A stretch of DNA of 62,207 nt from an uncultured Alphaproteobacteria bacterium (GTDB taxonomy: Bacteria > Pseudomonadota > Alphaproteobacteria > Rs-D84), in NCBI GenBank assembly GCA_944389235.1, contig CALXLO010000004.1, forward strand, positions 1 to 62,207. Direction: 5' to 3'. Positions 1-62,207 of this stretch are shown here, one piece after another (the first letter of the stretch is position 1; the number at the start of each line of letters is the position of its first letter). Under the pieces are notes generated by a model, which was not told where the DNA came from, searched no databases, and was given only the letters and a program-made list of their open reading frames with translations. The translations under genes and the position numbers were made by a program.

Positions 1-143
1 CCTGCGTTTTATTGTTATCATCTGCACAATTCTAATTAATTTCTTATGTTTGCGGCACATCTGATAACAATAAAACTGCGGTCGTGTAGCGTACAGTGTT
101 CAGTACATTTCCTTGGTCGTTTTGGGCTTTGGCAGATGTATAA

Positions 144-644
144 TTATTTTTTTCCAAAATGTTTTTTCAGGATATCGTATGCCGCGGATATGCGGGCAAA
201 TTCAGTTGCGTTGGCGGTATCAGATGCAATATCTGGATGGTATTTTTTCGCCAATGCGCGATATCGTGCGGCAATTTCGCGCCATGTGCTGGATATTGGT
301 AATCCAAATATTTTTAATGCAGAAATAACTGTTTGGGGTGTGCTGGTTCGTGGTGGCGTTTTATCAAATGTGCTGCGTCCGGTTATAAAATCGTTCAAAA
401 ATTTTACATAATCAGCAGCATCGCGATTCGCTTGCGCTGTATCTTTTAATGGCGCGCCAAATGTTTGTCGTTCCCAATCTTCTTCTATTTCGTCGGGGGT
501 CATGCCGGCATAATAGTTCCAATTTTTATTATATTCTGCGGCATGTTCGCGGCAAAACCACCAGTATTCGCGTAATTCGCGCGTTTTTGGGGCGCGACAT
601 GTTCCGGCCTTGGTACAGCCAGGATAATCACATTTTTTTATCAT
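144..644 (-). CDS. J-domain (DnaJ-like) protein with Cys-rich N-terminus
   Basis: 166-aa ORF. The C-terminus has a J-domain signature (YRALAKKYHPD). The N-terminus has CDYPGC...C...FC. It ends 2 nt from the xerD stop. Confidence 0.8.
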   Translation of the reverse strand: MIKKCDYPGCTKAGTCRAPKTRELREYWWFCREHAAEYNKNWNYYAGMTPDEIEEDWERQTFGAPLKDTAQANRDAADYVKFLNDFITGRSTFDKTPPRTSTPQTVISALKIFGLPISSTWREIAARYRALAKKYHPDIASDTANATEFARISAAYDILKKHFGKK

Positions 645-646
645 AT

Positions 647-1507
647 TTATTTTTCCCTGATATGTCCCAGTGGATGATGTTCACGCACTGTTTCCATTAA
701 TTTATCTGGCATAACATGCGTGTATATCTGGGTTGTTGAAATATCTTCGTGTCCCAACATTGTTTGTATTGCACGCAAGTTTGCACCACCTGCCAGCAAG
801 TGCGATGCAAACGAGTGGCGCAAAACATGCGGACTGACCCGGTGCGGGTCTATGCCGGCCAATACAGCGCATTTTTTCAAAATCTTAAAGAATCCATCCC
901 GTGTTATATGACCCGTCTGTCCATTTGATGGAAATACATATTTTGATGGGTTGTCGCCACGCAATTCCAGCCATTTTTCTAATGCGTATTGTGCGCGTTC
1001 GTGCATCGGTACTATGCGTTCTTTGGCACCTTTGCCATGAATCAGCAATTTATCACCTAAATTTGCGGTCATGGGTAATTCGCATAATTCAGAAACACGC
1101 AGCCCAGATGCGTATGTTAATTCCAGCATTGCGCGCAAGCGTGCAGTATTATGTATGTCGCCCGCAGATGATATCAGCAGTTCTATTTCTGAAACAGATA
1201 ATAGTTTCGGCAGACTGCGCATGCGTTTTGGTATTTCCAGATTTGCCGCCGGATTTGTTTTGATAATTTTTTCCAGCATTAAAAATTTATAGAATCCACG
1301 CAACGCGCTGGCCTTGCGTGCGACAGACGATGCGCGTATTGGTAAATGTGCCAAGTATTGCTGGACATCATCATGGCTGGCGTTTAATAATCCACCAGAA
1401 ATATTTTCGTCTGCATGATGCAAATCACTGGCATAACTGGCCAGTGTCTTTGCACTGCGCCCGCGTTCAGCAGACATGGCTTCTAAGAATACATCTATAT
1501 AATTCAT
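647..1507 (-). CDS. xerD: tyrosine site-specific recombinase XerD/XerC family
   Basis: Motifs: SAERGRSAKTLASY in the N-terminal SAM-like domain, GLRVSEL, HVLRHSFASHLL, GHEDISTTQIYTHV with the catalytic Tyr. Start moved to MNYIDVF (ATG at 1507); the longer track ORF has no homologous N-terminus. Confidence 0.85.
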   Translation of the reverse strand: MNYIDVFLEAMSAERGRSAKTLASYASDLHHADENISGGLLNASHDDVQQYLAHLPIRASSVARKASALRGFYKFLMLEKIIKTNPAANLEIPKRMRSLPKLLSVSEIELLISSAGDIHNTARLRAMLELTYASGLRVSELCELPMTANLGDKLLIHGKGAKERIVPMHERAQYALEKWLELRGDNPSKYVFPSNGQTGHITRDGFFKILKKCAVLAGIDPHRVSPHVLRHSFASHLLAGGANLRAIQTMLGHEDISTTQIYTHVMPDKLMETVREHHPLGHIREK

Positions 1508-1659
1508 GGATATAAAACAACTTCGGTCATGTGTTGGGTCGCAGGAAATGATACTATCATTAAAATAATCAGAACTGCAACCAATGTCCAAAAGATTATT
1601 TGATTCCGTTTTGTATTTTTTTTACGCAATGGCATTAATAATTCCTTTGTTTCGTGTTT

Positions 1660-2721
1660 TTAGATTGTATCAAAACTGGCAATAAATGCACCAGCGCCCG
1701 CAATAATTATTAATGGTGGCGCGATTATTGCCAATAACGGTGGCAAAACACCCGTTGCCCCCAGTGCGTTAAACAAATTAGACAAAAAATATACCGCAAA
1801 GCATGTTATTATACCCATGCCGAATTTTATCCCAAAGCTGTAATTACGGCGTTGACGCGTTTGGGAAAAAGCAATACCCAATGTTGTCATGGCAACCATT
1901 GTTAATGGTAAAAACAGTAAAGTCCAAAATTGTACCAAGTGTCCGCGCACGGGCGCACCAATTTGCGACATTCTGTATATAAATTCAGGCAACTGCCAAA
2001 ATGAAATCTGGTCTGGTTGTAAATATCTGTCCAGAACGGTGCGCGGATTTAACAATGTTTGCATTTGCCATGCGCCATGTGTTGGTATCCCGTTGTCGTC
2101 CCATTTGGTTGCATTTGTTGCGGCCAGACCACTGTCGGTTAATGTTATTGTGTCGGATTGTACCCGTTGGGTTAATTTGAATGACTGATTTTGTATGTAT
2201 ACAGTTGCGTTATCGAACAACAATGTTTCACCAGATTTATGCATGCCCTTGGCATTCATGGTTATATATCCTGCATCAGATGATTCACGCAACCAGATTT
2301 CATTATCTATTAACATCAAATGGTCAGGGGTCAGATTTTTTTCGTTCAGACCAACAGAATACGGATTTATAACAGTTGTTGCAAATATTCCAATTATTGC
2401 CGCACAAATTAAAAATGGACGCGACATTTGATACGGCGATAACCCCGCGCTGGCGATAATAATATTTTCACTGGATTTGGTTAGATTGTACGATGCTAGC
2501 AATGTACCCATAAATACAGCCAATGGCAAAAACAAGGGCACATATTCCATTAATCGCACCCATGTATCATATAGTGTCGCCAATGCTGTTGGGTTGGCAG
2601 GCAATCTTTCCACAAATGTTACCGCCATAATTATGCCGCACACAACCAGCATAACCAATCCAACGCCATAGAAAAAACGACGCGCCAGAAATCTGTTCAA
2701 AATTTTTGGTTTTGCTTTCAT
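1660..2721 (-). CDS. LptF/LptG (YjgP/YjgQ) family LPS-export permease
   Basis: Multi-TM protein with a central periplasmic beta-rich domain and N-terminus KILNRFLARRFF, typical of the YjgP/YjgQ family. Start chosen at MKAKPK. Confidence 0.75.
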   Translation of the reverse strand: MKAKPKILNRFLARRFFYGVGLVMLVVCGIIMAVTFVERLPANPTALATLYDTWVRLMEYVPLFLPLAVFMGTLLASYNLTKSSENIIIASAGLSPYQMSRPFLICAAIIGIFATTVINPYSVGLNEKNLTPDHLMLIDNEIWLRESSDAGYITMNAKGMHKSGETLLFDNATVYIQNQSFKLTQRVQSDTITLTDSGLAATNATKWDDNGIPTHGAWQMQTLLNPRTVLDRYLQPDQISFWQLPEFIYRMSQIGAPVRGHLVQFWTLLFLPLTMVAMTTLGIAFSQTRQRRNYSFGIKFGMGIITCFAVYFLSNLFNALGATGVLPPLLAIIAPPLIIIAGAGAFIASFDTI

Positions 2722-2825
2722 TCTTATAACCAGACCAGATAAAAAAGTATACATTGTTCAAATGGTAATTGCAAAATTAAAATGATTGCTTATAATTTCA
2801 TCACAAAATAAACAGGATTTAAGTT

Positions 2826-3296
2826 ATGGATAAGAAACCGATTTCACGGGCTGGATTTGACAGCCTGATTAAAGAATTAAAAGACTTAAAGGAAGTTCAG
2901 CGTCCAGAAATACTGAAAACTGTGCAATGGGCACGCAGTTTGGGCGATTTGTCTGAAAATGCAGATTACAGTGCTGCCAAAGAAAAACAGCGGCAAATAG
3001 ACAAAAGAATCCAATTTATAGAAGACTTTATTAATAATGCCGAAGTAATAGATGTTGATAGTTTAACTGGTAATCGTGTCGTGTTTGGCGCGCGTGTCGT
3101 TGCCGAAGACGAAGATGGTAATCGTATGCAGTGCAGAATATTGTCTGATATTGAATCTGATGGTAAACAGGTTATTTCATGTACTTCGCCGGTCGGTCGT
3201 GCATTAATTGGACGCTGTGTTGGCGATACTTGCATTGTTAAATTGCCCAGTGGGGAAAAAGAATACGAAATATTAGAAGTAAAATTCAAGGAATAA
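2826..3296 (+). CDS. greA: transcription elongation factor GreA
   Basis: 156 aa. Has a GDLSENADYSAAKE coiled-coil tip and a C-terminal FKBP-like domain. Confidence 0.95.
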   Translation: MDKKPISRAGFDSLIKELKDLKEVQRPEILKTVQWARSLGDLSENADYSAAKEKQRQIDKRIQFIEDFINNAEVIDVDSLTGNRVVFGARVVAEDEDGNRMQCRILSDIESDGKQVISCTSPVGRALIGRCVGDTCIVKLPSGEKEYEILEVKFKE

Positions 3297-3299
3297 CAG

Positions 3300-5063
3300 A
3301 TGCCGATTCGCGTCCTGCCGGATTTCTTGATAAATCAGATTGCTGCGGGTGAAGTGGTGGAACGCCCAGCCAGCGTCGTTAAAGAATTGATAGAAAATGC
3401 GCTGGATGCAGGGGCGGACCAAATTGTCATAGATGTCGCAGATGGTGGCCGAACGATGATTTCGGTCATAGATAACGGATGCGGGATGTCGCGCGAAGAT
3501 TTATCGCACAGCGTAATGCGACATGCAACATCAAAATTGCCAGATGATGATTTGTTAAATATTTGTTATATGGGATTTCGGGGCGAAGCGTTGCCGTCTA
3601 TTGCATCTGTGTCTGATATGGTAATTGATACGCGGCGTGCAGATGATGATAACGGTTGGCGTTTAGATTGCACAACAAATGAAATCAGACCGTCTGATTG
3701 GGATTGTGGCACGCGTATACGCGTGGCAAATTTATTTTCAAAAACGCCGGCACGATTGAAATTTTTGCGTACAGACCGGGCAGAAATGATGTCTGTGGTT
3801 GATGTGGTAAAACAATTGGCAATGTCGCGTCCAGATGTAGGATTTGTATTAAACAACAAATGGCGTTTTCCAAAAAATCAAGACATAGAACATCGCATTG
3901 GTGCCGTGATGGGCGATGATGTTTTGGGGCGTATGTTGACAGTTGATACGCGGTCTGAATCCGATTCGTCTTTGACACTAAATGGATTTATATCAGAACC
4001 AACATTGCGACGCGCATCGTCTGTGGACCAATACTTGTTTGTAAATGGTCGCCCGGTCAAGGACAAGGTTTTGGTCGGGGCATTGCGCGCGGCATATATG
4101 GATGTTATGCATGCACGGGAATTTCCGCTGTGTGTGCTGTATTTAACATTAAATTCACGCAGCGTTGATGTAAATGTATCGCCCGCTAAGACCGAAGTGC
4201 ATTTCTTGGAACCATCACATATACGGGCGTTTATAATAAAATCTTTGCGGGATGCGTTGGCAAAAACTATGACGCAGAAAACAACGGCTGTGTCAATGGC
4301 GGGGGCGGTCAATGTACCGCCACACAATATGCCGGGTAATTTACAAATGAAATTTAATACGCATGCGGCGTTTGTCAGTTCACCGCATCGTGGTCCAGAC
4401 AGCGCGTTTATGTTGGGCGCGCCGGTATGCAGCGGCACAAATTTTGCGTCTGAAAATACCGTTGTCGCAGAACAAAATATGCCGGCATGTGATAAGAATA
4501 TGCCGCTGGGGCGCGTAATTGGACAAATTGCTAATAAATATATATTGGCACAAAGTGGTGAAAATTTAGTTATTGTTGACCAACATGCTGCGCATGAACG
4601 AATTACATACGAACGATTGCGTCAGCATCAGATAAAGGTTCAGCCTTTGTTGACACCAATTGTCGTAAATCTGCGCACCGAAGATGCAGATGCGGTGTTA
4701 TCTATTGCTGATGAAATGCGCGCAGCGGGGCTGCATATAGATGCGTTTGGCGATAATGCGGTTGCAATTTTTGAAAAGCCGGCTGATTGGGATATAAATT
4801 GGGTTGATTTGTTTCATGCAATTGCAGATGAAGTGCGCGACCATGGGCATTCTGCCCAGTTGGGTGAACGACTGCATTTGAAATTGGCAAATTATGCGTG
4901 TCATCACAGTGTGCGTGCAGGACAAAAACTGGATATGGCGCAAATGGATGCGTTGTTGCGCGATATTGAACAAACATCACACGGGGCAGAATGTAATCAT
5001 GGTCGACCTGTGTACAAGTTTATCCCGCTAAGCGAAATAGATGGGTGGTTTGAACGCAGTTAA
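3300..5063 (+). CDS. mutL: DNA mismatch repair endonuclease MutL
   Basis: N-terminal GHKL ATPase motifs (INQIAAGEVVERPASVVKELIENALDAG, DNGCGM). C-terminus has QHAAHERI and an endonuclease-type CNHGRP motif. Confidence 0.95.
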   Translation: MPIRVLPDFLINQIAAGEVVERPASVVKELIENALDAGADQIVIDVADGGRTMISVIDNGCGMSREDLSHSVMRHATSKLPDDDLLNICYMGFRGEALPSIASVSDMVIDTRRADDDNGWRLDCTTNEIRPSDWDCGTRIRVANLFSKTPARLKFLRTDRAEMMSVVDVVKQLAMSRPDVGFVLNNKWRFPKNQDIEHRIGAVMGDDVLGRMLTVDTRSESDSSLTLNGFISEPTLRRASSVDQYLFVNGRPVKDKVLVGALRAAYMDVMHAREFPLCVLYLTLNSRSVDVNVSPAKTEVHFLEPSHIRAFIIKSLRDALAKTMTQKTTAVSMAGAVNVPPHNMPGNLQMKFNTHAAFVSSPHRGPDSAFMLGAPVCSGTNFASENTVVAEQNMPACDKNMPLGRVIGQIANKYILAQSGENLVIVDQHAAHERITYERLRQHQIKVQPLLTPIVVNLRTEDADAVLSIADEMRAAGLHIDAFGDNAVAIFEKPADWDINWVDLFHAIADEVRDHGHSAQLGERLHLKLANYACHHSVRAGQKLDMAQMDALLRDIEQTSHGAECNHGRPVYKFIPLSEIDGWFERS

Positions 5064-5135
5064 TAACTATTTTTCTTTACATAATCGGCTTTTTTTACTA
5101 TTCTGAATCCCATAATATTACCAAGGAGAATTAAT

Positions 5136-5450
5136 ATGGAAGAAACAACCGCCGTTGTAGATGTGGCAGCCCAAGGAACACAAAATGCAGCAACCGCCGG
5201 TGATTGGTGGGGTATGCTGATATACTGTCTGATTATATTCGCAATTATATATATATTTATGGTGCGTCCAAATAAAAAGCGTATGGCAGAATATCAAAAA
5301 ATGTTAGATTCTTTACAGGTTGGTAATCGCGTATTGGCCGCCGGGATTTACGGCACAATAAAAAAGATTAATGAAAAATCCATAGAATTACAGGTCGCAG
5401 ATGGCGTTGTGATAGAGGTCAGCAAAGGCGCTGTCGCAAGTGTTGAATAA
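5136..5450 (+). CDS. yajC: preprotein translocase subunit YajC
   Basis: 104 aa with a single TM. Motif RPNKKRMAEYQKMLDSLQVGNRVLAAGIYG. Lies upstream of secDF. SD is AAGGAG. Confidence 0.9.
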   Translation: MEETTAVVDVAAQGTQNAATAGDWWGMLIYCLIIFAIIYIFMVRPNKKRMAEYQKMLDSLQVGNRVLAAGIYGTIKKINEKSIELQVADGVVIEVSKGAVASVE

Positions 5451-5472
5451 TTTATAACAAGGGTATATTGGT

Positions 5473-7032
5473 ATGTTTAAGAAACTGGCGATAATTTTTG
5501 TTGCTGTGTTTGGTGTGTTGCTGGCAGTGCCGACATTGGCACCCAGTTTGGCACCTTATTTTCCGTCGTGGATTCAACCAATTCCACTGGGGTTGGACTT
5601 AAAGGGCGGGGCGCAGTTGTTGTTAGAAGTGGACACAACAACAATGTTTCACGAAAAAGCCCAACAGTTATACGAAGAAGCACGCAGTGCATTAATTGAC
5701 CGCGACAAAGGTGTTATTCGTTTTTCTAATATGCGCAATCAAAATGATGTTGTGTCATTTGTTGTTCGCGATGAAGCAGATGTGTCCAAGGCGCGCGGTC
5801 GGTTAAGAAGTATATTTGGTGATACAGTTGATATAACCAACGATGGACGCACAATGACATTGGCGTATTCTGCACGCGCCAAAGATGAAATGGTGCAAGA
5901 TGCACTGGCGCGCAGTATAGAAATTGTGCGGCGGCGTATTGATGCGCTGGGGACCAAAGAACCGTCTATTCAAAGTCAGGGCGGTAAATATATCTTGGTT
6001 CAATTGCCGGGGGTTGATAATCCTGAACGAATCAAAGAATTAATTGGTCAGACCGCCAGAATGACATTCCATTTGGTAAATGAAGATATAACAGCAGAAC
6101 AACTGGCATCTGGGCGACCACCCAAGGGGACAGAATTTTTATCGCTGATGGATGCGCCAGACCAAAAAATTCCGGTCTATTCGCGGGTAGAGGTTTCAGG
6201 CGAATCGCTAAAAGATTCCCAGGCAGAATTTGACCAGAATAATATGCCGGTTGTGACAACAGTATTTGATGCCGCGGGCGCGCGTAAATTTGCGCGTTTA
6301 ACAACAGACCATGTAAATGAACGATTCGCAATTGTGCTGGATGATATGGTCTTGTCTGCGCCAACAATTCGTGAACCAATACCGGGGGGACGCGGTCAAA
6401 TTTCTGGTGGCTTTACCTTGCAGGGTGCCAAAGATTTGGCGGTATTATTGCGCAGTGGTGCATTGCCAGCCCCGTTACAAGTCATAGAAGAACGCACCGT
6501 TGGTGCCGGATTGGGGGCGGATACTATTGCCGCCGGTAAAATTGCATCCTTGGTCGGTATGATATTTATTATGATATTTATGATTATTTGCTATCGCGGA
6601 TTTGGGGTAATTGCCAGTTTCGTTTTAGTAATTAATTTAGCAATGATTGTTGGTATATCTGCATTGTTGGGGGCAACACTGACATTGCCGGGTATCGCGG
6701 GTATTGTGCTGACACTGGGGATGGCGGTGGACGCAAATATTTTGCCCTTTGAACGAATACGCGATGAAATTCGTGCAGGGTCAACATCTTTGCGCGCGGT
6801 CGAGGCCGGATTCCATCGTTCTATGAAGGCGGTTTTGGACGGAAACCTGACAAACTTGATTTGTTCGTTGGTATTGTTCCAATTCGGTGCTGGTCCTATT
6901 CGTGGATTCGCAGTTACTTTATCAGTCGGGGTTTTGACAACTTTGTTCACATGTGTTTCGTTGTCCAAGGTTATAATTGATTGGTACATGAACGGCAAAA
7001 ATAAAAAAATAAGTTATGTAAAGACCAAGTAA
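5473..7032 (+). CDS. secD: protein translocase subunit SecD
   Basis: 519 aa. N-terminal TM, a large periplasmic domain (LGLDLKGG) and a C-terminal 5-TM bundle. Confidence 0.95.
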   Translation: MFKKLAIIFVAVFGVLLAVPTLAPSLAPYFPSWIQPIPLGLDLKGGAQLLLEVDTTTMFHEKAQQLYEEARSALIDRDKGVIRFSNMRNQNDVVSFVVRDEADVSKARGRLRSIFGDTVDITNDGRTMTLAYSARAKDEMVQDALARSIEIVRRRIDALGTKEPSIQSQGGKYILVQLPGVDNPERIKELIGQTARMTFHLVNEDITAEQLASGRPPKGTEFLSLMDAPDQKIPVYSRVEVSGESLKDSQAEFDQNNMPVVTTVFDAAGARKFARLTTDHVNERFAIVLDDMVLSAPTIREPIPGGRGQISGGFTLQGAKDLAVLLRSGALPAPLQVIEERTVGAGLGADTIAAGKIASLVGMIFIMIFMIICYRGFGVIASFVLVINLAMIVGISALLGATLTLPGIAGIVLTLGMAVDANILPFERIRDEIRAGSTSLRAVEAGFHRSMKAVLDGNLTNLICSLVLFQFGAGPIRGFAVTLSVGVLTTLFTCVSLSKVIIDWYMNGKNKKISYVKTK

Positions 7033-7042
7033 GGGGCGCGTT

Positions 7043-7915
7043 ATGAAATTAAAGTTTATGAAATATCGCAAATTATCGTACTGGATTGCTGGGTTGTTAA
7101 TCGGGCTGTCTATATTGTCGTTGATAACGCGCGGGTTAAATTACGGTATTGATTTTGCCGGTGGTATTTCTATGGAGGTAACACCTGTATCCGCAGATTA
7201 TACAATTGATAAAATGCGTGCGGATTTAGAACAGTTTAATCCAGAATTGCAATCTATTGGTGATAATGGGGCAATCTTGGTGCGTGTTGGTTTGCCAAAG
7301 GGTGCAACTGATGCGGAACAAAATCAACGCGTGTCCGAAATTAAAGATATACTGGGGAATCATGTCGAATATTCCCAGGTACAAATTGTTGGACCAAAAA
7401 TCGGAAACGAATTGATACGCGGTGGTATATTGGCGGTGCTGTTTTCGTTTATATTAATGTCGGTATATGTTTGGGTACGCTATCGCGGGGGGTATGCAAT
7501 TGGTTCGTTTATATCACTGTGTTTGGACTTTGTTATAATGTTTGGATTCTTTTCTATCACTGGGTTGGAATTTAATCAGACAGCAATCGCAGTTATATTG
7601 ATGGGGGTCGGATATTCTATTAATGACAAGGTTGTAAATTATGACCGCATAGAAGAAAATATTAAAAAATATCACAAAATGCCGATGGATGATTTGATTG
7701 ATTTATCGGTTAATGAAATGTTGCGTCGCACAATTATGACGGGATTGTCGACTATTCTGGCAATGGTTGCGTTGTTCTTGTTCGGGGGACCGGCGTTGCG
7801 TGATTTCTCGATTGCGATGACATTTGCGGTTATAATGGGAACATTTACCAGTATTTATATATCGAATGTTATACTGTATCACTTTAACCTGCGCGACAGC
7901 GATACGACAAAATAA
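7043..7915 (+). CDS. secF: protein translocase subunit SecF
   Basis: 290 aa. Motifs GLNYGIDFAGG and YSINDKVVNYDRIEEN. Immediately follows secD. Confidence 0.95.
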   Translation: MKLKFMKYRKLSYWIAGLLIGLSILSLITRGLNYGIDFAGGISMEVTPVSADYTIDKMRADLEQFNPELQSIGDNGAILVRVGLPKGATDAEQNQRVSEIKDILGNHVEYSQVQIVGPKIGNELIRGGILAVLFSFILMSVYVWVRYRGGYAIGSFISLCLDFVIMFGFFSITGLEFNQTAIAVILMGVGYSINDKVVNYDRIEENIKKYHKMPMDDLIDLSVNEMLRRTIMTGLSTILAMVALFLFGGPALRDFSIAMTFAVIMGTFTSIYISNVILYHFNLRDSDTTK

Positions 7916-7951
7916 ATCTTTGTTGCGCCAAGCCAATGGGGGGATAGTATC

Positions 7952-9460
7952 GTGAGAATTATAAAATTCTGTATATGCGTATTGTTGGCCTTGGGCGTGG
8001 TGCCGTGTCGCGCGGACAGTTTGTTCTTTGAAGACGAACCTGTGCAAGATGGATTAAATGTTTTTGAAGTATCTGAAACTTTTGCAGATATTTATAAAAA
8101 GTTAGATGGTGTAAAATGGGGCGGCAAGAATATCAATGTTGCAATTGAAAGTTTGGAAAATTTGAATCCTGATGCACATATTGCCGCAACAGATGAACGC
8201 GTTGTTTTGGTGTGGAAAGACGCAATTATTGCAAATTATCCGCGTCCAGATGCAGGTGATTGGCATGGGTTTGGCGAAATTACAACTGCGTTGGTGTTGA
8301 AAATGCGCGGTATGGATGAAAATTTGCATAATGCAACAACCAGTGAAATGTATCAAATGGTTGTTGATAGCCTGATGCGTGGGATTGATGAAAATGGTCG
8401 ATATATATATTCGCGTGCCGCCGAAATTGCCGAAGATAACCGTCTGTTGACCAGTCTGGGATTAGAAGGTGCACGGGATGCGCGCGGAAATTGGCGTGTC
8501 AGCGGTATATTCAAAGATTCGCCCGCAGATACCGCGGGTATTCGTCCTGGTGATTTAATAACTTATATTAATGGTCGTGCGGTTGCAGATTTGTCAGATG
8601 CAGATATGGCATCTGTTTTGTCTGGGTTTAATTCCGGGACATCTAAATTGCGTGTTTTGTCGCCAAACGGCGAAAATGATGTTGTATTGCGTCGTGCAAC
8701 AATTATTTTAGCAGATGCAGATGTCGTACATCGCAGTGATGAAGATACCGGTGCTATTTTAGAAATAGTTGTACATGAAGTTTCTGATAACGCCGTTGCA
8801 ATTATAAATGAAGCATTGGCAACATATTCTGATATATCAGGTATTGTGCTGGATTTACGCGCGTCCACAGGCGATGATGAACGCGCAGCAGCAAAATTGG
8901 CGGGACTGTTTATCGGGGCCAAGCCAGTAATGCGTATTGTTGAAACTGCCCGCGACGAGGTAGAGGTTATCCCCGGTGGACAGGCAATAACAGATGCGCC
9001 AGTTGTTGTTTTGATGTCAAATATGACGCGTGGCACAGCCGAAGCGATTGTTGCAGCATTCTATGAAAATGCGCGCGGGGTATTGGTTGGCACACCAACC
9101 GCGGGCAGCGCGCGTATCGCAACGCGTATTAATCTGGATAATGGCGGTGCGTTGGAATTGCTGAACAAGGTAATCAAGACCGGAAATGGACGCGTTATCG
9201 AAGGACGCGGAATATTCCCGATTGTATGTTTGTCTAATATTCGTACATCACAACAACAAAATGCGTTTTTCTTGAATGTTATAAATAATGATTTTAATGC
9301 ACGCGATTTTAATAACGATAATGATACCGATGTTGCCGATATTCGACGCGGATGCCCGGTTATTACCAGTGGCGCTGATGAAGATGCAGTGGCGGCGGCT
9401 GTTTCTGTAAAAATTTTAACAGACCCAAAGGTATATAATAAATTAGTTGCAGAAGAATAA
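7952..9460 (+). CDS. secreted PDZ-containing S41 (C-terminal processing peptidase) homologue with the catalytic Ser/Lys apparently substituted
   Basis: GTG start and a signal peptide. PDZ segment (GIFKDSPADTAGIRPGDLITYINGR). The S41 core aligns without gaps to the E. coli Prc S430-K455 segment, but reads TRGTAEA...GTPTAGS. Confidence 0.75.
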   Translation: MRIIKFCICVLLALGVVPCRADSLFFEDEPVQDGLNVFEVSETFADIYKKLDGVKWGGKNINVAIESLENLNPDAHIAATDERVVLVWKDAIIANYPRPDAGDWHGFGEITTALVLKMRGMDENLHNATTSEMYQMVVDSLMRGIDENGRYIYSRAAEIAEDNRLLTSLGLEGARDARGNWRVSGIFKDSPADTAGIRPGDLITYINGRAVADLSDADMASVLSGFNSGTSKLRVLSPNGENDVVLRRATIILADADVVHRSDEDTGAILEIVVHEVSDNAVAIINEALATYSDISGIVLDLRASTGDDERAAAKLAGLFIGAKPVMRIVETARDEVEVIPGGQAITDAPVVVLMSNMTRGTAEAIVAAFYENARGVLVGTPTAGSARIATRINLDNGGALELLNKVIKTGNGRVIEGRGIFPIVCLSNIRTSQQQNAFFLNVINNDFNARDFNNDNDTDVADIRRGCPVITSGADEDAVAAAVSVKILTDPKVYNKLVAEE

Positions 9461-9472
9461 CAGGATGAAAAA

Positions 9473-10171
9473 ATGTTTTTAACAAAAGATAACAAAATAA
9501 AATGGCGTTGGCTGGGATTGGGTGGTGCAATAACACTGGGGCTGGTATTGGCCGGGGTATTCTGGTTTGATAAGCCGGTATATTTGTTCTTGCGTCAATT
9601 TGATTGGTGGTTATGGCATTGGTTTGATAAAATTTTTGATGCAAAAATTTGGATTTGTGTATCTGCAATCGTGTTGGTTGTGTTTTATCTGCGAAAAATT
9701 ATGAAAACAAAACCAAGATACAGAAACAGCCAGAATCAACCAAGTTTTCAGACTTTCTGCAAAGACTTTTGGTTCAAAACGCGTAATAGTTATGCCGTAT
9801 TTGTTTTGTCGTCTGTGGTTGCCGCCAGTGTTGTTGGAAAATTATTAAAAATAATTATTGGGCGTATGCGTCCTGTGTTTTTTGAAGCACTGGATAAAAC
9901 AGGTTTTGTACCTTTTTCAACCGATTGGGCATTTAATTCTATGCCATCGGGGCATACTTTTGCGTCATTTGCGGGACTGATTATGTTAGGGTTATTGGCA
10001 CCGCGTATAAAATGGTTTACATGGTCATTGGCGATAATAATTGGCTTGTCGCGTGTTTGTGTTGGTGCACATTGGCCGTCTGATGTTATATTGGGGGCAT
10101 TTATCGGTATGGCAGCGGCGGATTTGACCAAGGCTGTATTAAAGCGGGGTGGGGCCGGGATTTTACGATAA
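9473..10171 (+). CDS. PAP2-family membrane phosphatase (lipid phosphate or undecaprenyl-PP phosphatase type)
   Basis: The three PAP2 motifs are present: KIIIGRMRP, PSGHT, SRVCVGAHWPSD. Multi-TM. Confidence 0.85.
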   Translation: MFLTKDNKIKWRWLGLGGAITLGLVLAGVFWFDKPVYLFLRQFDWWLWHWFDKIFDAKIWICVSAIVLVVFYLRKIMKTKPRYRNSQNQPSFQTFCKDFWFKTRNSYAVFVLSSVVAASVVGKLLKIIIGRMRPVFFEALDKTGFVPFSTDWAFNSMPSGHTFASFAGLIMLGLLAPRIKWFTWSLAIIIGLSRVCVGAHWPSDVILGAFIGMAAADLTKAVLKRGGAGILR

Positions 10172-10223
10172 ATATAAATTTTTATCGCGATATTCCTAAC
10201 ATTTTTATGTTTTTTGTGATACA

Positions 10224-12494
10224 ATGTCCACCATGGCAAAACAATCAAACTTTTTACCGCAACGCGTTTCCGGCGCGTTGAAAAGTTTATTAAAACGCGT
10301 ATTTGGTATTGTGCTGTTGGCGCTGGGGGTATGGGCGTTATGCGCAACAATCTTTTATGACCCGTATTTAGATGGATTTGCCGTTGCCAGTACATTTGGT
10401 ACGCAATCTGTAATGGGACAGGTGGTCGGGTTTTTATGCTATGGTATCGGGGTTGTCCCTGCAATCTTTTTAATGCTGTGTGTTGTGCGGTGGGGGTTGT
10501 CTTGGACGGCGGGGTGGAATGAAAATGCGTCGCCAGAATATAATTTTTTGCGTTGTTTTGTGGCGCTGTTTATTGGTGCCGCCGGCATGGGATTAATTGC
10601 GTCGTCGCACAGTTTTGGCGGTATGGTCGGATTTATCGCGGCATCTGATTTATATAAACTGATTGGCGGTTGGTGCGTGGCAGTTGGTGTGGTATGTATT
10701 GCGGTATTTTTATTTATGGCGGCGCAATTACTGCATATCAGATGGATACATGTCAAGAATGCGGTACGGTTAATATGGCGTGGGGTGCGCTGGGTAATGT
10801 CTGTGTTCCATTTGGTGCCGGCGGCAAGTGCAGATGAATATATATCTGATGATGCAGAATATGACCCTGAATATGACACAGAATCAGCAGATGATACAGA
10901 TGATAATGCAAATGTGCCCACCACAACCAAACGCACACGCAGTCGGACGACAAAATCGCGCGCGCATTCGCGCAGTGCAAAGGTTGCTGGTCCGCACGAA
11001 TATGAATTGCCAGACCCTGCGTTTTTGGAACGGTCTGCGTTTGGCAGAAATGTTATAACCCCAGAATTAAAACAAAATGCCCGCGCGATGGAGGTGCACT
11101 TTGCAGAATACGGGGTACGCGGCAAAGTTGTTGGTATAAAACCAGGACCGATTGTGACGCTGTATGAATTTATGCCGGACAGTGGTGTACGAATTGTTGA
11201 TATCAGAAAAACAGTTAGTGATATGACGCGCGCCATGGCAACAGAAAATATCCGTATTGCGCATATCCCAAATACGCCACTGATTGGTGTTGAAATGGTT
11301 AATTTAACGCGTCAAACGGTGCGTTTTCAATCGCTGGTTGATAATACTGCGTTTACAAATTCTAAATATAAAATACCATTGGCCCTGGGGGTTGATATCG
11401 GTGGAAACCCAATGTATTTTGATTTGGCCAAAATGCCACACATGTTGATTGCAGGACGGACTGGGTCTGGTAAATCTGTGTTTGTGCAATCTATTATAAT
11501 GTCTATTGTATATCACTTTACGCCGGATAAGTGCAAATTGATGATTATTGACCCCAAAGGTGTTGATTTTGGATTCTGGGATGATATTCCGCACTTGATA
11601 ACCCCGATTGTAAAACTGGACCCAGCGGCGGCGGTAAATGCGTTGAAATGGGCTGTGCGTGAAATGGAAGACAGATATAAACAACTGCAACTGGTAAATG
11701 CACGCAATATAGAAAGTTATAACGAAATTATGGCAGAAAAACGCGCCAGTGGTGAAAAACTGACGCGTCAGGTTGCAGTCGGCACAGACGAAGAAACAGG
11801 TGAATTATTATTCGAAACCCAAGAAGTCGATTTGTCTGATATGTCATATATCGTAATAATCATAGACGAAGTTGCCGATTTGATGAGTTTGGCCCGCAAG
11901 GAAGTAGAGGCATGTGTTCAACGCATTGCGCAGAAAGCGCGTGCCGCCGGAATACATTTGGTTATGGCAACCCAGCGCCCAGATACCACAGTTATAACCG
12001 GTGTTATCAAGGCTAATTTCCCAACGCGCGTTTCATTCCAGGCACGCAGTGCAATTGATTCTATGACAACATTAGGTGAAAAGGGCGCAGAACAATTATT
12101 GGCGTTTGGTGATATGCTGTTTAGCGAGGCTGGACGCGTACCTGTGCGTATACATGGTGCATTTATATCAGATGAAGAAATGTCGCGGGTGGGCGATTTC
12201 TTGCGCGGTCAGGGCGAACCAGAATATGCGGCCGGTGTCACAGATGGCGACGGTGGTTCCGGGGCAACTGGTGCGGCACAAATACCAGGAATGCCAATGT
12301 CAAAATCTGATAAAGATGCTGATTTATATACCCAGGCCAAAGAATATGTGTTGCGTGATAAAAAACCGACGATTTCATATATCCAGCGCAGATTGGGAAT
12401 TGGGTATAACAAGGCTGCTGGATTTATGGAACGGATGGAGGCCGAAGGTATCGTTAGCCCCCCTGATGCAAATAATAAGCGACATATTTTATAA
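10224..12494 (+). CDS. ftsK: DNA translocase FtsK
   Basis: N-terminal 4-TM domain and an acidic/basic linker. Motor domain with Walker A GRTGSGKS and Walker B IIIDEVADL. C-terminal gamma winged helix (ISYIQRRLGIGYNKAA). Confidence 0.95.
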   Translation: MSTMAKQSNFLPQRVSGALKSLLKRVFGIVLLALGVWALCATIFYDPYLDGFAVASTFGTQSVMGQVVGFLCYGIGVVPAIFLMLCVVRWGLSWTAGWNENASPEYNFLRCFVALFIGAAGMGLIASSHSFGGMVGFIAASDLYKLIGGWCVAVGVVCIAVFLFMAAQLLHIRWIHVKNAVRLIWRGVRWVMSVFHLVPAASADEYISDDAEYDPEYDTESADDTDDNANVPTTTKRTRSRTTKSRAHSRSAKVAGPHEYELPDPAFLERSAFGRNVITPELKQNARAMEVHFAEYGVRGKVVGIKPGPIVTLYEFMPDSGVRIVDIRKTVSDMTRAMATENIRIAHIPNTPLIGVEMVNLTRQTVRFQSLVDNTAFTNSKYKIPLALGVDIGGNPMYFDLAKMPHMLIAGRTGSGKSVFVQSIIMSIVYHFTPDKCKLMIIDPKGVDFGFWDDIPHLITPIVKLDPAAAVNALKWAVREMEDRYKQLQLVNARNIESYNEIMAEKRASGEKLTRQVAVGTDEETGELLFETQEVDLSDMSYIVIIIDEVADLMSLARKEVEACVQRIAQKARAAGIHLVMATQRPDTTVITGVIKANFPTRVSFQARSAIDSMTTLGEKGAEQLLAFGDMLFSEAGRVPVRIHGAFISDEEMSRVGDFLRGQGEPEYAAGVTDGDGGSGATGAAQIPGMPMSKSDKDADLYTQAKEYVLRDKKPTISYIQRRLGIGYNKAAGFMERMEAEGIVSPPDANNKRHIL

Positions 12495-12499
12495 TATAA

Positions 12500-12526
12500 C
12501 CCCGCAAAATAGCGGGGATATTTTTT
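12500..12526 (+). terminator. Rho-independent terminator after ftsK
   Basis: Hairpin ccccgc-aaaata-gcgggg followed by ata-tttttt. Confidence 0.7.
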
Positions 12527-12538
12527 GTCTTTTATGCT

Positions 12539-12566
12539 TTGTATGTACCACTTTTTGTGGTATAAT
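12539..12566 (+). promoter_or_regulatory. sigma70-like promoter for the OMP gene
   Basis: TTGTAT, then a 16-nt spacer ending TGg, then TATAAT (extended -10). Lies 28 nt upstream of the AAGGAG SD and ATG 12594. Confidence 0.5.
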
Positions 12567-12593
12567 TTCTATTAATAATAAAGGAGTTTTAGG

Positions 12594-13796
12594 ATGAAAT
12601 TGCATCTGTCTTGGTTCTTGTGTGCGGCGGTTTTGCTGGGGGTTGCGCCGGCTGTGGCGGCGACAAATTCTGGTACACGCGCGGCATCCAGTGTCGATTT
12701 AACCAGTGCGCCGGCTGTTCGTGAACGCACCCAGGTTAATTATGAAAAGTATGAAACGCGTACAACACAAAAAACATATGATGAAGCAGATGCGCGTAAT
12801 CTTTATTATGTAAAGCCGGCTGACCGTGGCAGTTTATATAAGCAATATGCCGGTAATTCTGATGCGGTTGTTCGCAAAACACGCGCAGAAACATATCGCA
12901 GCGAACTGCGTCGTAAATATTATTTGGCGCATCCGTTCTTTCAACCGTTAAAGGGTGATTTTGGTTCCGTAACAGATTTGTCTTATACTATGAATTCATA
13001 TGATTTTAGTGTAAGTGGCGGCGCGAACGAGGCAGCTAAATGGGACATGTCGCGCTTTTCTATCAAGGAAGATTTTAGTTATGGTATAACAGACAGATTG
13101 TCTGTTCTGGCAATGTTGCAATATGATATATCTAACTATAAATTTGATTGGGCGGTATCAACAGATGATACGATGGATGATAATGGTTTCAATTTAATGG
13201 GCTTGGGACTGCAATGGCGATTTGTTGATACATCAGATTGGATTGCAACTGTATCTGGGTATTATCAGTATCAGCCTGATATGTCTAATAATGTAATATT
13301 GGATATCAAAGGCGGATATAAGGTCGCATCGTCTACGATATATGCGCTGGCGCGTGGGTGGTATGTTGACTTTGCGGGTACTTCCTATGGTAATGGAATT
13401 ACTGGTACTACCAGTGATGGGGTGCCGTCAACAATGTTTATTGCGTACAAGACAGATGTTAATAATGTATTCTATGCCGAAGGGGGACTGGGGGTATTTA
13501 GTGTCTTGGACGAAGATTGGACATTAAATGTCGAAGCGCTGTTTGGATATTATGATTGGCATAACCAGGCCAGCATCAAGGCTGCGATTGGGTGGCAACC
13601 AAATGATTGGTTTGCATTAAATCTGTATGGCAAAATGGCAGTTTATGATACCGCAGACGGTAAAGATTTATCGTTCTGGGGAACTGATACACAACAGGGC
13701 AGTGATTCTTATGGTCAATATGTATATGTTGGACCGGTACATATAGATAATTATTCCGAAGCAACAGTTGGTTTGCAGGCGGTATTTTCATTCTGA
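12594..13796 (+). CDS. outer-membrane beta-barrel protein, family not assigned
   Basis: Signal peptide (AVLLGVAPAVAATNSG). Alternating amphipathic beta pattern rich in aromatic residues and Gly. C-terminal ...GLQAVFSF. Confidence 0.65.
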   Translation: MKLHLSWFLCAAVLLGVAPAVAATNSGTRAASSVDLTSAPAVRERTQVNYEKYETRTTQKTYDEADARNLYYVKPADRGSLYKQYAGNSDAVVRKTRAETYRSELRRKYYLAHPFFQPLKGDFGSVTDLSYTMNSYDFSVSGGANEAAKWDMSRFSIKEDFSYGITDRLSVLAMLQYDISNYKFDWAVSTDDTMDDNGFNLMGLGLQWRFVDTSDWIATVSGYYQYQPDMSNNVILDIKGGYKVASSTIYALARGWYVDFAGTSYGNGITGTTSDGVPSTMFIAYKTDVNNVFYAEGGLGVFSVLDEDWTLNVEALFGYYDWHNQASIKAAIGWQPNDWFALNLYGKMAVYDTADGKDLSFWGTDTQQGSDSYGQYVYVGPVHIDNYSEATVGLQAVFSF

Positions 13797-13888
13797 TGAT
13801 ATTGTGCATGTCGGGTGGCGTAATTTATGCTGCCCGATTTATACGCGGTCTATGATATAAAATAAACATCAAGGGGAGAGAGGGTAGT

Positions 13889-14611
13889 ATGCGTAAATTT
13901 TTATCTGTTTTAATAGGGGCTGTGTTGGTAATGTCGCCTGTTGTCAGTGCGCGCGCGGATGGTTTGGAATATGATACATCTGACCCATTATTTATGGTTG
14001 CGCAAAATGATTTGCTGACTGAAACAACTTTGACATATTGGGACAATGTTTTGCGTCTGGGTGAAACATTATCCTATGGTATAAATAATCGTTTGACCAT
14101 TTCAGCAAATGCACATTATCAACAAGATTTTAATGGTACCGAAGATGGCTTTTCCAGTCTGGATATTGGCGGTGTTTATCGTGTCGGTACGGCGGGCGGG
14201 AACAGCGCGCGGATAATTTCTGATATTTTGTTTGGGTTAAAGGTTGGTGGTTCTTCGCATGTGCGTACGCCGTATTTTGCGGATTCTACATATTACGCTG
14301 GTTATCGTTTTGGTCGCCAGTGGACAGGTGTTACATTGGCTGCGACAATCAAATCCAGTTGGATTTTTGATGATGTTATGGGCATGGCATATATTGACTT
14401 TATGCCAGAGGCATATTTCCGTATCGCCCAAGATTGGCGGATGGCGGCAAACTTTATGTTGCGCAAGGCAACAGAATCTGCATTTGACCAAGAATGGATT
14501 GGCGGTAAAATTATTCGCCAATATGGTCGTACGCAATATGCAGGACATTTAGATTACGAATTTGAAAGTGATGAATTACAAGTCGGATTAGATGTAAATA
14601 TATTGTTCTGA
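13889..14611 (+). CDS. small outer-membrane beta-barrel protein, family not assigned
   Basis: Signal peptide ending SARADG. Beta-strand periodicity. C-terminal ...GLDVNILF. Confidence 0.6.
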   Translation: MRKFLSVLIGAVLVMSPVVSARADGLEYDTSDPLFMVAQNDLLTETTLTYWDNVLRLGETLSYGINNRLTISANAHYQQDFNGTEDGFSSLDIGGVYRVGTAGGNSARIISDILFGLKVGGSSHVRTPYFADSTYYAGYRFGRQWTGVTLAATIKSSWIFDDVMGMAYIDFMPEAYFRIAQDWRMAANFMLRKATESAFDQEWIGGKIIRQYGRTQYAGHLDYEFESDELQVGLDVNILF

Positions 14612-14613
14612 TG

Positions 14614-14640
14614 AAAAATCCCGCAGCCGCGGGATTTTTA
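14614..14640. terminator. bidirectional Rho-independent terminator between convergent genes
   Basis: aaaaa-tcccgc-agcc-gcggga-ttttt: A-run 5', T-run 3'. Confidence 0.7.
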
Positions 14641-15921
14641 CTTTTTTGCGGAATTTATTTTTTCACGCAACGAATCCCAATATTCTAAACGCTTTTTTAT
14701 TTCGCGTTCAAAACCGCGTTCAATTGGATTATAAAATTTTTGTCGCTGCATTGATTCAGGAAAACAATTTTGACCACTGAATCCAGATGCTGTGTCTGGT
14801 TCATATATATACCCAGCACCATATCCCATGTCGCGCATCATACGGGTTGGGGCATTCAAGATATTTTTTGGTGGCATTAAACTGCCTGTGTCGCGTGCAA
14901 CGCGGTATGCCGCAGTTTGCGCCCGATAATTAGCCGTGCTTTTGGGCGCTGTGCCTAAATATATTACCAGTTCTGTTAATGCTAAATCCCCTTCGGGACT
15001 GCCCATGCGTTCATAAACCTGCCATGCAGCCAGGGCTATTTGCATTGCATTTGGGTCAGCTAAACCGATATCTTCCATTGCGAAACGGGTCAAACGACGA
15101 AATAAATACATGGGGTCTTGCCCAGATGTCATCATGCGCGCAGTCCAATACAGCGCAGCGTCTGTATCACTGGCACGCAATGATTTATGTACAGCAGAAA
15201 TTAAATTATAATGTTCATCGCCAGATTTATCAGATAATGGCGCGCGCTTTTGTATTGCGTTGTCCAATGCGTCGGGGGTTAATTTTTTACCAAAATTCGC
15301 ATTTGTTAGATACTCGATAGTGTTTAATAAAAAACGCGCATCGCCATCTGCCATTTGTGCCAAGTGTAAACGCGCATCATCGCGCAATGGTAATTTTTTG
15401 CCCAAGAATTTTTCTGCACGCGACATCAGGGTCATTAAATCTTCGGATGATAATGGTTGTAATACGCCGACATGGCATCGTGATAGCAACGCATTATTCA
15501 AATTAAAACTGGGGTTTTCGGTGGTCGCGCCCATAAATACGACTGTTCCGTCTTCTAGGTATGGCAACAATGTATCTTGTTGGGTTTTATTAAATCTGTG
15601 TATTTCGTCAATAAACAATAATGTTCCACGGCCAATTTCGCGATTCATTCGTGCGGCATCCATGGCCTTTTTTATATCAGCTGTTCCAGAAAATACCGCA
15701 GACATCGGTACAAAGTCCATATCAACAGATTTTGCCAATGCGCGCGCGATTGTGGTCTTGCCGCATCCGGGCGGTCCCCATAAAATCAAATTTGATAATT
15801 TATGATTATCAACCATACGACGCACCAAGCCGTTTTCGCCCAATAATTGCGGCTGACCCACAATTTCATCAATTGTGGCGGGACGCATTATGTCTGCAAG
15901 TGGTCTGTTTTCTGATTGCAT
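14638..15921 (-). CDS. rarA: replication-associated recombination protein A (AAA+ ATPase)
   Basis: Motifs RPATIDEIVGQ, Walker A GPPGCGKTT, FIDEIHRFNK and the MgsA C-terminal domain (YNLISAVHKSLRASD). Confidence 0.95.
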   Translation of the reverse strand: MQSENRPLADIMRPATIDEIVGQPQLLGENGLVRRMVDNHKLSNLILWGPPGCGKTTIARALAKSVDMDFVPMSAVFSGTADIKKAMDAARMNREIGRGTLLFIDEIHRFNKTQQDTLLPYLEDGTVVFMGATTENPSFNLNNALLSRCHVGVLQPLSSEDLMTLMSRAEKFLGKKLPLRDDARLHLAQMADGDARFLLNTIEYLTNANFGKKLTPDALDNAIQKRAPLSDKSGDEHYNLISAVHKSLRASDTDAALYWTARMMTSGQDPMYLFRRLTRFAMEDIGLADPNAMQIALAAWQVYERMGSPEGDLALTELVIYLGTAPKSTANYRAQTAAYRVARDTGSLMPPKNILNAPTRMMRDMGYGAGYIYEPDTASGFSGQNCFPESMQRQKFYNPIERGFEREIKKRLEYWDSLREKINSAKK

Positions 15922-15969
15922 TTGTATTTGTTTTACTTTGGTTTTATTTAGTCTTTATTTATGATATAA

Positions 15970-16380
15970 TTGATTTTAGTAAATAAACCAAAGGTTTTCA
16001 AGTTGGTAGTAAATAAAGAATCTGCTGAATTTACATTGGCTGTTGCAAATTTGGCAGCGGCGGCTATTTCTGCAAATCCGAATTTAACGCTGGATGCAGC
16101 TGTGCGTGCCGCACGCGAAAGTTTGCGTGGTGCATCTGTTGGACCGCAACAAATTGCGGCATCTGTTCGGGCGGATAAAATTCAATGTCTGGAAGATGGT
16201 ACATGGCATGTTATGCTGCGTCGGTATATCGGGCGAAAGTATAATATGACACCACAGCAGTATCGGCAAAAGTGGGGCTTGCCGGATGATTATCCGTTTG
16301 TTGCGCCAAATTATTCGGCGCGGCGGTCGCGTATCGCCAAAAAATCTGGATTTGGTAAACAGTGTCGGGGGCGTAAATAG
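15970..16380 (+). CDS. Ros/MucR-family transcriptional regulator lacking 3 of the 4 zinc ligands
   Basis: The C-terminus aligns without gaps to Ros: CLEDGTWHVMLRRYIGRKYNMTPQQYRQKWGLPDDYPFVAPNYSARRSRIAKKSGFG. There is no in-frame ATG. TTG 15970 or TTG 16003 (SD AAGG) are the possible starts. Confidence 0.8.
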   Translation: MILVNKPKVFKLVVNKESAEFTLAVANLAAAAISANPNLTLDAAVRAARESLRGASVGPQQIAASVRADKIQCLEDGTWHVMLRRYIGRKYNMTPQQYRQKWGLPDDYPFVAPNYSARRSRIAKKSGFGKQCRGRK

Positions 16381-18285
16381 ATGACTGAAAAATTCCGTAA
16401 AATTGTAAAACAACCGGAACGCACCGCTGCGCGGATTCGCCGGGGAATCGAAAAATTAAAAGTAAATGAATATGTGCGCGAACGCCGCACAGATAAAGAT
16501 GCCGCCGGAATTACAGAAAAAAATCCGAAATTACGCGACACAGCGCAAATTGTTGGATTAAATACTGCAAAATGGTCGGCGTGGCTGGCGGCTGGGGGGG
16601 CACAATTTCTGTTGACTTTGGTGCGGTGGATGGCGTTGGACAATGCGTTCTTGCGAAAGTTAGAAAAAAAGCTGGCATTTATGGACGCTGGGAAAAATAA
16701 AGATGGCCGACCCAAAGCGATATCTGGATTCGCAAAAAAATATCCGAATTTATCCGCACATATTTTATGGTACTTTATGCTGGCGGCAGTTATAGGGGGC
16801 GGGCGCGCGGTATCCGGATTGGATTTAACAAGCGATAAAGACCAAGTGAAAACGGAAAAAATCACGCGCGCGTCAGAACCTGAAAAGTTTGATGATTTTT
16901 ATATGGACCCAACAGTTGATGCGGCGCAGTGGAAAAAAATGCTGGATGCTGTACATCCGTATGTCTTGTCGCACTTGGTGTCCAGCGAAGGTTTTATACA
17001 AACATTGTATGATGATAACGGGGGACGCGGTACTTTGACAATCGGCAGTGGGTTTACATTAAATGACAATGTGCACAGAAATTTTGCAAAAAAAATATTG
17101 GGACGGCATATTGGTAATGGTTCCAGCATCAGTATAGAAGAAAATAGATTGTTAGTGTCTGCGTGGCTGTATCAAAAGGTTTATCCAAAAATCAAATCAC
17201 AAATACATGTACCAATGGACAGTCGCCTGTTCGTTATTTTGGCGGTTGCAGGATATAACAAAGGGGAAAATACATACGCACCTGGGAACAAAGGCAATCC
17301 TGTTGCGGTCGCAATAAATACTGGGCAATCACCAAAACGCATTGCAACTGAATATGTCGCAGCGTTTGGCGGTATCCGGGGAACGCGGTGGGGGGGACTG
17401 CCTAATAAATTTGGTGTGTTGGCGTTGTATTACTTGGGCTATACTGATGATAGTGTTATATTAAATGCAATTGCCGAAGCCCCGTATACCATAGAACCAT
17501 ATTTGCAAGAATATAATGGTCGGTTATTAAAATATAATGGAACAACCAAGACCGCCGTTGCCAATGGGTTTAATATTCCAGACAACTTGTCTGATTTATT
17601 GATGAAAACAAAATCGCGTGTTACACACGGGACAGCACAGCAGGCTGTGAAAAATTATTTAAGTTCCGATATGGTTGCCGCAATAGAACAAGGTAATGTC
17701 ATGTCGGGCGGTGTGACAATAGATTTTGCAAAATATTCTGCAAATAATGTACAAGATAATGTTATCAGTGAATCAGATAAACTAAATGCAGCCGGTGAAG
17801 ATTTATTTTTTGCCGAAAACTATTCTGGGGCGATAAAAAAATTTGATGCGGCATTAAAATCAAACCCGCGCAATTATATCGCATACAGCAATTTGTCTAT
17901 TGCATATTATAAAATGGGTAAATATGACGAAGGACTGCGTGTTGTGCAAAATTTGATAAAGTCGCAATATTTGCGCGACATGCCATCTGATATCAAGGGG
18001 TATACTTATTTTAATGCAGCCTTGTGTCGGACAGCAATGGGTGATGCAGCATCAGATGAATCTGCGCGGCAACAGCACTATGATATGGCGATGAAAAATT
18101 TGCGATTAGCACAAAAGTTTAGTGGCCGTGGATATGATATTTTAGCCGATGAGTTAGAATCAAAAATTGCTGGTAAAAATTTGGCTTATACTGGGGTAAA
18201 TGATTTTAGCCGTGGGGTTAATAAAATAAAAGTTGCTGATAACGCGCGCATAGGGCATGCCGCCGCACAGCGCGATATTATGTAA
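16381..18285 (+). CDS. membrane-anchored GH24 lysozyme-like domain protein with C-terminal TPR repeats
   Basis: SSEGFIQTLYDDNGGRGTLTIGSGFT matches the T4-lysozyme E-x8-D-x(5-7)-T catalytic spacing. Hydrophobic segments lie near the N-terminus. TPR-like AENYSGAIKKFDAALKSNPRNYIAYSNLSIAYYKMGKYDEG. The ATG abuts the mucR-like stop (TAGATG). Confidence 0.7.
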   Translation: MTEKFRKIVKQPERTAARIRRGIEKLKVNEYVRERRTDKDAAGITEKNPKLRDTAQIVGLNTAKWSAWLAAGGAQFLLTLVRWMALDNAFLRKLEKKLAFMDAGKNKDGRPKAISGFAKKYPNLSAHILWYFMLAAVIGGGRAVSGLDLTSDKDQVKTEKITRASEPEKFDDFYMDPTVDAAQWKKMLDAVHPYVLSHLVSSEGFIQTLYDDNGGRGTLTIGSGFTLNDNVHRNFAKKILGRHIGNGSSISIEENRLLVSAWLYQKVYPKIKSQIHVPMDSRLFVILAVAGYNKGENTYAPGNKGNPVAVAINTGQSPKRIATEYVAAFGGIRGTRWGGLPNKFGVLALYYLGYTDDSVILNAIAEAPYTIEPYLQEYNGRLLKYNGTTKTAVANGFNIPDNLSDLLMKTKSRVTHGTAQQAVKNYLSSDMVAAIEQGNVMSGGVTIDFAKYSANNVQDNVISESDKLNAAGEDLFFAENYSGAIKKFDAALKSNPRNYIAYSNLSIAYYKMGKYDEGLRVVQNLIKSQYLRDMPSDIKGYTYFNAALCRTAMGDAASDESARQQHYDMAMKNLRLAQKFSGRGYDILADELESKIAGKNLAYTGVNDFSRGVNKIKVADNARIGHAAAQRDIM

Positions 18286-18304
18286 ATAAAAAACAGGTAT
18301 GTAA

Positions 18305-20314
18305 ATGAAAGTCTGGGTTAATTATAATGATGCGCGGTGGCGCAAATATAAAATTAATTTTGAAAAAATTGTAAATGCGTCTGTGCGTAATGTTCGCCCC
18401 GATGCCGAGGTTTCAATTACTCTGACCAATGATGCAGAAATAAAAAAAATAAATAAACAATATCGTGATATAGATAAACCAACAAATGTGTTGTCTTTTG
18501 AATTGGGTGATGATGTTTTGTTGGGTGATATTTATATTTCGTTAGATACAGTGATGCGCGAAGCAGAATCTGAAAATATATCTGTGGAAAATCATACCAC
18601 ACACATGGTTGTGCATGGGATGTTGCATTTACAAGGCTATGACCATATTCGCGATGATGATGCAGTTATAATGGAAAATCAGGAAATAAAAATATTAAAA
18701 AAATTACATATCAAAAATCCGTATACGGCGGATTCGTGCACATACAGCGATACTTGTTCTTGCCCAGGCGATAAATTTATTGCATTTTTTAATAAAATAA
18801 AAATTCGTCCAGACGGGTTTTGGCAATATGTCATTATGGCGCTGTGTGGTGCAATCGCGGCATTTGGTTTTGCGCCATTTAATTTGTGGTGGGCAACATT
18901 AATTGCAATTGGCGTGGCGTATTATTTAATGACACGCGGTTATAAAAAATATTCTGTTTTTGGGGCGTGGCTGCGCGCTGCGCCGTTCGGGGCGGCGTAT
19001 GCAATCGCTATGTTTTGGTGGGTTATAAATTCAATATATGTTGTACCAGAACTGGCGGCACAATTTGCAATATGGACAATCCCAGCCTTGATTGGAATCG
19101 GTTTGGTTGGGGCGATAATATTTTCGATACCATTTGTTGTTGTTATGTGTGTGCGCACTGTGCCGGCATGTCGGGCAATTTTGTTTGCTGCGGTGTGGAC
19201 ATTGGTGCTGTGGCTGCGTGAATGGGTGTTTACAGGATTTCCGTGGAATCCAATCGCAAACATTACGATGCCGTTTCCAGAATTGGCAAATTCTATGTCT
19301 GTGTGGGGGGCACTGGGGTTAAGTTTTATAATTGTTGGATTTATTGTATCTGTTGTTGATGTTATTGCACGACGCGGAAAAATGTGTTGGTTCCCGTTTA
19401 TAATATTCTTGTCTTTATTAATCTGTGGGGGATTTATCGGATATAAAAATATTAAATATTCGCAGTGTGATGGCGAAAATTATGGGCCGGTAATTCGTAT
19501 AGTGCAACCAGCACGCAGCGCATCGCAAAAGGCAACACATTCGCGCAGTGATGCAATTCGTAATGCAAATGAAAATGTCCGCGCCATGATTGCGTTGGCA
19601 ACTGCGCCAGGGGCACCAGATTTAATTGTATTTCCGGAAACTTCGTATCCGTTTGTAATAACAGACGGCGATAATATGCCAATTGCGCATATACTAAAAT
19701 CAGATATATTGATTGGTGCAACAACATATTCAGATGGTTTGATGTATAATTCATTAATTTCTGCGTTACCAAGCGGGCAAATTAATCATATATACAGCAA
19801 ATCACACTTGGTGCCGTTTGGTGAATATCGACCGTTTGGTGATATTATTCCAACCCCCGGTCAGTTAACCCCAGGTACAGGACCAGAAATTATGACAATT
19901 AATGGTTTTAATTTTGCGCCGGCAATATGTTATGAGATTGTGTTTTCTGATTCATTGATTCCTGTAAACGAAAATCCGAACGCGATTGTCAATATTACAA
20001 ATGATACTTGGTTTGGTACAACCCCGGGAACATATCAACATCTGGATATGGTGCGCAGATATGCCATAGAATCTGGGGTGCCGATTGTTCGTGCAAATTA
20101 TTCAGGTATCAGTGCTTTTGTTAATTCAGATGGTGAAATTTCGTCTTTTATCCCGGTCGGTGTTTCGGGGTATGCGGATGGCACGGTATGTGGCGCACAT
20201 CTGACGGCATATCGTGCAATTGGCCGCGATGGATGGATGATAATTATATTGCTGTTTTCGTGTATCTGTGTGATGTTTTTGAACTATCGTTGTGAAGAAA
20301 ATAAACCATTATGA
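18305..20314 (+). CDS. in-frame fusion of the rRNA maturation RNase YbeY and apolipoprotein N-acyltransferase Lnt
   Basis: Residues 1-~140 are YbeY (NVLSFE, HGMLHLQGYDH). Residues ~165-669 are Lnt: an 8-TM region plus a nitrilase-like domain (FPETSYPF, KSHLVPFGEY, ICYEIVF). There is no stop codon between them. Confidence 0.85.
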   Translation: MKVWVNYNDARWRKYKINFEKIVNASVRNVRPDAEVSITLTNDAEIKKINKQYRDIDKPTNVLSFELGDDVLLGDIYISLDTVMREAESENISVENHTTHMVVHGMLHLQGYDHIRDDDAVIMENQEIKILKKLHIKNPYTADSCTYSDTCSCPGDKFIAFFNKIKIRPDGFWQYVIMALCGAIAAFGFAPFNLWWATLIAIGVAYYLMTRGYKKYSVFGAWLRAAPFGAAYAIAMFWWVINSIYVVPELAAQFAIWTIPALIGIGLVGAIIFSIPFVVVMCVRTVPACRAILFAAVWTLVLWLREWVFTGFPWNPIANITMPFPELANSMSVWGALGLSFIIVGFIVSVVDVIARRGKMCWFPFIIFLSLLICGGFIGYKNIKYSQCDGENYGPVIRIVQPARSASQKATHSRSDAIRNANENVRAMIALATAPGAPDLIVFPETSYPFVITDGDNMPIAHILKSDILIGATTYSDGLMYNSLISALPSGQINHIYSKSHLVPFGEYRPFGDIIPTPGQLTPGTGPEIMTINGFNFAPAICYEIVFSDSLIPVNENPNAIVNITNDTWFGTTPGTYQHLDMVRRYAIESGVPIVRANYSGISAFVNSDGEISSFIPVGVSGYADGTVCGAHLTAYRAIGRDGWMIIILLFSCICVMFLNYRCEENKPL

Positions 20315-20342
20315 TATTTTATTTTCATTAATATTACAATTG

Positions 20343-20351
20343 TGATATAAC
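20343..20351 (+). promoter_or_regulatory. possible extended -10 promoter element for RNA copy 1
   Basis: TGaTATAAC ends 6 nt before the first nucleotide of the P0 hairpin (20358). No good -35 element. Confidence 0.3.
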
Positions 20352-20357
20352 CATCAT

Positions 20358-20533
20358 GACGCTGAGGGTTTCAGCGTTGGGCTTCATAACCCGTGAACGG
20401 CGTTCCGCGTGGAACGAAAAAACTCCTGCATGGCAAAAAGGCAGGAGAATTGCGTTATATATCGAAGGCGCAATGCTATTCCGTTCAATAGTTATGAATC
20501 TCCTGCCACCGGTAAGTATTTACGGTGGTTTTT
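20358..20533 (+). ncRNA. structured RNA, copy 1 (unassigned class; candidate cis-regulatory leader or riboswitch with intrinsic terminator)
   Basis: Helices P0-P5 plus a terminator, all conserved by compensatory changes with copy 2 at 27637-27812. It ends 20 nt upstream of ATG 20553. Confidence 0.6.
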
Positions 20534-20552
20534 GTCTGTTACGGGGGAAAAT

Positions 20553-21467
20553 ATGCGAATGCGAAATTTGTTGTTTGGTGCCGTATGCATGGCGATATAT
20601 TGTCCAATAAATGCGATTGCTGATGCATCTGTGTGTGAAGAAGAATACAGGACCTGTATGGAACAACAGGGGATGTCTGTGGATGAATATTTTGTTACAG
20701 ATGGTCAAGATGCCGTCTTTTTGGCCGATGCAGAAATGCAAGCGCAACTGGATGAAATAAAAGAAGCATTAACCGGGCGCGATTATCCGTTTGTACAATC
20801 GTTGAATGCGTTACCAATTGAACGACAAATGCGACGCGTACGCGGATATTTGGCGGATAAATCTTTTCAATATTATAAAAATAAATATATGGCGATGTTA
20901 CAAGATGTGTCTGAACTGACAGGGCGGGCAATTAAAACACAAAATACCGATGGACAAGAAATTTCGTGGTTGGACCGGGGACAATTAGATAATATGGATG
21001 TTTGTTATAATTTGTTGGAAAGACAGGCGTGCGACTATCCAGATGGTTTTTTAGAGTTTTCTGTAACACATAATATGCGTGAACCACAATCGTTGTTGGT
21101 GCAAATGGATTCACCAGAAACAAATACGCATTATTCTATATCAATTCAGTTAACTAATGACAGTACGATGGCCTTTTCAAGTGAACTATATGCCCAGTAC
21201 GATAATATCAGATTAAGGGTGATGGCAGAAGAGTATGACTATGATGATTGGTATGTATGGCGTAATCAAGAGGTTGCAGATATTCGTGCCGGAAAATACA
21301 TTCCAATGCCAGACGGTGAACAGCCAGATGAAAATTCACCGTTTGGTGCAATGGCAATAAAAATGGATGATACGCGTGAGTGGGAATCTAATAATCTCCC
21401 CAGTGTGCGCGCCAAGGGCAGAATACGGGAATACAGCGCATCTGATACATCAACATTTGGTCGGTGA
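20553..21467 (+). CDS. secreted hypothetical protein
   Basis: ATG 20553 is preceded by a GGGGGA SD. Signal-peptide-like N-terminus MRMRNLLFGAVCMAIYCPINAIA. I recognise no domain. The longer track ORF would read through the structured RNA. Confidence 0.6.
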   Translation: MRMRNLLFGAVCMAIYCPINAIADASVCEEEYRTCMEQQGMSVDEYFVTDGQDAVFLADAEMQAQLDEIKEALTGRDYPFVQSLNALPIERQMRRVRGYLADKSFQYYKNKYMAMLQDVSELTGRAIKTQNTDGQEISWLDRGQLDNMDVCYNLLERQACDYPDGFLEFSVTHNMREPQSLLVQMDSPETNTHYSISIQLTNDSTMAFSSELYAQYDNIRLRVMAEEYDYDDWYVWRNQEVADIRAGKYIPMPDGEQPDENSPFGAMAIKMDDTREWESNNLPSVRAKGRIREYSASDTSTFGR

Positions 21468-21469
21468 TT

Positions 21470-21714
21470 ATGAATATGAAACATGTAATGTTGCTTTTTT
21501 TCATATTAATTACACCAATTATGGATGCAATGGCAATTGATGCAGTACCCCAAAATCCGTACGCTGATTTATACGATGAAACAGAAATGTTAGAAATTGT
21601 CAGTCTGTTAATTTGCAAACAGGTGGAATAACACTGGGGGTTGGCAGTGTTGGTGGTGCCGTTGGTAATGTATTAATCAATGGACTGGGTGGTAATTCGG
21701 GTACCAATGATTAA
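21470..21714 (+). pseudogene. decayed paralogue of the glycine-zipper protein gene at 33296-34040
   Basis: A 53-codon ORF gives a signal peptide plus AIDAVPQNPYADLYDE (compare AGIDDLDLGNNPYLPIYQK). After a stop, another frame encodes GGITLGVGSVGGAVGNVLINGLGGNSGTND* (compare GGIILGSGVVGGAVGNLIINAGDNPD*). Confidence 0.55.
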
Positions 21715-21914
21715 GTTTTTAACTGGGTCAGAATCCATACGCGTATCGCAGATGATAGGTTTGTGCCCGGCGCACGCGTATCATCAATTTCTGTTATTAT
21801 CGACGCAACAGATTTTTTCTTGTCTTTGGCGATGCGTTGCAGTTCGTCCACAAATTCGCGTTCCAGCGATATGCTGGTTTGATGTCCTGATAAAGATACA
21901 GACAATTTTGTCAT
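21711..21914 (-). CDS. ribbon-helix-helix (RHH_4-like) protein
   Basis: SVSLSGHQTSISLEREFVDELQRIAKDKKKSVASIITEID...NLSSAIRVWIL matches the alphaproteobacterial RHH_4 pattern. Start chosen at MTKLSV. Confidence 0.75.
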   Translation of the reverse strand: MTKLSVSLSGHQTSISLEREFVDELQRIAKDKKKSVASIITEIDDTRAPGTNLSSAIRVWILTQLKT

Positions 21915-21916
21915 AA

Positions 21917-22366
21917 TTAAAATTTCCCCGCCATCAAGCAATCGTACATCCCAGCCCATGGATTGTCATATTTGCGCATAACAGATGTGTTCATATTATT
22001 TAACATATAACATGTACCAAACGAATCAAACCCCAGCCAAAATAAATCGTTGCGTCCAAATATTGTTTTTCCCCGCAGTTGTGTAATTGCAGATAATTCA
22101 GAATTTATTGTCTGGATATTAGGTACAGGATATTTTATTCCGCGATGTATGGGGTGCGGACCAAATATATATCCGCTGTCCATAATAATTCCGCCGCATT
22201 GCGCGTATAATTCAATTAAAAATCCGGGTAATATAGCCGCCCGCATTTGTTGCAATGTTGTGTTGGCAAGTATTATTTCTTGTTGTGATGCCGCAGGTGC
22301 CAAGTACGCGTTATGCGTCTGTAAGGCGGTCAAGAAATCTGTACATGTTGCTATGTTTTTATTCAT
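21917..22366 (-). CDS. SUKH/SMI1-KNR4-like protein (candidate immunity-type protein)
   Basis: 149 aa. The layout ...SQQEI..A...L...ILPGFLIELYAQCGG...IFG...FGRNDLFWLGFDSFGTCYML... resembles SMI1_KNR4. Recognised by eye only. Confidence 0.45.
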   Translation of the reverse strand: MNKNIATCTDFLTALQTHNAYLAPAASQQEIILANTTLQQMRAAILPGFLIELYAQCGGIIMDSGYIFGPHPIHRGIKYPVPNIQTINSELSAITQLRGKTIFGRNDLFWLGFDSFGTCYMLNNMNTSVMRKYDNPWAGMYDCLMAGKF

Positions 22367-22374
22367 GTTGATTT

Positions 22375-22884
22375 TTATACCTCTATCCCGCGGTCTGCCG
22401 CAATTTGTGCCGCCATTTGACTAAGTCTGTCGGATGTTGCATTACCGCCATCGCCCCCGGCGGCGCTGTGTGTTGGGACATATATCTTTTTCACCGGATT
22501 CGGCAGCCATATAATATCTGCATCAGATTGTGATAAAATAAATCTATCCAAATTATGCGAATGCGGAAATGTCCAGCACATAAATAAATTTTCTGTCGTT
22601 AATTGTCCGCCCCATACCAATGGTATACGAAATCTGAACGATAAATTAGGCGGCAATCCGTGTCCTGTTATTAATGACATAAATTCTTCTTGGGTCAGGT
22701 TCAGAAACGCCAGTTCTTCGACCGAATCGGTTAATGACAGCGTAAATTCATGACATAGTCGTTTATATGTTTGAAACCAGTCTGGGGCAACAACAGATGG
22801 GGTAGGGCTGAACTGGGTTAATGGCATGTCTGACATGCCCATTTCCGCCAGTTGTTTTTCAGCCATTTCCTTGGTTAATTGCAT
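22375..22884 (-). CDS. hypothetical protein with a degenerate HNH (beta-beta-alpha-Me) like segment
   Basis: RFRIPLVWGGQLTTENLFMCWTFPHSHNL parallels the HNH consensus HxIPLSxGGxxxxxNLxxLCxxCH, but the first His position is Phe/Arg. Its start overlaps the upstream stop by 1 nt (TAATG). Confidence 0.45.
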   Translation of the reverse strand: MQLTKEMAEKQLAEMGMSDMPLTQFSPTPSVVAPDWFQTYKRLCHEFTLSLTDSVEELAFLNLTQEEFMSLITGHGLPPNLSFRFRIPLVWGGQLTTENLFMCWTFPHSHNLDRFILSQSDADIIWLPNPVKKIYVPTHSAAGGDGGNATSDRLSQMAAQIAADRGIEV

Positions 22885-23843
22885 TACTTTATGCCTATGT
22901 GATTAATAACCGCGTCAATATATTGTGAATATGCGTCAAACATACCGTCATCGTCGTCTGGCAGTGGCGGGTTTGGATATTCACTCATATATTTGCGCAA
23001 ATCAGATACCGTGTCAAACATCAATACATCTTGAAATTCGGATACTGCCGCATCAGGCGCAGCGATTACAAAACCATTTATGTTTATATCTGTTTCGTCC
23101 AGTGTGCTGGTAAATATTTGATTAAGTCTGTCCATAACGGCGCGTATATCAGTTGTTTTTATGCCAACACCGCCAATCCAAATATTTTCGTTTGTGCCGA
23201 TTGCAATCAGTGCAATTGGAATATTATTTATACGCGGATGCGGTTTTATAACATAACCAGCAGATTCAAATATTTCTTGGATTTCAGATAAATCTTGCTG
23301 GGGCAGCGCCGCAGGTGTATTAGTTGTGTCATGTTGTGGTTGCGGCATCGCGGATGCCGGTTGTGCGGTGTGCTGGGTATAAAGTTTTGTTGTGTCAATC
23401 GCAGATAAATTTAATCGTGGTGGTCGCGCAGTATCTGATGGCGCAGAATTATGCGGTGTTGGAACCGGTGATTGACTGGTCCCAGATATAATGTCCAATG
23501 TTGATGCGGCTGAATCAGATGTTTTTGTATCATCTGTTTTGTTTGTTGTTTTTTGTTTGTGTTCAACACGCATAATTGGCAATTTGATTTTTCGCCGCCG
23601 TGGTCGCAGAATAAAATATAAACTGGTAATTGCAATAAATACAATCATAACCAGTGATATATAAAAGCCCGGCCGTACAGGTGTTTGTGCCGCCTGCATA
23701 TATGACAAGTATTGCCAATGTTGCCCAGAAAATATGTTAAAACCATATACTGTATTAAACCAAAAACATGTCCCCAGTGTTATAGCCAACAGCCATAATG
23801 CGCATAACAGTATATAATCTAGTCTGAATTTCATAATTTTCAT
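22884..23843 (-). CDS. 2-TM membrane protein with a P/T/Q-rich linker and a C-terminal globular domain of unknown function
   Basis: Two N-terminal hydrophobic helices, then RPRRRKIK, then a ~90-aa low-complexity linker, then a ~135-aa domain (IQEIFESAGYVIKPH...IALIAIGTNENIWIGGVGIK...). Confidence 0.6.
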   Translation of the reverse strand: MKIMKFRLDYILLCALWLLAITLGTCFWFNTVYGFNIFSGQHWQYLSYMQAAQTPVRPGFYISLVMIVFIAITSLYFILRPRRRKIKLPIMRVEHKQKTTNKTDDTKTSDSAASTLDIISGTSQSPVPTPHNSAPSDTARPPRLNLSAIDTTKLYTQHTAQPASAMPQPQHDTTNTPAALPQQDLSEIQEIFESAGYVIKPHPRINNIPIALIAIGTNENIWIGGVGIKTTDIRAVMDRLNQIFTSTLDETDININGFVIAAPDAAVSEFQDVLMFDTVSDLRKYMSEYPNPPLPDDDDGMFDAYSQYIDAVINHIGIK

Positions 23844-23886
23844 TTGATTTTAATTATAGCATATTTGTGATAAAGTAAAAAGCGTA

Positions 23887-24555
23887 ATGATTAATAACGA
23901 TTTTATTCTTGATAATGATAAACAGATGTCTTTGTGGTGTGCCCCCGATGCAGAACCAACTGATTTAGCGCACGCAGCATCGCGTATCATTGCGCATGGC
24001 GGGGCAAATATATCAGTGGTCCCTGATGCTGTGTCTGTTATATGGCCTTGGTTGGAAAATAAAAATGCTAGAATTTTATCGCGATTTTATATAACAAAAA
24101 CAGATTCAGATACTATGTCTGATGTTGTGAAAAATATAAATACAGTATTCAAACATGGTGCAGATGGCGCGCAATTGTTTATGAAATTCAAAGATATGTC
24201 GTCTGTTGTTTCACAAATGCGACAAATTCGTGATGATTTATTTTTTAACAAGTCTTTGTTTTTCGGGTTTGATATGCGCGATATTGGTCCGTATTCGTGG
24301 GGCGATGTGTGGGCGGCGATTCGCGATATGCGCGCAAATGGTGTTTTACTGGCGATGCCGCGCGACAGTGGTGAAAAATCAGACTTTGTCGGTCGTGTAT
24401 ATGCGGCATTAAATGCAGCAGATAATATAAATTGCGAATTGCATTTTTATGTTGCGTCCACGCGCGTGGAACAAGTGTCGCGTCTGGTTCAGGCAATGCG
24501 ACCTGATTTAATGCAACAGACACAATTTTTCTTTAATGCGTCGGCGCGTGAATAA
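23887..24555 (+). CDS. hypothetical protein
   Basis: 222-aa ORF divergent from the 23843 operon. No TM segment or signal peptide. Only a vague alpha/beta-barrel-like pattern, so not assigned. Confidence 0.5.
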   Translation: MINNDFILDNDKQMSLWCAPDAEPTDLAHAASRIIAHGGANISVVPDAVSVIWPWLENKNARILSRFYITKTDSDTMSDVVKNINTVFKHGADGAQLFMKFKDMSSVVSQMRQIRDDLFFNKSLFFGFDMRDIGPYSWGDVWAAIRDMRANGVLLAMPRDSGEKSDFVGRVYAALNAADNINCELHFYVASTRVEQVSRLVQAMRPDLMQQTQFFFNASARE

Positions 24556-25174
24556 TCAAGTATTTTGGTGTTTGCGTACCTGCCATATTTTTTTGCTGGT
24601 ACCGTGTGCGAATCGTTTTTATGTCTGGGGTTGTGTATGTTAAATCAGCGATTCGTGATTGATTTATAATCCAGTCATAATATTCCCAATGGTCTGTACC
24701 AATTATTATTTCACCATTTTTCGTTAACCGATTTGATAATTGATGTAAAAAATCAGCGTGCAACAAGCGGCGCTTTTCGTGTCGTGCCTTGGGCCAGGGG
24801 TCTGGATGCAGTATCCAAATTTGTTCAAATTGCGAATCGGTATTACGCAGAAAATCGCGCACATCGTCGGCAAAAATACGAATGTTTTTATATTCGTCGC
24901 GAACAGCATTCAATTCGTTCGTAATTGCAGATAATAATGACGCAACGCCATTCATAAATGGTTCTGCGCCAATTATGATTTTTCCCGGGTTTTGCCGGGC
25001 AATTTCACGCAAATGTTCACCCGCGCCGAATCCAATTTCCAGTATTTTACCGGTATTTGCCGGCAAATTTGTGGGTAAAATTGTTGGTAAAATCCGGTCA
25101 ATCAGCATCGTTTGACGGGCCGATAATTTTTTGCCGTGTCTGCGGCCAAATGTTCTTAATTCTTGTTTTTCCAT
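24533..25174 (-). CDS. trmB: tRNA (guanine-N7)-methyltransferase
   Basis: Motifs ILEIGFGAGEHL (SAM-binding), HPDPWPKARHEKRRL. Start set to MEKQELRTF (ATG 25174). Confidence 0.9.
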   Translation of the reverse strand: MEKQELRTFGRRHGKKLSARQTMLIDRILPTILPTNLPANTGKILEIGFGAGEHLREIARQNPGKIIIGAEPFMNGVASLLSAITNELNAVRDEYKNIRIFADDVRDFLRNTDSQFEQIWILHPDPWPKARHEKRRLLHADFLHQLSNRLTKNGEIIIGTDHWEYYDWIINQSRIADLTYTTPDIKTIRTRYQQKNMAGTQTPKYLIIHAPTH

Positions 25175-25221
25175 ATATTTAGTATAAAATTCGAAAGTTG
25201 ATAAAACAAGGATATTTAATA

Positions 25222-26799
25222 ATGAGACAAGGTTTATCCCCAGATTTAATTGCGCGTGTGTTGGGCGGTGCGCCAAAATATACTTTGGCAGAGTTAGAGG
25301 AAAAATTCCCGCCGCGTAATTTGCCGGATGGTGCGTTTGTAACGCGTTTTGCCCCCAGTCCCACGGGCTATATGCACATTGGCGGCATGTACCAGGCATT
25401 GATTGATTGTAAATTGGCGTATGATACGGGCGGTGTTTTTATGCTGCGCATCGAAGATACTGATACCAAGCGCGAAGTTGCAGATGCGGTTAAAATTATT
25501 CAAGATTCTATGCATCGATTTGGACTGCAATACAATGATATGCCGGAATATGGTCCGTATTACCAATCCCGGCGGCGCGATATTTATCACAGTGTGGCGG
25601 CCGATTTATTGGCGCGTGGTTTGGCGTATCCGTGCTTTTTAACCGCGGACGAGATGGCGCGCATTCGCGAAAATCAAAAGGCTGCGGGATTTGCCACCGG
25701 CATTTATGGTGAATTTGCGCGCGACCGCGATATTACCGATGATGAAATAATTCGTCGTTTGGACGCCGGCGAAGTGCCATCTGTTCGTTTGTATTCAACT
25801 GGTAACCCCGAACAACGTATTTTCTGTAAAGATGCAGTTCGTGGTTCAATTGGTTTTCCGGAAAATAACGAAGATATTGTTTTAATTAAATCAAATGACG
25901 GTTTGCCGACATATCATTTTGCGCATCTGTGCGATGACCACTTTATGCGTACAACACATGTTGTGCGTGGCGAAGAATGGTTGCCGTCATTCCCGCTGCA
26001 TATTCAATTGTTTCGCATGATGGAATGGATGCCGCCGATGTATATCCATACCGCAACAATTGATAAAATTGATGCGGATACCGGAAAACAGCGAAAATTA
26101 TCCAAGCGGCACGACCCCGAGGCGAATGTTGCATATTTCCTGAACGACGGTTGGCCAACAGGGGCGGTGTTGGAATATCTGTTTAATATTGCAGCGTCTG
26201 GATATGAAGAGGCAAAGAACAAAGGTCAGGTTAAAAATATTTGGGAATACCCGTTGCGGCCAAAAAAAATCCCGATGTCTGGCGCGTTGTTTGATATGAA
26301 AAAGTTAGAATGGTGGGCGCGCGAATTTATCGGGACACTGTCGGTGGATGAATTGGTGCAATGTGTTCGTGATTGGGCAAATGAATATGATTTGCAATGG
26401 GCGGCGCGAATCGGCAGCAACCCAGAATATCTGAAAAACATTTTGGCAATTGAACGCGATAATCCAAAGCGTATACGCAAAGATTTTATTACATGGAAAC
26501 AGACTTTGGATGAAGTGTCTTATTTTTGGGACGATTTGTTTGCACCGAATACCGAATATGCGTTTAATCACGATTTACTGTCAGCGTTTTTGAAAACATT
26601 TGATATTTGCGATGATAAAGACGCGTGGTGGAATAAAATTGTTGAAATTGCCGGAATGGCCGGTGTTAAAAATGGCGATGTTGCCATGAATTTGCGTGTT
26701 GCGTTGACGGGACGCACAAATACCCCAGACCTGTATTCAATTATGCAGGTTATGGGTTCAGACAGGGTTTGTGCACGAATAAAGGACATAATAAAATGA
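25222..26799 (+). CDS. gltX: glutamate--tRNA ligase (class I)
   Basis: Motifs RFAPSPTGYMHIGG (HIGH), RIEDTD, KLSKR (KMSKS). About 35 extra N-terminal residues. Start uncertain: ATG 25222 or TTG 25198. Confidence 0.85.
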   Translation: MRQGLSPDLIARVLGGAPKYTLAELEEKFPPRNLPDGAFVTRFAPSPTGYMHIGGMYQALIDCKLAYDTGGVFMLRIEDTDTKREVADAVKIIQDSMHRFGLQYNDMPEYGPYYQSRRRDIYHSVAADLLARGLAYPCFLTADEMARIRENQKAAGFATGIYGEFARDRDITDDEIIRRLDAGEVPSVRLYSTGNPEQRIFCKDAVRGSIGFPENNEDIVLIKSNDGLPTYHFAHLCDDHFMRTTHVVRGEEWLPSFPLHIQLFRMMEWMPPMYIHTATIDKIDADTGKQRKLSKRHDPEANVAYFLNDGWPTGAVLEYLFNIAASGYEEAKNKGQVKNIWEYPLRPKKIPMSGALFDMKKLEWWAREFIGTLSVDELVQCVRDWANEYDLQWAARIGSNPEYLKNILAIERDNPKRIRKDFITWKQTLDEVSYFWDDLFAPNTEYAFNHDLLSAFLKTFDICDDKDAWWNKIVEIAGMAGVKNGDVAMNLRVALTGRTNTPDLYSIMQVMGSDRVCARIKDIIK

Positions 26800-27542
26800 C
26801 AAAATCAAAACAGGTTGTTCGTAAACAATTAAAACAGGTTAAATCTGATTCGCGTGCAAATCGCTTGTTGCGTTTTTTTCATGCCACTGGTTTGTTTCGT
26901 TGGGAACGCCCCAGTACACATGGTGAAGAAGTGTTAAATATTTTGACACATGGTATCGGTGTTGGATTGGCAATTGCGGCGCTGACGCTGTTGGTTGTAT
27001 TTGCAGCGTTGGCACATAATCCCTGGGCGGTTGTATCATGTGCAATTTTTGGCGCAACGATGATAATGCTGTATTTTGGGTCAACAATGTGTCATGCAAC
27101 AATTGGACGGCGCGGTGAAAGTTTTTTTGAAGTATGGGACAGCGTTGCCATATATGCACTGATTGCCGGTACATACACGCCGTTTTTATTGGTTAATTTG
27201 CGCGGAGGATTGGGATGGACTGTATTTGGCATATTGTGGGCGATTGTAATTTTTGGCGCGATTATGAAAATGCGGCATCCAAAGCAACAGCCAAAATGGA
27301 TTGTTGCATTATATCTGGTTATGGGGTGGACATTGCTGTTTATATTGCCGGCAATGTTGCATAATATACCGCCGCGTGGGTTATGGTTTATATTGGCGGG
27401 CGGATTGTCTTATTCATTTGGGGTAATATTTTATTTGTGGCGGCGTATGAAATTTTCGCATGCAATATGGCACTTGTTTGTAATCGGGGGCAGTGTGTGT
27501 TTCTTTTTCGCAGTGCTGTTTGGATGTATAATTGATTTTTAA
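26796..27542 (+). CDS. hemolysin III / PAQR family membrane protein
   Basis: 7-TM protein with motifs EEVLNILTHGIG and a C-terminal HAIWHLFV. ATGA overlap with the gltX stop. Confidence 0.85.
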   Translation: MTKSKQVVRKQLKQVKSDSRANRLLRFFHATGLFRWERPSTHGEEVLNILTHGIGVGLAIAALTLLVVFAALAHNPWAVVSCAIFGATMIMLYFGSTMCHATIGRRGESFFEVWDSVAIYALIAGTYTPFLLVNLRGGLGWTVFGILWAIVIFGAIMKMRHPKQQPKWIVALYLVMGWTLLFILPAMLHNIPPRGLWFILAGGLSYSFGVIFYLWRRMKFSHAIWHLFVIGGSVCFFFAVLFGCIIDF

Positions 27543-27566
27543 TCTTTTGGATATTCTGAATTGATG

Positions 27567-27597
27567 CCCCGTGGCGTGTCCATGGGGTGTTTTTTTT
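27567..27597 (+). terminator. Rho-independent terminator after the hlyIII-family gene
   Basis: Hairpin ccccgtgg-cgtgt-ccatgggg followed by tg-tttttttt. Confidence 0.75.
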
Positions 27598-27600
27598 AAC

Positions 27601-27634
27601 TTGCGCGAATCGTTTTTTATGAATTAAAATTCAT
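27601..27634 (+). promoter_or_regulatory. possible promoter plus a perfect 7-bp inverted repeat upstream of RNA copy 2
   Basis: TTGCGC, 18 nt, then TAAAAT (27625-27630), ending 6 nt before the P0 hairpin. The palindrome atgaatt-aa-aattcat (27619-27634) overlaps the -10. Confidence 0.35.
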
Positions 27635-27636
27635 TT

Positions 27637-27812
27637 GACGGCGGGGATTTTCGTCGTTGGGCCTAACTAACCCGTATCTATCGGTGTCAGAAATGACATT
27701 AAACAACCAGCCTGTGGGCAGGCTGGGGTGGTGTGAATATATTGAATAAACACCGCAATTTCCGATAGAATTGTTAGTTAGCCTCCAGCCACCAAAATAT
27801 TTTGGTGGTTTT
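27637..27812 (+). ncRNA. structured RNA, copy 2 (same unassigned class as 20358-20533)
   Basis: Same length and same P0-P5 architecture, with a GAAA tetraloop on P3. Terminator is ccaccaaaatattttggtgg-tttt. It ends 32 nt upstream of ATG 27845. Confidence 0.6.
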
Positions 27813-27844
27813 ATTTAGTTTGATAACAAATTAGGTTGGCCGAT

Positions 27845-28774
27845 ATGCAATTAAGAAAATTTATCGTAAATATGTTATGTCTGTTTATACCAAACAAAAA
27901 AATCAGACATAAATTGCGCGACAGTTTTTGTAGACCGCGCGTTAGTAAACAAAAATATATAAACATAAAGCAACAATGGAAACAGCACGGAAACGGGGAA
28001 AAATTACTGCCAGCACGGTTTGAAAAATATGACTTGGTCTTTGGTATTGGTGCAATGTGTCATGTCAGAACATATCTGGATATTTTCAAATTGGCACGAT
28101 TTACAACACCGTTTGATTGGACTGCGGGGGCATGGCCATGTAATTTTGATAAAATTCCCGGTATCGGGCGTGACAGCAGATTCCGAGAAAAAATAGAATG
28201 TCTGTATAATGATTTTAATGGATATTATAATCCAGAAGATATGCGTATAGTAAATTTAGCGGTGGCACCAGGAATTGCACATCAACATATTGTAAATATT
28301 AAAACAGGGATTTTTATACCGCATATATTTCCATTTGATGTCAGTATGGAACAATATATGCCAACATTTCGTGAAACAATAAAGCGACGCGCAGATAGAT
28401 TAATTAATGCGATAAAACAGTCGGATAAAATATTGATTGTTTGGATGAATCATGTTTTTGATTACAGAACAATTCATGATTTACCGGTTCCTGATATAGA
28501 TATAATAAACGCTGTTAAGCGGTTAAATAAAAAATTTGCAGGCAAGCAGATAGACTTTGTATTTTTTGAACACGACGGGACTAAAGATAAGTTTGAGTAT
28601 GAAAAACAAGAAGTTGCGCCAGGTGCATACCGTATTTTATCAAATCATTTTTTCTTGGCTTCAGAATATGGATATAAATATAAATTGCCAAGTACACCGT
28701 TCTTTATTCCATCATTATGTATTGCCGAAGCGTTGGATAATATCAGTCTGACTGGGAAAAAGGTTGTCGATTAA
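27845..28774 (+). CDS. DUF1796-like (putative papain-like cysteine peptidase fold) protein, paralogue 1
   Basis: YDLVFGIGAMCHVRTYL...TPFDWT...HIFPFD matches the DUF1796 LGxxC / PFDW / H pattern. N-terminal LRKFIVNMLCLFIPNKKIRHKLR amphipathic motif. Start taken at ATG 27845 by analogy with paralogue 2. Confidence 0.6.
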   Translation: MQLRKFIVNMLCLFIPNKKIRHKLRDSFCRPRVSKQKYINIKQQWKQHGNGEKLLPARFEKYDLVFGIGAMCHVRTYLDIFKLARFTTPFDWTAGAWPCNFDKIPGIGRDSRFREKIECLYNDFNGYYNPEDMRIVNLAVAPGIAHQHIVNIKTGIFIPHIFPFDVSMEQYMPTFRETIKRRADRLINAIKQSDKILIVWMNHVFDYRTIHDLPVPDIDIINAVKRLNKKFAGKQIDFVFFEHDGTKDKFEYEKQEVAPGAYRILSNHFFLASEYGYKYKLPSTPFFIPSLCIAEALDNISLTGKKVVD

Positions 28775-29817
28775 GATTGTTGACATTTTTATTGTTTGAT
28801 GTTAGGAATATTTTGCTAGATTATGTATGAAAGGTAAACAATGAAATTAAGAAAATTTATTGCAAATTTAGTTTGTGTTTTTATACCAACAAGAAAAATT
28901 AGACACAGTGTTCGGTATTCTTTATCTGGACAGAAAAAACGCGATGCAGCAAAGAAAGAATTGGAAAAACAGGCTTATTTGAAACTGAAACAAGAATGGT
29001 TAAAGCACACAGGTGGTCAAAAATTACTGCCAGCACGGTTTGAAAAATATGACTTGGTCTTTGGTATTGGCGCAAATTGCCAAGTTAGAAGGTATTTAGA
29101 TATTTATAAATTAACACAATTTTCAACACCACTGGATTGGACAAATGGCTTACCACCATTGAATTATAAACAAAGTGCTGATTTATATAGAGATACCAAA
29201 TTCAAAGAAAAAATAAATTTTGTATGTAATAATTTTGCCGGATATTACGAGTCACAAGATATGCGACTGTGGGCTGATGATATAGTTTTAGGGCAGATAC
29301 ATCATCAAGTTGTAAATATAAAAACACAAATTACTTTTAGACATATATTTCCAATAGACATCAGTATGGAACAATTCTTGCCACAGTTTTGTGATATAAT
29401 GGCGCGGCGCGCAAAAAGATTAACCAATGCAATAGAAAATTCGGATAAAATATTAATTGTCTGGATGCATCGTGTTTTTGACCATCGTGATTGGGCAGAC
29501 AAACCTGTGCCGGACCAAGATATAAAGAATGCAGTGAAAAAATTAAACAAAAGATTCCCAGGTAAAAAATTTGATTTAGTATTTTTTGAACATGACGGAT
29601 ATAAAGATAAGTTTGAGTATGAAAAACAAGAAGTTGCGCCGGGTGCATACCGTATTTTATCAAATCATTGGTGCACCGCATCAGAATATGGTTATAAATA
29701 TACTTTCTTGAATCTTCCATTTTATACACCATCATTATGCATTGCCGAAGCGTTGGATAATATCAGTTTGACTGGGAAAAAGGTTGTCGATTAAGATTGT
29801 TGACATTTTATAATGTT
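27999..29817 (+). repeat. tandem gene duplication in a 1020-bp register with mosaic identity
   Basis: 27999-28050 equals 29019-29070 (52/52 nt). 28559-28797 is almost identical to 29579-29817, including 20 nt past the stop codon. The interior has diverged strongly. Confidence 0.85.
28841..29794 (+). CDS. DUF1796-like protein, paralogue 2
   Basis: Same architecture: MKLRKFIANLVCVFIPTRKIRHSVR; VFGIGANCQVRRYL; TPLDWT; RHIFPID. The C-terminal ~75 aa are nearly identical to paralogue 1. Confidence 0.6.
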   Translation: MKLRKFIANLVCVFIPTRKIRHSVRYSLSGQKKRDAAKKELEKQAYLKLKQEWLKHTGGQKLLPARFEKYDLVFGIGANCQVRRYLDIYKLTQFSTPLDWTNGLPPLNYKQSADLYRDTKFKEKINFVCNNFAGYYESQDMRLWADDIVLGQIHHQVVNIKTQITFRHIFPIDISMEQFLPQFCDIMARRAKRLTNAIENSDKILIVWMHRVFDHRDWADKPVPDQDIKNAVKKLNKRFPGKKFDLVFFEHDGYKDKFEYEKQEVAPGAYRILSNHWCTASEYGYKYTFLNLPFYTPSLCIAEALDNISLTGKKVVD

Positions 29818-29989
29818 AGTATTATTATTCATGTTATCATGATTAAGTTTAATTGTTTGTTTTTTACAACTGTTATAACAACAACCCCTGCGGGGGTCTA
29901 GGATATATTTATGTTTGCGGTTTGCCGCGTTCAATGTAATAATATAAAACAATTCAACAAAAACAAAAAACAGACAAAGGACTGTTATT

Positions 29990-31723
29990 ATGTCTTATCC
30001 TATTGAAACGATACGCCATTCTTTGGCACATGTTATGGCAGCTGCGGTGCAAAAATTGTACCCAGATGTGAAATTTGCTGGTGGTCCCGCCATAGAAAAC
30101 GGGTTTTATTATGACTTTGATACAGAACATCGGTTTTCCGAAGAAGACTTTGCAAAAATAGAAAAAGAAATGCGCGATTTGATTAAATCAAATGGTAGAT
30201 TTGAACAACGCAATGTGTCGCTGGATGAAGCCAAGCAGATTTTTGCGGGTCAGCCATATAAAATGGAATGGCTGAATGAATATGATGCCGCAGGCGAAGC
30301 GTTATCGATTTATACTTTCCGCGATTTTGTGGATTTATGCCGCGGGCCGCATGTGGAATCATCCAAAGATTTACCGCGTGACGCGTTCAAAATTCGTACT
30401 GTTGCCGGTGCATACTGGAAAGGGGATGCAAAAAATAAAATGCTGCAACGCATTTATGTTGATGCGTTCGCAACCAAAGAAGAACTGGATGAATTTTTGA
30501 AAATGCAGGCCGAAGCCGCCGCCCGTGATAATCGTAAATTGGGCAAAGAAATGGACTTGTTCCATTTTGAACCAGACTATGCGCCGGGCGCAGTGTTTTG
30601 GCATGATAAAGGGTACAAAATTTATCGTAAATTAATTGAATATATCCGTCATCGTCAAGAACGCGCCGGGTATTTAGAAATTTCTACGCCGTCGGTTATG
30701 GACCGTTCGTTGTGGGAACGCAGTGGCCACTGGGCAAAATATGGCGAACACAATTATTCCGGTAAAACACAAGATGGCAAGACTTTCTGCGTGAAACCTA
30801 TGTCGTGCCCAGGGGGAATGCTGGTATTCGGTCAGGGGATTAAATCATACAAAGACTTGCCGTTGTATCTGGCCGAATTTGGCAAGGTTTGTCGCTATGA
30901 AGCCGCAGGCGGCTTGTCTGGTCTGATGCGTGTGCGCGAATTTACCCAAGATGATGCGCATATATTCTGCACCGAAGAACAACTGGAAACCGAAGTTGTA
31001 AAAATATTGCGCTTTATCAAAGATATTTATGGCAAGTTTGGTTTTGACAAGATTTCTATGAAATTGGCAACCAGAAAAGAATCAGAATTTCGTATCGGGT
31101 CTGATGAAATATGGGACAAAGCCGAAGGTGCATTAAAGCATGCGCTGGATGCAAATGGTATCGAATACGAAATTGCACCTGGGGATGCTGCATTTTATGG
31201 ACCAAAAATTGATAACTATCTGAAAGATTCTATGGGGCGCGTGTGGCAGTGTGGTACCGTGCAATTGGATATGAATCTGCCGGAACGGTTCGATTTGTCT
31301 TATATCGGTGAAGACGGTGAAAAACATCGTCCGATTATGCTGCATCGTGCAATGCTGGGGTCTATTGAACGGTTTATGGGAATATTGCTGGAATCAACAG
31401 GTGGTAATTTGCCGTTGTGGTTAAGCCCAGAACCAGTGGTCATAACCTCGATTTCTGAAAAGTATCGCGAATATGCGGTCGAAATAGTTGATAAATTACG
31501 CAATGTTGGCGTGTATGCCCGGGCAGATTTGCGTGATGAAAAGGTTAACTATAAAATCCGTGAATTGTCATTGGCAAAAACGCCTATTATCGCGGTCGTC
31601 GGTGAAAAAGAAATGGCAGACCAGACGATTACTTTGCGACATCTGGGTGTGGAACAGCAAGAAAATGTGCCGTTGGCAGATTTTGTCGCTAAAATGGCAG
31701 ATGCGGTAAAGTTGCCAGATTAG
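29990..31723 (+). CDS. thrS: threonine--tRNA ligase lacking the N-terminal TGS domain
   Basis: 577 aa. It starts directly at the editing domain (IRHSLAHVMAAAV). Class II catalytic core (RDNRKLGKEMDLFHF, FRVREFTQDDAHIF) and an anticodon-binding domain are present. Confidence 0.9.
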   Translation: MSYPIETIRHSLAHVMAAAVQKLYPDVKFAGGPAIENGFYYDFDTEHRFSEEDFAKIEKEMRDLIKSNGRFEQRNVSLDEAKQIFAGQPYKMEWLNEYDAAGEALSIYTFRDFVDLCRGPHVESSKDLPRDAFKIRTVAGAYWKGDAKNKMLQRIYVDAFATKEELDEFLKMQAEAAARDNRKLGKEMDLFHFEPDYAPGAVFWHDKGYKIYRKLIEYIRHRQERAGYLEISTPSVMDRSLWERSGHWAKYGEHNYSGKTQDGKTFCVKPMSCPGGMLVFGQGIKSYKDLPLYLAEFGKVCRYEAAGGLSGLMRVREFTQDDAHIFCTEEQLETEVVKILRFIKDIYGKFGFDKISMKLATRKESEFRIGSDEIWDKAEGALKHALDANGIEYEIAPGDAAFYGPKIDNYLKDSMGRVWQCGTVQLDMNLPERFDLSYIGEDGEKHRPIMLHRAMLGSIERFMGILLESTGGNLPLWLSPEPVVITSISEKYREYAVEIVDKLRNVGVYARADLRDEKVNYKIRELSLAKTPIIAVVGEKEMADQTITLRHLGVEQQENVPLADFVAKMADAVKLPD

Positions 31724-31783
31724 TATAAAAATATGGCGCAGAACTTTCTGCGCCATATAATATATATCAAAGGAAAGGGGGAC

Positions 31784-31930
31784 ATGCTGATGAAAAAAAT
31801 ATTATTAATCTTGGTGGCGATTATGCCAATTATGCTGGGCGCATGCGCAACAACATGCGAAACAGAACCAATCATAGAAGAAAATCATAAATTAATAGTG
31901 CCGCCAAATTTCGGACAAATGCCAGAATAA
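31784..31930 (+). CDS. small lipoprotein
   Basis: MLMKKILLILVAIMPIMLGAC has a lipobox (LGAC). SD is AGGGGGA. 48 aa. Confidence 0.6.
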   Translation: MLMKKILLILVAIMPIMLGACATTCETEPIIEENHKLIVPPNFGQMPE

Positions 31931-32006
31931 ATTATTGTATTATTCTTTGTTAAATGTGGATTTTTGTGATATAATAAGTGCTGAACAAAGCCATAGGGGA
32001 AACCTG

Positions 32007-32804
32007 ATGAATAACAATGACGACAATTTAGATTTATTGGATTTGAACGACGATACTGATACATTGGACGACAGTCTGCCTGATGCGGCACCGTTTACAA
32101 ATCCGCGTCCACGGCGGCCATGGTTGTTGCTGGCGCTGGGGGCGGTGATAATCATATTGGCGATATATATTATTTTCCGCACAATCAGTGATGATTCTTC
32201 GTCGTCTATGCAGGTTGATTTAGATGCCCCAGCAATAGTAATAGAAGGCGAAGGTGGTATGCCAGTTGATGTTAATCCGGCACCTGTGCCAACAACTGTG
32301 GCACCACAGCCGGTACATGTTCAACTGCAACCAGCACCGGCACCACAGCCTGTGGCACAACCGCAACCACAAAATACAACGCCTGGTGTGCCTGTTCGTG
32401 TTATAGAAGATAGACAAGAAGTAAAATTTAATCCAGATGCGGTGCAGGCGGCACCGGCACCAAAACCTGTGGCACAACCGCAACCGGCACCAAAACCAGC
32501 CGCCCAGCCGAAACAACAGCCGCGTCGCGCCGCCCAGACGGCACAAAATGCGCCACGCAACAGTGGTTGGTATGTACAGTTCGGTTCGTACAGTACGCGT
32601 GCATTGGCAGAATCGGGACAACGGCAATTGCAAAATGGGCATCGTAATTTGTTTTCTAACCAGCAATTTGTCATATTGGCGGCGGTGCTGCCAAATGGGT
32701 CAACAACATACAGATTGCGTATAGCGTTTGATTCGTCTGCAAATGCAAATGCGTTTTGTCGTAATGCAAAGTCTGATGGCGTTGATTGCTATGTAACAAA
32801 ATAA
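32007..32804 (+). CDS. SPOR-domain (septal peptidoglycan-binding) protein
   Basis: Acidic N-terminus, one TM segment, a P/A/Q-rich linker and a C-terminal SPOR domain (GWYVQFGSYSTRALAESGQRQL...YRLRIAF). Start at MNNNDD with SD AGGGGA. Confidence 0.8.
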   Translation: MNNNDDNLDLLDLNDDTDTLDDSLPDAAPFTNPRPRRPWLLLALGAVIIILAIYIIFRTISDDSSSSMQVDLDAPAIVIEGEGGMPVDVNPAPVPTTVAPQPVHVQLQPAPAPQPVAQPQPQNTTPGVPVRVIEDRQEVKFNPDAVQAAPAPKPVAQPQPAPKPAAQPKQQPRRAAQTAQNAPRNSGWYVQFGSYSTRALAESGQRQLQNGHRNLFSNQQFVILAAVLPNGSTTYRLRIAFDSSANANAFCRNAKSDGVDCYVTK

Positions 32805-32826
32805 ATAATCAAAAGGGGTTTAATAA

Positions 32827-33078
32827 ATGTTTGGGCGATTTGGTTGGGCCGAAATACTGGTTATTGTTGTATTGGTGCTGATTTTGTTCGGGCATAATAA
32901 AATCCCGGGCATGATGAAAAATTTGGCAGATGGGTTAAATGTATTCAAACGGGAAATAAAAAATAATAAATCCGGTAAAAACGCAAAAGAAAAATCTGAA
33001 AAAGATGCGAAAAAGCCGGTAAAAGCCGGGGCACGCCCGACAAAAAAAACCGCCAAAAAAACGGCGATGAAAAAATAA
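32827..33078 (+). CDS. tatA: twin-arginine translocase subunit TatA/E
   Basis: MFGRFGWAEILVIVVLVLILFGHNKIPGMMKNLADG followed by a basic tail. Confidence 0.9.
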   Translation: MFGRFGWAEILVIVVLVLILFGHNKIPGMMKNLADGLNVFKREIKNNKSGKNAKEKSEKDAKKPVKAGARPTKKTAKKTAMKK

Positions 33079-33102
33079 AAAATTCAAATTTTTTTGCATA
33101 TC

Positions 33103-33129
33103 ATGCGTGGCGTATGCCACGCATTTTTT
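33103..33129 (+). terminator. Rho-independent terminator after tatA
   Basis: Hairpin atgcgtggc-gtat-gccacgcat followed by tttttt. Confidence 0.75.
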
Positions 33130-33295
33130 GTATGCTTGCGTATATAATGTATCGCTGGATATCGTTGTCAGTGTCGGGAATTTATCTGAATGGATAGAAT
33201 ACGAAAATCGTAATATAAATGACCAGATTAATGATGCTATGCCAGGGGTGGATGTATGGGGAATTGGCACTGAAACAACAACAGGTGTTCAGTAA

Positions 33296-34040
33296 ATGAA
33301 ATTTATATATGCGTTCTTGTTTATTGTGGCTTGTATAAAATCCGCGTTTGCAGCAGGAATCGATGATTTAGATTTAGGTAATAATCCATACTTGCCGATA
33401 TATCAAAAGACCGATTCGTTGGTGATTATTAATACATACGATAAGCTTATAGAGCTGGAATACAAATATAATTTGTCATATTCGCGTGGGCAGTCGTTTG
33501 CGAACAGGATGCTGGGGGCGGCAGCAATTGGGGCGGGCGGTATCGGGGGGGATGATGCTGGTATCTGGACTGGCTGAATCTGCGGCGGATGCCGCGGCTG
33601 AACGCGATATGGCGGCGTATATAGCAACATTTAGGTGTGATTATGGTAATGGTAAAAACATAAACGGTGGTGAAAAGGGCATAATATTACCAGGTGCAAA
33701 TAATTTATTAGCATTGCGAACAGAATATATAAGCCTGGCATCAGATATAAAGACCCGAAAAGAAAGTCTGGGATTGCCGCCTGGGATAGAAACAGAAGTG
33801 ATACAAAATGCTGCGGCCAGCGGTTTATATGATAATGCAAATGGTCAGATAACTAATCTGGTAAATACATCGATATATCGTGCATTAACGGCAGAAGCGG
33901 GCGAAGATTCATCTGCATTGGCGATAAAACGGTCGGCGATAACAGAGCAAATTAAGACCGGTGGGATTATACTTGGGTCTGGTGTCGTTGGTGGCGCAGT
34001 TGGTAATTTGATTATAAACGCAGGTGATAACCCAGATTAA
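33296..34040 (+). pseudogene. glycine-zipper surface or membrane protein gene interrupted by a frameshift at a G7 tract (phase-variable, pseudogene or sequencing error)
   Basis: ORF 33296-33577 (signal peptide MKFIYAFLFIVACIKSAFA) and ORF 33486-34040 join into one 247-codon frame if the G7 run at 33545-33551 is G6. Confidence 0.6.
33545..33551 (+). repeat. poly-G (G7) homopolymer at the frameshift point
   Basis: atc ggggggg atg. It lies inside the Gly-Gly codons of a glycine-zipper segment. Confidence 0.9.
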
Positions 34041-34093
34041 ATAAAATGCGCGCCGTCTGGCGCGCAATTATTATAAATAACGAATCGGATATA

Positions 34094-34522
34094 TTATTTC
34101 CGTTTTTCATATTCTTCTTGTTCTTCGACCGTCATTGTTGCCAATGGACGCGCCATCATACGGGACAGACCAATTTCTGCACCAGATACAATGCTGTATC
34201 CGTATGTTCCGTTTTCAATGCGTTCCAATGCTGCGTTGATTTTCTTTAATAAATTATTATCGCGTTCTGACATACGCAGATTCATTGTTATTTCTTGTTC
34301 CAAAGACGCATTATCTGTTTCGTCGCCAACGCCGTCTGATTCTGTTTTATCAGCCAGACGCACCGCGCTAAGCACAGAATTAGATTCGTGCATCAGTTCG
34401 TCTTTTTGTGCCTGTAATAATTGATAAAAATATGCCAATTGTTCTGGACACATATATGGTTCAGATTTTTTCGGGACATATTTTGCAGGCAATTCAATGT
34501 TTTTATATTTTTGTGCTGACAT
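34094..34522 (-). CDS. dksA: RNA polymerase-binding factor DksA with all four zinc-finger cysteines replaced
   Basis: Coiled-coil tip DETDNAS. The C-terminal YGYSIVSGAEIGLSRMMARPLATMTVEEQ aligns to E. coli [28 protein letters not shown]. Start at MSAQKY. Confidence 0.85.
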   Translation of the reverse strand: MSAQKYKNIELPAKYVPKKSEPYMCPEQLAYFYQLLQAQKDELMHESNSVLSAVRLADKTESDGVGDETDNASLEQEITMNLRMSERDNNLLKKINAALERIENGTYGYSIVSGAEIGLSRMMARPLATMTVEEQEEYEKRK

Positions 34523-34524
34523 TT

Positions 34525-34845
34525 TTAAGAGCCTTTTAGTTCGCCTATCCAATTCATCAGGGTTTCTTGGTCCATCAGACCTGTTCGTGCCTCTATTAAT
34601 TCGCCGTTGCGAAATGCTAACACGCTGGGGATACTGCGAATCCCGAATCGCGCAGGCGTGCGACGGTTTGTTTCATCTATTTCAAATTTGATAAATTTGA
34701 CATCAGGTACTGCGTCAGATGTTTGCTCAAATATCGGGCCAAACATACGACATGGTCCGCACCAAGGTGCCCAGAAGTCAACAAGTGCCACACCGGAACC
34801 CAGCATGCTGTCAAATGTTGCATCGTTTGCATGTTCCAAAGACAT
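34525..34845 (-). CDS. trxA: thioredoxin
   Basis: WAPWCGPCR active site. 106 aa. Strong SD GAAGGAGGAAAAG ahead of the ATG at 34845. Confidence 0.95.
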   Translation of the reverse strand: MSLEHANDATFDSMLGSGVALVDFWAPWCGPCRMFGPIFEQTSDAVPDVKFIKFEIDETNRRTPARFGIRSIPSVLAFRNGELIEARTGLMDQETLMNWIGELKGS

Positions 34846-34919
34846 CTTTTCCTCCTTCGTGGTTGATATTTTCAACGAGTGTATTATAATCCCCATAAAA
34901 AGCAAGCAGAAAACATAAA

Positions 34920-36026
34920 ATGAATAAAATCATATACTTAGATGCTGCCGCCAGTGCATTAAAACCGGAATCGGTAATTTCGGCGCAGGTCGACTTTTTA
35001 CGCAATAATTACGCAAATGCTGGGCGCGGAATATGCGGCCGCGCCGCCGCGGTTGATGCCGCTGTTGCGGCGGCACGCGCCCGCGTGGCGGATTTTATAA
35101 ATGCAGATTCAGAACAAATTGTTTTCACATCTGGTGCGACAGATGGATTAAATCGTGTTGTTCGCATGATTCGCGCTTTGCCAGAATTTGCAACGCATAC
35201 GCCGGTTGTTGCCGTGTCTGATTTAGACCATCACAGCGCGCGTATGCCGTGGGCGGCATCTGATGCGGATGTGGTGGTATGTGAACTGAATTCGGAATAT
35301 AATTATGATATTGCGAAAATGCCTGACGCAGATGTTTTTGTTATTACGGCTATGTCTAATGTTTTAGGTATGCCGGTTGATGTGTCGGCATTAGTTAGTG
35401 CGATTCGCAAAAAAAATTCAAATGCAATTATTGTTGTGGATGCAGCGCAATATGTCGTTCATGCACCGATTGATGCGAAAAAATGGGACGCTGATTTTAT
35501 TTGTTTTTCTGGGCATAAAATCGGTGCAGATACAGGTGTCGGGATTTTGTATGTAAAAAATCCAGGTCGTTTTTTGCCAGATAAATTTGGTGGTGGCATG
35601 GTTGAACGAATTACTGGGGCACGGTCATGGACGCTAAATTCTGCCCCAGAACGATTTGAGGCTGGAACACTGCCGTTAACACAAATTATCGGGTTGGTTC
35701 CGGCAATTGACTATTGGCAATCGCATCGACCAGATTTGAACTTAATAAAATATTTATATGACAGATTGTCGGAAAATCCGCGTATAAAAATTATTTCATC
35801 GCGTGATGCGACACTGTTAACTTTTTATATAGATGGCATGCATATACTGGATTTTGGCGCCTATGTCGGTGCGCGTGGACTGTGTATGCGTGTTGGAAAT
35901 ATGTGTGCAGGATGGTTGCATAATTTGATTGGATTGACTGGTACAGCGCGAATATCTGTTGGACCATGGAATAATATTGATGATATGCAACATGCCAGCG
36001 ATATTATAATGGATGTAGTTAAATAA
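34920..36026 (+). CDS. sufS: cysteine desulfurase (class V aminotransferase, SufS/NifS-like, short form)
   Basis: YLDAAAS, FSGHKIGADTGVGILY (PLP lysine) and RVGNMCAGW (catalytic Cys loop). 368 aa. Confidence 0.8.
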   Translation: MNKIIYLDAAASALKPESVISAQVDFLRNNYANAGRGICGRAAAVDAAVAAARARVADFINADSEQIVFTSGATDGLNRVVRMIRALPEFATHTPVVAVSDLDHHSARMPWAASDADVVVCELNSEYNYDIAKMPDADVFVITAMSNVLGMPVDVSALVSAIRKKNSNAIIVVDAAQYVVHAPIDAKKWDADFICFSGHKIGADTGVGILYVKNPGRFLPDKFGGGMVERITGARSWTLNSAPERFEAGTLPLTQIIGLVPAIDYWQSHRPDLNLIKYLYDRLSENPRIKIISSRDATLLTFYIDGMHILDFGAYVGARGLCMRVGNMCAGWLHNLIGLTGTARISVGPWNNIDDMQHASDIIMDVVK

Positions 36027-36027
36027 A

Positions 36028-36342
36028 ATGATGCCGACCAAAGAAAATATAATAGAATGCTTGAAAACTGTGTATGACCCAGAAATTCCAGTAAATATAT
36101 GGGATTTGGGGTTAATCTATGATATCGCAATCGCGCCAAATGAAATTATTTTAACAATGACTTTTACCAGTCCGACTTGTCCTATGATGGAAGATTTATT
36201 GCAACAAGTTCGTGATGCGGTTGCAACGGTTGCTGGTGGGCGCGATGTAAAAATAGATTTAGTTTGGGACCCACCATGGGATTTGTCGCGTATGTCAGAT
36301 GCGGCGCGTCTGGACCTGGATTTAACAGAGCAGGGATGGTAA
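36028..36342 (+). CDS. sufT: DUF59 / SufT-like Fe-S assembly protein
   Basis: LKTVYDPEIPVNIWDLGLIYDI...TFTSPTCPMM, typical of DUF59. Confidence 0.8.
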   Translation: MMPTKENIIECLKTVYDPEIPVNIWDLGLIYDIAIAPNEIILTMTFTSPTCPMMEDLLQQVRDAVATVAGGRDVKIDLVWDPPWDLSRMSDAARLDLDLTEQGW

Positions 36343-36344
36343 TC

Positions 36345-36707
36345 ATGCAATATAGTGAAATGAAACAAATTTTATTGACGCTGACAGACCCTGCAGACAA
36401 GTTAGATGCAGTTATTGAATTTGGTCATCAAATGCCGGCTGTGCCGCACACAGCCCTATGCACCGAGATTTCTGGTTGCGCATCGCGTGCAGAAATTTGT
36501 CGTGATGGTAATAATTTTTATGGTCGTGCCGATTCGGAATTAGTACGCGGAATTATTGCAATTTTAACAGCAATGGTTGATGGCAAATCGCCGGATGATA
36601 TAAAAAAGATGAACTTGGAACATGAATTTATGTCGTTGAATCTGGCATTAGGAACTGGCCGATTGGGTGGGGTAAATTCAATGATTCGTTTTTTGCAGAA
36701 TTTATGA
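36345..36707 (+). CDS. sufE: SufE-like sulfur acceptor
   Basis: EISGCASRAEI (acceptor Cys loop), ADSELVRGIIAIL, GGVNSMIRFLQ. Start at MQYSEM (ATG 36345). Confidence 0.75.
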   Translation: MQYSEMKQILLTLTDPADKLDAVIEFGHQMPAVPHTALCTEISGCASRAEICRDGNNFYGRADSELVRGIIAILTAMVDGKSPDDIKKMNLEHEFMSLNLALGTGRLGGVNSMIRFLQNL

Positions 36708-36744
36708 TAAAATTACACTGATTAATTGTCATGTGGGTGCATGT

Positions 36745-37047
36745 ATGGGCGAAGAAGAAAAAATGTTTCAAATTGGGTTGTGGTCGTTGATACTTGTCGC
36801 CGTGCTGATGGCGGCGTTACAGGTGTGTTATCGTACGCAGAATCGTGCATTGGACAGTACGCGCAAACAAATTGTTGAATTACAGCAAAAAACAGCAGTT
36901 GCCCAGGCAAATTTCGCATCTTATGTGCGGCCAGAAATATTGCGCAATTTGGTGGTCAGTATTTCGCCTGATGCCGAAGCAATCAGTTTTCACAAAACTG
37001 TTTCCATAGACGAATTACCAACTAAAATGCCGACAGTACAAGAATAA
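36745..37047 (+). CDS. ftsL: FtsL-like cell-division protein
   Basis: Small bitopic protein: a TM segment (GLWSLILVAVLMAAL) followed by a coiled coil, immediately upstream of ftsI. Start ambiguous: GTG 36733, ATG 36745 or ATG 36763. Confidence 0.6.
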   Translation: MGEEEKMFQIGLWSLILVAVLMAALQVCYRTQNRALDSTRKQIVELQQKTAVAQANFASYVRPEILRNLVVSISPDAEAISFHKTVSIDELPTKMPTVQE

Positions 37048-38673
37048 ATGTTTGAAATAGGCAGGGATATTTTTAAGCATGGCTTTACAGGTGCGCCAAA
37101 TAATAAAGCGGGGCATCGTCGTTTGCGTGCGATATATTATGTATTTGTTGCCGCGTTTGTTGTGTTTGCGCTGCGGACAATATGGTTGGGGATAGAAGGA
37201 ACAGATAAATCGCGATTAGCCGGAAACAGTGGTGAATGGGCGGTACAACGCGCCGATATTGTTGACCGAAATGGCGATATATTGGCGAAAAATGTAATGT
37301 CTGGACGGATTGTGCTGCGGCCACCGCGTGTCAAAGATATAGACGGGGCGGCAAATGCAATTCATTCGGCGATGCCGTATGAATTTACCGTGGCTGATGC
37401 GTTAAAATTGATTAATTCTGGACGCAAATTTATTTCTTTGAAAAATTTTGCCAGTGATGCTGAACTGGCAGTCATAGAATCAGCAGATATTGCCGGCCTG
37501 GATGTAGAGCCGGTACAAATGCGCAGATATCCAAAACGGCGACTGTTTTCACATGTTGTTGGTTTTGTTGGTGTTGATGGTCATGGACTGGAAGGGGCTG
37601 AATTAATATACGATGATTATTTGCGTGAAAATACCAGCCCGCTGCGATTATCACTGGATGCACGAATACAATCTGTGTTTTATGAACAATTATCCCAGGC
37701 AATGCAGTTATATGAAGCCAAGGCCGCGATGGGCTTACTGATGAATTCGCAAACAGGTGAAATGATTGCAATGGTGTCTTTGCCTGATTTTGACCCAGAA
37801 AACAGACAATTGGACCCTGTACGCAATCGCATGTTTATGCCATTGCGCGGTGTGTTTGAAATGGGGTCTATATTCAAAATATTTAATACCGCTATGGCGA
37901 TGGAAAATGGTATTGACAAAGAATATTATATTGCAGAACCGTTTGTAATACCCGATAAATTCGGACGCGTTGCCGCCAGGGTAACAGACCTGCGCAGTTT
38001 CAAACCGCCGCGTCCAAATTTAACAATTGAAGAAATAATGATGTATTCGTGTAATGTCGGCAGTGCACAAATTGCATTAGAGTTGCCTGATGGTACACAA
38101 CAAGAATTTTTCCACAGATTACATCTGGATGATGCGCTGGATTTAGACTTTGGGCGTACAGAACATCCATTATTGCCGGACAAGTGGGGACCGGTTGAAC
38201 GCGCGACTATGTCTTATGGACATGGGATATCGGTAACACCAATGCATCTGTTGTTGGCTGTAAACGCCATGACTAATGGTGGAATATATATTTATCCGAC
38301 TTTGTTGCGGCGCGGGGTTGGTGTTGTGCATGGACAACGCGTTTTGTCTGCCGAGATATCAGCCCGATTACGCCAAATAATGTTGCAAGTCGCCGAAGAA
38401 ACCAGTGGTCGCCAAGCGCGAATCGCGGGGATTCAAATTGGTGGTAAAACCGCAACCGCAGAAAAATATGTGAATGGACGCATTGACCACAGAAAAAATT
38501 TGACCGCTTTTGTGGGAATCTTTCCGGCATCTGCGCCACAATATACTATATTAGTTATTTTGGATGAACCCCAGGCAACCGCGGCTGCGCACGGTGTGCG
38601 TACAGCTGCGTATAATGCGGTTCCAACAACAGGTAAAATCTTGGACAGTATACTGCCGTTGCTATTTGAATAA
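37048..38673 (+). CDS. ftsI: penicillin-binding protein (class B transpeptidase, FtsI/PBP3-like)
   Basis: N-terminal TM segment and a dimerisation domain. Transpeptidase motifs SIFK, SCN, KTAT. Confidence 0.9.
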   Translation: MFEIGRDIFKHGFTGAPNNKAGHRRLRAIYYVFVAAFVVFALRTIWLGIEGTDKSRLAGNSGEWAVQRADIVDRNGDILAKNVMSGRIVLRPPRVKDIDGAANAIHSAMPYEFTVADALKLINSGRKFISLKNFASDAELAVIESADIAGLDVEPVQMRRYPKRRLFSHVVGFVGVDGHGLEGAELIYDDYLRENTSPLRLSLDARIQSVFYEQLSQAMQLYEAKAAMGLLMNSQTGEMIAMVSLPDFDPENRQLDPVRNRMFMPLRGVFEMGSIFKIFNTAMAMENGIDKEYYIAEPFVIPDKFGRVAARVTDLRSFKPPRPNLTIEEIMMYSCNVGSAQIALELPDGTQQEFFHRLHLDDALDLDFGRTEHPLLPDKWGPVERATMSYGHGISVTPMHLLLAVNAMTNGGIYIYPTLLRRGVGVVHGQRVLSAEISARLRQIMLQVAEETSGRQARIAGIQIGGKTATAEKYVNGRIDHRKNLTAFVGIFPASAPQYTILVILDEPQATAAAHGVRTAAYNAVPTTGKILDSILPLLFE

Positions 38674-38714
38674 TTTTTGATTATAATTAGCCTGATAATA
38701 AAAAAGAGTATAGC

Positions 38715-40478
38715 GTGAGAAAAGTAGTAGACAAGTCCGTGCTGGGCCAGGCATGGGCGGTGGCGACATGTCCAGGTGATAAAGAGGGTTTGTGTCAGGC
38801 TGATAATTTAGTGCAAAGAATATTGATGACACGCGGTATTACCGACATGGCATCTATGGAAAAATTCTTGAACCCTAGTATCAAGGAATATATGCCTAAT
38901 CCGTCTGTGTTGCATGATATGGATATCGCCGCGCGTTTGATTGCTGACGCGGTGTTAAGTCATAAAAAAATTGCGATTTATGGTGATTATGATGTCGACG
39001 GAATTACATCAACCGCAATTTTCGTAAAGTATTTGCGTGCGTTGGGATGTGATGTTATGTGGCATTTACCAACACGCGAAGGCGAAGGTTATGGATTAAA
39101 TATTGCCGCGGTTGATGATATTGCGCGGGCTGGCGCACAGATGATGATAACGGTCGATTGCGGAATCAGCGGAAATTCCGAAGTGGCACATGCACGGGCA
39201 ATAGGAATGCAGGTTATTATAACAGACCATCATTCGCCTGATTCGGTCTTGCCAGATGCAGACGCAGTCATTAACCCAAAGCGCACAGATGATACATCTG
39301 GCTTATCGTACTTGGCGGGGGTTGGGGTTGCGTTTTTGACGCTGGTCGCGTTGCGCCGTGAATTAAAATCACGCCCGCTGGCGGCAGATATGGCACAGCG
39401 GGTTGATGATACTAATTTGATGAACTTTCTTGATTTAGTCGCATTGGGTACAATTTGCGATACTATGCCATTGGTTGGCTTAAATCGTGCTTTTGTCGCC
39501 ACAGGATTAAAGGTTTTAGGTTTGCGACAAAATCTGGGGCTGCGAACATTAATGGATGTTGCGGGTATAAAAAAGCCATCTGTATATGCCGCAGGATTTG
39601 CATTGGGACCGCGATTGAATGCCGCAGGACGACTGGATTCAGCCGCGCCGGCATTGGAATTATTGTTAACAGATAATCCGTTGGTGGCAAATGATTTAGC
39701 GCAGCGCTTGCATGCCATGAACCAAGAACGCATAGATATACAAAATGCAATTATGTTATCGGCAAATGATTTGGCGAAAAAATGTTGTGATAGCGGTCGG
39801 TGCAGTTTATATGTATGTGGTGATAATTGGCATGGCGGCGTTATGGGAATAATTGCCGGACGATTAAAAGATAAATATAATTTACCATCATGTGTTGCAA
39901 CGCGTTCTGATGGGGTTGTTAACGGGTCTGGACGGTCAATACCTGGTGTGGATTTAGGACGAATAATACATGATGCACTGGCAAATGGTATTTTAAGTGA
40001 GGGTGGGGGGCATGCGGCAGCGGCTGGTTTTTCTTTATCTGCGGAAAACGAGGTCGCATTTTGTGATTTCTTGGAACAATCTGTTAAAGAACAATTAAAT
40101 GGCGAAATGCCGCACCAGGAAATTGTTGCCGATGCAGAAATAGATGCCGGTGGTGCAACAATGAAATTGGTTAATAAGTTAAGTGCGCTGGAACCTTTTG
40201 GGCAAGGCAACCCAGAACCAATGTTGATTTTGCATGGTGCGGTATTGCGTTATGCCGCTGTGATGGGTAATGGGGCGCATCTGCGTGGGGCGGTGGCAAC
40301 CAGTGCGGGGACGCAATTATCGTTTGTTGGTTTTAATTTGGTTGGTACACCGGTTGGTGATTTTTTGCTGGACGACGCAAATGCAAACACTAAAATAATA
40401 ATGTTGGGACGGCTGAAAGAAAATGAGTATAACGGTCGTGTCAATGCTCAATTTTTTATAGAAGATATCGCAATTTGA
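38715..40478 (+). CDS. recJ: single-stranded-DNA-specific exonuclease RecJ
   Basis: DHH motifs: IYGDYDVDGITS, VDCG, ITDHH. DHHA1 motif GGGHAAAAG and a C-terminal OB-like domain. GTG start. Confidence 0.95.
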   Translation: MRKVVDKSVLGQAWAVATCPGDKEGLCQADNLVQRILMTRGITDMASMEKFLNPSIKEYMPNPSVLHDMDIAARLIADAVLSHKKIAIYGDYDVDGITSTAIFVKYLRALGCDVMWHLPTREGEGYGLNIAAVDDIARAGAQMMITVDCGISGNSEVAHARAIGMQVIITDHHSPDSVLPDADAVINPKRTDDTSGLSYLAGVGVAFLTLVALRRELKSRPLAADMAQRVDDTNLMNFLDLVALGTICDTMPLVGLNRAFVATGLKVLGLRQNLGLRTLMDVAGIKKPSVYAAGFALGPRLNAAGRLDSAAPALELLLTDNPLVANDLAQRLHAMNQERIDIQNAIMLSANDLAKKCCDSGRCSLYVCGDNWHGGVMGIIAGRLKDKYNLPSCVATRSDGVVNGSGRSIPGVDLGRIIHDALANGILSEGGGHAAAAGFSLSAENEVAFCDFLEQSVKEQLNGEMPHQEIVADAEIDAGGATMKLVNKLSALEPFGQGNPEPMLILHGAVLRYAAVMGNGAHLRGAVATSAGTQLSFVGFNLVGTPVGDFLLDDANANTKIIMLGRLKENEYNGRVNAQFFIEDIAI

Positions 40479-40483
40479 AAGAT

Positions 40484-41443
40484 ATGAATACAAATGATAT
40501 AGAAATCTTGGTCGGAAAAATACAATCCGCAAAAAATATCTTGATTGCAGGGCATAAAAACCCTGACGGTGATTCGTTATGTTCTGTATTGGCGTTGGGA
40601 CGATTGATAAAGTTGAATTTCGGCAAAGATGCAGTGTGTGTTTATGATGGAAATATTCCTGATATGCTGGATGGTGTGCCAATCCGGGATGATATTCGTT
40701 ATATTGGGCATGTGGATTTAACCACGCCGTTTGATTTGGCGATTATTTTAGATTATGGTTCTGTGAATAATATCGGCGGGGTTATGCCGGCACTAGAATC
40801 TGCGGGGTTTGTAATAGAAATTGACCACCATAAAAATGATGCGCCGGTTGCGAATTTATGTATAAATGAAATTAATGCGGCGGCAGTTGGTGAAATTATT
40901 TTTAATATTTCAAATAAATTAAATTGGGTGCGTGATGATGAAACAAATGAATTAATTGCGACATCTATAATTACGGATACTGGGAACTTCAAGTATGTAC
41001 GCAATGGCAATGTTTTTCGCATAATTGCGGAATTGGTTGATGCCGGGGTAAATATTGAATCTATATTTAATTCATTAAATAACAAGCCACGCAGAACAGT
41101 ATTAACCGAAGCAGGCGTTGTTTCAAGAACAGAGTTTTTATATCGTGGTCGTGTTGCGTTGGCAACCATTGATGCCCAAGATTATAAAAAGATAGATGGT
41201 CGCGGAAATCTTATTTTAATGCTGTTGGGGCAAATCAAGGGTGTAGAATATGTCATCGTATTAAAGCGACAGAAAGAAAATCAAACCGGCGTTTCGCTGC
41301 GCAGTAAATCTAGACCAATTGATAGTGTTGCCATGGCGTTGGGTGGCGGCGGTCATCCGTATGCCGCAGGGGCGGTTGTGCGTGAAAAGTTGGATGTTGT
41401 ACGCGCCAAAGTAATTGAATTAATAAAGGAGATTCTGAAATGA
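40484..41443 (+). CDS. nrnA: DHH/DHHA1 phosphoesterase (NrnA-like oligoribonuclease / pAp phosphatase)
   Basis: Motifs GHKNPDGDSLCS, EIDHH, GGGGHPYAAG. Start could also be TTG 40475, overlapping the recJ stop. Confidence 0.85.
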   Translation: MNTNDIEILVGKIQSAKNILIAGHKNPDGDSLCSVLALGRLIKLNFGKDAVCVYDGNIPDMLDGVPIRDDIRYIGHVDLTTPFDLAIILDYGSVNNIGGVMPALESAGFVIEIDHHKNDAPVANLCINEINAAAVGEIIFNISNKLNWVRDDETNELIATSIITDTGNFKYVRNGNVFRIIAELVDAGVNIESIFNSLNNKPRRTVLTEAGVVSRTEFLYRGRVALATIDAQDYKKIDGRGNLILMLLGQIKGVEYVIVLKRQKENQTGVSLRSKSRPIDSVAMALGGGGHPYAAGAVVREKLDVVRAKVIELIKEILK

Positions 41444-42057
41444 TGCAAAAAATATTTGTCGCAGTTATTGGAATCTTGTTATGTGTTAACGCAAATGCCG
41501 CAGTGGATTCTGCATTGGTTGCGGCGGCGCAAAAATATCTTAATTCAATCACTGGTTTGGCGGGCGGATTTGTGCAAACGGCAAATGGGGAACAGCAACG
41601 CGGAAATTTCGCAATGTTGCGACCGGGACGGGTGCGTTTAGATTATGATAATATGCCGGTGCAACTGATTTCTGATGGAACAGATTTATATTTTTATGAC
41701 AAATCATTGGAACAAATTACAACTGTGCCGTTAACCAGTACACCTGCGGGAATATTAGTGCGACAAAATATAGATTTAGAAAATGCAGATATTAATGTTA
41801 TGGAAACGAATCGTGATAAAGATACTTTTTCATTAAAAATGAATCTGCGGGGGCAAGAAGGCATTGGTAATATGACAGTTGTGTTTAATTCAAATCCTGT
41901 ACAGTTAAACGCATGGAGTGTTGTTGATGCAACCGGTGCAAAAACAGATGTTGTCTTTTACGATTTACAAACTAAAACTAATTTTGGCAACGATTATTTT
42001 CAAATTCAAAAACACAGAACTGTCAGCACCAGTGGTGGCGATGCTTTCTATGATTAA
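41440..42057 (+). CDS. lolA: LolA-like outer-membrane lipoprotein carrier protein
   Basis: Signal peptide. F.Q....G......G.F...RPGRVRLDY pattern. ATGA overlap with nrnA. Confidence 0.75.
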   Translation: MMQKIFVAVIGILLCVNANAAVDSALVAAAQKYLNSITGLAGGFVQTANGEQQRGNFAMLRPGRVRLDYDNMPVQLISDGTDLYFYDKSLEQITTVPLTSTPAGILVRQNIDLENADINVMETNRDKDTFSLKMNLRGQEGIGNMTVVFNSNPVQLNAWSVVDATGAKTDVVFYDLQTKTNFGNDYFQIQKHRTVSTSGGDAFYD

Positions 42058-42059
42058 CA

Positions 42060-42374
42060 ATGTTTGGTATAAGTTGGTCTGAATTTTTAGTTATATTGTT
42101 GGTTGGCGTGTTGGTAATCCCAGCACGAATGTGGCCTGATGTTGCGCGTTTCTTGGCGCGGGCAGTTTCGTTTGTGCGGCGTATTGTGTGGAAAATAACA
42201 GATGCGTCTGATAATATACGCCGACAAATTGATTTAGAAAAACCAATTGATGATTTAATCAGAACAACAACATCTGATGTACTGGATGGAATATCGGAAC
42301 CATTAAAAAAACGCAGCAAGACAACAATCAAAGGCGGAAATAAAAAACACACGCATCAGGGGGGCAAAAAATGA
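42060..42374 (+). CDS. tatB: twin-arginine translocase subunit TatB
   Basis: MFGISWSEFLVILLVGVLVIPARMWPDVARFLARAV. Lies upstream of tatC and overlaps it. Confidence 0.85.
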   Translation: MFGISWSEFLVILLVGVLVIPARMWPDVARFLARAVSFVRRIVWKITDASDNIRRQIDLEKPIDDLIRTTTSDVLDGISEPLKKRSKTTIKGGNKKHTHQGGKK

Positions 42375-43096
42375 AAACCATGACAATGGGTCAACATTTT
42401 GCCGAACTGCGTCGTCGTATATTATGGACCTTGGCGGTGTTTGTTGTTGCATTGATTGCTGGATGGTATATTTCGCCATGGTTGCAAGAATTTTTAACTA
42501 TGCCGCTAATGCAGGTTTGGCCTGATGGGGCGTTATTATATTCCGGTATGGCGGACGGTTTAATGATTCGTTTTTCTTTGGCTGTGTTGTTCGGGTTGAT
42601 AATTGTATTACCGTTTGCGCTGTGGCAATTATGGGCCTTTGTCGCACCGGGTTTGCATGCGCGTGAACAGCGAATTATATGGCCGATTTTAATTTGTTCA
42701 CCGTTGTTGTTTATATTGGGTGCTGCGTTTGCTTTTTATGTTTTGTTTCCATTTGTGTTCCAATTTTTTATTGAATTAAATACTGCGGCACCGGTACCAG
42801 CTGTGGTAATGCCAGCAGCGCGTGATTATTTATCTTTTTCTGTGGATATGTTAAAGGTTTTTGGTGTGGCATTTCAGTTGCCGTTGGTGTTGGTGTTGTT
42901 AAACAGGGTGGGTGTGCTGTCGCGCGCGCGCGCGGTAAAAATGCGCAGATATGTAATTGTTTTAATCGTGATTATTGCTGCTGTTTTAACACCACCGGAT
43001 GTTGTATCACAAATCTTGTTGGCTTTGCCGATGTGGGGATTGTTTGAAGCCAGCTTGATTTTTATGCGTGATGATAAATTGGATAACAAAGCATAG
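42371..43096 (+). CDS. tatC: twin-arginine translocase subunit TatC
   Basis: 6-TM protein. Motifs HFAELRRRIL and WAFVAPGLHAREQR. Confidence 0.95.
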   Translation: MKTMTMGQHFAELRRRILWTLAVFVVALIAGWYISPWLQEFLTMPLMQVWPDGALLYSGMADGLMIRFSLAVLFGLIIVLPFALWQLWAFVAPGLHAREQRIIWPILICSPLLFILGAAFAFYVLFPFVFQFFIELNTAAPVPAVVMPAARDYLSFSVDMLKVFGVAFQLPLVLVLLNRVGVLSRARAVKMRRYVIVLIVIIAAVLTPPDVVSQILLALPMWGLFEASLIFMRDDKLDNKA

Positions 43097-43140
43097 AGCA
43101 GGGTATTTATTTATTTATGAAATTGTGATATAATACCCGT

Positions 43141-44415
43141 GTGAAAAAAATCTGGCTTATTTTTATGGGGGGCTGTATTGCGGCATTGTCCGCATGTGAT
43201 TTACAGCCAAAAATTATTTCATTGCCTGATACAGTTGGGGAATTTATTTCGTCGCGTTATCCTGCGTTGTTGGCGGACCCAGAAACTCAACCGGAAATTT
43301 ATAATTCTGCGGCGACTGATTATGGGGTGTACGCATCGCCAACATTATATGGTTCTGTACAAAATGAAGAATATGTTGAATACGCCAGTGTTAATGACTA
43401 TATCGTGCCGCCGTCGGTATCAGATATGTATGGCGCAGCACCGGTTGATTCAGGTGAACCGATTGTTGCGGCGCAAACAGATGGGGGGGCATCTGGTCAA
43501 TATTTGCGTGTCCCGATGTATTATGGTAATGCCGCGGCATCTGGGACAGAAATCACAGTTGCGGCGGGTGATACACTGTATTCGCTGGCGAAACAATATA
43601 ATACTTCGGTGGACCAGTTGGCACGCGCAAATAATTTAGATGCGCCGTATACGCTGTCGGTTGGGCAAAAGTTGATTGTGCCGAACAATGCATCGGTTGA
43701 TATGGCGGGGGGGCAGCAGACGCTTAAAACAACACCAACAAAAACAACTACGCGTGTGCAGTTGCGTGAAATTACGGTTGCGGCGGGTGATACTTTGTAT
43801 TCTTTATCGCGTAAATATTCTGTGCCGGTTAATGATTTAGCGGTTATGAACGATTTGTCTGCGCCGTTTACTTTGTCTGTGGGACAACGGATAAAAGTAC
43901 CTAATTTAGATAGTGCACCGGTTGTATCAAGAAGTACTGCAAGTACTGGTGCGACCCAATCAACAGTGGCAAGTGCGACCGCCAAGGAAAAAATATCATC
44001 AGACCCAAAGCAAAAATTACCGACAATCAGTGCGCGTTCTTCGTCTAAATTTTCTTGGCCGGTGCGTGGCAAGATTTTGTCCCATTATGGTGCAAAATCA
44101 GGTGGGTTATTTAACGATGGTATCAACATTGGTGCCGCACGCGGTACGCCTGTTGTGGCGGCAGAAAACGGTGTTGTTGCCTATGCCGGAAATGAAGTCA
44201 AAGGTATGGGAAACCTGATAATTATACAGCATTCTGGTGGTTGGATGACGGTATACGCACATTTGGATTCAATGAATGTTCGTCGTGGAACCAAGGTATC
44301 TGTCGGACAAAAAATCGGCAGTATTGGCGAAACAGGCAAGGTTGACCAGCCACAATTGCACTTTGAAATACGCAAAGGTACAAAGGCGTATAACCCATCA
44401 TCGTATCTGAAATAA
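43141..44415 (+). CDS. LysM-LysM-M23 peptidase lipoprotein (NlpD-like)
   Basis: GTG start and a lipobox (LSAC). Two LysM repeats (VAAGDTLYSLA..., VAAGDTLYSLSRKY...). M23 domain (GINIGAARGTPVVAAENGVVAYAG...HLHFEIR). Confidence 0.9.
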   Translation: MKKIWLIFMGGCIAALSACDLQPKIISLPDTVGEFISSRYPALLADPETQPEIYNSAATDYGVYASPTLYGSVQNEEYVEYASVNDYIVPPSVSDMYGAAPVDSGEPIVAAQTDGGASGQYLRVPMYYGNAAASGTEITVAAGDTLYSLAKQYNTSVDQLARANNLDAPYTLSVGQKLIVPNNASVDMAGGQQTLKTTPTKTTTRVQLREITVAAGDTLYSLSRKYSVPVNDLAVMNDLSAPFTLSVGQRIKVPNLDSAPVVSRSTASTGATQSTVASATAKEKISSDPKQKLPTISARSSSKFSWPVRGKILSHYGAKSGGLFNDGINIGAARGTPVVAAENGVVAYAGNEVKGMGNLIIIQHSGGWMTVYAHLDSMNVRRGTKVSVGQKIGSIGETGKVDQPQLHFEIRKGTKAYNPSSYLK

Positions 44416-44600
44416 AATTTATGTATGTGCATAAAATCCTGCATATACAGCCATTTTTGTGTAAGAAAAAACACATGATGCGTTGGGATTCGTGTGGGAA
44501 TTTTTTGTTTTCGTGCGGCAATGAAAAAGCCACACTTCGCGCTGGGCTTCGTGTGGCACTAAAATTTCTTAAACTCACTGCGTTCGTTAACGAAATTTTG

Positions 44601-44676
44601 TGGTGGGCGCGCAGGGACTCGAACCCTGGACCCACTGATTAAGAGTCAGTTGCTCTACCAACTGAGCTACGCACCC
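44601..44676 (-). tRNA. tRNA-Lys (anticodon CUU), CCA encoded
   Basis: The reverse complement GGGTGCGTAGCTCAGTTGGTAGAGCAACTGACTCTTAATCAGTGGGTCCAGGGTTCGAGTCCCTGCGCGCCCACCA folds into a 76-nt cloverleaf with a 7-bp acceptor stem including one G-U pair. A hairpin plus T-run follows on the minus strand. Confidence 0.95.
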
Positions 44677-44879
44677 GGGGTCCGTTTGCGACATCGTCGC
44701 ATTAATATTTTTTTACTGTGGTCAATTATAGACATTTTTTCAATGATTGCAAGGCTTTTTGTGGCGGATAAACGAATCGAATTTCAGGTATCCATACCTA
44801 TGCAAAGTTGTATTTATGTTTGATAGAATATGATTGTTGACATGAAAACTTTGATGCAACTAAACAAAAAGGAGAGAAA

Positions 44880-45488
44880 ATGAAAAAAATAGTTATATCA
44901 ACACTGGCCGTGCTGATTGCGTGTCCTGCGTTCGCTGGACAATATGGCAGTGGCAGCAGCTGGCAGTTATTTGGGCTGGACCCATATATTGGCCTGCGTG
45001 GCGGTGCCAGTTATACCAATTTGAATTACAGATTTAACGATGCCAAAGAATCTATTGGTGATATGGCGTTCCAAGGTCATGTCGCAATGGGTTTGGAAAT
45101 TTGTGATACTGTGCGTTCAGAAATTGAATGGTCTATATTCAGCAAAGCCGAAGATACCAAAAGCTTTGGTAATATCGCAGATGTAAGTGTTGATACAAAA
45201 ATGCAAACATTGTTGTGGAACACTTATTGGGAATTCGGTGGATATCATATCGTGCGTCCGTTCATAGGATTGGGTGCCGGTGTCGCGTTTGTTGATGTTA
45301 ATCGCAATATTCCAAATGGCGAATCGCTGGGCGAAAGCAAAACGCGCTTTTCTGCAATGGGGGCGTTGGGTATAACATTTGATATGGAACGCTTTGCAGT
45401 TGATATCGCGGCGCGTTATAACTATGTTGATATACATTCCGGATTGCATAATTTCGGTGGTGATATCGGCATTAGATTTATGTTCTAG
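44880..45488 (+). CDS. small 8-stranded-type outer-membrane beta-barrel protein (OmpA-beta-barrel / OmpW-like)
   Basis: Signal peptide ending PAFAGQ. GLRGGASY and a C-terminal GGDIGIRFMF. SD is AAGGAGAG. Confidence 0.7.
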   Translation: MKKIVISTLAVLIACPAFAGQYGSGSSWQLFGLDPYIGLRGGASYTNLNYRFNDAKESIGDMAFQGHVAMGLEICDTVRSEIEWSIFSKAEDTKSFGNIADVSVDTKMQTLLWNTYWEFGGYHIVRPFIGLGAGVAFVDVNRNIPNGESLGESKTRFSAMGALGITFDMERFAVDIAARYNYVDIHSGLHNFGGDIGIRFMF

Positions 45489-45659
45489 TGATAAAAGTGT
45501 CGTCGCAAATAATTACTGTTTCGGCGACGCTTTTTTATATGTAAAAAATGCGCTATGTGCATGATTTGCTGGGATTCCTAGGGATTCAAACCTGGCGAAT
45601 TTTGCATAAAAATATTATACAATTATATTCGTAGCATAAAGAAAAAAAAGGAGAACTTT

Positions 45660-46199
45660 ATGAAAAACTTGGTTAAAAAAATGTTGATGCTGTCGTCTGT
45701 ATTAGGCGTTGCAGTATTATTAGCAGGATGTGCCGGATGCGGTCATAATAAACCAAAACCACAGCCACAACCAAAAGTGCAAGAAACAGAAACTGTTGTG
45801 TTCTATCAGACATACGAAGAATCTGATATCAGCCGTGTGCATGCAAAAATGTACACGCACAGCAGCCGTGGCGGCGAATCTAGAATGGGATATATCAAAT
45901 TCTTTGAAACAGATGCTGGTTTGAAAATGGAAGTTGACTTAAAGGACTTGCGCCCAGGAAAAATCTATAATATCCGCATACACCAGTGCAGCAGTTGCAA
46001 TAACAACAGCATGTGCTGTGATAAAACCCCGATGCAGATTAATCTGCCGACATTAAGCATTTCAAAAGCAGGTCGGCTGGAAGAATCTTTCATCATCCGT
46101 GGGTTGACAGCAGAACAGCTGAATAACGCCAAGATTTATTTAGAACGCGACGGCGGATACAAGGCTGCATGGGGTACATTGGAAAAGAATGTGCTGTAA
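45660..46199 (+). CDS. lipoprotein with a Cu/Zn superoxide dismutase (SodC) like fold lacking most metal ligands
   Basis: Lipobox LLAGC. MGYIKFFETDAGLKMEVDLKDLRPGKIYNIRIHQCSSC aligns with SodC IGSVTITETDKGLEFSPDLKALPPGEHGFHIHAKGSC. The Zn-loop region is absent. Confidence 0.6.
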   Translation: MKNLVKKMLMLSSVLGVAVLLAGCAGCGHNKPKPQPQPKVQETETVVFYQTYEESDISRVHAKMYTHSSRGGESRMGYIKFFETDAGLKMEVDLKDLRPGKIYNIRIHQCSSCNNNSMCCDKTPMQINLPTLSISKAGRLEESFIIRGLTAEQLNNAKIYLERDGGYKAAWGTLEKNVL

Positions 46200-46218
46200 A
46201 ATTTGTCCGGCATTATAA

Positions 46219-46248
46219 AATGTCCCGTTTTTATCGGGACATTTTTTT
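46219..46248 (+). terminator. Rho-independent terminator
   Basis: Hairpin aatgtcccg-tttttat-cgggacatt followed by ttttt. Confidence 0.75.
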
Positions 46249-46294
46249 ATGTTTTTAGTTTAAGAAAAAAATCTTATGTGCTAATCTTACGAAT

Positions 46295-47854
46295 GTGGAG
46301 AGAAAGAATTATATCTTTGCCATTTTATTTTGCGCATTTGTTCAACCCGTATGCGCACAGGTATTTTCTGGCAATATTTTTGGCACAGATTTATTATTAG
46401 ATGAATATTCTTATGTCCAAGATTCTGCCAGTATATATGCCGAAAAATTAATCGCATGTGATGGATGCTTTTTGCAAAATGATGGCATTATTTATAGCGA
46501 TATTAATGTTGGTGCAAACGCTGTGTTTTATGTTGAAAACCGCGGTGAAATATCTGGTGATATAATTGTTGATACTGGGGCTAAGGTCGTACAAATAATT
46601 AAATCTGATGCGGATATTACATCAATTGGGTTAAACGATTCTTATGATGTCTTGGTTCAAGATGCGAATAAGATTTCTTGGAATAAATTATTGGGAATTT
46701 CTGGCGGGGCCGGCACAATTCGGTTGAATAATTCAGATATTATATTTGATGCTTTTGATATGCGCGCCAGTTATCGTAAAACATCGTCTGTGCCGAATAT
46801 AGTAATGAATGGCGATGTTTCTATATATTTGGAATCTGGGGTTGTTGATAGCGTGCCAATAATGTCAAATATACATGTTAACGGTGAATTAAATCTGTAT
46901 GCAGATAACCTGGATAGCATGTATGCGTTGCGTCCGCGTATAGAAAACGAATCGCTGTATGTATCTGTGGTGCGTGAAACTGATTATGGAAAAGTTTTGA
47001 AAAATAAAATAGGCGAATTTTTGAACGGTTTGCGCAGTGATGTGCCAAATGATGGTTTGTTGACCGCGCTTGATGCAGCAAAAACTATGCCGGAATTAAA
47101 TGCGATAATGGCGCGTTCTGTTCGAATAAATCCAATAAAGTTAATGGACAGTGTTCGCACATATAATTTGTTTGAAATTGCAAATATAACATCAAACCAA
47201 TATATGCTGGGTGCGGCACCTGTTATGGTTTATTCTGATAATATGGAGATATATGGAATAGATATAAATTCAAGGTATGATATAAATAAAGACATCAGTG
47301 CGGCAATTTCATTATATGGTGCAAAAATTAATTATAGTGATGATATTAATAATTATAATTCTGTTGTATACGGCGGAAATGTGCATATACAGTATGTTGA
47401 TGATTTATTGTTTGCGCGCGCCGCGGTGGGTGCAACATTTGCAAATTTTGATATATCATCTGTATTTAACGGTAATAATGCGGTAAATAATCCATCTGGT
47501 TTTTCTTTGTATGCTGTGGCAGATATTGGAACGCGGATAAATATTACAGACGATATGTTTATTGCACCATTTGCCAGATTTGGCGCAGATTATGCGTCTG
47601 TATTAAAATGGGATGATGCCGATTTAATTGCATCTGGTGGTGCAGAATTTTTATTTAATGTTGATGATTGTGATTTGCAATATGACTATGGTGTTCGTGC
47701 ATCTATTGATGCCAGTGGCATGGTTGATGCGGGTGTATGTGTTAATATTTGGTCAGATGCCGACATGGCTGGCGCAACATTAAATGCGGGGATAATTTAT
47801 AATGATTTCGGACTAAGTTATTTATTAAAAGTTGGTGCAGGTTTTTCGTTTTAA
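46295..47854 (+). CDS. autotransporter-like outer-membrane protein (short passenger plus C-terminal beta-barrel)
   Basis: GTG start. Signal peptide ending PVCAQ. The C-terminal ~270 aa are beta-strand rich and end ...LKVGAGFSF. Confidence 0.55.
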   Translation: MERKNYIFAILFCAFVQPVCAQVFSGNIFGTDLLLDEYSYVQDSASIYAEKLIACDGCFLQNDGIIYSDINVGANAVFYVENRGEISGDIIVDTGAKVVQIIKSDADITSIGLNDSYDVLVQDANKISWNKLLGISGGAGTIRLNNSDIIFDAFDMRASYRKTSSVPNIVMNGDVSIYLESGVVDSVPIMSNIHVNGELNLYADNLDSMYALRPRIENESLYVSVVRETDYGKVLKNKIGEFLNGLRSDVPNDGLLTALDAAKTMPELNAIMARSVRINPIKLMDSVRTYNLFEIANITSNQYMLGAAPVMVYSDNMEIYGIDINSRYDINKDISAAISLYGAKINYSDDINNYNSVVYGGNVHIQYVDDLLFARAAVGATFANFDISSVFNGNNAVNNPSGFSLYAVADIGTRINITDDMFIAPFARFGADYASVLKWDDADLIASGGAEFLFNVDDCDLQYDYGVRASIDASGMVDAGVCVNIWSDADMAGATLNAGIIYNDFGLSYLLKVGAGFSF

Positions 47855-47868
47855 TATCACTGTATAAT

Positions 47869-49170
47869 TTAGTTTTGAATATCGCCGCGTAAAGACGCTT
47901 TATTTGCATCTGTGATTTTTATATGTGCGATTTGCGGTGCAATTTGCGGTGCGATTTTTACAACGCATGGTTGCATGTATGGGGTGCGATATATTGCATA
48001 TTTACCGGTTTTATCGGGACCTTCGTACAGGCAGGATAATGTTTTATTAACACACGATTCGTTAAATTCGCGTTGAATTTCGTTTAACAAAGCATCTAAT
48101 TTATATAACCGTTCGGATTTAATTTTTTCTGGAATTTGATTCGGCATCAGTGCCGCTGCAGTGTGGGGGCGGGGCGAATATTTGAATGAAAATGAATTTA
48201 TATATTTAACGCGACGAACAATATCCAATGTTTGTTCAAAGTCATCATCTGTTTCACCAGGAAAGCCAACAATAAAATCGCTGGATATTTGAATATCTGG
48301 GCGCGCAGATTTTAATTTGTCAACTATATCTATATATAGATTTAACGAATAAGGCCGGTTCATCTTTGTCAATACATTGAGCGAGCCGCTTTGTATAGGC
48401 AAATTCAAAAAAGGCAGTAATTTCTGTTCTGTGCGGAACATTTCTATCAAGTCGTCTGTCATTTCTGTTGGATAGCTGGATGTGAACCGAATGCGTTTTA
48501 TGGCATCTTGTTGTGCTGCGGCGCGAATTAAATCTGACAGGCGATATGACAAGCCGTCCGGTGCGGTATATTTATATCCGTTTACATTTTGTCCCAGAAA
48601 GCATATTTCGCGTGCACCAGTATTGGCAGCGTGTACAACATCGTGTATAACAGAATCAATTGGACGCGATATTTCACGACCGCGTGTATACGGCACTATG
48701 CAGTATGTACAGCAATGATTACAGCCTTCTTGGATTGGGATATATGCAATCAGTGGCGATGTTTCCATTTGCGGCATGGCATCAAATTTTTCCAGTCCGC
48801 CCAGGTCGATATTAAATAAACGAGTGTCAGGATTATCCAAAATTTCTGGTAATTTATGATAACTTTGTGGACCCAAAACAAAATTTAATTCTGGCACACG
48901 ACGAAATGCATCTGCGCCCGATTCGCGTGCGACGCAACCGACAATACCCATAATGGCATCTGGCTTTTTTTCTGTGCGCATACGCCCCAGGGCGCTGAAT
49001 ACTTTGTCCGTTGCTTTGGCGCGAACGGCGCATGTGTTTAATATAATAATGTCAGCATCAGTATAATCATCTGTCTGAATATATCCGCGACCGCGCAACA
49101 TAGACGCAATGCGTTGCCCGTCATAGACATTCATTTGACAACCGAATGTATGAATGAAAAATTTTTTCAT
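47869..49170 (-). CDS. miaB: tRNA-i6A37 methylthiotransferase MiaB
   Basis: MKKFFIHTFGCQMNVYD. Radical-SAM motif CNHCCTYCIVP. C-terminal TRAM domain. Start at ATG 49170. Confidence 0.9.
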   Translation of the reverse strand: MKKFFIHTFGCQMNVYDGQRIASMLRGRGYIQTDDYTDADIIILNTCAVRAKATDKVFSALGRMRTEKKPDAIMGIVGCVARESGADAFRRVPELNFVLGPQSYHKLPEILDNPDTRLFNIDLGGLEKFDAMPQMETSPLIAYIPIQEGCNHCCTYCIVPYTRGREISRPIDSVIHDVVHAANTGAREICFLGQNVNGYKYTAPDGLSYRLSDLIRAAAQQDAIKRIRFTSSYPTEMTDDLIEMFRTEQKLLPFLNLPIQSGSLNVLTKMNRPYSLNLYIDIVDKLKSARPDIQISSDFIVGFPGETDDDFEQTLDIVRRVKYINSFSFKYSPRPHTAAALMPNQIPEKIKSERLYKLDALLNEIQREFNESCVNKTLSCLYEGPDKTGKYAIYRTPYMQPCVVKIAPQIAPQIAHIKITDANKASLRGDIQN

Positions 49171-49177
49171 AATGTCT

Positions 49178-49363
49178 TTATTTTTGCTTTTGTTTTTCTG
49201 CGCGCATGCGCTTGGCTTTAATTGCATATAATGTTTGCATACGCGTGTCCAGTTCGTGTTGTGATAGTATTTTGCATGGCACTTCAACAGGGCCATATTC
49301 AACGCCTGTAATTGGGTCGTCTTTGACGATTGTTATAATGGAAAAAGTTTGTTCGTCTGACAT
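49178..49363 (-). CDS. small hypothetical protein (61 aa)
   Basis: ORF between gatB and miaB with SD AGGGGA 7 nt upstream. Basic C-terminal tail. I recognise no family. Confidence 0.4.
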   Translation of the reverse strand: MSDEQTFSIITIVKDDPITGVEYGPVEVPCKILSQHELDTRMQTLYAIKAKRMRAEKQKQK

Positions 49364-49382
49364 TTTTTATCCCCTATTATTT

Positions 49383-50906
49383 TTATGATAATTTTTTGCG
49401 CAGTATTTCATTTACAACGGCTGGATTTGCTTTGCCACCGGTTGATTTCATAACTGCACCAACAAAGAACCCAAGCAGTCCCGTTTTGCCGGATTTATAT
49501 TGTTCAACCTGGGGTGCGTTTTTGGTGATTACATCATCAATAACCGATTCGATTGCGGCAGTGTCGGTAATTTGCTGCATACCGAATTTTTCAGCAATCG
49601 CGCGTGGGGTGCCTGTTTCGCCATCCAGCATTTTTATAAATATTTCTTTGGCCTGTTTACCGTTGATTGCGTTTTCGGCAATCATATCGACCAATTCAGC
49701 CAAATCAGATGGTGTGATAATCCGCGCTGTGCCGCACTCAGATGTATCCAGCGCGTTTTTTGCATCCCAATTTTCAGGGTGTGCGAACAATTCAGAAATC
49801 ATCCAATTCGCGATGGACTTCGCGCGTTTTGGGTTGTTTCCAACCGCTGCATCAAACCATTTTGATATATCTGTTGTTTCGGTCAGACGCGCGGCATCAT
49901 ATTCAGACAGCCCGAAATCATGCACATAGCGCGCGCGGGTCGCCGCCGGCAGTTCTGGCATGGTACTGCGAATACGTTCAATTGTTTCTTCGCTGATTTC
50001 CAGTGGCAATAAATCTGGATCTGGGAAATAGCGATAATCCAGTGCGTCTTCTTTTTTACGAGCCACAGAAGTTGTTCCGTCTTCTTGATTATAGTGCATC
50101 GTGTCTTGGGACACAGTGCCACCATTTTCATATATTTCGATTTGACGGCGGGCTTCGTATTCGATAGCTGTACGTATAAACTTAAAGGAAACCATATTCT
50201 TTGTTTCCGTTTTTGTACGAAATTCTTTGCTGCCAACTGGGCGTACTGATACATTAACGTCAGAACGCATGGATCCTTCCTCCATATTTGCCTTGGACAC
50301 ACCCAGGGCGCGCGCTATTTCACGAATTTCACGCAGGTAGCGTTCCATTTCATCTGGAGACGATATATAAGATCTGTTATCTGGGTTCTTTGTATCCAGG
50401 TAAGTTATAATTTCTAATAATGCAACCCCTGTACGATTAAAATCTACGAATGATTTTGTTGGATGGATATCGTGTTTTAATTTTGCTGCGTCTTGTTCCA
50501 GGTGTGCGCGTTCGATTAAAATCTTTTTTGGATTGCCATCATCGCCCATAATTTCAACCCAGCCGCGGCCAACAATTGGTGGTTCTTCGACCGGTTGGGA
50601 AATCTGATATCCCTGGGGCAGGTCAGGGTAAAAATATTGTTTGCGGGCAAATTTACTGCGGCGTGATATTTCCGCATTCAGACCCAGTCCCATTTTTATC
50701 GCCTGCTCAACACAGTATTCATTTAATACCGGCAACATGCCCGGCATGGCGACATCAACCATTGAAACCTGGGTATTGGGGGAAATTGACGGGTTATAGT
50801 CCGCGGATGCGCCACTGAACAGTTTGCTGTGGGACAGAACCTCGATATGAGTTTCAAGTCCGATAACCAATTCCCAATCTGTTGTTTTACCCTTTATCGT
50901 AAACAT
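49383..50906 (-). CDS. gatB: Asp/Glu-tRNA amidotransferase subunit B
   Basis: WELVIGLETHIEL-type N-terminus (DWELVIGLETHIEV) and a C-terminal YqeY-like tail. Start at MFTIKGK. The longer track ORF runs antisense through tRNA-Phe. Confidence 0.95.
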   Translation of the reverse strand: MFTIKGKTTDWELVIGLETHIEVLSHSKLFSGASADYNPSISPNTQVSMVDVAMPGMLPVLNEYCVEQAIKMGLGLNAEISRRSKFARKQYFYPDLPQGYQISQPVEEPPIVGRGWVEIMGDDGNPKKILIERAHLEQDAAKLKHDIHPTKSFVDFNRTGVALLEIITYLDTKNPDNRSYISSPDEMERYLREIREIARALGVSKANMEEGSMRSDVNVSVRPVGSKEFRTKTETKNMVSFKFIRTAIEYEARRQIEIYENGGTVSQDTMHYNQEDGTTSVARKKEDALDYRYFPDPDLLPLEISEETIERIRSTMPELPAATRARYVHDFGLSEYDAARLTETTDISKWFDAAVGNNPKRAKSIANWMISELFAHPENWDAKNALDTSECGTARIITPSDLAELVDMIAENAINGKQAKEIFIKMLDGETGTPRAIAEKFGMQQITDTAAIESVIDDVITKNAPQVEQYKSGKTGLLGFFVGAVMKSTGGKANPAVVNEILRKKLS

Positions 50907-50957
50907 TTTTATTTTTCCTTGCTTTTTATGTTTTGGTATCTTATTATTGCTTTCGCT

Positions 50958-51033
50958 GGCCAGATAGCTCAGTTGGTAGAGCAAGGGACTGAAAATCCCT
51001 GTGTCAGTGGTTCGATTCCACTTCTGGCCACCA
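50958..51033 (+). tRNA. tRNA-Phe (anticodon GAA), CCA encoded
   Basis: GGCCAGATAGCTCAGTTGGTAGAGCAAGGGACTGAAAATCCCTGTGTCAGTGGTTCGATTCCACTTCTGGCCACCA folds into a 76-nt cloverleaf. Confidence 0.95.
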
Positions 51034-51037
51034 TTTT

Positions 51038-52504
51038 TTATTTCCCCATTATTTTTGTTGGACGATTATCAATGCCGGCAAATTGTTCTATGTGCTTTGC
51101 CAATTGCATTACACGCATATCGTCAAATTTGCGGCCAACCGTTTGCATGCCCAGTGGCAATCCGTTTTCTGCCAAACCAGCCGGTACACTGCATGCCGGG
51201 ATTCCGGCCAAGTTCATTGCCACCGTGAATAAATCCAACGCATAGTATTCCAATGGTGTTAAGTCTGAATCCAGCGGTAATGCCGTACCGGCACCAGACG
51301 GGCATACAATTAAATCGCATTGTTCAAACGCGCGGTCAAATGCGTCGGCAATCAATCTGCGGACGCGTGCAGCCTGCATAAAATAAACCTCGTACGATTC
51401 GCTGGATAAAACCGCCGTGCCGATAATTAGACGACGTTGAACTTCGGTTCCGAATCCGGCGGCGCGCGTCTTGTTATATGTGTCGATTAAATCAGACCCT
51501 TCTACCCGCAGACCATAACGCATGCCGTCATAGCGCGCCAGATTTGATGAAGCCTCGGCCGGGGCAATGATATAATATGCCGCCAGTGCATCCAGAATAT
51601 TTGGAATAGATACAGGTACGATTTCTGCGCCCAATGATTTTAAGTCTGCGATACGCGCATCAAATATGCGTTTCATATCTGGTGAAATTTCAACATTTTC
51701 AAATTCTTGTATTACACCAATACGCAATTTTTTACCGTCGCCTAAAATTGGTTCCAGCGGTGTATGTGCATGAAATCCGGCATTCGCGCTGGTTGAGTCT
51801 TTATCATCATGACCAGCCATTACGCTTAATAATAACGCCGCATCATCAACAGTGCGCGCAATTGGACCCGGGGTATCCAGACTGGATGCAAATGCAACGC
51901 AACCCCAACGACTGCACAGACCATATGTTGGTTTCATGCCAACCAATCCTGTGATAGATGCAGGAAATCGAATCGAACCGCCGGTGTCTGTACCTGTACC
52001 GCCCATTGCCAATCCAGATGCCACCGCACTGGTTGTGCCACCAGATGAACCGCCAGCCGTTAATTTGCGTTCCAATTGCCATGGATTGACCGGCGCACCA
52101 AAATAACTGGTCTTGCTGAAAGTACCCATCGCAAATTCATCAAGATTGGTTTTGCCAAGTAATACTGTACCAGAATCAATAAATTTTTGCGAAACAGTCG
52201 ATTCGTATTGCGGCACAAAATTTTCCAGCATGTGTGATGCCGCCGTTGTGCGAATGCCGCATGTTGCAAACAAGTCTTTCATACCAATTGGAATGCCATC
52301 CAACGGTAATGGATTGCCCGCCGCATAGCGCGCATCAGCCGCCGCCGCGTCCGCCAAGGCACGTTCTGGGGTTATGGTTATATAACAATTCAAATCCGCA
52401 TTATATTTTTCAATGCGTTCCAAATGTGCACGCGTCAGTTCGGTTGCACTGATGTCGCCAGATTTTAATTTTTCTAGTGCGTTGGTTATTGTTAAATCAA
52501 TCAT
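51038..52504 (-). CDS. gatA: Glu-tRNA(Gln) amidotransferase subunit A
   Basis: Amidase signature GGSSGGTTSAVASG and the catalytic region GTDTGGSIRFPAS. Confidence 0.95.
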   Translation of the reverse strand: MIDLTITNALEKLKSGDISATELTRAHLERIEKYNADLNCYITITPERALADAAAADARYAAGNPLPLDGIPIGMKDLFATCGIRTTAASHMLENFVPQYESTVSQKFIDSGTVLLGKTNLDEFAMGTFSKTSYFGAPVNPWQLERKLTAGGSSGGTTSAVASGLAMGGTGTDTGGSIRFPASITGLVGMKPTYGLCSRWGCVAFASSLDTPGPIARTVDDAALLLSVMAGHDDKDSTSANAGFHAHTPLEPILGDGKKLRIGVIQEFENVEISPDMKRIFDARIADLKSLGAEIVPVSIPNILDALAAYYIIAPAEASSNLARYDGMRYGLRVEGSDLIDTYNKTRAAGFGTEVQRRLIIGTAVLSSESYEVYFMQAARVRRLIADAFDRAFEQCDLIVCPSGAGTALPLDSDLTPLEYYALDLFTVAMNLAGIPACSVPAGLAENGLPLGMQTVGRKFDDMRVMQLAKHIEQFAGIDNRPTKIMGK

Positions 52505-52518
52505 TTCTTTTCACTTTT

Positions 52519-53157
52519 TTAATGTGTTTTCATTTGTTGTAATCTGTGTTCTTGGATGGCGCGTTTTATTATTCCTGGGCGGAACATAGATAATACCCGT
52601 TCATATTCGTTTAATAATTCTTGGCCCCCAGGTATCTGAAAATCATATTCCGACATAAAGCTAATGGCATTAAGGGTCATACAATATAAATTATAATCCA
52701 ACAACAATACATTATATTCTTTTTCCAGAATATCATGCAGGTCAGCAGATTGCCTGGGTATATCGTAATCATAATATGATTTATACATTTGTTGTCGTAT
52801 AAATTTACCATTTTCACCAAGATTTGATGTTTTGCTTAAAACAGTGCCTTCGTGTAATGGTTTGTTAGGACGGGCAATGTTATAGTCAATCAGCATAATT
52901 GCCGCCTTGCGTGCAGAGTTATAGTTCATACGGCGCATAAACTTCAAATGCAATTGACTAATTTCAAATTCGTATTCCCAATTACTATTTGCCACCGGGT
53001 CAGAATTTGTGTGTTTTGAATGAACAAAATTCTGTACACATTTACCATATTTTTGATTTACAGCGGCGACAGATGCATCGTACTGCGTGCGCAATGCAGT
53101 CATATTTTTGTTTATTTCATTTATTTTTTGCATAGCTTTTTGACTAAGTTTTTGCAT
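52519..53157 (-). CDS. hypothetical protein (212 aa) inserted in the gatCAB operon
   Basis: Good SD (AGAGG). No TM segment or signal peptide. I recognise no motif. Confidence 0.55.
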   Translation of the reverse strand: MQKLSQKAMQKINEINKNMTALRTQYDASVAAVNQKYGKCVQNFVHSKHTNSDPVANSNWEYEFEISQLHLKFMRRMNYNSARKAAIMLIDYNIARPNKPLHEGTVLSKTSNLGENGKFIRQQMYKSYYDYDIPRQSADLHDILEKEYNVLLLDYNLYCMTLNAISFMSEYDFQIPGGQELLNEYERVLSMFRPGIIKRAIQEHRLQQMKTH

Positions 53158-53175
53158 GGAAAAACCTCTGTGTAT

Positions 53176-53571
53176 TTATTTTGTTTTTTCTTTATATTTA
53201 TCTGCAAAAAATCTTAGACCGATATTTTTTATAACAAATTCATCGCGACATTTGCCAGTTCTGATGTTTTCCAAGCAACTGTAACGGTCGCATTTGCTGT
53301 CCGCGCCAAGATTATAGTGCACTTGCATAAACGCATTTGCTTTTTTGTCTTGGTATAGGCAATTTTTTGTTATTTCCATAGAATTATCAAATGACTGATG
53401 AACAACTGCGCGTAAATTGGTCAGACAGCAGTCGTCGGGTATATTTGCGTATGTATTAAAAGATTTAATGTATTTTACGGCGTTATCGTATGGTGTTGCA
53501 CCACATGTTACTGCCTTGGCATTACCGGTGTATAAGTCGTGAACAAGTAAAATAGTTGTTTTTTGTGTCAT
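53176..53571 (-). CDS. hypothetical Cys-rich protein (131 aa, 7 Cys) inserted in the gatCAB operon
   Basis: ATG 53571 with SD AAGGGA. An alternative ATG at 53595 overlaps the gatC 3' end (ATGGATGAATAA). Confidence 0.5.
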   Translation of the reverse strand: MTQKTTILLVHDLYTGNAKAVTCGATPYDNAVKYIKSFNTYANIPDDCCLTNLRAVVHQSFDNSMEITKNCLYQDKKANAFMQVHYNLGADSKCDRYSCLENIRTGKCRDEFVIKNIGLRFFADKYKEKTK

Positions 53572-53587
53572 ATCATTATCCCTTTTT

Positions 53588-53881
53588 TTATTCATCCATA
53601 ACCTTGGGCACAGCAAAATATCCACGGGATACCCCAGCGTTATCAGGGTCATTTGCCAAAACTGCGTCGCGGATATTCCCATCCGTTACAACATCCGCGC
53701 GTTGTGGTAATTTATGTTCCGCAGGATTCAGCATAGGTTCAACGCCAGTTGTATCAATTTTTTGCAATTTATCCAGCCATTCTATTACAGAATCTATATT
53801 CATTTTGGCTAATTTTTCGTCTGATATATCAATATGTATCAAGTCCGCAAATTTTTGTAATTGTTGCTTGCTAAATGCCAT
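53588..53881 (-). CDS. gatC: Asp/Glu-tRNA amidotransferase subunit C
   Basis: 97 aa. Pattern ...LAKMNIDSVIEWLDKLQKIDTTGVEPM...LRADVV-like...FAVPKV. Confidence 0.9.
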   Translation of the reverse strand: MAFSKQQLQKFADLIHIDISDEKLAKMNIDSVIEWLDKLQKIDTTGVEPMLNPAEHKLPQRADVVTDGNIRDAVLANDPDNAGVSRGYFAVPKVMDE

Positions 53882-53933
53882 GTCGTATCCTATTCTGTTT
53901 ATATGTTATTAAAACAACAGGAAAAATTATACA

Positions 53934-54386
53934 ATGATTTTGTCTGATTTCAAGGCTTTTCCGCGCGCAGGACGCATAATGGGAATTGATTGGGGCGCAC
54001 ATCGTACTGGGGTGGCTGTATCAGACACATCGCGTGAATTTGTTTTTACGCGCCCTGTGATTTTGTCTGGGCGGGGTGGGGCATCAATTGCGCAACAAAT
54101 TGCTGATTTGGCACGCGCAGAAAAAGTTGTTGGAATTGTTTTTGGGTTGCCGCTGCATGCCGATGGAACAGAATCTGATGCATCAGAATCTGTACGCGCG
54201 TGTGCCGCAGAATTATGCACATACATTGATTTGCCAATTTGTTTTATTGATGAAACATTAACCAGCCGCATTGCACAAGATAATATGGGGCGGGTGCGTG
54301 TGTCAGATATAAAACAAAATTTAGATTCTGAATCCGCACGCGTTATCTTGGATAATGCAATCGCAATAATTCGTCGGTTAAAATAG
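53934..54386 (+). CDS. ruvX: YqgF/RuvX-family putative pre-16S rRNA nuclease / Holliday junction resolvase
   Basis: IMGIDWGAHRTGVAVSD...VVGIVFGLPLHADGTES...DETLTS. Confidence 0.9.
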   Translation: MILSDFKAFPRAGRIMGIDWGAHRTGVAVSDTSREFVFTRPVILSGRGGASIAQQIADLARAEKVVGIVFGLPLHADGTESDASESVRACAAELCTYIDLPICFIDETLTSRIAQDNMGRVRVSDIKQNLDSESARVILDNAIAIIRRLK

Positions 54387-54421
54387 CAAAAATGCCAGAA
54401 TCTGTGTATATAGCACAGTTG

Positions 54422-55477
54422 TTATTCTGCGTCTTCTTCGCGTTTGTCTGGAATTTTACCATCGGCTGATAATAAAACAGCAATCCAACGCGTTGAATCA
54501 AATTGTGCAGTGATAATGAATATCGCGACCAATAACGGCACACTGAAAAACATGCCTGCAACACCCCAAATCATGCCCCAAAATACCAAGTTTATTAATA
54601 TTGCCAAGGTTGACAGGTTTAATGTTTTTCCGGTGAATTTTGGTTCCAGGATATTTCCAAATATTACTTGTAATCCAATCAGCCCAATTGCCGTTAATAT
54701 CGGTTGTTGTAATGATGGCGCGGTAACCAAAGAATATAATATCGGTAATGTACATGCAACAATTGCACCAATTGTTGGAATATAGCTGGTGATAAATACA
54801 ATAAATGCCCATATCCCAGCAAATTCAACACCAATCATTTGCAACCAGAAATATGATAAAACACCTGTGATTGCGGATAAAACTGTTTTCATAAACAGAT
54901 ATTTTTTCATGTTGTCATCGATGCTATCAACAATAAAACGCGCTTTTTTATATTCTTTTTTGTTCGGAATCAAAGCCGAGAATTTTTTATTAAATGTGCT
55001 TTGTTCCACGAACAAGAATATCATATAAACAATTATCATGCCGGTTGATGTTACAATGTTTGCGACAGATGCGCCGACATTTGTTGCGATATTTGCAATA
55101 TTTGGCAGCATGCGCGCATCAAATGTTATACCCAATGATGACGATAGGTAATTGCCAAATTTTATAAATTGTTGTTGCAAGCCCGGCAGAGCAGTAACCA
55201 GTTCATGATACATTGGTCGGATTTGTGTCGCCAAGAAATATATCAGACCGCACATTACCAATACCGCTAATATATTAGATGTCCAATCAAATGCCCGGGC
55301 TGCCACGGGTCGTGATTTTCGGTCTGTGTCATTATTAAATGGAAATATTTTTCTGCAATATGTTGCAATTGCATTTATCAGGTACCATAAAAAAGTCGCA
55401 ACCAACAGCGGTATTAAAATTGACCGCCCCAACCACAAGAAAAAAACGATTACGATTGCTAAAATTATTCCATTCAT
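54422..55477 (-). CDS. AI-2E (PerM/UPF0118) family transporter
   Basis: 8-TM profile. The FGNILEPKFTGKTLNLSTLAILINLVFWGMIWGVAGMFFSVPL motif is typical of the family. Start at MNGIILAI with SD AGAGG. Confidence 0.8.
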   Translation of the reverse strand: MNGIILAIVIVFFLWLGRSILIPLLVATFLWYLINAIATYCRKIFPFNNDTDRKSRPVAARAFDWTSNILAVLVMCGLIYFLATQIRPMYHELVTALPGLQQQFIKFGNYLSSSLGITFDARMLPNIANIATNVGASVANIVTSTGMIIVYMIFLFVEQSTFNKKFSALIPNKKEYKKARFIVDSIDDNMKKYLFMKTVLSAITGVLSYFWLQMIGVEFAGIWAFIVFITSYIPTIGAIVACTLPILYSLVTAPSLQQPILTAIGLIGLQVIFGNILEPKFTGKTLNLSTLAILINLVFWGMIWGVAGMFFSVPLLVAIFIITAQFDSTRWIAVLLSADGKIPDKREEDAE

Positions 55478-55526
55478 TATTTGACCTCTATGCCTTGTAT
55501 ACATCTATCCAGCGCGTTTTTTGTTA

Positions 55527-56444
55527 TTAATTTATTACGCCGGAAACATCGCTGATGTTTACCATCACATCTGGCGCAGTTTGACCATAATGTATTGTAA
55601 ATAATATAATTGCGCCAATAACCAATGCCATATTAACAGCAATTGTGAACCATATATATTTTTTATTAATATCGCGCAGGAACGCAGGCACCCCGACAAT
55701 ACGCATCCATAACCCAGCGATAATCGCCAATATTAATGTTAATAGTATTGCGTTATATCCAAAAAACATACATGAAATTAATACAATAACTACAAAAGAT
55801 GCAGCTGTGCGCACAGAACCAGATAAAATCCAGTCTGTCAATTTAGCGTACCAATTTGTGCGTATGTTCAGTGCACGCGGTGTTTTTGCATCATCAGAAA
55901 TCAAATAACCTGGTATCCACAACAATGAAAAAGCCATTGGCATTGTGCAAATAATTTGCCATGTTTTTAACCCCAGTGCACGGCACCGCCAAAACTTTGC
56001 CCAGATGTTTGACAAGAATAAACCACACAAGTACAAGTAAAATATTGCCCCAATTGCCATAAGAATTATGAATGATATATTGGAATGCGTTTCCATCATC
56101 ATCAGATAAAACATAATTTTATTTGCGTTTGCAAAAATCAACATCGTAGATATCGTGAACGCCAATGATACTATGAACAGTTGTGCGTTATTCAGTGCAA
56201 CAAAACTGCGCTGGTCCAGTTGGGTGCGCGGCATTTTGTACAGAACTATTACCGCAGCAATTACAAACATAGCTACCAATAATGCCGTCATCAATGTGTT
56301 TGGCATTATGCCATCAAATACAGTTTGCGATAATATACCAGATATAAAACCAATTAAAACAAATAATACAAATGCTATTAACGCAAATTTCAGCGGATGC
56401 CATAAAACCAAAGATAACATAGATAGTGATTTTTTATTTGCCAT
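55527..56444 (-). CDS. polytopic membrane protein of unknown function
   Basis: 305 aa with about 8 hydrophobic helices. Lies between sufC and the AI-2E gene on the same strand. Confidence 0.55.
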   Translation of the reverse strand: MANKKSLSMLSLVLWHPLKFALIAFVLFVLIGFISGILSQTVFDGIMPNTLMTALLVAMFVIAAVIVLYKMPRTQLDQRSFVALNNAQLFIVSLAFTISTMLIFANANKIMFYLMMMETHSNISFIILMAIGAIFYLYLCGLFLSNIWAKFWRCRALGLKTWQIICTMPMAFSLLWIPGYLISDDAKTPRALNIRTNWYAKLTDWILSGSVRTAASFVVIVLISCMFFGYNAILLTLILAIIAGLWMRIVGVPAFLRDINKKYIWFTIAVNMALVIGAIILFTIHYGQTAPDVMVNISDVSGVIN

Positions 56445-56468
56445 GTTTTGTCCTTTGCTGTTTGTGCT

Positions 56469-57155
56469 TTATTTTATCATAACTTTGCCATTTGATAAAG
56501 TTGTTATATCTGTTGGTGCGACCAGGTCTGTAAAATTCTGTTGATGACTGATAAAAATAAATGTTGTATTGGTCATTTCGTGTATAACATTTGCAATTTG
56601 TTGTTGTACTGTGGCATCTGCACCAGAATCTGGTTCGTCCAGAATCGCCAATTTTGGATTTGTCATAACCAGTCGCAGCAACATTAAACGCTTGCGTTCA
56701 CCACCAGAAAAACCAACATTGATACTGCGATTTAGCCATTCTTTTGGAATATCTAGTTTTGTGCGCGCATCTTCCAGTTTTGATAAAAATTCACCCATAG
56801 ATAAATCTTTGCCCGTTTCAAAATGTGTATGTGCAGCAATGGAATGTTTCAGAAAACTTAATACAGTTAATCCCGGTATTTCTGGGACATTTTGTGCACC
56901 TAAAAATATTCCCATCAGTGCGCGTGTTGTGGCGTTTTGATTTGTTATGTCTTGACCATCAAATATTATTTGGCCGCCATCAATTGTATATGCATTATTC
57001 CCAGCAATTGTCGTTGCCAGGGTTGATTTACCAGACCCGTTTCGTCCAGACAGCAAATGTCGCGCACCGTGTGCAACATTCATATTAATGTCTGTTAACA
57101 ATTTTTTGCCGTCCAGTGATACAGATAGTTTTTTTATTTCTAATATCATTTGCAT
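56469..57155 (-). CDS. sufC: Fe-S cluster assembly ATPase SufC
   Basis: Walker A GRNGSGKST, signature FSGGERKR, Walker B ILDEPDSG. Confidence 0.9.
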   Translation of the reverse strand: MQMILEIKKLSVSLDGKKLLTDINMNVAHGARHLLSGRNGSGKSTLATTIAGNNAYTIDGGQIIFDGQDITNQNATTRALMGIFLGAQNVPEIPGLTVLSFLKHSIAAHTHFETGKDLSMGEFLSKLEDARTKLDIPKEWLNRSINVGFSGGERKRLMLLRLVMTNPKLAILDEPDSGADATVQQQIANVIHEMTNTTFIFISHQQNFTDLVAPTDITTLSNGKVMIK

Positions 57156-57167
57156 ACCTTGGTATTT

Positions 57168-58487
57168 TTATTTTTGTGCCAGTGCCATTTGAATTAGTTG
57201 CTTTGATTCAACCAAAAATTCCATTGGTAATCGCGATATAATCGGTGTCGCCACTGCGCCGATTATCATAGCGGTTGCTTCGTCTTCGGAGATGCCTGCC
57301 TGCATCAGATATAATAATTGCGCGGCATCTATTGCGCCAGTGGTGGCTTCGTGGCTTTGCAGATTATCAGCGTTTGCATGAATTATTGTTGGTATTGTGT
57401 TCGCCACTGCGTTATTACCAATAATGCGTGTGTCGCATTTTGATGCGTTGCGACCGCCGTGGCCTGTAAAACTGACCAGGCTGCGAAAAGTTTGATGTGA
57501 TTTATCCGCAGCAACGCCGTATGATACGATATTTGAAACTGTATTATTGCCAATGTGAATCATTTTGGTTCCGGTATCAGCCCGTTGTGTACCGCGCGTG
57601 ATGGCCAGTGAATAAAAATCAGATTGTGCGCCATCGCCGGATAAAATAGTTGACGGATATTTCCATGTAATTGCAGAACCAATTTCTATCTGGGTCCAAT
57701 CAAGTCGGGCATTTGTATCACAGCGTCCGCGTTTTGTAACAAAATTTAGTATTCCACCAGAATTTTTGTTGTCGCCAGCGTACCAATTTTGCACAGTCGA
57801 ATATTTTACAATCGCATTATCGTGCGCAATAATTTCAACAACACCGCTGTGCAGTTGATGGTTAGGGCGGCGGGGGGCACTGCAACCTTCCATATAACTA
57901 AGTTCGGCACCACTGTCAGCAATAATCAAAGTTCGTTCAAATTGACCAATTTTTGCGGTTTCTATACGAAAATAACTGGCTAAATCAATTGGACACTTTG
58001 TGTTTTTGGGAATATAGACAAATGTTCCATCTGAAAATACGGCGGCATTTAGTGCCGCAAAGAAATTATCTGTTGCGGGAACAACACTGCCCAAGTATTT
58101 TTTTACCAATTCAGGATATTGTTGCACCGCGTCAGAAAACGGTAAAAATATAATCCCCAGTTTGTTTAATTCGTCCGTATACGATGTATGCACAGAACGA
58201 CTGTCAATAACAGTATCTGTTGCCATCCCCAGCAGTGCGCGTTGTTCGCTTTCCGGCAGACCCATTTTTTCGTATGTCGCGCGCAGGTCGGAATTATCAA
58301 TTGGTTTTTGTTCGTTATAATAATTTAATTCGTCGTAATTAATTGGTGCGTAATCAAAATCTGCCCAATGCGGTTCGGACATATTGTGCCACGCGTGCAG
58401 CGCCCCCAGTCGCCATTGTAATAACCATTTTGGTTCATTTCTGCGGGCAGATATGTCGTAAATAAGTTCATCAGACAATTTTGCCAT
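57168..58487 (-). CDS. sufB: Fe-S cluster assembly scaffold SufB
   Basis: 439 aa. SufB/D beta-helix core (FERTLIIADSGAELSYMEGCSAP...). The C-terminal HEATTGAIDAAQLLYLMQAGISEDEA is SufB-like. Confidence 0.9.
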   Translation of the reverse strand: MAKLSDELIYDISARRNEPKWLLQWRLGALHAWHNMSEPHWADFDYAPINYDELNYYNEQKPIDNSDLRATYEKMGLPESEQRALLGMATDTVIDSRSVHTSYTDELNKLGIIFLPFSDAVQQYPELVKKYLGSVVPATDNFFAALNAAVFSDGTFVYIPKNTKCPIDLASYFRIETAKIGQFERTLIIADSGAELSYMEGCSAPRRPNHQLHSGVVEIIAHDNAIVKYSTVQNWYAGDNKNSGGILNFVTKRGRCDTNARLDWTQIEIGSAITWKYPSTILSGDGAQSDFYSLAITRGTQRADTGTKMIHIGNNTVSNIVSYGVAADKSHQTFRSLVSFTGHGGRNASKCDTRIIGNNAVANTIPTIIHANADNLQSHEATTGAIDAAQLLYLMQAGISEDEATAMIIGAVATPIISRLPMEFLVESKQLIQMALAQK

Positions 58488-58490
58488 GTT

Positions 58491-59039
58491 TTATTCGTTT
58501 GTTTGCGCGGCCAGTTGTTTTGCCTGGGTAAAGAATGTTAAAGATTGCCCCAACAGACCGTCTGTAAATGTTGCAGCCAGTATTCCGTCTGGGTCAGTTG
58601 TTGTCAAGTGATTCAAAAATGCGTCTGCACGGTTCATATAGTTATCAATACTGCGTGCGACTTCGGCATCTAGTTTTATACAGCGGCGCAACTTTTCTAA
58701 TGCGAATGGATTTTTGGCATATTCGTCCATTATGCCGCCCAGTGCGCGCCACAGTGGGTGTTCAGATGTACTGCGTGGCATAACATCAATTGCGGCCATG
58801 ATTGGTATTAAATTTTGCAACAGGTCTTGATAAATCATTTCTGCGTGTTCTGCGACAGCGTTTGTGGCAGACTTGCTTTTCAGCAGTGATTGAATTTTTA
58901 CAATCAGGTTATATTGATGGGTTAGTGTTTTTGATATATCGCGCATGCGTATGTTTGTCCGATATGCAAAAACTAATGCAGTAATTCCAATTAATAATAC
59001 AAGTCCCAATCCGATTAAAATAAATATATCTTGCATCAA
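58491..59039 (-). CDS. N-terminally anchored hypothetical protein heading the sufBC operon
   Basis: One TM segment (IFILIGLGLVLLIGITALVFA) and a helical soluble domain. Its stop lies 3 nt before the sufB ATG. Confidence 0.55.
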   Translation of the reverse strand: MMQDIFILIGLGLVLLIGITALVFAYRTNIRMRDISKTLTHQYNLIVKIQSLLKSKSATNAVAEHAEMIYQDLLQNLIPIMAAIDVMPRSTSEHPLWRALGGIMDEYAKNPFALEKLRRCIKLDAEVARSIDNYMNRADAFLNHLTTTDPDGILAATFTDGLLGQSLTFFTQAKQLAAQTNE

Positions 59040-59153
59040 TTATCCCCCGAAACATGTTATAGGTTATGTGATTTTTAGTATAACATCTTTTGGCGATTCG
59101 TGCGATTTTATCTTTACAAATAAATTTGTTATATTTATCTGTGCGTTTTAGTC

Positions 59154-59182
59154 TTGCACAGATTCGGTCAAATTGTTATAAT
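59154..59182 (+). promoter_or_regulatory. near-consensus sigma70 promoter for the secretin gene pair
   Basis: TTGCAC, a 17-nt spacer, then TATAAT. Lies 43 nt upstream of ATG 59225 (SD AAGGAAG). Confidence 0.6.
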
Positions 59183-59224
59183 AATGTAATAATAGTGAAA
59201 AAACATTCAGGAAAGGAAGCTTTT

Positions 59225-60145
59225 ATGTTCCGCAAGTTTTTAATTGTTGCAATGTTTGCCACGGCGGCTGGGTATTGCTTTGCCGCAGAAAATCTGCCCC
59301 AGGTAGTTACATCAGAGGTTTTTTACACCCAATCTGCTGATGTGGCAGAAACCCAGGATGTCGTCCAAACGGATGTTGTTCAAACAGCAGCATCGGGGAC
59401 GCAGGTGGTGCCTGTATGGCCGATTGCGGGTTCTGATGCAGATGTGCAAATCGCGTGCGAAGATGGTGCATGTACAGACGGCAAGGGTAAAGACAATATT
59501 CGTATTGTTTCAAAAATTGGTGCTGATTTAGTTGTTGAAAACAACTTTAATTTGGGCGCATCTGATGGCGATTTTGCCGGTTGGTCTGGTGGGGCAAATA
59601 TGCTGCATGGGACGCAAATTCCGGTCGGGTTTGACGATGAATGTAAAAGTGGTTCTGAAATGCCATTGTTGCATCGCGAAATGCTGGAAGATGACGGCGG
59701 AACTGTACTGACTGTATCGCGCAGTGGGCGCAAAGATTGTACACAATATCGTGATGGATACGAAGCGTTTGCCGCCAAGATGGGATTAAGTGAATCTGAA
59801 ATTAAATCTGCGAACAGTGTTGATGACGCTGAAACAGAAATCGCTGTTGATATTTCTGCAGATGCAGAACCGCCATTACAGTTAACAGACCAAGTGCGTT
59901 CGTGGGTCGTTGCAAATGGTCAAACCCTGCGCGAAGTTTTGCAAGATTGGTGCAATAAAGAAGGCTGGGATTTAGTTTGGACAACTTCGCGTGAATATCC
60001 GATAGAGGCCAGTGCGGTATTCAAAGGTCGATTTGTAGATGTGGCATCTGCGCTGGTGCGTAATTTTGCCCGTGCAACGCCTATACCGTACGCTAAGTTT
60101 TATAAAGGAAATCGTGTGCTGGTAATTTCTACATCAGAGGAATAA
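59225..60145 (+). CDS. secreted protein with a TcpQ-like C-terminal domain (candidate secretin partner or pilotin)
   Basis: Signal peptide MFRKFLIVAMFATAAGYCFA. The C-terminus WVVANGQTLREVLQDWCNKEGWDLVW...YPIEASAVFKGRFVDVASALVRNF resembles the TcpQ/PilL-type domain. Confidence 0.5.
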   Translation: MFRKFLIVAMFATAAGYCFAAENLPQVVTSEVFYTQSADVAETQDVVQTDVVQTAASGTQVVPVWPIAGSDADVQIACEDGACTDGKGKDNIRIVSKIGADLVVENNFNLGASDGDFAGWSGGANMLHGTQIPVGFDDECKSGSEMPLLHREMLEDDGGTVLTVSRSGRKDCTQYRDGYEAFAAKMGLSESEIKSANSVDDAETEIAVDISADAEPPLQLTDQVRSWVVANGQTLREVLQDWCNKEGWDLVWTTSREYPIEASAVFKGRFVDVASALVRNFARATPIPYAKFYKGNRVLVISTSEE

Positions 60146-60193
60146 TATTTATCAAGGGGTGGTGCGTTTGTCGTACCACAGGAGAAAACAAAT

Positions 60194-61822
60194 ATGACCA
60201 AACCGATTAAATTTTTTGTTATGTGTGGCATGATGTGCGCAATGCTGGCAGGGTGCGCAACCAAAGAATCTGCCCAGGTTGCAGCATCTGTGGACCAGGA
60301 CTTTATCAATGCCTATGATGCGTTTGAAATGGCAAAAAATCCGCGTGCCCAGGTTGCTAATGGTGATACTGTTTCTATGTCCGAAGGGGTTTGGCTGGGG
60401 GCATCATCAACCTTGTTGGAACATCGCAATAATTTGCCATCTGAATTTGAAACCAGCACAGGTATAACAGTTTTATTAAATGAACCGGTCAGTTTGCAGG
60501 TCTTGGCAAATAATATTACATCTATTACGGGTATTCCGGTTAAAATAGACAGTCAAATTAACTCAGAAAAATTACGCAAAACAATAAATGTTGCATATAC
60601 CGGTAAATTGTCGGGATTGTTGTCGCAAATTGCCACAGATTTAGACTTGTTGTGGTACTATGACAAATCTGCAATTGTGTTTTATGAAACAGAAACCAGA
60701 ACATTTACATTATATGCGCTGGGGACAGATGTGTCTTATCAAACAGCGGTTGAAACAGATGATGGAAATACAGTTTCTTTGGAATCTACATTAAAAGAAT
60801 GGGACGAAGTAGAAAATGCGATTCAAACAATCATCGGAAATGTTGATAACGCTAATTTCACTGTGTCGCGCAGTTTGGGTACAATAACTGTTACTGCGCC
60901 ACCGTCAACATTGGCGCGGGTGGGTGAATATATTGAACGCCAGAACAAGCGCTTGTCGCAATTGGTAACGATTGATGTCAAGGTATTACAGGTGTCGGTA
61001 TCAAATGATTCGGCATTTGGGTTGAATTTGGCGGCGGCAATTAATTCTGCGTCTGGGTTAAATATTGTTGCTAATCCAAAAAATAATTTGACGAATACAG
61101 ATGCCAGTTCGATGAATATCGCGGTGTTATCAAATACTGTGTCGGCGGCAACCGGGGCAACGCACTTGGTTAATGGGGCCGAAGTTGCCGGTGCATATAC
61201 CCAAGATCAAATTAAAAATGGCTCCTTGTCCGGATTGGCGGGAACAGACGCATTAATTCAAGCGTTGGCAAAGCAGGGCAAGGTATCGTTGGTAACAAAT
61301 GTTGGTGTTACAACGCGTAATAATCGTGTTGCGCCGGTAAACAATACACGGACGACTGGGTATATCAAACGGTTTGAATCGCGCAACTTTACAACCGTTG
61401 AATCCAGTACCGTTGACCAAGACGATTTAGAAACAGGATTTTCAATGCAGTTGTTGCCAAATGTTTTGGAAAATGGCAAGATTTTGCTGCTGTTCAGAAT
61501 GTCGGTGCGTGAATTGTTGCGTATGTCAACCCAAACAATTGGCGAAGTAACCCTGCAATTGCCAGAGGTTGAAGAACGCAGTTTCATGCAAGAAGTTATT
61601 ATGGAATCGGGACAAATGTTGGTTGTGTCCGGTTTTGAAAAGCAAGAAAACAACGATACGCGTTATGGTTTAGGTGACCCAGACTTTATGGCGTTGTCTG
61701 GTTCGCGCGAGACATCCGCGACGCGTGATGTATTGGTGGTTATCTTGACACCCCAGGTTTTGGTCAGCCCAATGGATGCAGAACGCAGTATCCAGCAACA
61801 TTGGGGTGCACCGTTGAATTAA
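60194..61822 (+). CDS. lipoprotein secretin of the type IVb pilus PilN/BfpB/TcpC type
   Basis: Lipobox MLAGC. N-terminal secretin-N-like module (VSLQVLANNITSITGIPVKID). C-terminal secretin domain (VIMESGQMLVVSGFEKQ...GLGDPDFMALSGSRETSATRDVLVVILTPQVL). Confidence 0.7.
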   Translation: MTKPIKFFVMCGMMCAMLAGCATKESAQVAASVDQDFINAYDAFEMAKNPRAQVANGDTVSMSEGVWLGASSTLLEHRNNLPSEFETSTGITVLLNEPVSLQVLANNITSITGIPVKIDSQINSEKLRKTINVAYTGKLSGLLSQIATDLDLLWYYDKSAIVFYETETRTFTLYALGTDVSYQTAVETDDGNTVSLESTLKEWDEVENAIQTIIGNVDNANFTVSRSLGTITVTAPPSTLARVGEYIERQNKRLSQLVTIDVKVLQVSVSNDSAFGLNLAAAINSASGLNIVANPKNNLTNTDASSMNIAVLSNTVSAATGATHLVNGAEVAGAYTQDQIKNGSLSGLAGTDALIQALAKQGKVSLVTNVGVTTRNNRVAPVNNTRTTGYIKRFESRNFTTVESSTVDQDDLETGFSMQLLPNVLENGKILLLFRMSVRELLRMSTQTIGEVTLQLPEVEERSFMQEVIMESGQMLVVSGFEKQENNDTRYGLGDPDFMALSGSRETSATRDVLVVILTPQVLVSPMDAERSIQQHWGAPLN

Positions 61823-61848
61823 AAAATCGCCCAAACGGGCGATTTTTT
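61821..61848 (+). terminator. Rho-independent terminator after the secretin gene
   Basis: aaaaa-atcgccc-aaac-gggcgat-ttttt. Confidence 0.8.
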
Positions 61849-62115
61849 GCATCAATACATTACATCATTAAATATGAGATAACGGGCAAGTTTTTTTCTG
61901 TTGCAATAAGCGGTCTAAAAATATAAAGTAAATATGTCGCAAGTAATATTGCGATACGGGTGTGAGAACCTGGGGAATCAACAGCGTCGGGGGGAATTTT
62001 CAATAAAAACAAATATATTTCCGCGACGAAAAATAAAAATGCAATAAAGCGTAAAATTTACGCAAAATTTTTATTAAAAAATCCCAGATTTTCGCAGTAT
62101 AGAACATAAAAATTC

Positions 62116-62155
62116 ATGCCGAATCTAAACGGTGGTTTAGATTCGGCATATTTTT
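62116..62155 (+). terminator. strong hairpin plus T-run in an ORF-free region
   Basis: atgccgaatctaaac-ggtg-gtttagattcggcat (15 bp) followed by a-ttttt. Confidence 0.6.
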
Positions 62156-62207
62156 AAACATCCCACCCCCAGAAATCCGCCACATTTTTATCCCCATTGA
62201 TGCCGAA

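Follow-up and report, generated by a model that had tools for sequence, protein, structure and literature searches.

The stretch of DNA analysed here (the window, 62,207 nucleotides from an uncultured alphaproteobacterium) carries two segments of 176 nt each, both on the forward strand, for which a structured RNA had been proposed. Both are real and lie where the original prediction put them, copy 1 at 20358–20533 and copy 2 at 27637–27812. Their surroundings are as follows.

18305..20314, + strand: a single 669-aa ORF in which the endoribonuclease YbeY is fused to apolipoprotein N-acyltransferase Lnt (PF02130, PF20154, PF00795)
20358..20533, + strand: copy 1, whole leader RNA from the putative 5′ end to the T-tract (fold, model R2)
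20553..21467, + strand: gene downstream of copy 1, 304 aa, signal-peptide-like N-terminus (ORF, homologue comparison)
21472..21633: 53-aa ORF behind the 304-aa gene
27563..27591, + strand: strong intrinsic terminator (12-bp stem, T8) after hlyIII
27637..27812, + strand: copy 2, whole leader RNA (fold, model R2)
27845..28774, + strand: first gene downstream of copy 2, 309 aa, DUF1796-like (domain search)
28841..29794, + strand: second gene downstream of copy 2, a 317-aa paralogue of the first (domain search)
~29800..29990, + strand: conserved 5′ region of thrS
44604..44676, − strand, and 50958..51030, + strand: tRNA genes

The T-tract of copy 1 ends 17–20 nt before the ATG of the 304-aa ORF at 20553. 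The family of this protein has a signal peptide and strongly conserved motifs; the protein has no match in Pfam or NCBIfam, and its AlphaFold model (pLDDT 78) matches no PDB fold at E ≤ 0.001. The two genes behind copy 2 stand in tandem and their products are 61% identical. The 309-aa family is weakly DUF1796-like (9 of 20 members match), and here too the AlphaFold model (pLDDT 86) finds no PDB fold at E ≤ 0.001. The 304-aa and 309-aa families show no mutual similarity. Since the downstream genes come without known function or fold, no guess at a ligand can be drawn from them.

Several other features of the window deserve mention. The fusion of YbeY with Lnt recurs in relatives, all 120 related MAG proteins listed (59–99% identity) having the same three domains in one protein. 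The terminator at 27563–27591 lies just upstream of the promoter region of copy 2 and insulates this leader from upstream transcription. Positions 28001–30000, which span the tandem 309-aa and 317-aa paralogues, have a GC content of 33% versus about 42% elsewhere in the window, and this suggests that the stretch behind copy 2 is horizontally acquired cargo. The 5′ region of thrS is conserved between the window and a relative (L121, 18425–18608) and contains a promoter-like TTGACAT and the hairpin acaaCCCCtgcGGGGgt; it has no Rfam match at the gathering threshold and may act as leader or operator of thrS. Most of the window has a GC skew of +0.1 to +0.27, which goes down to about 0 or slightly negative at 48000–58000, a drop that may reflect a block of opposite-strand genes or a rearrangement.

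Two copies of one RNA fold

When the two segments were folded singly, both returned the architecture that had been predicted for them. Copy 1 has a minimum free energy (MFE) of −70.1 kcal/mol (z = −5.59) and copy 2 of −75.8 kcal/mol (z = −7.81), and in both cases none of 200 dinucleotide shuffles was as good. From 5′ to 3′ the RNA consists of the P0 hairpin, UGGGC, P1, an internal loop with ACCCGU, P2, P3, P4, P5, the C-rich tail CUCCNGCC and an intrinsic terminator, and in both copies P3, P4 and P5 meet in a four-way junction that P1 and P2 close. The parts of copy 1, all on the + strand, are these.

20358..20378: P0, 8-bp 5′ hairpin with a GNGUU-type loop (fold; family covariation)
20379..20382: conserved GGGC, in the family GGGG, GGGC or GAGG (fold, RNAalifold)
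20383..20498: sensor domain (fold, family alignment)
20383–20390 with 20491–20498: P1
20394–20400 with 20481–20487: P2
20401–20406 with 20411–20416: P3
20423–20429 with 20441–20447: P4
20440..20448: P4 3′ arm GGCAGGAGA, proposed 5′ strand of an antiterminator (pairing search)
20449–20456 with 20467–20474: P5
20499..20507: tail UCUCCUGCC, candidate 3′ strand of the antiterminator, overlapping the terminator 5′ arm at 20505–20507
20505..20533: intrinsic terminator, stem 20505–20511 with 20523–20529, then the T-tract

Those of copy 2, likewise on the + strand, are the following.

27664..27780: sensor domain (fold)
27664–27671 with 27773–27780: P1
27677–27684 with 27762–27769: P2
27685–27689 with 27694–27698: P3
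27707–27714 with 27719–27726: P4
27721..27728: candidate 5′ strand of the antiterminator, GGCUGGGG, that is, the P4 3′ arm plus 2 nt (pairing search)
27728–27734 with 27750–27756: P5
27783..27790: tail CUCCAGCC, candidate 3′ strand of the antiterminator, overlapping the terminator stem from 27787
27787..27812: intrinsic terminator, 10-bp stem and T-tract (fold, terminator scan)

With regard to the helices first described, the architecture stands, while P2 has to be corrected to 7–8 bp stacked directly on P3. The conserved UGGGC is present as described, and to this we add that it may lengthen P1 by pairing with CUC of the tail (P1a). In copy 1 the GGGC can pair either with the tail CUC at 20500–20502 (P1a) or with CCC at 20390–20392 (a helix that we call H1). 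At the 3′ end both copies have a GC-containing stem-loop followed at once by a U-tract, and this intrinsic terminator is conserved across the family. The terminator of copy 2 is picked up by a consensus terminator scan; in copy 1 the loop of 11 nt, above the 8-nt limit of the scan, sits on a 7-bp stem followed by UUUUU.

It had also been claimed that the copies keep their helix positions with little primary sequence in common, and we agree. In a sequence alignment 93 of 178 columns are invariant, and in the MAFFT alignment the structures of the two copies fall out of register, with 8 pairs in common, a sign of how little the helices have in common at the sequence level. The blocks that the copies do have in common are genuine (CGTTGGGC, TAACCCGT, ATATATYGAA, CTCCNGCCACC, GGTGGTTTT); combined into one pattern they match the window at these two places only, where 0 matches are expected. 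The covariance model, run over the window with filters off, also returns exactly two copies, and in its rebuilt form (R2, see below) it scores copy 1 at 130 bits (E ~1e−30) and copy 2 at 165 bits.

A family tied to two kinds of gene

Relatives of the RNA were reached via the flanking proteins, in related assemblies labelled "MAG: Alphaproteobacteria bacterium". The upstream YbeY-Lnt fusion has many homologues at 60–70% identity, the named ones again being "MAG: Alphaproteobacteria bacterium", and the homologues of the 304-aa and 309-aa proteins fall into 32 and 27 clusters, respectively. An alignment of the two copies padded with N remained gapped, and gap-filled, partly chimeric versions of the two copies were therefore used to seed a first model, R1, which served as a search tool only; R2 was then rebuilt from real sequences. 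About ten clearly distinct homologous RNAs were recovered, at the following loci (L numbers denote loci of relatives).

After tmk: L123, L125, L128
After tatA: L134, L137, L138 and L121 (the L121 copy is clipped by the locus end)
Same species as the window, both copies at both window sites: L141, L142
Between hlyIII and thrS: L145, L148
Upstream of a homologue of the 304-aa family: L136, a divergent 236-nt form (32.9 bits, filters off)

No further copies were found elsewhere in the ~390 kb of related DNA searched. An R2 match at L123 4175–4337 (19.5 bits) was set aside as probably spurious, having a similar score on both strands and none of the motifs; it falls in a 700-nt intergenic region (L123 4124–4824) between accD/A and cysS that also holds a tRNA-like sequence. 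The pattern GTTGGGCN{6,12}CCGTN{90,120}CTCCNGCCACC gave at least 118 loci in the genome collection, and the 40 of lowest GC among those listed, which we read, were coding or Kelch-repeat-like, lacked terminators and included no family member. A stricter 25-base pattern, which scarcely covers the divergent members, had one chance match in the JGI metagenomes, in a GC-rich ORF, and no exact consensus of the window type. A pattern scan of viral contigs and blastn against plasmids and phages returned no match. As far as seen, within the related DNA examined, the distribution of the RNA is narrow.

Covariation was counted on the R2 alignment A7 (14 distinct rows), which is fitted to the model structure and so leans towards it. 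In A7 96.3% of pair cells are standard pairs, versus 35–52% when the partners are slid by 1–3 columns, and 45 of the 55 pairs change on both sides, values that none of 500 shuffles reaches. Each helix from P0 to P5 has 6–9 pairs with compensatory changes, all 9 P0 pairs covary, and the terminator stem is mostly invariant across the family. Two checks are independent of the fit: the MFE structure of each distinct sequence on its own has the same architecture (hereafter fold T), and RNAalifold arrives at the same consensus with a covariation term of −15 kcal/mol, P1 being lengthened by GGG:CUC here too. The original statement that every helix covaries, made from two copies, thus holds in the family; homologues exist and they keep all the helices. 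Nucleotides are conserved in J1/2 (ACCCGU), J3/4, J5/2 and the P5 loop (GAAUA...GAAUAA), and the RNA therefore combines, as a riboswitch does, a structured domain with covarying helices and conserved junction nucleotides.

The class was originally left unassigned, and so it stays. Rfam 15 (4227 covariance models) has no match to the RNA at gathering thresholds and finds in the window only the two tRNAs, located elsewhere; at E ≤ 10 the two copies and four relatives give low, mutually inconsistent chance matches, none common to members. In the literature we found no prior description of this RNA. We conclude that both segments truly belong to a family of folded leader RNAs that had not been catalogued before and that occurs in uncultured Alphaproteobacteria of the gut.

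That the RNA is the leader of the gene behind it, as first suggested, is now backed by strict linkage to two gene families. It lies directly upstream of the gene in 6 of 6 examined 304-aa clusters, at three chromosomal sites (after ybeY-lnt, tmk and tatA), and in 3 of 3 examined 309-aa clusters. Taken together, 9 of 9 clusters from two unrelated families have it in the same-strand 5′ UTR, in four chromosomal contexts, and riboswitches too are same-strand 5′ UTR elements found in more than one context. Relatives without the RNA at these sites are also without the gene: in L120, L121 and L122 ybeY-lnt runs straight into the next conserved gene, and in L121 hlyIII runs straight into the thrS leader, with neither the RNA nor its gene in between. 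All members have a −10-like hexamer, often TAAAAT, 5–7 nt before P0, and a Shine-Dalgarno sequence (SD) and ATG follow the T-tract by 15–35 nt. Such a gap leaves no space for a separate promoter, from which we infer that the downstream genes are expressed by read-through of the leader terminator. The strict gene linkage strengthens the leader reading, and the covarying antiterminator pairing described below, which was not part of the first description, strengthens it further.

The RNA and the 304-aa gene form a module that occupies three sites in relatives, after tmk in L123–L133, after tatA in L121, L134 and L137–L140, and after ybeY-lnt in the window, L141 and L142. The module usually includes a second uncharacterised gene of 229–257 aa, which in the window has shrunk to the 53-aa ORF at 21472–21633. 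In public gene calls the ORFs behind the RNA reach back into it, with 345–358 aa in place of 304 (window, 20409/20430–21467; L141, 1551–2627), and the call at L148 10001–10984 also starts inside it. An exact-sequence lookup of the 304-aa ORF came back empty because callers annotate the longer ORF. A conserved upstream ORF or leader peptide was considered as well and rejected: short ORFs follow the SD-like P4 3′ arm in some members, with neither frame nor stop conserved.

A second fold between tail and P4

The tail, NCUCCWRCC, finds its best upstream partner in the P4 3′ arm in 11 of 11 distinct sequences, and in 10 of these the duplex runs uninterrupted for 8–9 bp. The P4 5′ arm, the P4 3′ arm and the tail change in a coordinated way (UG/CA, AG/CU, AA/UU, CCGA/UCGG), as the members show.

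Copy 1, L137, L128: P4 5′ arm CUCCUGC; P4 3′ arm GGCAGGAG; tail CUCCUGCC
Copy 2: P4 5′ arm CCAGCCUG; P4 3′ arm GGCUGGGG; tail CUCCAGCC
L123, L121, L134, L145, L148: P4 5′ arm (C)CUCAACC; P4 3′ arm GGUUGG(G/A)G; tail CUCCAACC
L136: P4 5′ arm CCCUGAC; P4 3′ arm GUCGGGG; tail CCCCGACC

In 9 of the 11 this antiterminator (AT) duplex is at least as stable as P4. Its last 3–4 nt are the first nucleotides of the terminator 5′ arm; since the tail, besides pairing with the P4 3′ arm, extends into the base of the terminator stem, P4, AT and terminator are mutually exclusive, so that in computation the expression platform excludes part of the sensor, the arrangement known from riboswitches. It should be noted that the tail and the P4 arms are partly conserved in sequence (CUCC/GGAG), and real covariation is therefore confined to about three positions. 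Non-cognate tails, when cross-paired, still form 6–9 of 9 pairs, and shuffled tails give a weak control in some members.

With AT imposed, each of the 9 sequences tested folds into one and the same three-way junction, made up of AT, P5 and a further helix, H3 (in copy 1, 20475–20480 with 20487–20492), which pairs J5/2 with J2/1 around the P2 3′ arm; H1 pairs GGG with CCC around the P1 5′ arm. On a sequence-only alignment H3 is paired in 94% of cases, versus 29–59% when slid, and one of its pairs splits evenly into 4 A-U and 4 U-A. H1 is supported by a single compensatory event, in L134. Nearest-neighbour energies put fold T ahead of the nested AT fold by 12–23 kcal/mol, so that read-through would need kinetics or a strong effector. 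The AT helix takes only 3–4 bp from the terminator stem, and on steric grounds it should not be able to coexist with intact P1 and P2.

What the RNA may do, and the alternatives

The reading that we consider probable is that of a cis-acting 5′ leader of about 170–190 nt, riboswitch- or attenuator-like, which would control read-through of its own terminator into the next gene. Of this, the analysis shows the two folds with their covariation, the shared stretch of tail and terminator, and the tie to the genes; the 5′ end, termination and read-through, and the effector are putative. Transcription would start at the base of P0, with the −10-like box just upstream. The sensor domain would be made next, with P1 and P2 closing the P3/P4/P5 four-way junction. 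In fold T the two arms of P4 would pair with each other, P1a would keep the tail bound to the 5′ GGGG, and the terminator would form and presumably stop the polymerase. In fold AT the P4 3′ arm would instead capture the tail NCUCCWRCC, taking with it the bottom 3–4 nt of the terminator stem, and RNA polymerase would read through; H1 and H3 would complete this fold into the alternative AT/P5/H3 junction. A putative effector bound to one of the two junctions would set the winning fold, and most likely this would be a small molecule or ion that stabilises the four-way junction and acts as an OFF switch. More specifically, and only as a tentative proposal built on the modelled folds, the family may be a new riboswitch class that is fully bistable, both the four-way-junction terminator fold and the AT/P5/H3 read-through fold being kept by covariation, and that controls lineage-specific secreted or surface-related proteins.

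Comparison with known systems places the RNA as a new class of a known kind, attenuator- or riboswitch-like with a terminator platform. With terminator riboswitches, above all four-way-junction aptamers such as SAM-I (RF00162), it shares the cis position in the 5′ leader, a junction of several helices in which the joining nucleotides are conserved while the stems vary and covary, a terminator directly downstream whose 5′ arm can in part pair with an aptamer strand, and an aptamer-plus-terminator fold that is the thermodynamic minimum. It differs in that neither SAM-I nor any other model of Rfam 15 matches it in sequence or structure, in that it switches through the 3′ arm of P4, an internal hairpin, and not through the P1 3′ strand, in an alternative fold with its own covarying helices (H3, possibly H1), and in its genes, which encode uncharacterised secreted and DUF1796-like proteins. 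Three mutually exclusive pairings are also found in PyrR and T-box attenuators; here the P4 5′ arm would be the anti-antiterminator, the P4 3′ arm with the tail the antiterminator, and the tail with the downstream strand the terminator. However, this RNA shows no PyrR-binding loop, specifier loop, T-box sequence or Rfam match, its antiterminator would enclose about 60 nt (P5 and H3) in place of a simple hairpin, and no cognate protein or tRNA was identified. As for the T-box in particular, RF00230 does not match even at E ≤ 10, and the genes that follow the RNA have no relation to aminoacyl-tRNA.

An attenuator that depends on a protein or an RNA has to be taken seriously as a rival, even if we hold it to be rather unlikely. 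The leader would be the same, and its effector would be a protein (antiterminator or RNA-binding) or a second RNA (sRNA, tRNA, even the 30S anti-SD) that binds the P4 5′ arm, the tail or the P5 loop and thereby decides between P4 and the antiterminator. The lead of fold T over AT, at the values given, exceeds what most metabolites can supply, and the regulated genes are not metabolic. The tandem GAAUA...GAAUAA of the P5 loop, split by an inserted hairpin in L134, has the look of a binding site in two parts. Moreover, the tail and the P4 5′ arm are anti-SD-like (CCUCC) and the P4 3′ arm is SD-like. Yet no gene for an RNA-binding protein is consistently linked in the loci examined, and multi-helix junctions whose nucleotides are conserved occur more typically in metabolite aptamers. 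With respect to an RNA effector, the W and R positions of the tail differ between the two copies of one genome, and therefore one trans RNA of fixed sequence cannot pair with both.

A free-standing sRNA and the RNA of a mobile element are both unlikely, since the RNA is strictly linked to genes, mobile-element enzymes are lacking, and searches of phage, plasmid and viral collections came back empty. Were the terminated 170–190 nt transcript itself the product, a stable trans-acting sRNA (a CCUCC anti-SD regulator or a protein sponge) with read-through incidental or part of a dual function, its own −10-like box and strong terminator, its very stable compact fold and a C-rich tail whose CCUCC recalls the seeds of certain sRNAs of Alphaproteobacteria would all fit. 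Alphaproteobacterial anti-SD sRNAs of the alpha-r14/15 'cuckoo' or CcsR type carry CCUCCUCCC motifs in the hairpin loops of small two- or three-hairpin RNAs. Occurrence in Alphaproteobacteria, a Rho-independent terminator, a C-rich CCUCC motif and several copies are common to them and our RNA; here, in contrast, CCUCC is an internally paired linker and the RNA a four-way-junction leader tied to a downstream gene, and no Rfam model matches it. The idea seems improbable to us: position and orientation are strictly linked to two gene families whose genes start 15–35 nt past the T-tract, with no promoter space, gains and losses of the RNA go with those of the gene, both predicted folds have the CCUCC tail in a helix, and the two copies of one genome differ at nearly every helix position, unlike paralogous sRNAs with one seed. 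We give still less credit to the RNA as the structured end of a mobile cassette or repeat (MITE-like, an integron-like site, or the guide RNA of a transposon nuclease or recombinase) that marks inserted DNA. The modules of RNA and gene are indeed present or absent as units at syntenic sites, the 304-aa module occurs at three different chromosomal sites, and the cargo of copy 2 is low in GC relative to the window. But the copies differ by compensatory changes and not by repeat decay, the RNA is found only in front of two gene families, phage, plasmid and viral collections give no match, and a simple alignment of filled versus empty sites, a weak test, shows no terminal repeats or obvious duplication. 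Adjacent ORFs carry no transposase, integrase, reverse transcriptase or nuclease domain, nor any Pfam or NCBIfam domain of the systems that use an IS110 bridge RNA, an IscB/TnpB omega/reRNA or a retron msr-msd, and the downstream proteins have no structural match to a recombinase, nuclease or reverse transcriptase at E ≤ 0.001. The earlier argument against a recent repeat or MITE is borne out by two copies in 62 kb with just over half of their columns in common, by their compensatory differences and by the place of all copies upstream of two gene families.

Of the readings weighed, that of a leader controlling its own terminator is the best. The conserved alternative fold is a clean model for two-state RNA design, and the covariance model would correct ORF annotation in these MAGs (345 or 358 aa to 304). 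Should the RNA be a switch that senses a ligand, a lineage without cultured representatives would contribute an orphan riboswitch class, and there would be a first functional handle on two protein families without known fold or domain, the signal of the RNA being what these proteins respond to. The bistable riboswitch, if true, would point to a signal that these organisms sense in the gut.

Follow-up and report, generated by a model that had tools for sequence, protein, structure and literature searches.

A leader RNA family of gut Alphaproteobacteria with two alternative covarying folds, a probable terminator/antiterminator switch

Two copies of a structured leader RNA were found in a 62,207-nucleotide stretch of DNA from an uncultured Alphaproteobacteria bacterium (GCA_944389235.1 CALXLO010000004.1:1-62207; the whole stretch is referred to here as the window), and comparison of some 120 copies from genomes and metagenomes indicated that this RNA is probably a two-state, cis-acting terminator/antiterminator leader. 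Two sets of helices, termed Fold A (P1-P5) and Fold B, could be read from the alignments, each with its own covariation. By the strands that they have in common and by geometric reasoning they are predicted to exclude each other, and the tail, a short strand 3' of P1, overlaps the base of a predicted terminator, with an open reading frame following in a fixed arrangement. An earlier note on this DNA had proposed that the tail can oust the P4 5' strand from its P4 3' partner at a site touching the terminator, and had taken this for an expression platform, a proposal which the comparative and modelling results support. What that reading missed was the global extent of the predicted switch, in which P1 and P2 are also involved via two further alternative hairpins.

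The leader in the window and its relatives

The features of the two copies are given below, copy 2 first.

27625..27630, + strand: copy 2, putative -10 hexamer TAAAAT, inside the palindrome at 27619-27634; its position matches that of the family-wide -10-like hexamer, about 34 nt upstream of GGGC
27637..27658, + strand: copy 2, 5'-terminal hairpin P0 (27637-27645 / 27650-27658), from the MFE fold; in the family, pairs of P0 columns have mutual information
27659..27673, + strand: copy 2, invariant GGG(C) (27659-27662), P1 5' strand (27664-27671) and CCC (27671-27673); the partner of GGG is CCC in Fold B and the start of the tail in Fold A
27677..27698, + strand: copy 2, P2 5' strand (27677-27684) and P3 hairpin (27685-27689 / 27694-27698), from the fold and from family covariation of P2 and P3
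27707..27728, + strand: copy 2, P4 hairpin (27707-27714 / 27719-27726) and the alternative partner of the tail, ggctgggg (27721-27728)
27728..27756, + strand: copy 2, P5 hairpin with the highly conserved 15-nt loop GAAUAUAUUGAAUAA
27755..27774, + strand: copy 2, GCAAU (27755-27759), P2 3' strand (27762-27769) and AUUGU (27770-27774); in Fold B the pentamers pair and the P2 3' strand is looped out
27773..27780, + strand: copy 2, P1 3' strand
27783..27790, + strand: copy 2, tail ctccagcc, the putative switch strand; paired with 27721-27728 in Fold B, and with GGG and the terminator 3' strand in Fold A
27787..27814, + strand: copy 2, predicted intrinsic terminator, stem 27787-27796 / 27801-27810 followed by a T-run
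27845..29794, + strand: copy 2, proposed regulated genes, two tandem DUF1796-like paralogues (27845-28774 and 28841-29794)
20343..20348, + strand: copy 1, putative -10 hexamer TATAAC
20358..20534, + strand: copy 1, whole leader (covariance-model score 84.4 bits)
20358-20365 / 20371-20378, + strand: copy 1, P0
20379-20381, + strand: copy 1, GGG
20383-20390 / 20491-20498, + strand: copy 1, P1
20394-20400 / 20481-20487, + strand: copy 1, P2
20401-20406 / 20411-20416, + strand: copy 1, P3
20423-20429 / 20441-20447, + strand: copy 1, P4
20449-20456 / 20467-20474, + strand: copy 1, P5
20500-20507, + strand: copy 1, tail ctcctgcc
20505-20511 / 20523-20529, + strand: copy 1, predicted terminator, followed by a T-run; CC 20506-20507 opens the stem CCACCG/CGGTGG
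20553..21467, + strand: copy 1, proposed regulated gene for a 304-aa protein with an N-terminal signal-peptide-like segment, no Pfam match and no relation to the copy-2 genes

When folded alone, each copy gave the common architecture P0, P1, P2, P3, P4, P5 and terminator, with fold z-scores of -7.8 and -5.5 against shuffles, and the sequence in common between them was confined to scattered blocks (GGGC, AACCCGT, ATATAT.GAA, GC.ATT and the tail). In copy 2 the tail formed eight antiparallel pairs with ggctgggg, one of them G-U (t27784-g27727), while in copy 1 it was the perfect complement of ggcaggag (20440-20447), the duplex being extended by a ninth pair, t20499-a20448. The strict terminator stem of copy 2 was CCACCAAAA/TTTTGGTGG, with C27789-C27790 as its first two G-C pairs, and in both copies the last CC of the tail supplied the first two terminator-stem pairs. 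In these respects the earlier note was borne out. Its statement that P4 differs completely between the copies was not, as the 3' strands GGCAGGAG and GGCTGGGG share six of eight bases and are both variants of the family consensus GGUUGGAG.

Homologues were sought in 185,579 species genomes (GTDB) using the pattern GGGC...AACCC...ATATNGAA...GCWATT, which contained neither tail nor P4. This yielded 93 stretches, about 73 of them in gut or rumen MAGs named Candidatus Enterousia, 'Alphaproteobacteria bacterium' or 'Rickettsiales bacterium'; the other 20 or so came from unrelated taxa, were without the tail and were not recognised by a covariance model built from 17 well-aligned copies. The model itself recovered 94 copies, 92 of them distinct, at genome loci and, in the window, the two known copies and no further ones. 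A second, different pattern, likewise without tail or P4, was run on metagenomes and gave 31 more copies from the human gut and other metagenomes. Every sequence in the sample comes from MAGs or metagenomes, and all true genome copies are in MAGs of animal-gut Alphaproteobacteria (Ca. Enterousia, order Rs-D84). The lineage is uncultured, its genomes measure about 0.75-1.0 Mb, and dependence on a partner has been proposed for it (PMC12306168). One family contig was labelled Bacteroides fragilis and is probably mis-binned. Decayed copies were seen at L074 and L078 and as one of the two copies in L067.

Searches of Rfam 15 found two tRNAs only in the whole window at the gathering threshold, only chance-level matches elsewhere in the region 20000-28200 at E<=10, nothing relevant for the consensus-type copy L023 at E<=10, and only a tRNA in twelve homologous loci. 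The literature on Enterousia, Rs-D84, RF32 and DUF1796 contained no description of this leader RNA that we could find. The leader is a previously undescribed family of about 120 copies, outside the Rfam families.

In 47 of 86 copies a TATAAT-like hexamer was present 33-35 nt upstream of GGGC; its end lies about 7 nt before P0, and TTGA is located at a fixed distance some 17 nt further upstream. A strict sigma-70 consensus scan called no promoter for either window copy, and it was the family-wide positional analysis that found the -10 position. This conserved position suggests that transcription starts at about the first base of P0, which fits the start site predicted in the earlier note. The perfect palindrome ATGAATTAAAATTCAT that the same note had pointed out at 27619-27634 exists and contains the putative -10 of copy 2. 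A special role as an operator was not supported, in that the AT-rich window has 52 such palindromes against about 34 expected, and at the more distant orthologous loci, L006 and L009, this one is missing.

In about 80 of the 92 copies a same-strand ORF, usually with a Shine-Dalgarno (SD) sequence, began 33-60 nt past the model match, which itself ends 3 nt after the tail. Copy 2 is flanked by gltX and thrS, and the RNA itself precedes the DUF1796-like genes. These are, as had been noted, a tandem pair; they are 61% identical to each other, their homologues contain PF08795/DUF1796, and the arrangement of RNA and DUF1796-like gene is syntenic in the related metagenomic contigs L004, L006 and L009. 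Comparison of the copy-1 gene with them gave no homology.

Across the family, some 86 downstream proteins fell into 45 sequence clusters. Among them were 15 small secreted Cys-rich proteins, eight DUF1796-like proteins and seven larger secreted proteins. Four of these last were scanned; Listeria-Bacteroides repeats were recognised in two of them, and in one there was a weak match to an ephrin-receptor-like cysteine-rich region. The set further included glycosyltransferases of the GT1 and GT2 types, six or more HTH proteins of the XRE type, one GmrSD nuclease, one transporter (EamA), one membrane protein (YgjV) and many hypotheticals with signal peptides. Judged by these sequences, the regulon is an accessory, surface and secretome set and not a pathway. 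A regulon of surface-related or secreted proteins, as first suggested, was thus broadly right but too narrow. No pathway or transport theme emerged among the 86 or so proteins, and the gene context therefore gave no pointer to a ligand. For metabolite riboswitches such a missing metabolic theme is atypical.

Covariation of the two folds

On the structure-guided alignment A5, 96.7% of the cells of Fold A were paired and compensatory changes were seen in 30 of 34 pairs. None of 500 shuffles, which ignore relatedness, reached the observed values, and slid-partner controls gave about 45% paired. When RNAalifold was applied to a plain MAFFT alignment of 76 copies, it predicted Fold B unaided, with nine pairs between the P4 3' strand and the tail, a GCAAU/AUUGU hairpin having the P2 3' strand in its loop, and a GGG/CCC hairpin having the P1 5' strand in its loop. 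The helices of Fold B were then counted on A5, which had been aligned by a model without those helices; here, too, the shuffle controls ignore relatedness, and slid-partner controls that keep it gave about 45% paired.

Of 91 distinct genome copies, 88 had a duplex of 8-9 bp between tail and P4 3' strand, and all 31 metagenome copies had one of 9 bp. As all of these had been selected without reference to tail or P4, the pairing is more than chance. On A5 its nine pairs were 95.9% paired, with compensatory changes in five of the nine; the pair types included UA:75 with CG:8, UA:79 with AU:7, AU:75 with GC:9 and, at a further pair, UA:42 with GC:23, UG:13 and AU:6. The ninth pair lies outside P4 and occurred as four pair types (UA, GC, UG, AU) spread over subfamilies. 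Mutual information, calculated without any structure, gave the same picture. Immediately 5' of the tail, position -1 had its highest value, 0.79, with position +1 immediately 3' of P4, a pair that is impossible within P4 itself; tail position 5 and P4-3' position 4 had a value of 0.54, and for tail positions 2 and 5 the best partners were their predicted P4-3' columns. After APC correction, these pairs and that of the W positions given below ranked directly behind the helices of Fold A.

The strands found in genome and metagenome copies were the following, and each variant tail matched its own P4 3' strand.

Majority tail (consensus) CUCCAACC, P4 3' strand GGUUGGAG
Variant tail CUCCUGCC, P4 3' strand GGCAGGAG
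Variant tail CUCCAGCC, P4 3' strand GGCUGGGG
Variant tail CUCCAAACC, P4 3' strand GUUUGGAG (L020 unaligned, GGUUUGGAG; insertion in all three strands)
Variant tail CCCCAAUCC, P4 3' strand GGUUGGGG
Variant tail GUCCAGCCCC, P4 3' strand GGGGUUGGAU

P4 itself was 5-9 bp long in the same copies, as against 8-9 bp for the tail duplex, and the tail is thus the better partner of the P4 3' strand. Because most copies share an identical tail and P4, independent compensatory events are far fewer than sequences. Homologues with a tail that does not match the P4 3' strand, which the earlier note had named as evidence against its proposal, were looked for among the 120 or so homologues, with a negative outcome.

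Of the two accompanying hairpins, GCAAU/AUUGU changed from AU:71 to UA:15 on A5, and the two W positions of GCWAU/AUWGU were each other's best mutual-information partners (0.74). GGG/CCC is essentially invariant, so that covariation is uninformative for it. Since P4 and the tail helix use one and the same strand, these two cannot coexist, and geometric reasoning extends the predicted exclusion to the other helices. With linkers of 0-2 nt to the P2 3' strand, GCAAU and AUUGU should be unable to pair while P2 stands, and the tail, which begins 1-2 nt past the base of P1, should be unable to reach the junction while P1 and P2 stand. Two hybrid structures were rejected on the same reasoning, namely a pseudoknot with P1 and P2 intact and the tail on the P4 3' strand, in which a tail starting 1-2 nt past the P1 base would lie about 15 bp from the junction, and a GCAAU/AUUGU helix across a standing P2, for which a zero-length linker would be required.

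Terminator, energetics and rival explanations

A terminator-like hairpin and U-run followed the tail in 84-86 of about 90 distinct copies. The 5' base of the terminator overlapped the tail, mostly by 3-5 nt, the overlap being only 0-1 nt in about ten copies. When the tail bases were barred from pairing, the predicted terminator hairpin weakened from a mean of -11.0 to -3.9 kcal/mol (mean cost 7.1), the cost being 3 kcal/mol or less in about a dozen copies. Four members of one orthologous group (L033, L085, L060 and L090) were without a U-tract after the tail, and the fifth, L058, had a hairpin and U-run without tail overlap; all five have the tail CCCCAAUCC and the SD sequence GGGG.

In transcripts ending at the tail, the best structure with the tail helix was on average about 12 kcal/mol less stable than Fold A; with this helix enforced, RNAfold added the GCAAU and GGG/CCC hairpins unprompted. 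Prefix folding of copy 2 gave GGG/CCC as the equilibrium structure until the P1 3' strand was made, after which Fold A and the terminator formed, with Fold B off the equilibrium path. If the P1 5' strand was made unavailable, the gap between the folds fell to a mean of 3.5 kcal/mol (1.1 in copy 1, 7.8 in copy 2). As Fold B is predicted to be much less stable and off the equilibrium path, an effector or kinetics would be needed to reach it. These energies suggest that termination is the default and that read-through would require P1 to be prevented or destabilised. P1 is the usual control point of riboswitches.

The mechanism that we propose is that of a cis-acting 5' leader RNA of about 175 nt with its own sigma-70-type promoter, which would set whether or not transcription stops at an intrinsic terminator 10-40 nt before the gene. 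In Fold A, the presumed default and OFF state, P1 and P2 would close a four-way junction with hairpins P3, P4 and P5. The tail would not be needed inside this structure; its first bases would pair with the invariant GGG and so lengthen P1, and the bottom of the terminator stem would be made up of its last 1-5 bases, so that transcription ends. In Fold B, the presumed ON state, the tail would pair over 8-9 bp with the P4 3' strand and displace the usually weaker P4 5' strand, while GCAAU/AUUGU would loop out the P2 3' strand and GGG/CCC the P1 5' strand, thereby holding the rest of Fold A apart; the terminator would be left without its bottom pairs and the polymerase would read through. We infer the assignment of the ON state, as well as an effector shifting the balance, most likely via the formation of P1.

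That the RNA is instead a stand-alone sRNA gene, made up of a promoter, a 175-nt RNA and a constitutive terminator, appears unlikely. The product would be trans-acting or a decoy, the alternative pairing would serve its folding or turnover, and nearness to downstream genes would merely reflect a compact genome. That nearly every copy has promoter-like hexamers of its own and a strong terminator would fit such a gene, as would the very conserved 15-nt P5 loop, a possible binding site, and the fact that Fold A with the terminator is by far the most stable state. Tandem copies in at least four loci (L030, with three in a row, L069, L134 and L169) point the same way, since each has its own -10 box and terminator, with no ORF between and upstream copies without a gene of their own. 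From these, the terminated RNA may have a function of its own, or such copies may be remnants. Against a stand-alone gene, the same-strand ORF 33-60 nt past the model match leaves no room for another promoter, and the orthologous pair of RNA and gene was kept across species (L004, L006, L009). Selection has, moreover, preserved pairing of the tail in a helix that surpasses P4 in strength and is in competition with the base of the terminator, which would be needless if termination were constitutive.

The antiterminator model has also to be weighed against a translational one, which we regard as distinctly improbable as a general mechanism, in which the tail (CUCC/CCCC) would act as an anti-SD masking the RBS and the P4 3' strand (GGAG/GGGG) as a decoy SD releasing it. 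CUCC does open the tail and GGAG does end the P4 3' strand, the four loci without a U-tract combine their tail with a GGGG SD, and a GGGG SD is present in seven of eight copies with CCCC tails, although this association comes from about three independent lineages only. The SD complementarity is, however, just 4-5 nt, and a hairpin and U-run lie between tail and SD in nearly all copies, where a terminated RNA never reaches the SD. More probably, SD masking serves a minority of copies as a second kind of platform, and the group without a U-tract may represent it. Very improbable, finally, is the absence of any functional switch, with CUCCAACC and GGUUGGAG being the inherited sequence of a recently spread cassette or repeat and their covariation phylogenetic hitch-hiking. 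The identity of tail and P4 in most copies, the clustering of variants in subfamilies (e.g. the CUGCC class and the GGGU/ACWAUU class), shuffle controls that ignore relatedness and the existence of decayed copies all speak for it. Yet P1, P2, P3 and P5 vary in sequence in almost every copy and stay paired, which argues for old copies whose structure is under selection; four pair types occur at the ninth tail pair across subfamilies; the slid-partner controls fell to about 45% paired with relatedness kept; and the independent metagenome set had the duplex throughout.

Possible effectors and comparison with known systems

A leader-peptide attenuator of the trp/his type was rejected on the grounds that no ORF is conserved; in 25 of 94 copies the first 40 nt contain no ATG, and leader ORFs ranged from 2 to 51 codons with scattered stop positions. 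A common trans-acting RNA is made unlikely by switch strands that differ between copies of one genome (CUCCUGCC vs CUCCAGCC); in the 62-kb window GGTTGGAG was absent and complements of the P5 loop occurred at chance level. Two features expected of a riboswitch were found, namely a covarying structured domain in the 5' leader, between a promoter-like site and an ORF, and, by computation, mutually exclusive structures that include the terminator. A small-molecule effector, and thus a true riboswitch, is tentatively ranked first, the analogy being that many copies per genome and a mixed surface and secretome regulon resemble second-messenger riboswitches, which would suit a small signalling molecule. 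Ranked second, close behind, is a protein effector, a dedicated RNA-binding protein that would read the invariant P5 loop or the GGGC/CCC hairpin.

Taken further, and as a tentative reading, the leader could be a new riboswitch class, or a comparable RNA sensor, of a signalling molecule or a partner- or host-derived cue, switching secretome, surface-glycan and accessory genes singly in reduced-genome, probably partner-dependent Rs-D84 Alphaproteobacteria by an unusual refolding of the whole domain in which both conformers are conserved in sequence. If the two-state model holds, many secreted and surface proteins of an uncultured gut lineage with reduced genomes of about 0.9 Mb (PMC12306168) are controlled by one portable cassette of promoter, leader and terminator, and the leader marks the genes most likely to mediate contact with host or partner cells. 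If the sensor reading is also true, this RNA would be the main dedicated regulator of cell-surface composition in a lineage with very few protein regulators. Identification of the effector would bring to light a new riboswitch ligand or else a new RNA-binding antiterminator.

It is rare that both states of a switch can be read from covariation, since conservation of antiterminators tends to be poor; this orphan regulatory RNA, with some 120 natural variants, is such a case. As predicted from the comparisons, its unusual features are an antiterminator formed from an internal hairpin, an alternative fold as conserved as the main one, a promoter of its own within the cassette and the heterogeneous surface and secretome genes. 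The likeness to terminating riboswitches lies in covarying helices arranged about a multi-helix junction in a structured 5' leader, and in a strand common to the alternative helix and the intrinsic terminator. As in many of them, switching probably depends on how stable the closing helix P1 is, copies can stand in tandem, and there may be two types of platform, terminator and SD masking. In contrast to them, the gene context here suggests no ligand, the antiterminator would be the 3' strand of the internal hairpin P4 and not that of P1, the alternative fold is highly conserved in sequence and has two helper hairpins, and the whole aptamer-like domain would have to unfold.

T-box leaders are comparable as long structured leaders with a sequence-conserved antiterminator opposed to a terminator and with tandem copies; they differ in that no Stem I, specifier or T-box sequence and no RF00230 match is present here, that the genes are not those of aminoacyl-tRNA synthetases or amino-acid genes, and that the competing strands vary between copies in one genome, which speaks against an RNA partner common to them all. 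The hairpins of BglG/SacY RAT, ANTAR targets, PyrR and LoaP-type systems have in common with this family the competition of terminator and antiterminator in a leader and a conserved loop that a protein could read, and the LoaP and RfaH-like regulons the control of accessory and surface gene sets; the RNA targets of such protein-dependent systems are, however, short (one or two hairpins), whereas here a 150-nt multi-helix domain has two complete folds. With the c-di-GMP-I (GEMM) and c-di-GMP-II riboswitches the likeness is one of regulon style only, with several copies per genome, tandem copies and a position before mixed secreted, surface, glycan-related and regulatory genes rather than one pathway, while the architecture differs and no RF01051 or RF01786 match was found. 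By analogy, the style of this regulon resembles that of second-messenger riboswitches or of specialised antiterminator-protein regulons.

Variant, tandem and decayed leader copies

One orthologous small secreted protein was found behind the leaders at L033 (1204-1430), L085, L060, L090 and L058, homologous loci from other genomes or metagenomes. The U-run after the tail, the switch strand 3' of P1 that either pairs with the P4 3' strand or joins the base of the terminator, was missing in four of these leaders (L033, L085, L060 and L090), and in L058 the U-run was present and the hairpin did not overlap with the tail. All five had CCCCAAUCC as the tail and GGGG as the Shine-Dalgarno sequence, and they may represent a form of the same switch that acts on translation.

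Two or three leader copies were arranged in tandem at four loci:

L030 1039-1690, tandem leader array
L069 5659-6057, (-) strand, tandem leader array
L134 430-802, (-) strand, tandem leader array
L169 430-848, tandem leader array

Every copy in these arrays possessed its own -10-like box and its own terminator, no ORF was present between the copies of any of the four, and each array lay upstream of one gene. The tandem copies could be regulators working in series, leftovers from genes that have been lost, or independent RNAs. Three other copies were decayed:

L074 2332-2493, P1 3' strand, tail and terminator missing
L078 4171-4313, P2 3' and P1 3' strands lost
L067 604-745, P4 3' strand lost

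A typical leader copy was also located on a contig of 6 kb (L026, CAVGNU010000022.1) that had been assigned to a Bacteroides fragilis bin. As all other true leader matches were alphaproteobacterial, this assignment is probably a binning error.

Sequence features of the leader and of its putative promoter at copy 2

In the structure-guided alignment of leader copies (A5), the last base of GGGC and the first base of GCAAUU occupy consensus positions 27 and 113, corresponding to window positions 27662 and 27755. In seven divergent copies (two from L069 and one each from L030, L021, L065, L068 and L067) the C of GGGC was replaced by U together with replacement of the G of GCAAUU by A. In the metagenome set this C varied and the G stayed unchanged. 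The joint change could reflect a long-range pair or a signature shared by a subfamily.

The putative -10 of copy 2 is overlapped by the perfect palindrome ATGAATT-AA-AATTCAT (27619-27634), which was conserved in the close relatives L001-L005 and was not present in L006 or L009. Palindromes of this size were common in the window, with 52 observed versus approximately 34 expected.

Other genes and GC skew in the window

A single 669-aa ORF (18305-20314, (+) strand) combines a YbeY endoribonuclease domain with an apolipoprotein N-acyltransferase (LNT_N and CN_hydrolase), a fusion that was likewise called as a single gene in five related contigs (L004, L006, L008, L009 and L010). Upstream of it, in an order kept in L004, L006 and L008, lies a gene (16381-18285, (+) strand) whose 634-aa product has TPR repeats at its C-terminus and a region with weak similarity to phage lysozyme. 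GC skew was strongly positive (0.07-0.23) until approximately 48 kb and approximately zero or negative thereafter, and cumulative skew peaked at approximately 48 kb (region ~44-52 kb). Replication may end or start in this region. Two tRNA genes were recorded:

44604-44676, (-) strand, tRNA gene
50958-51030, (+) strand, tRNA gene

DUF1796-like genes downstream of copy 2

Both DUF1796-like proteins begin with the motif (F/L)IPxxK(I/M)R(H/R)xxR (27845-27920 and 28841-28915), which also occurs in the GT1 glycosyltransferase downstream of the leader at L076, and the protein downstream of the L012 leader has a similar basic stretch at its C-terminus. Taken with a weak N-terminal match to CgtA, this suggests that the DUF1796-like genes act on surface glycans.
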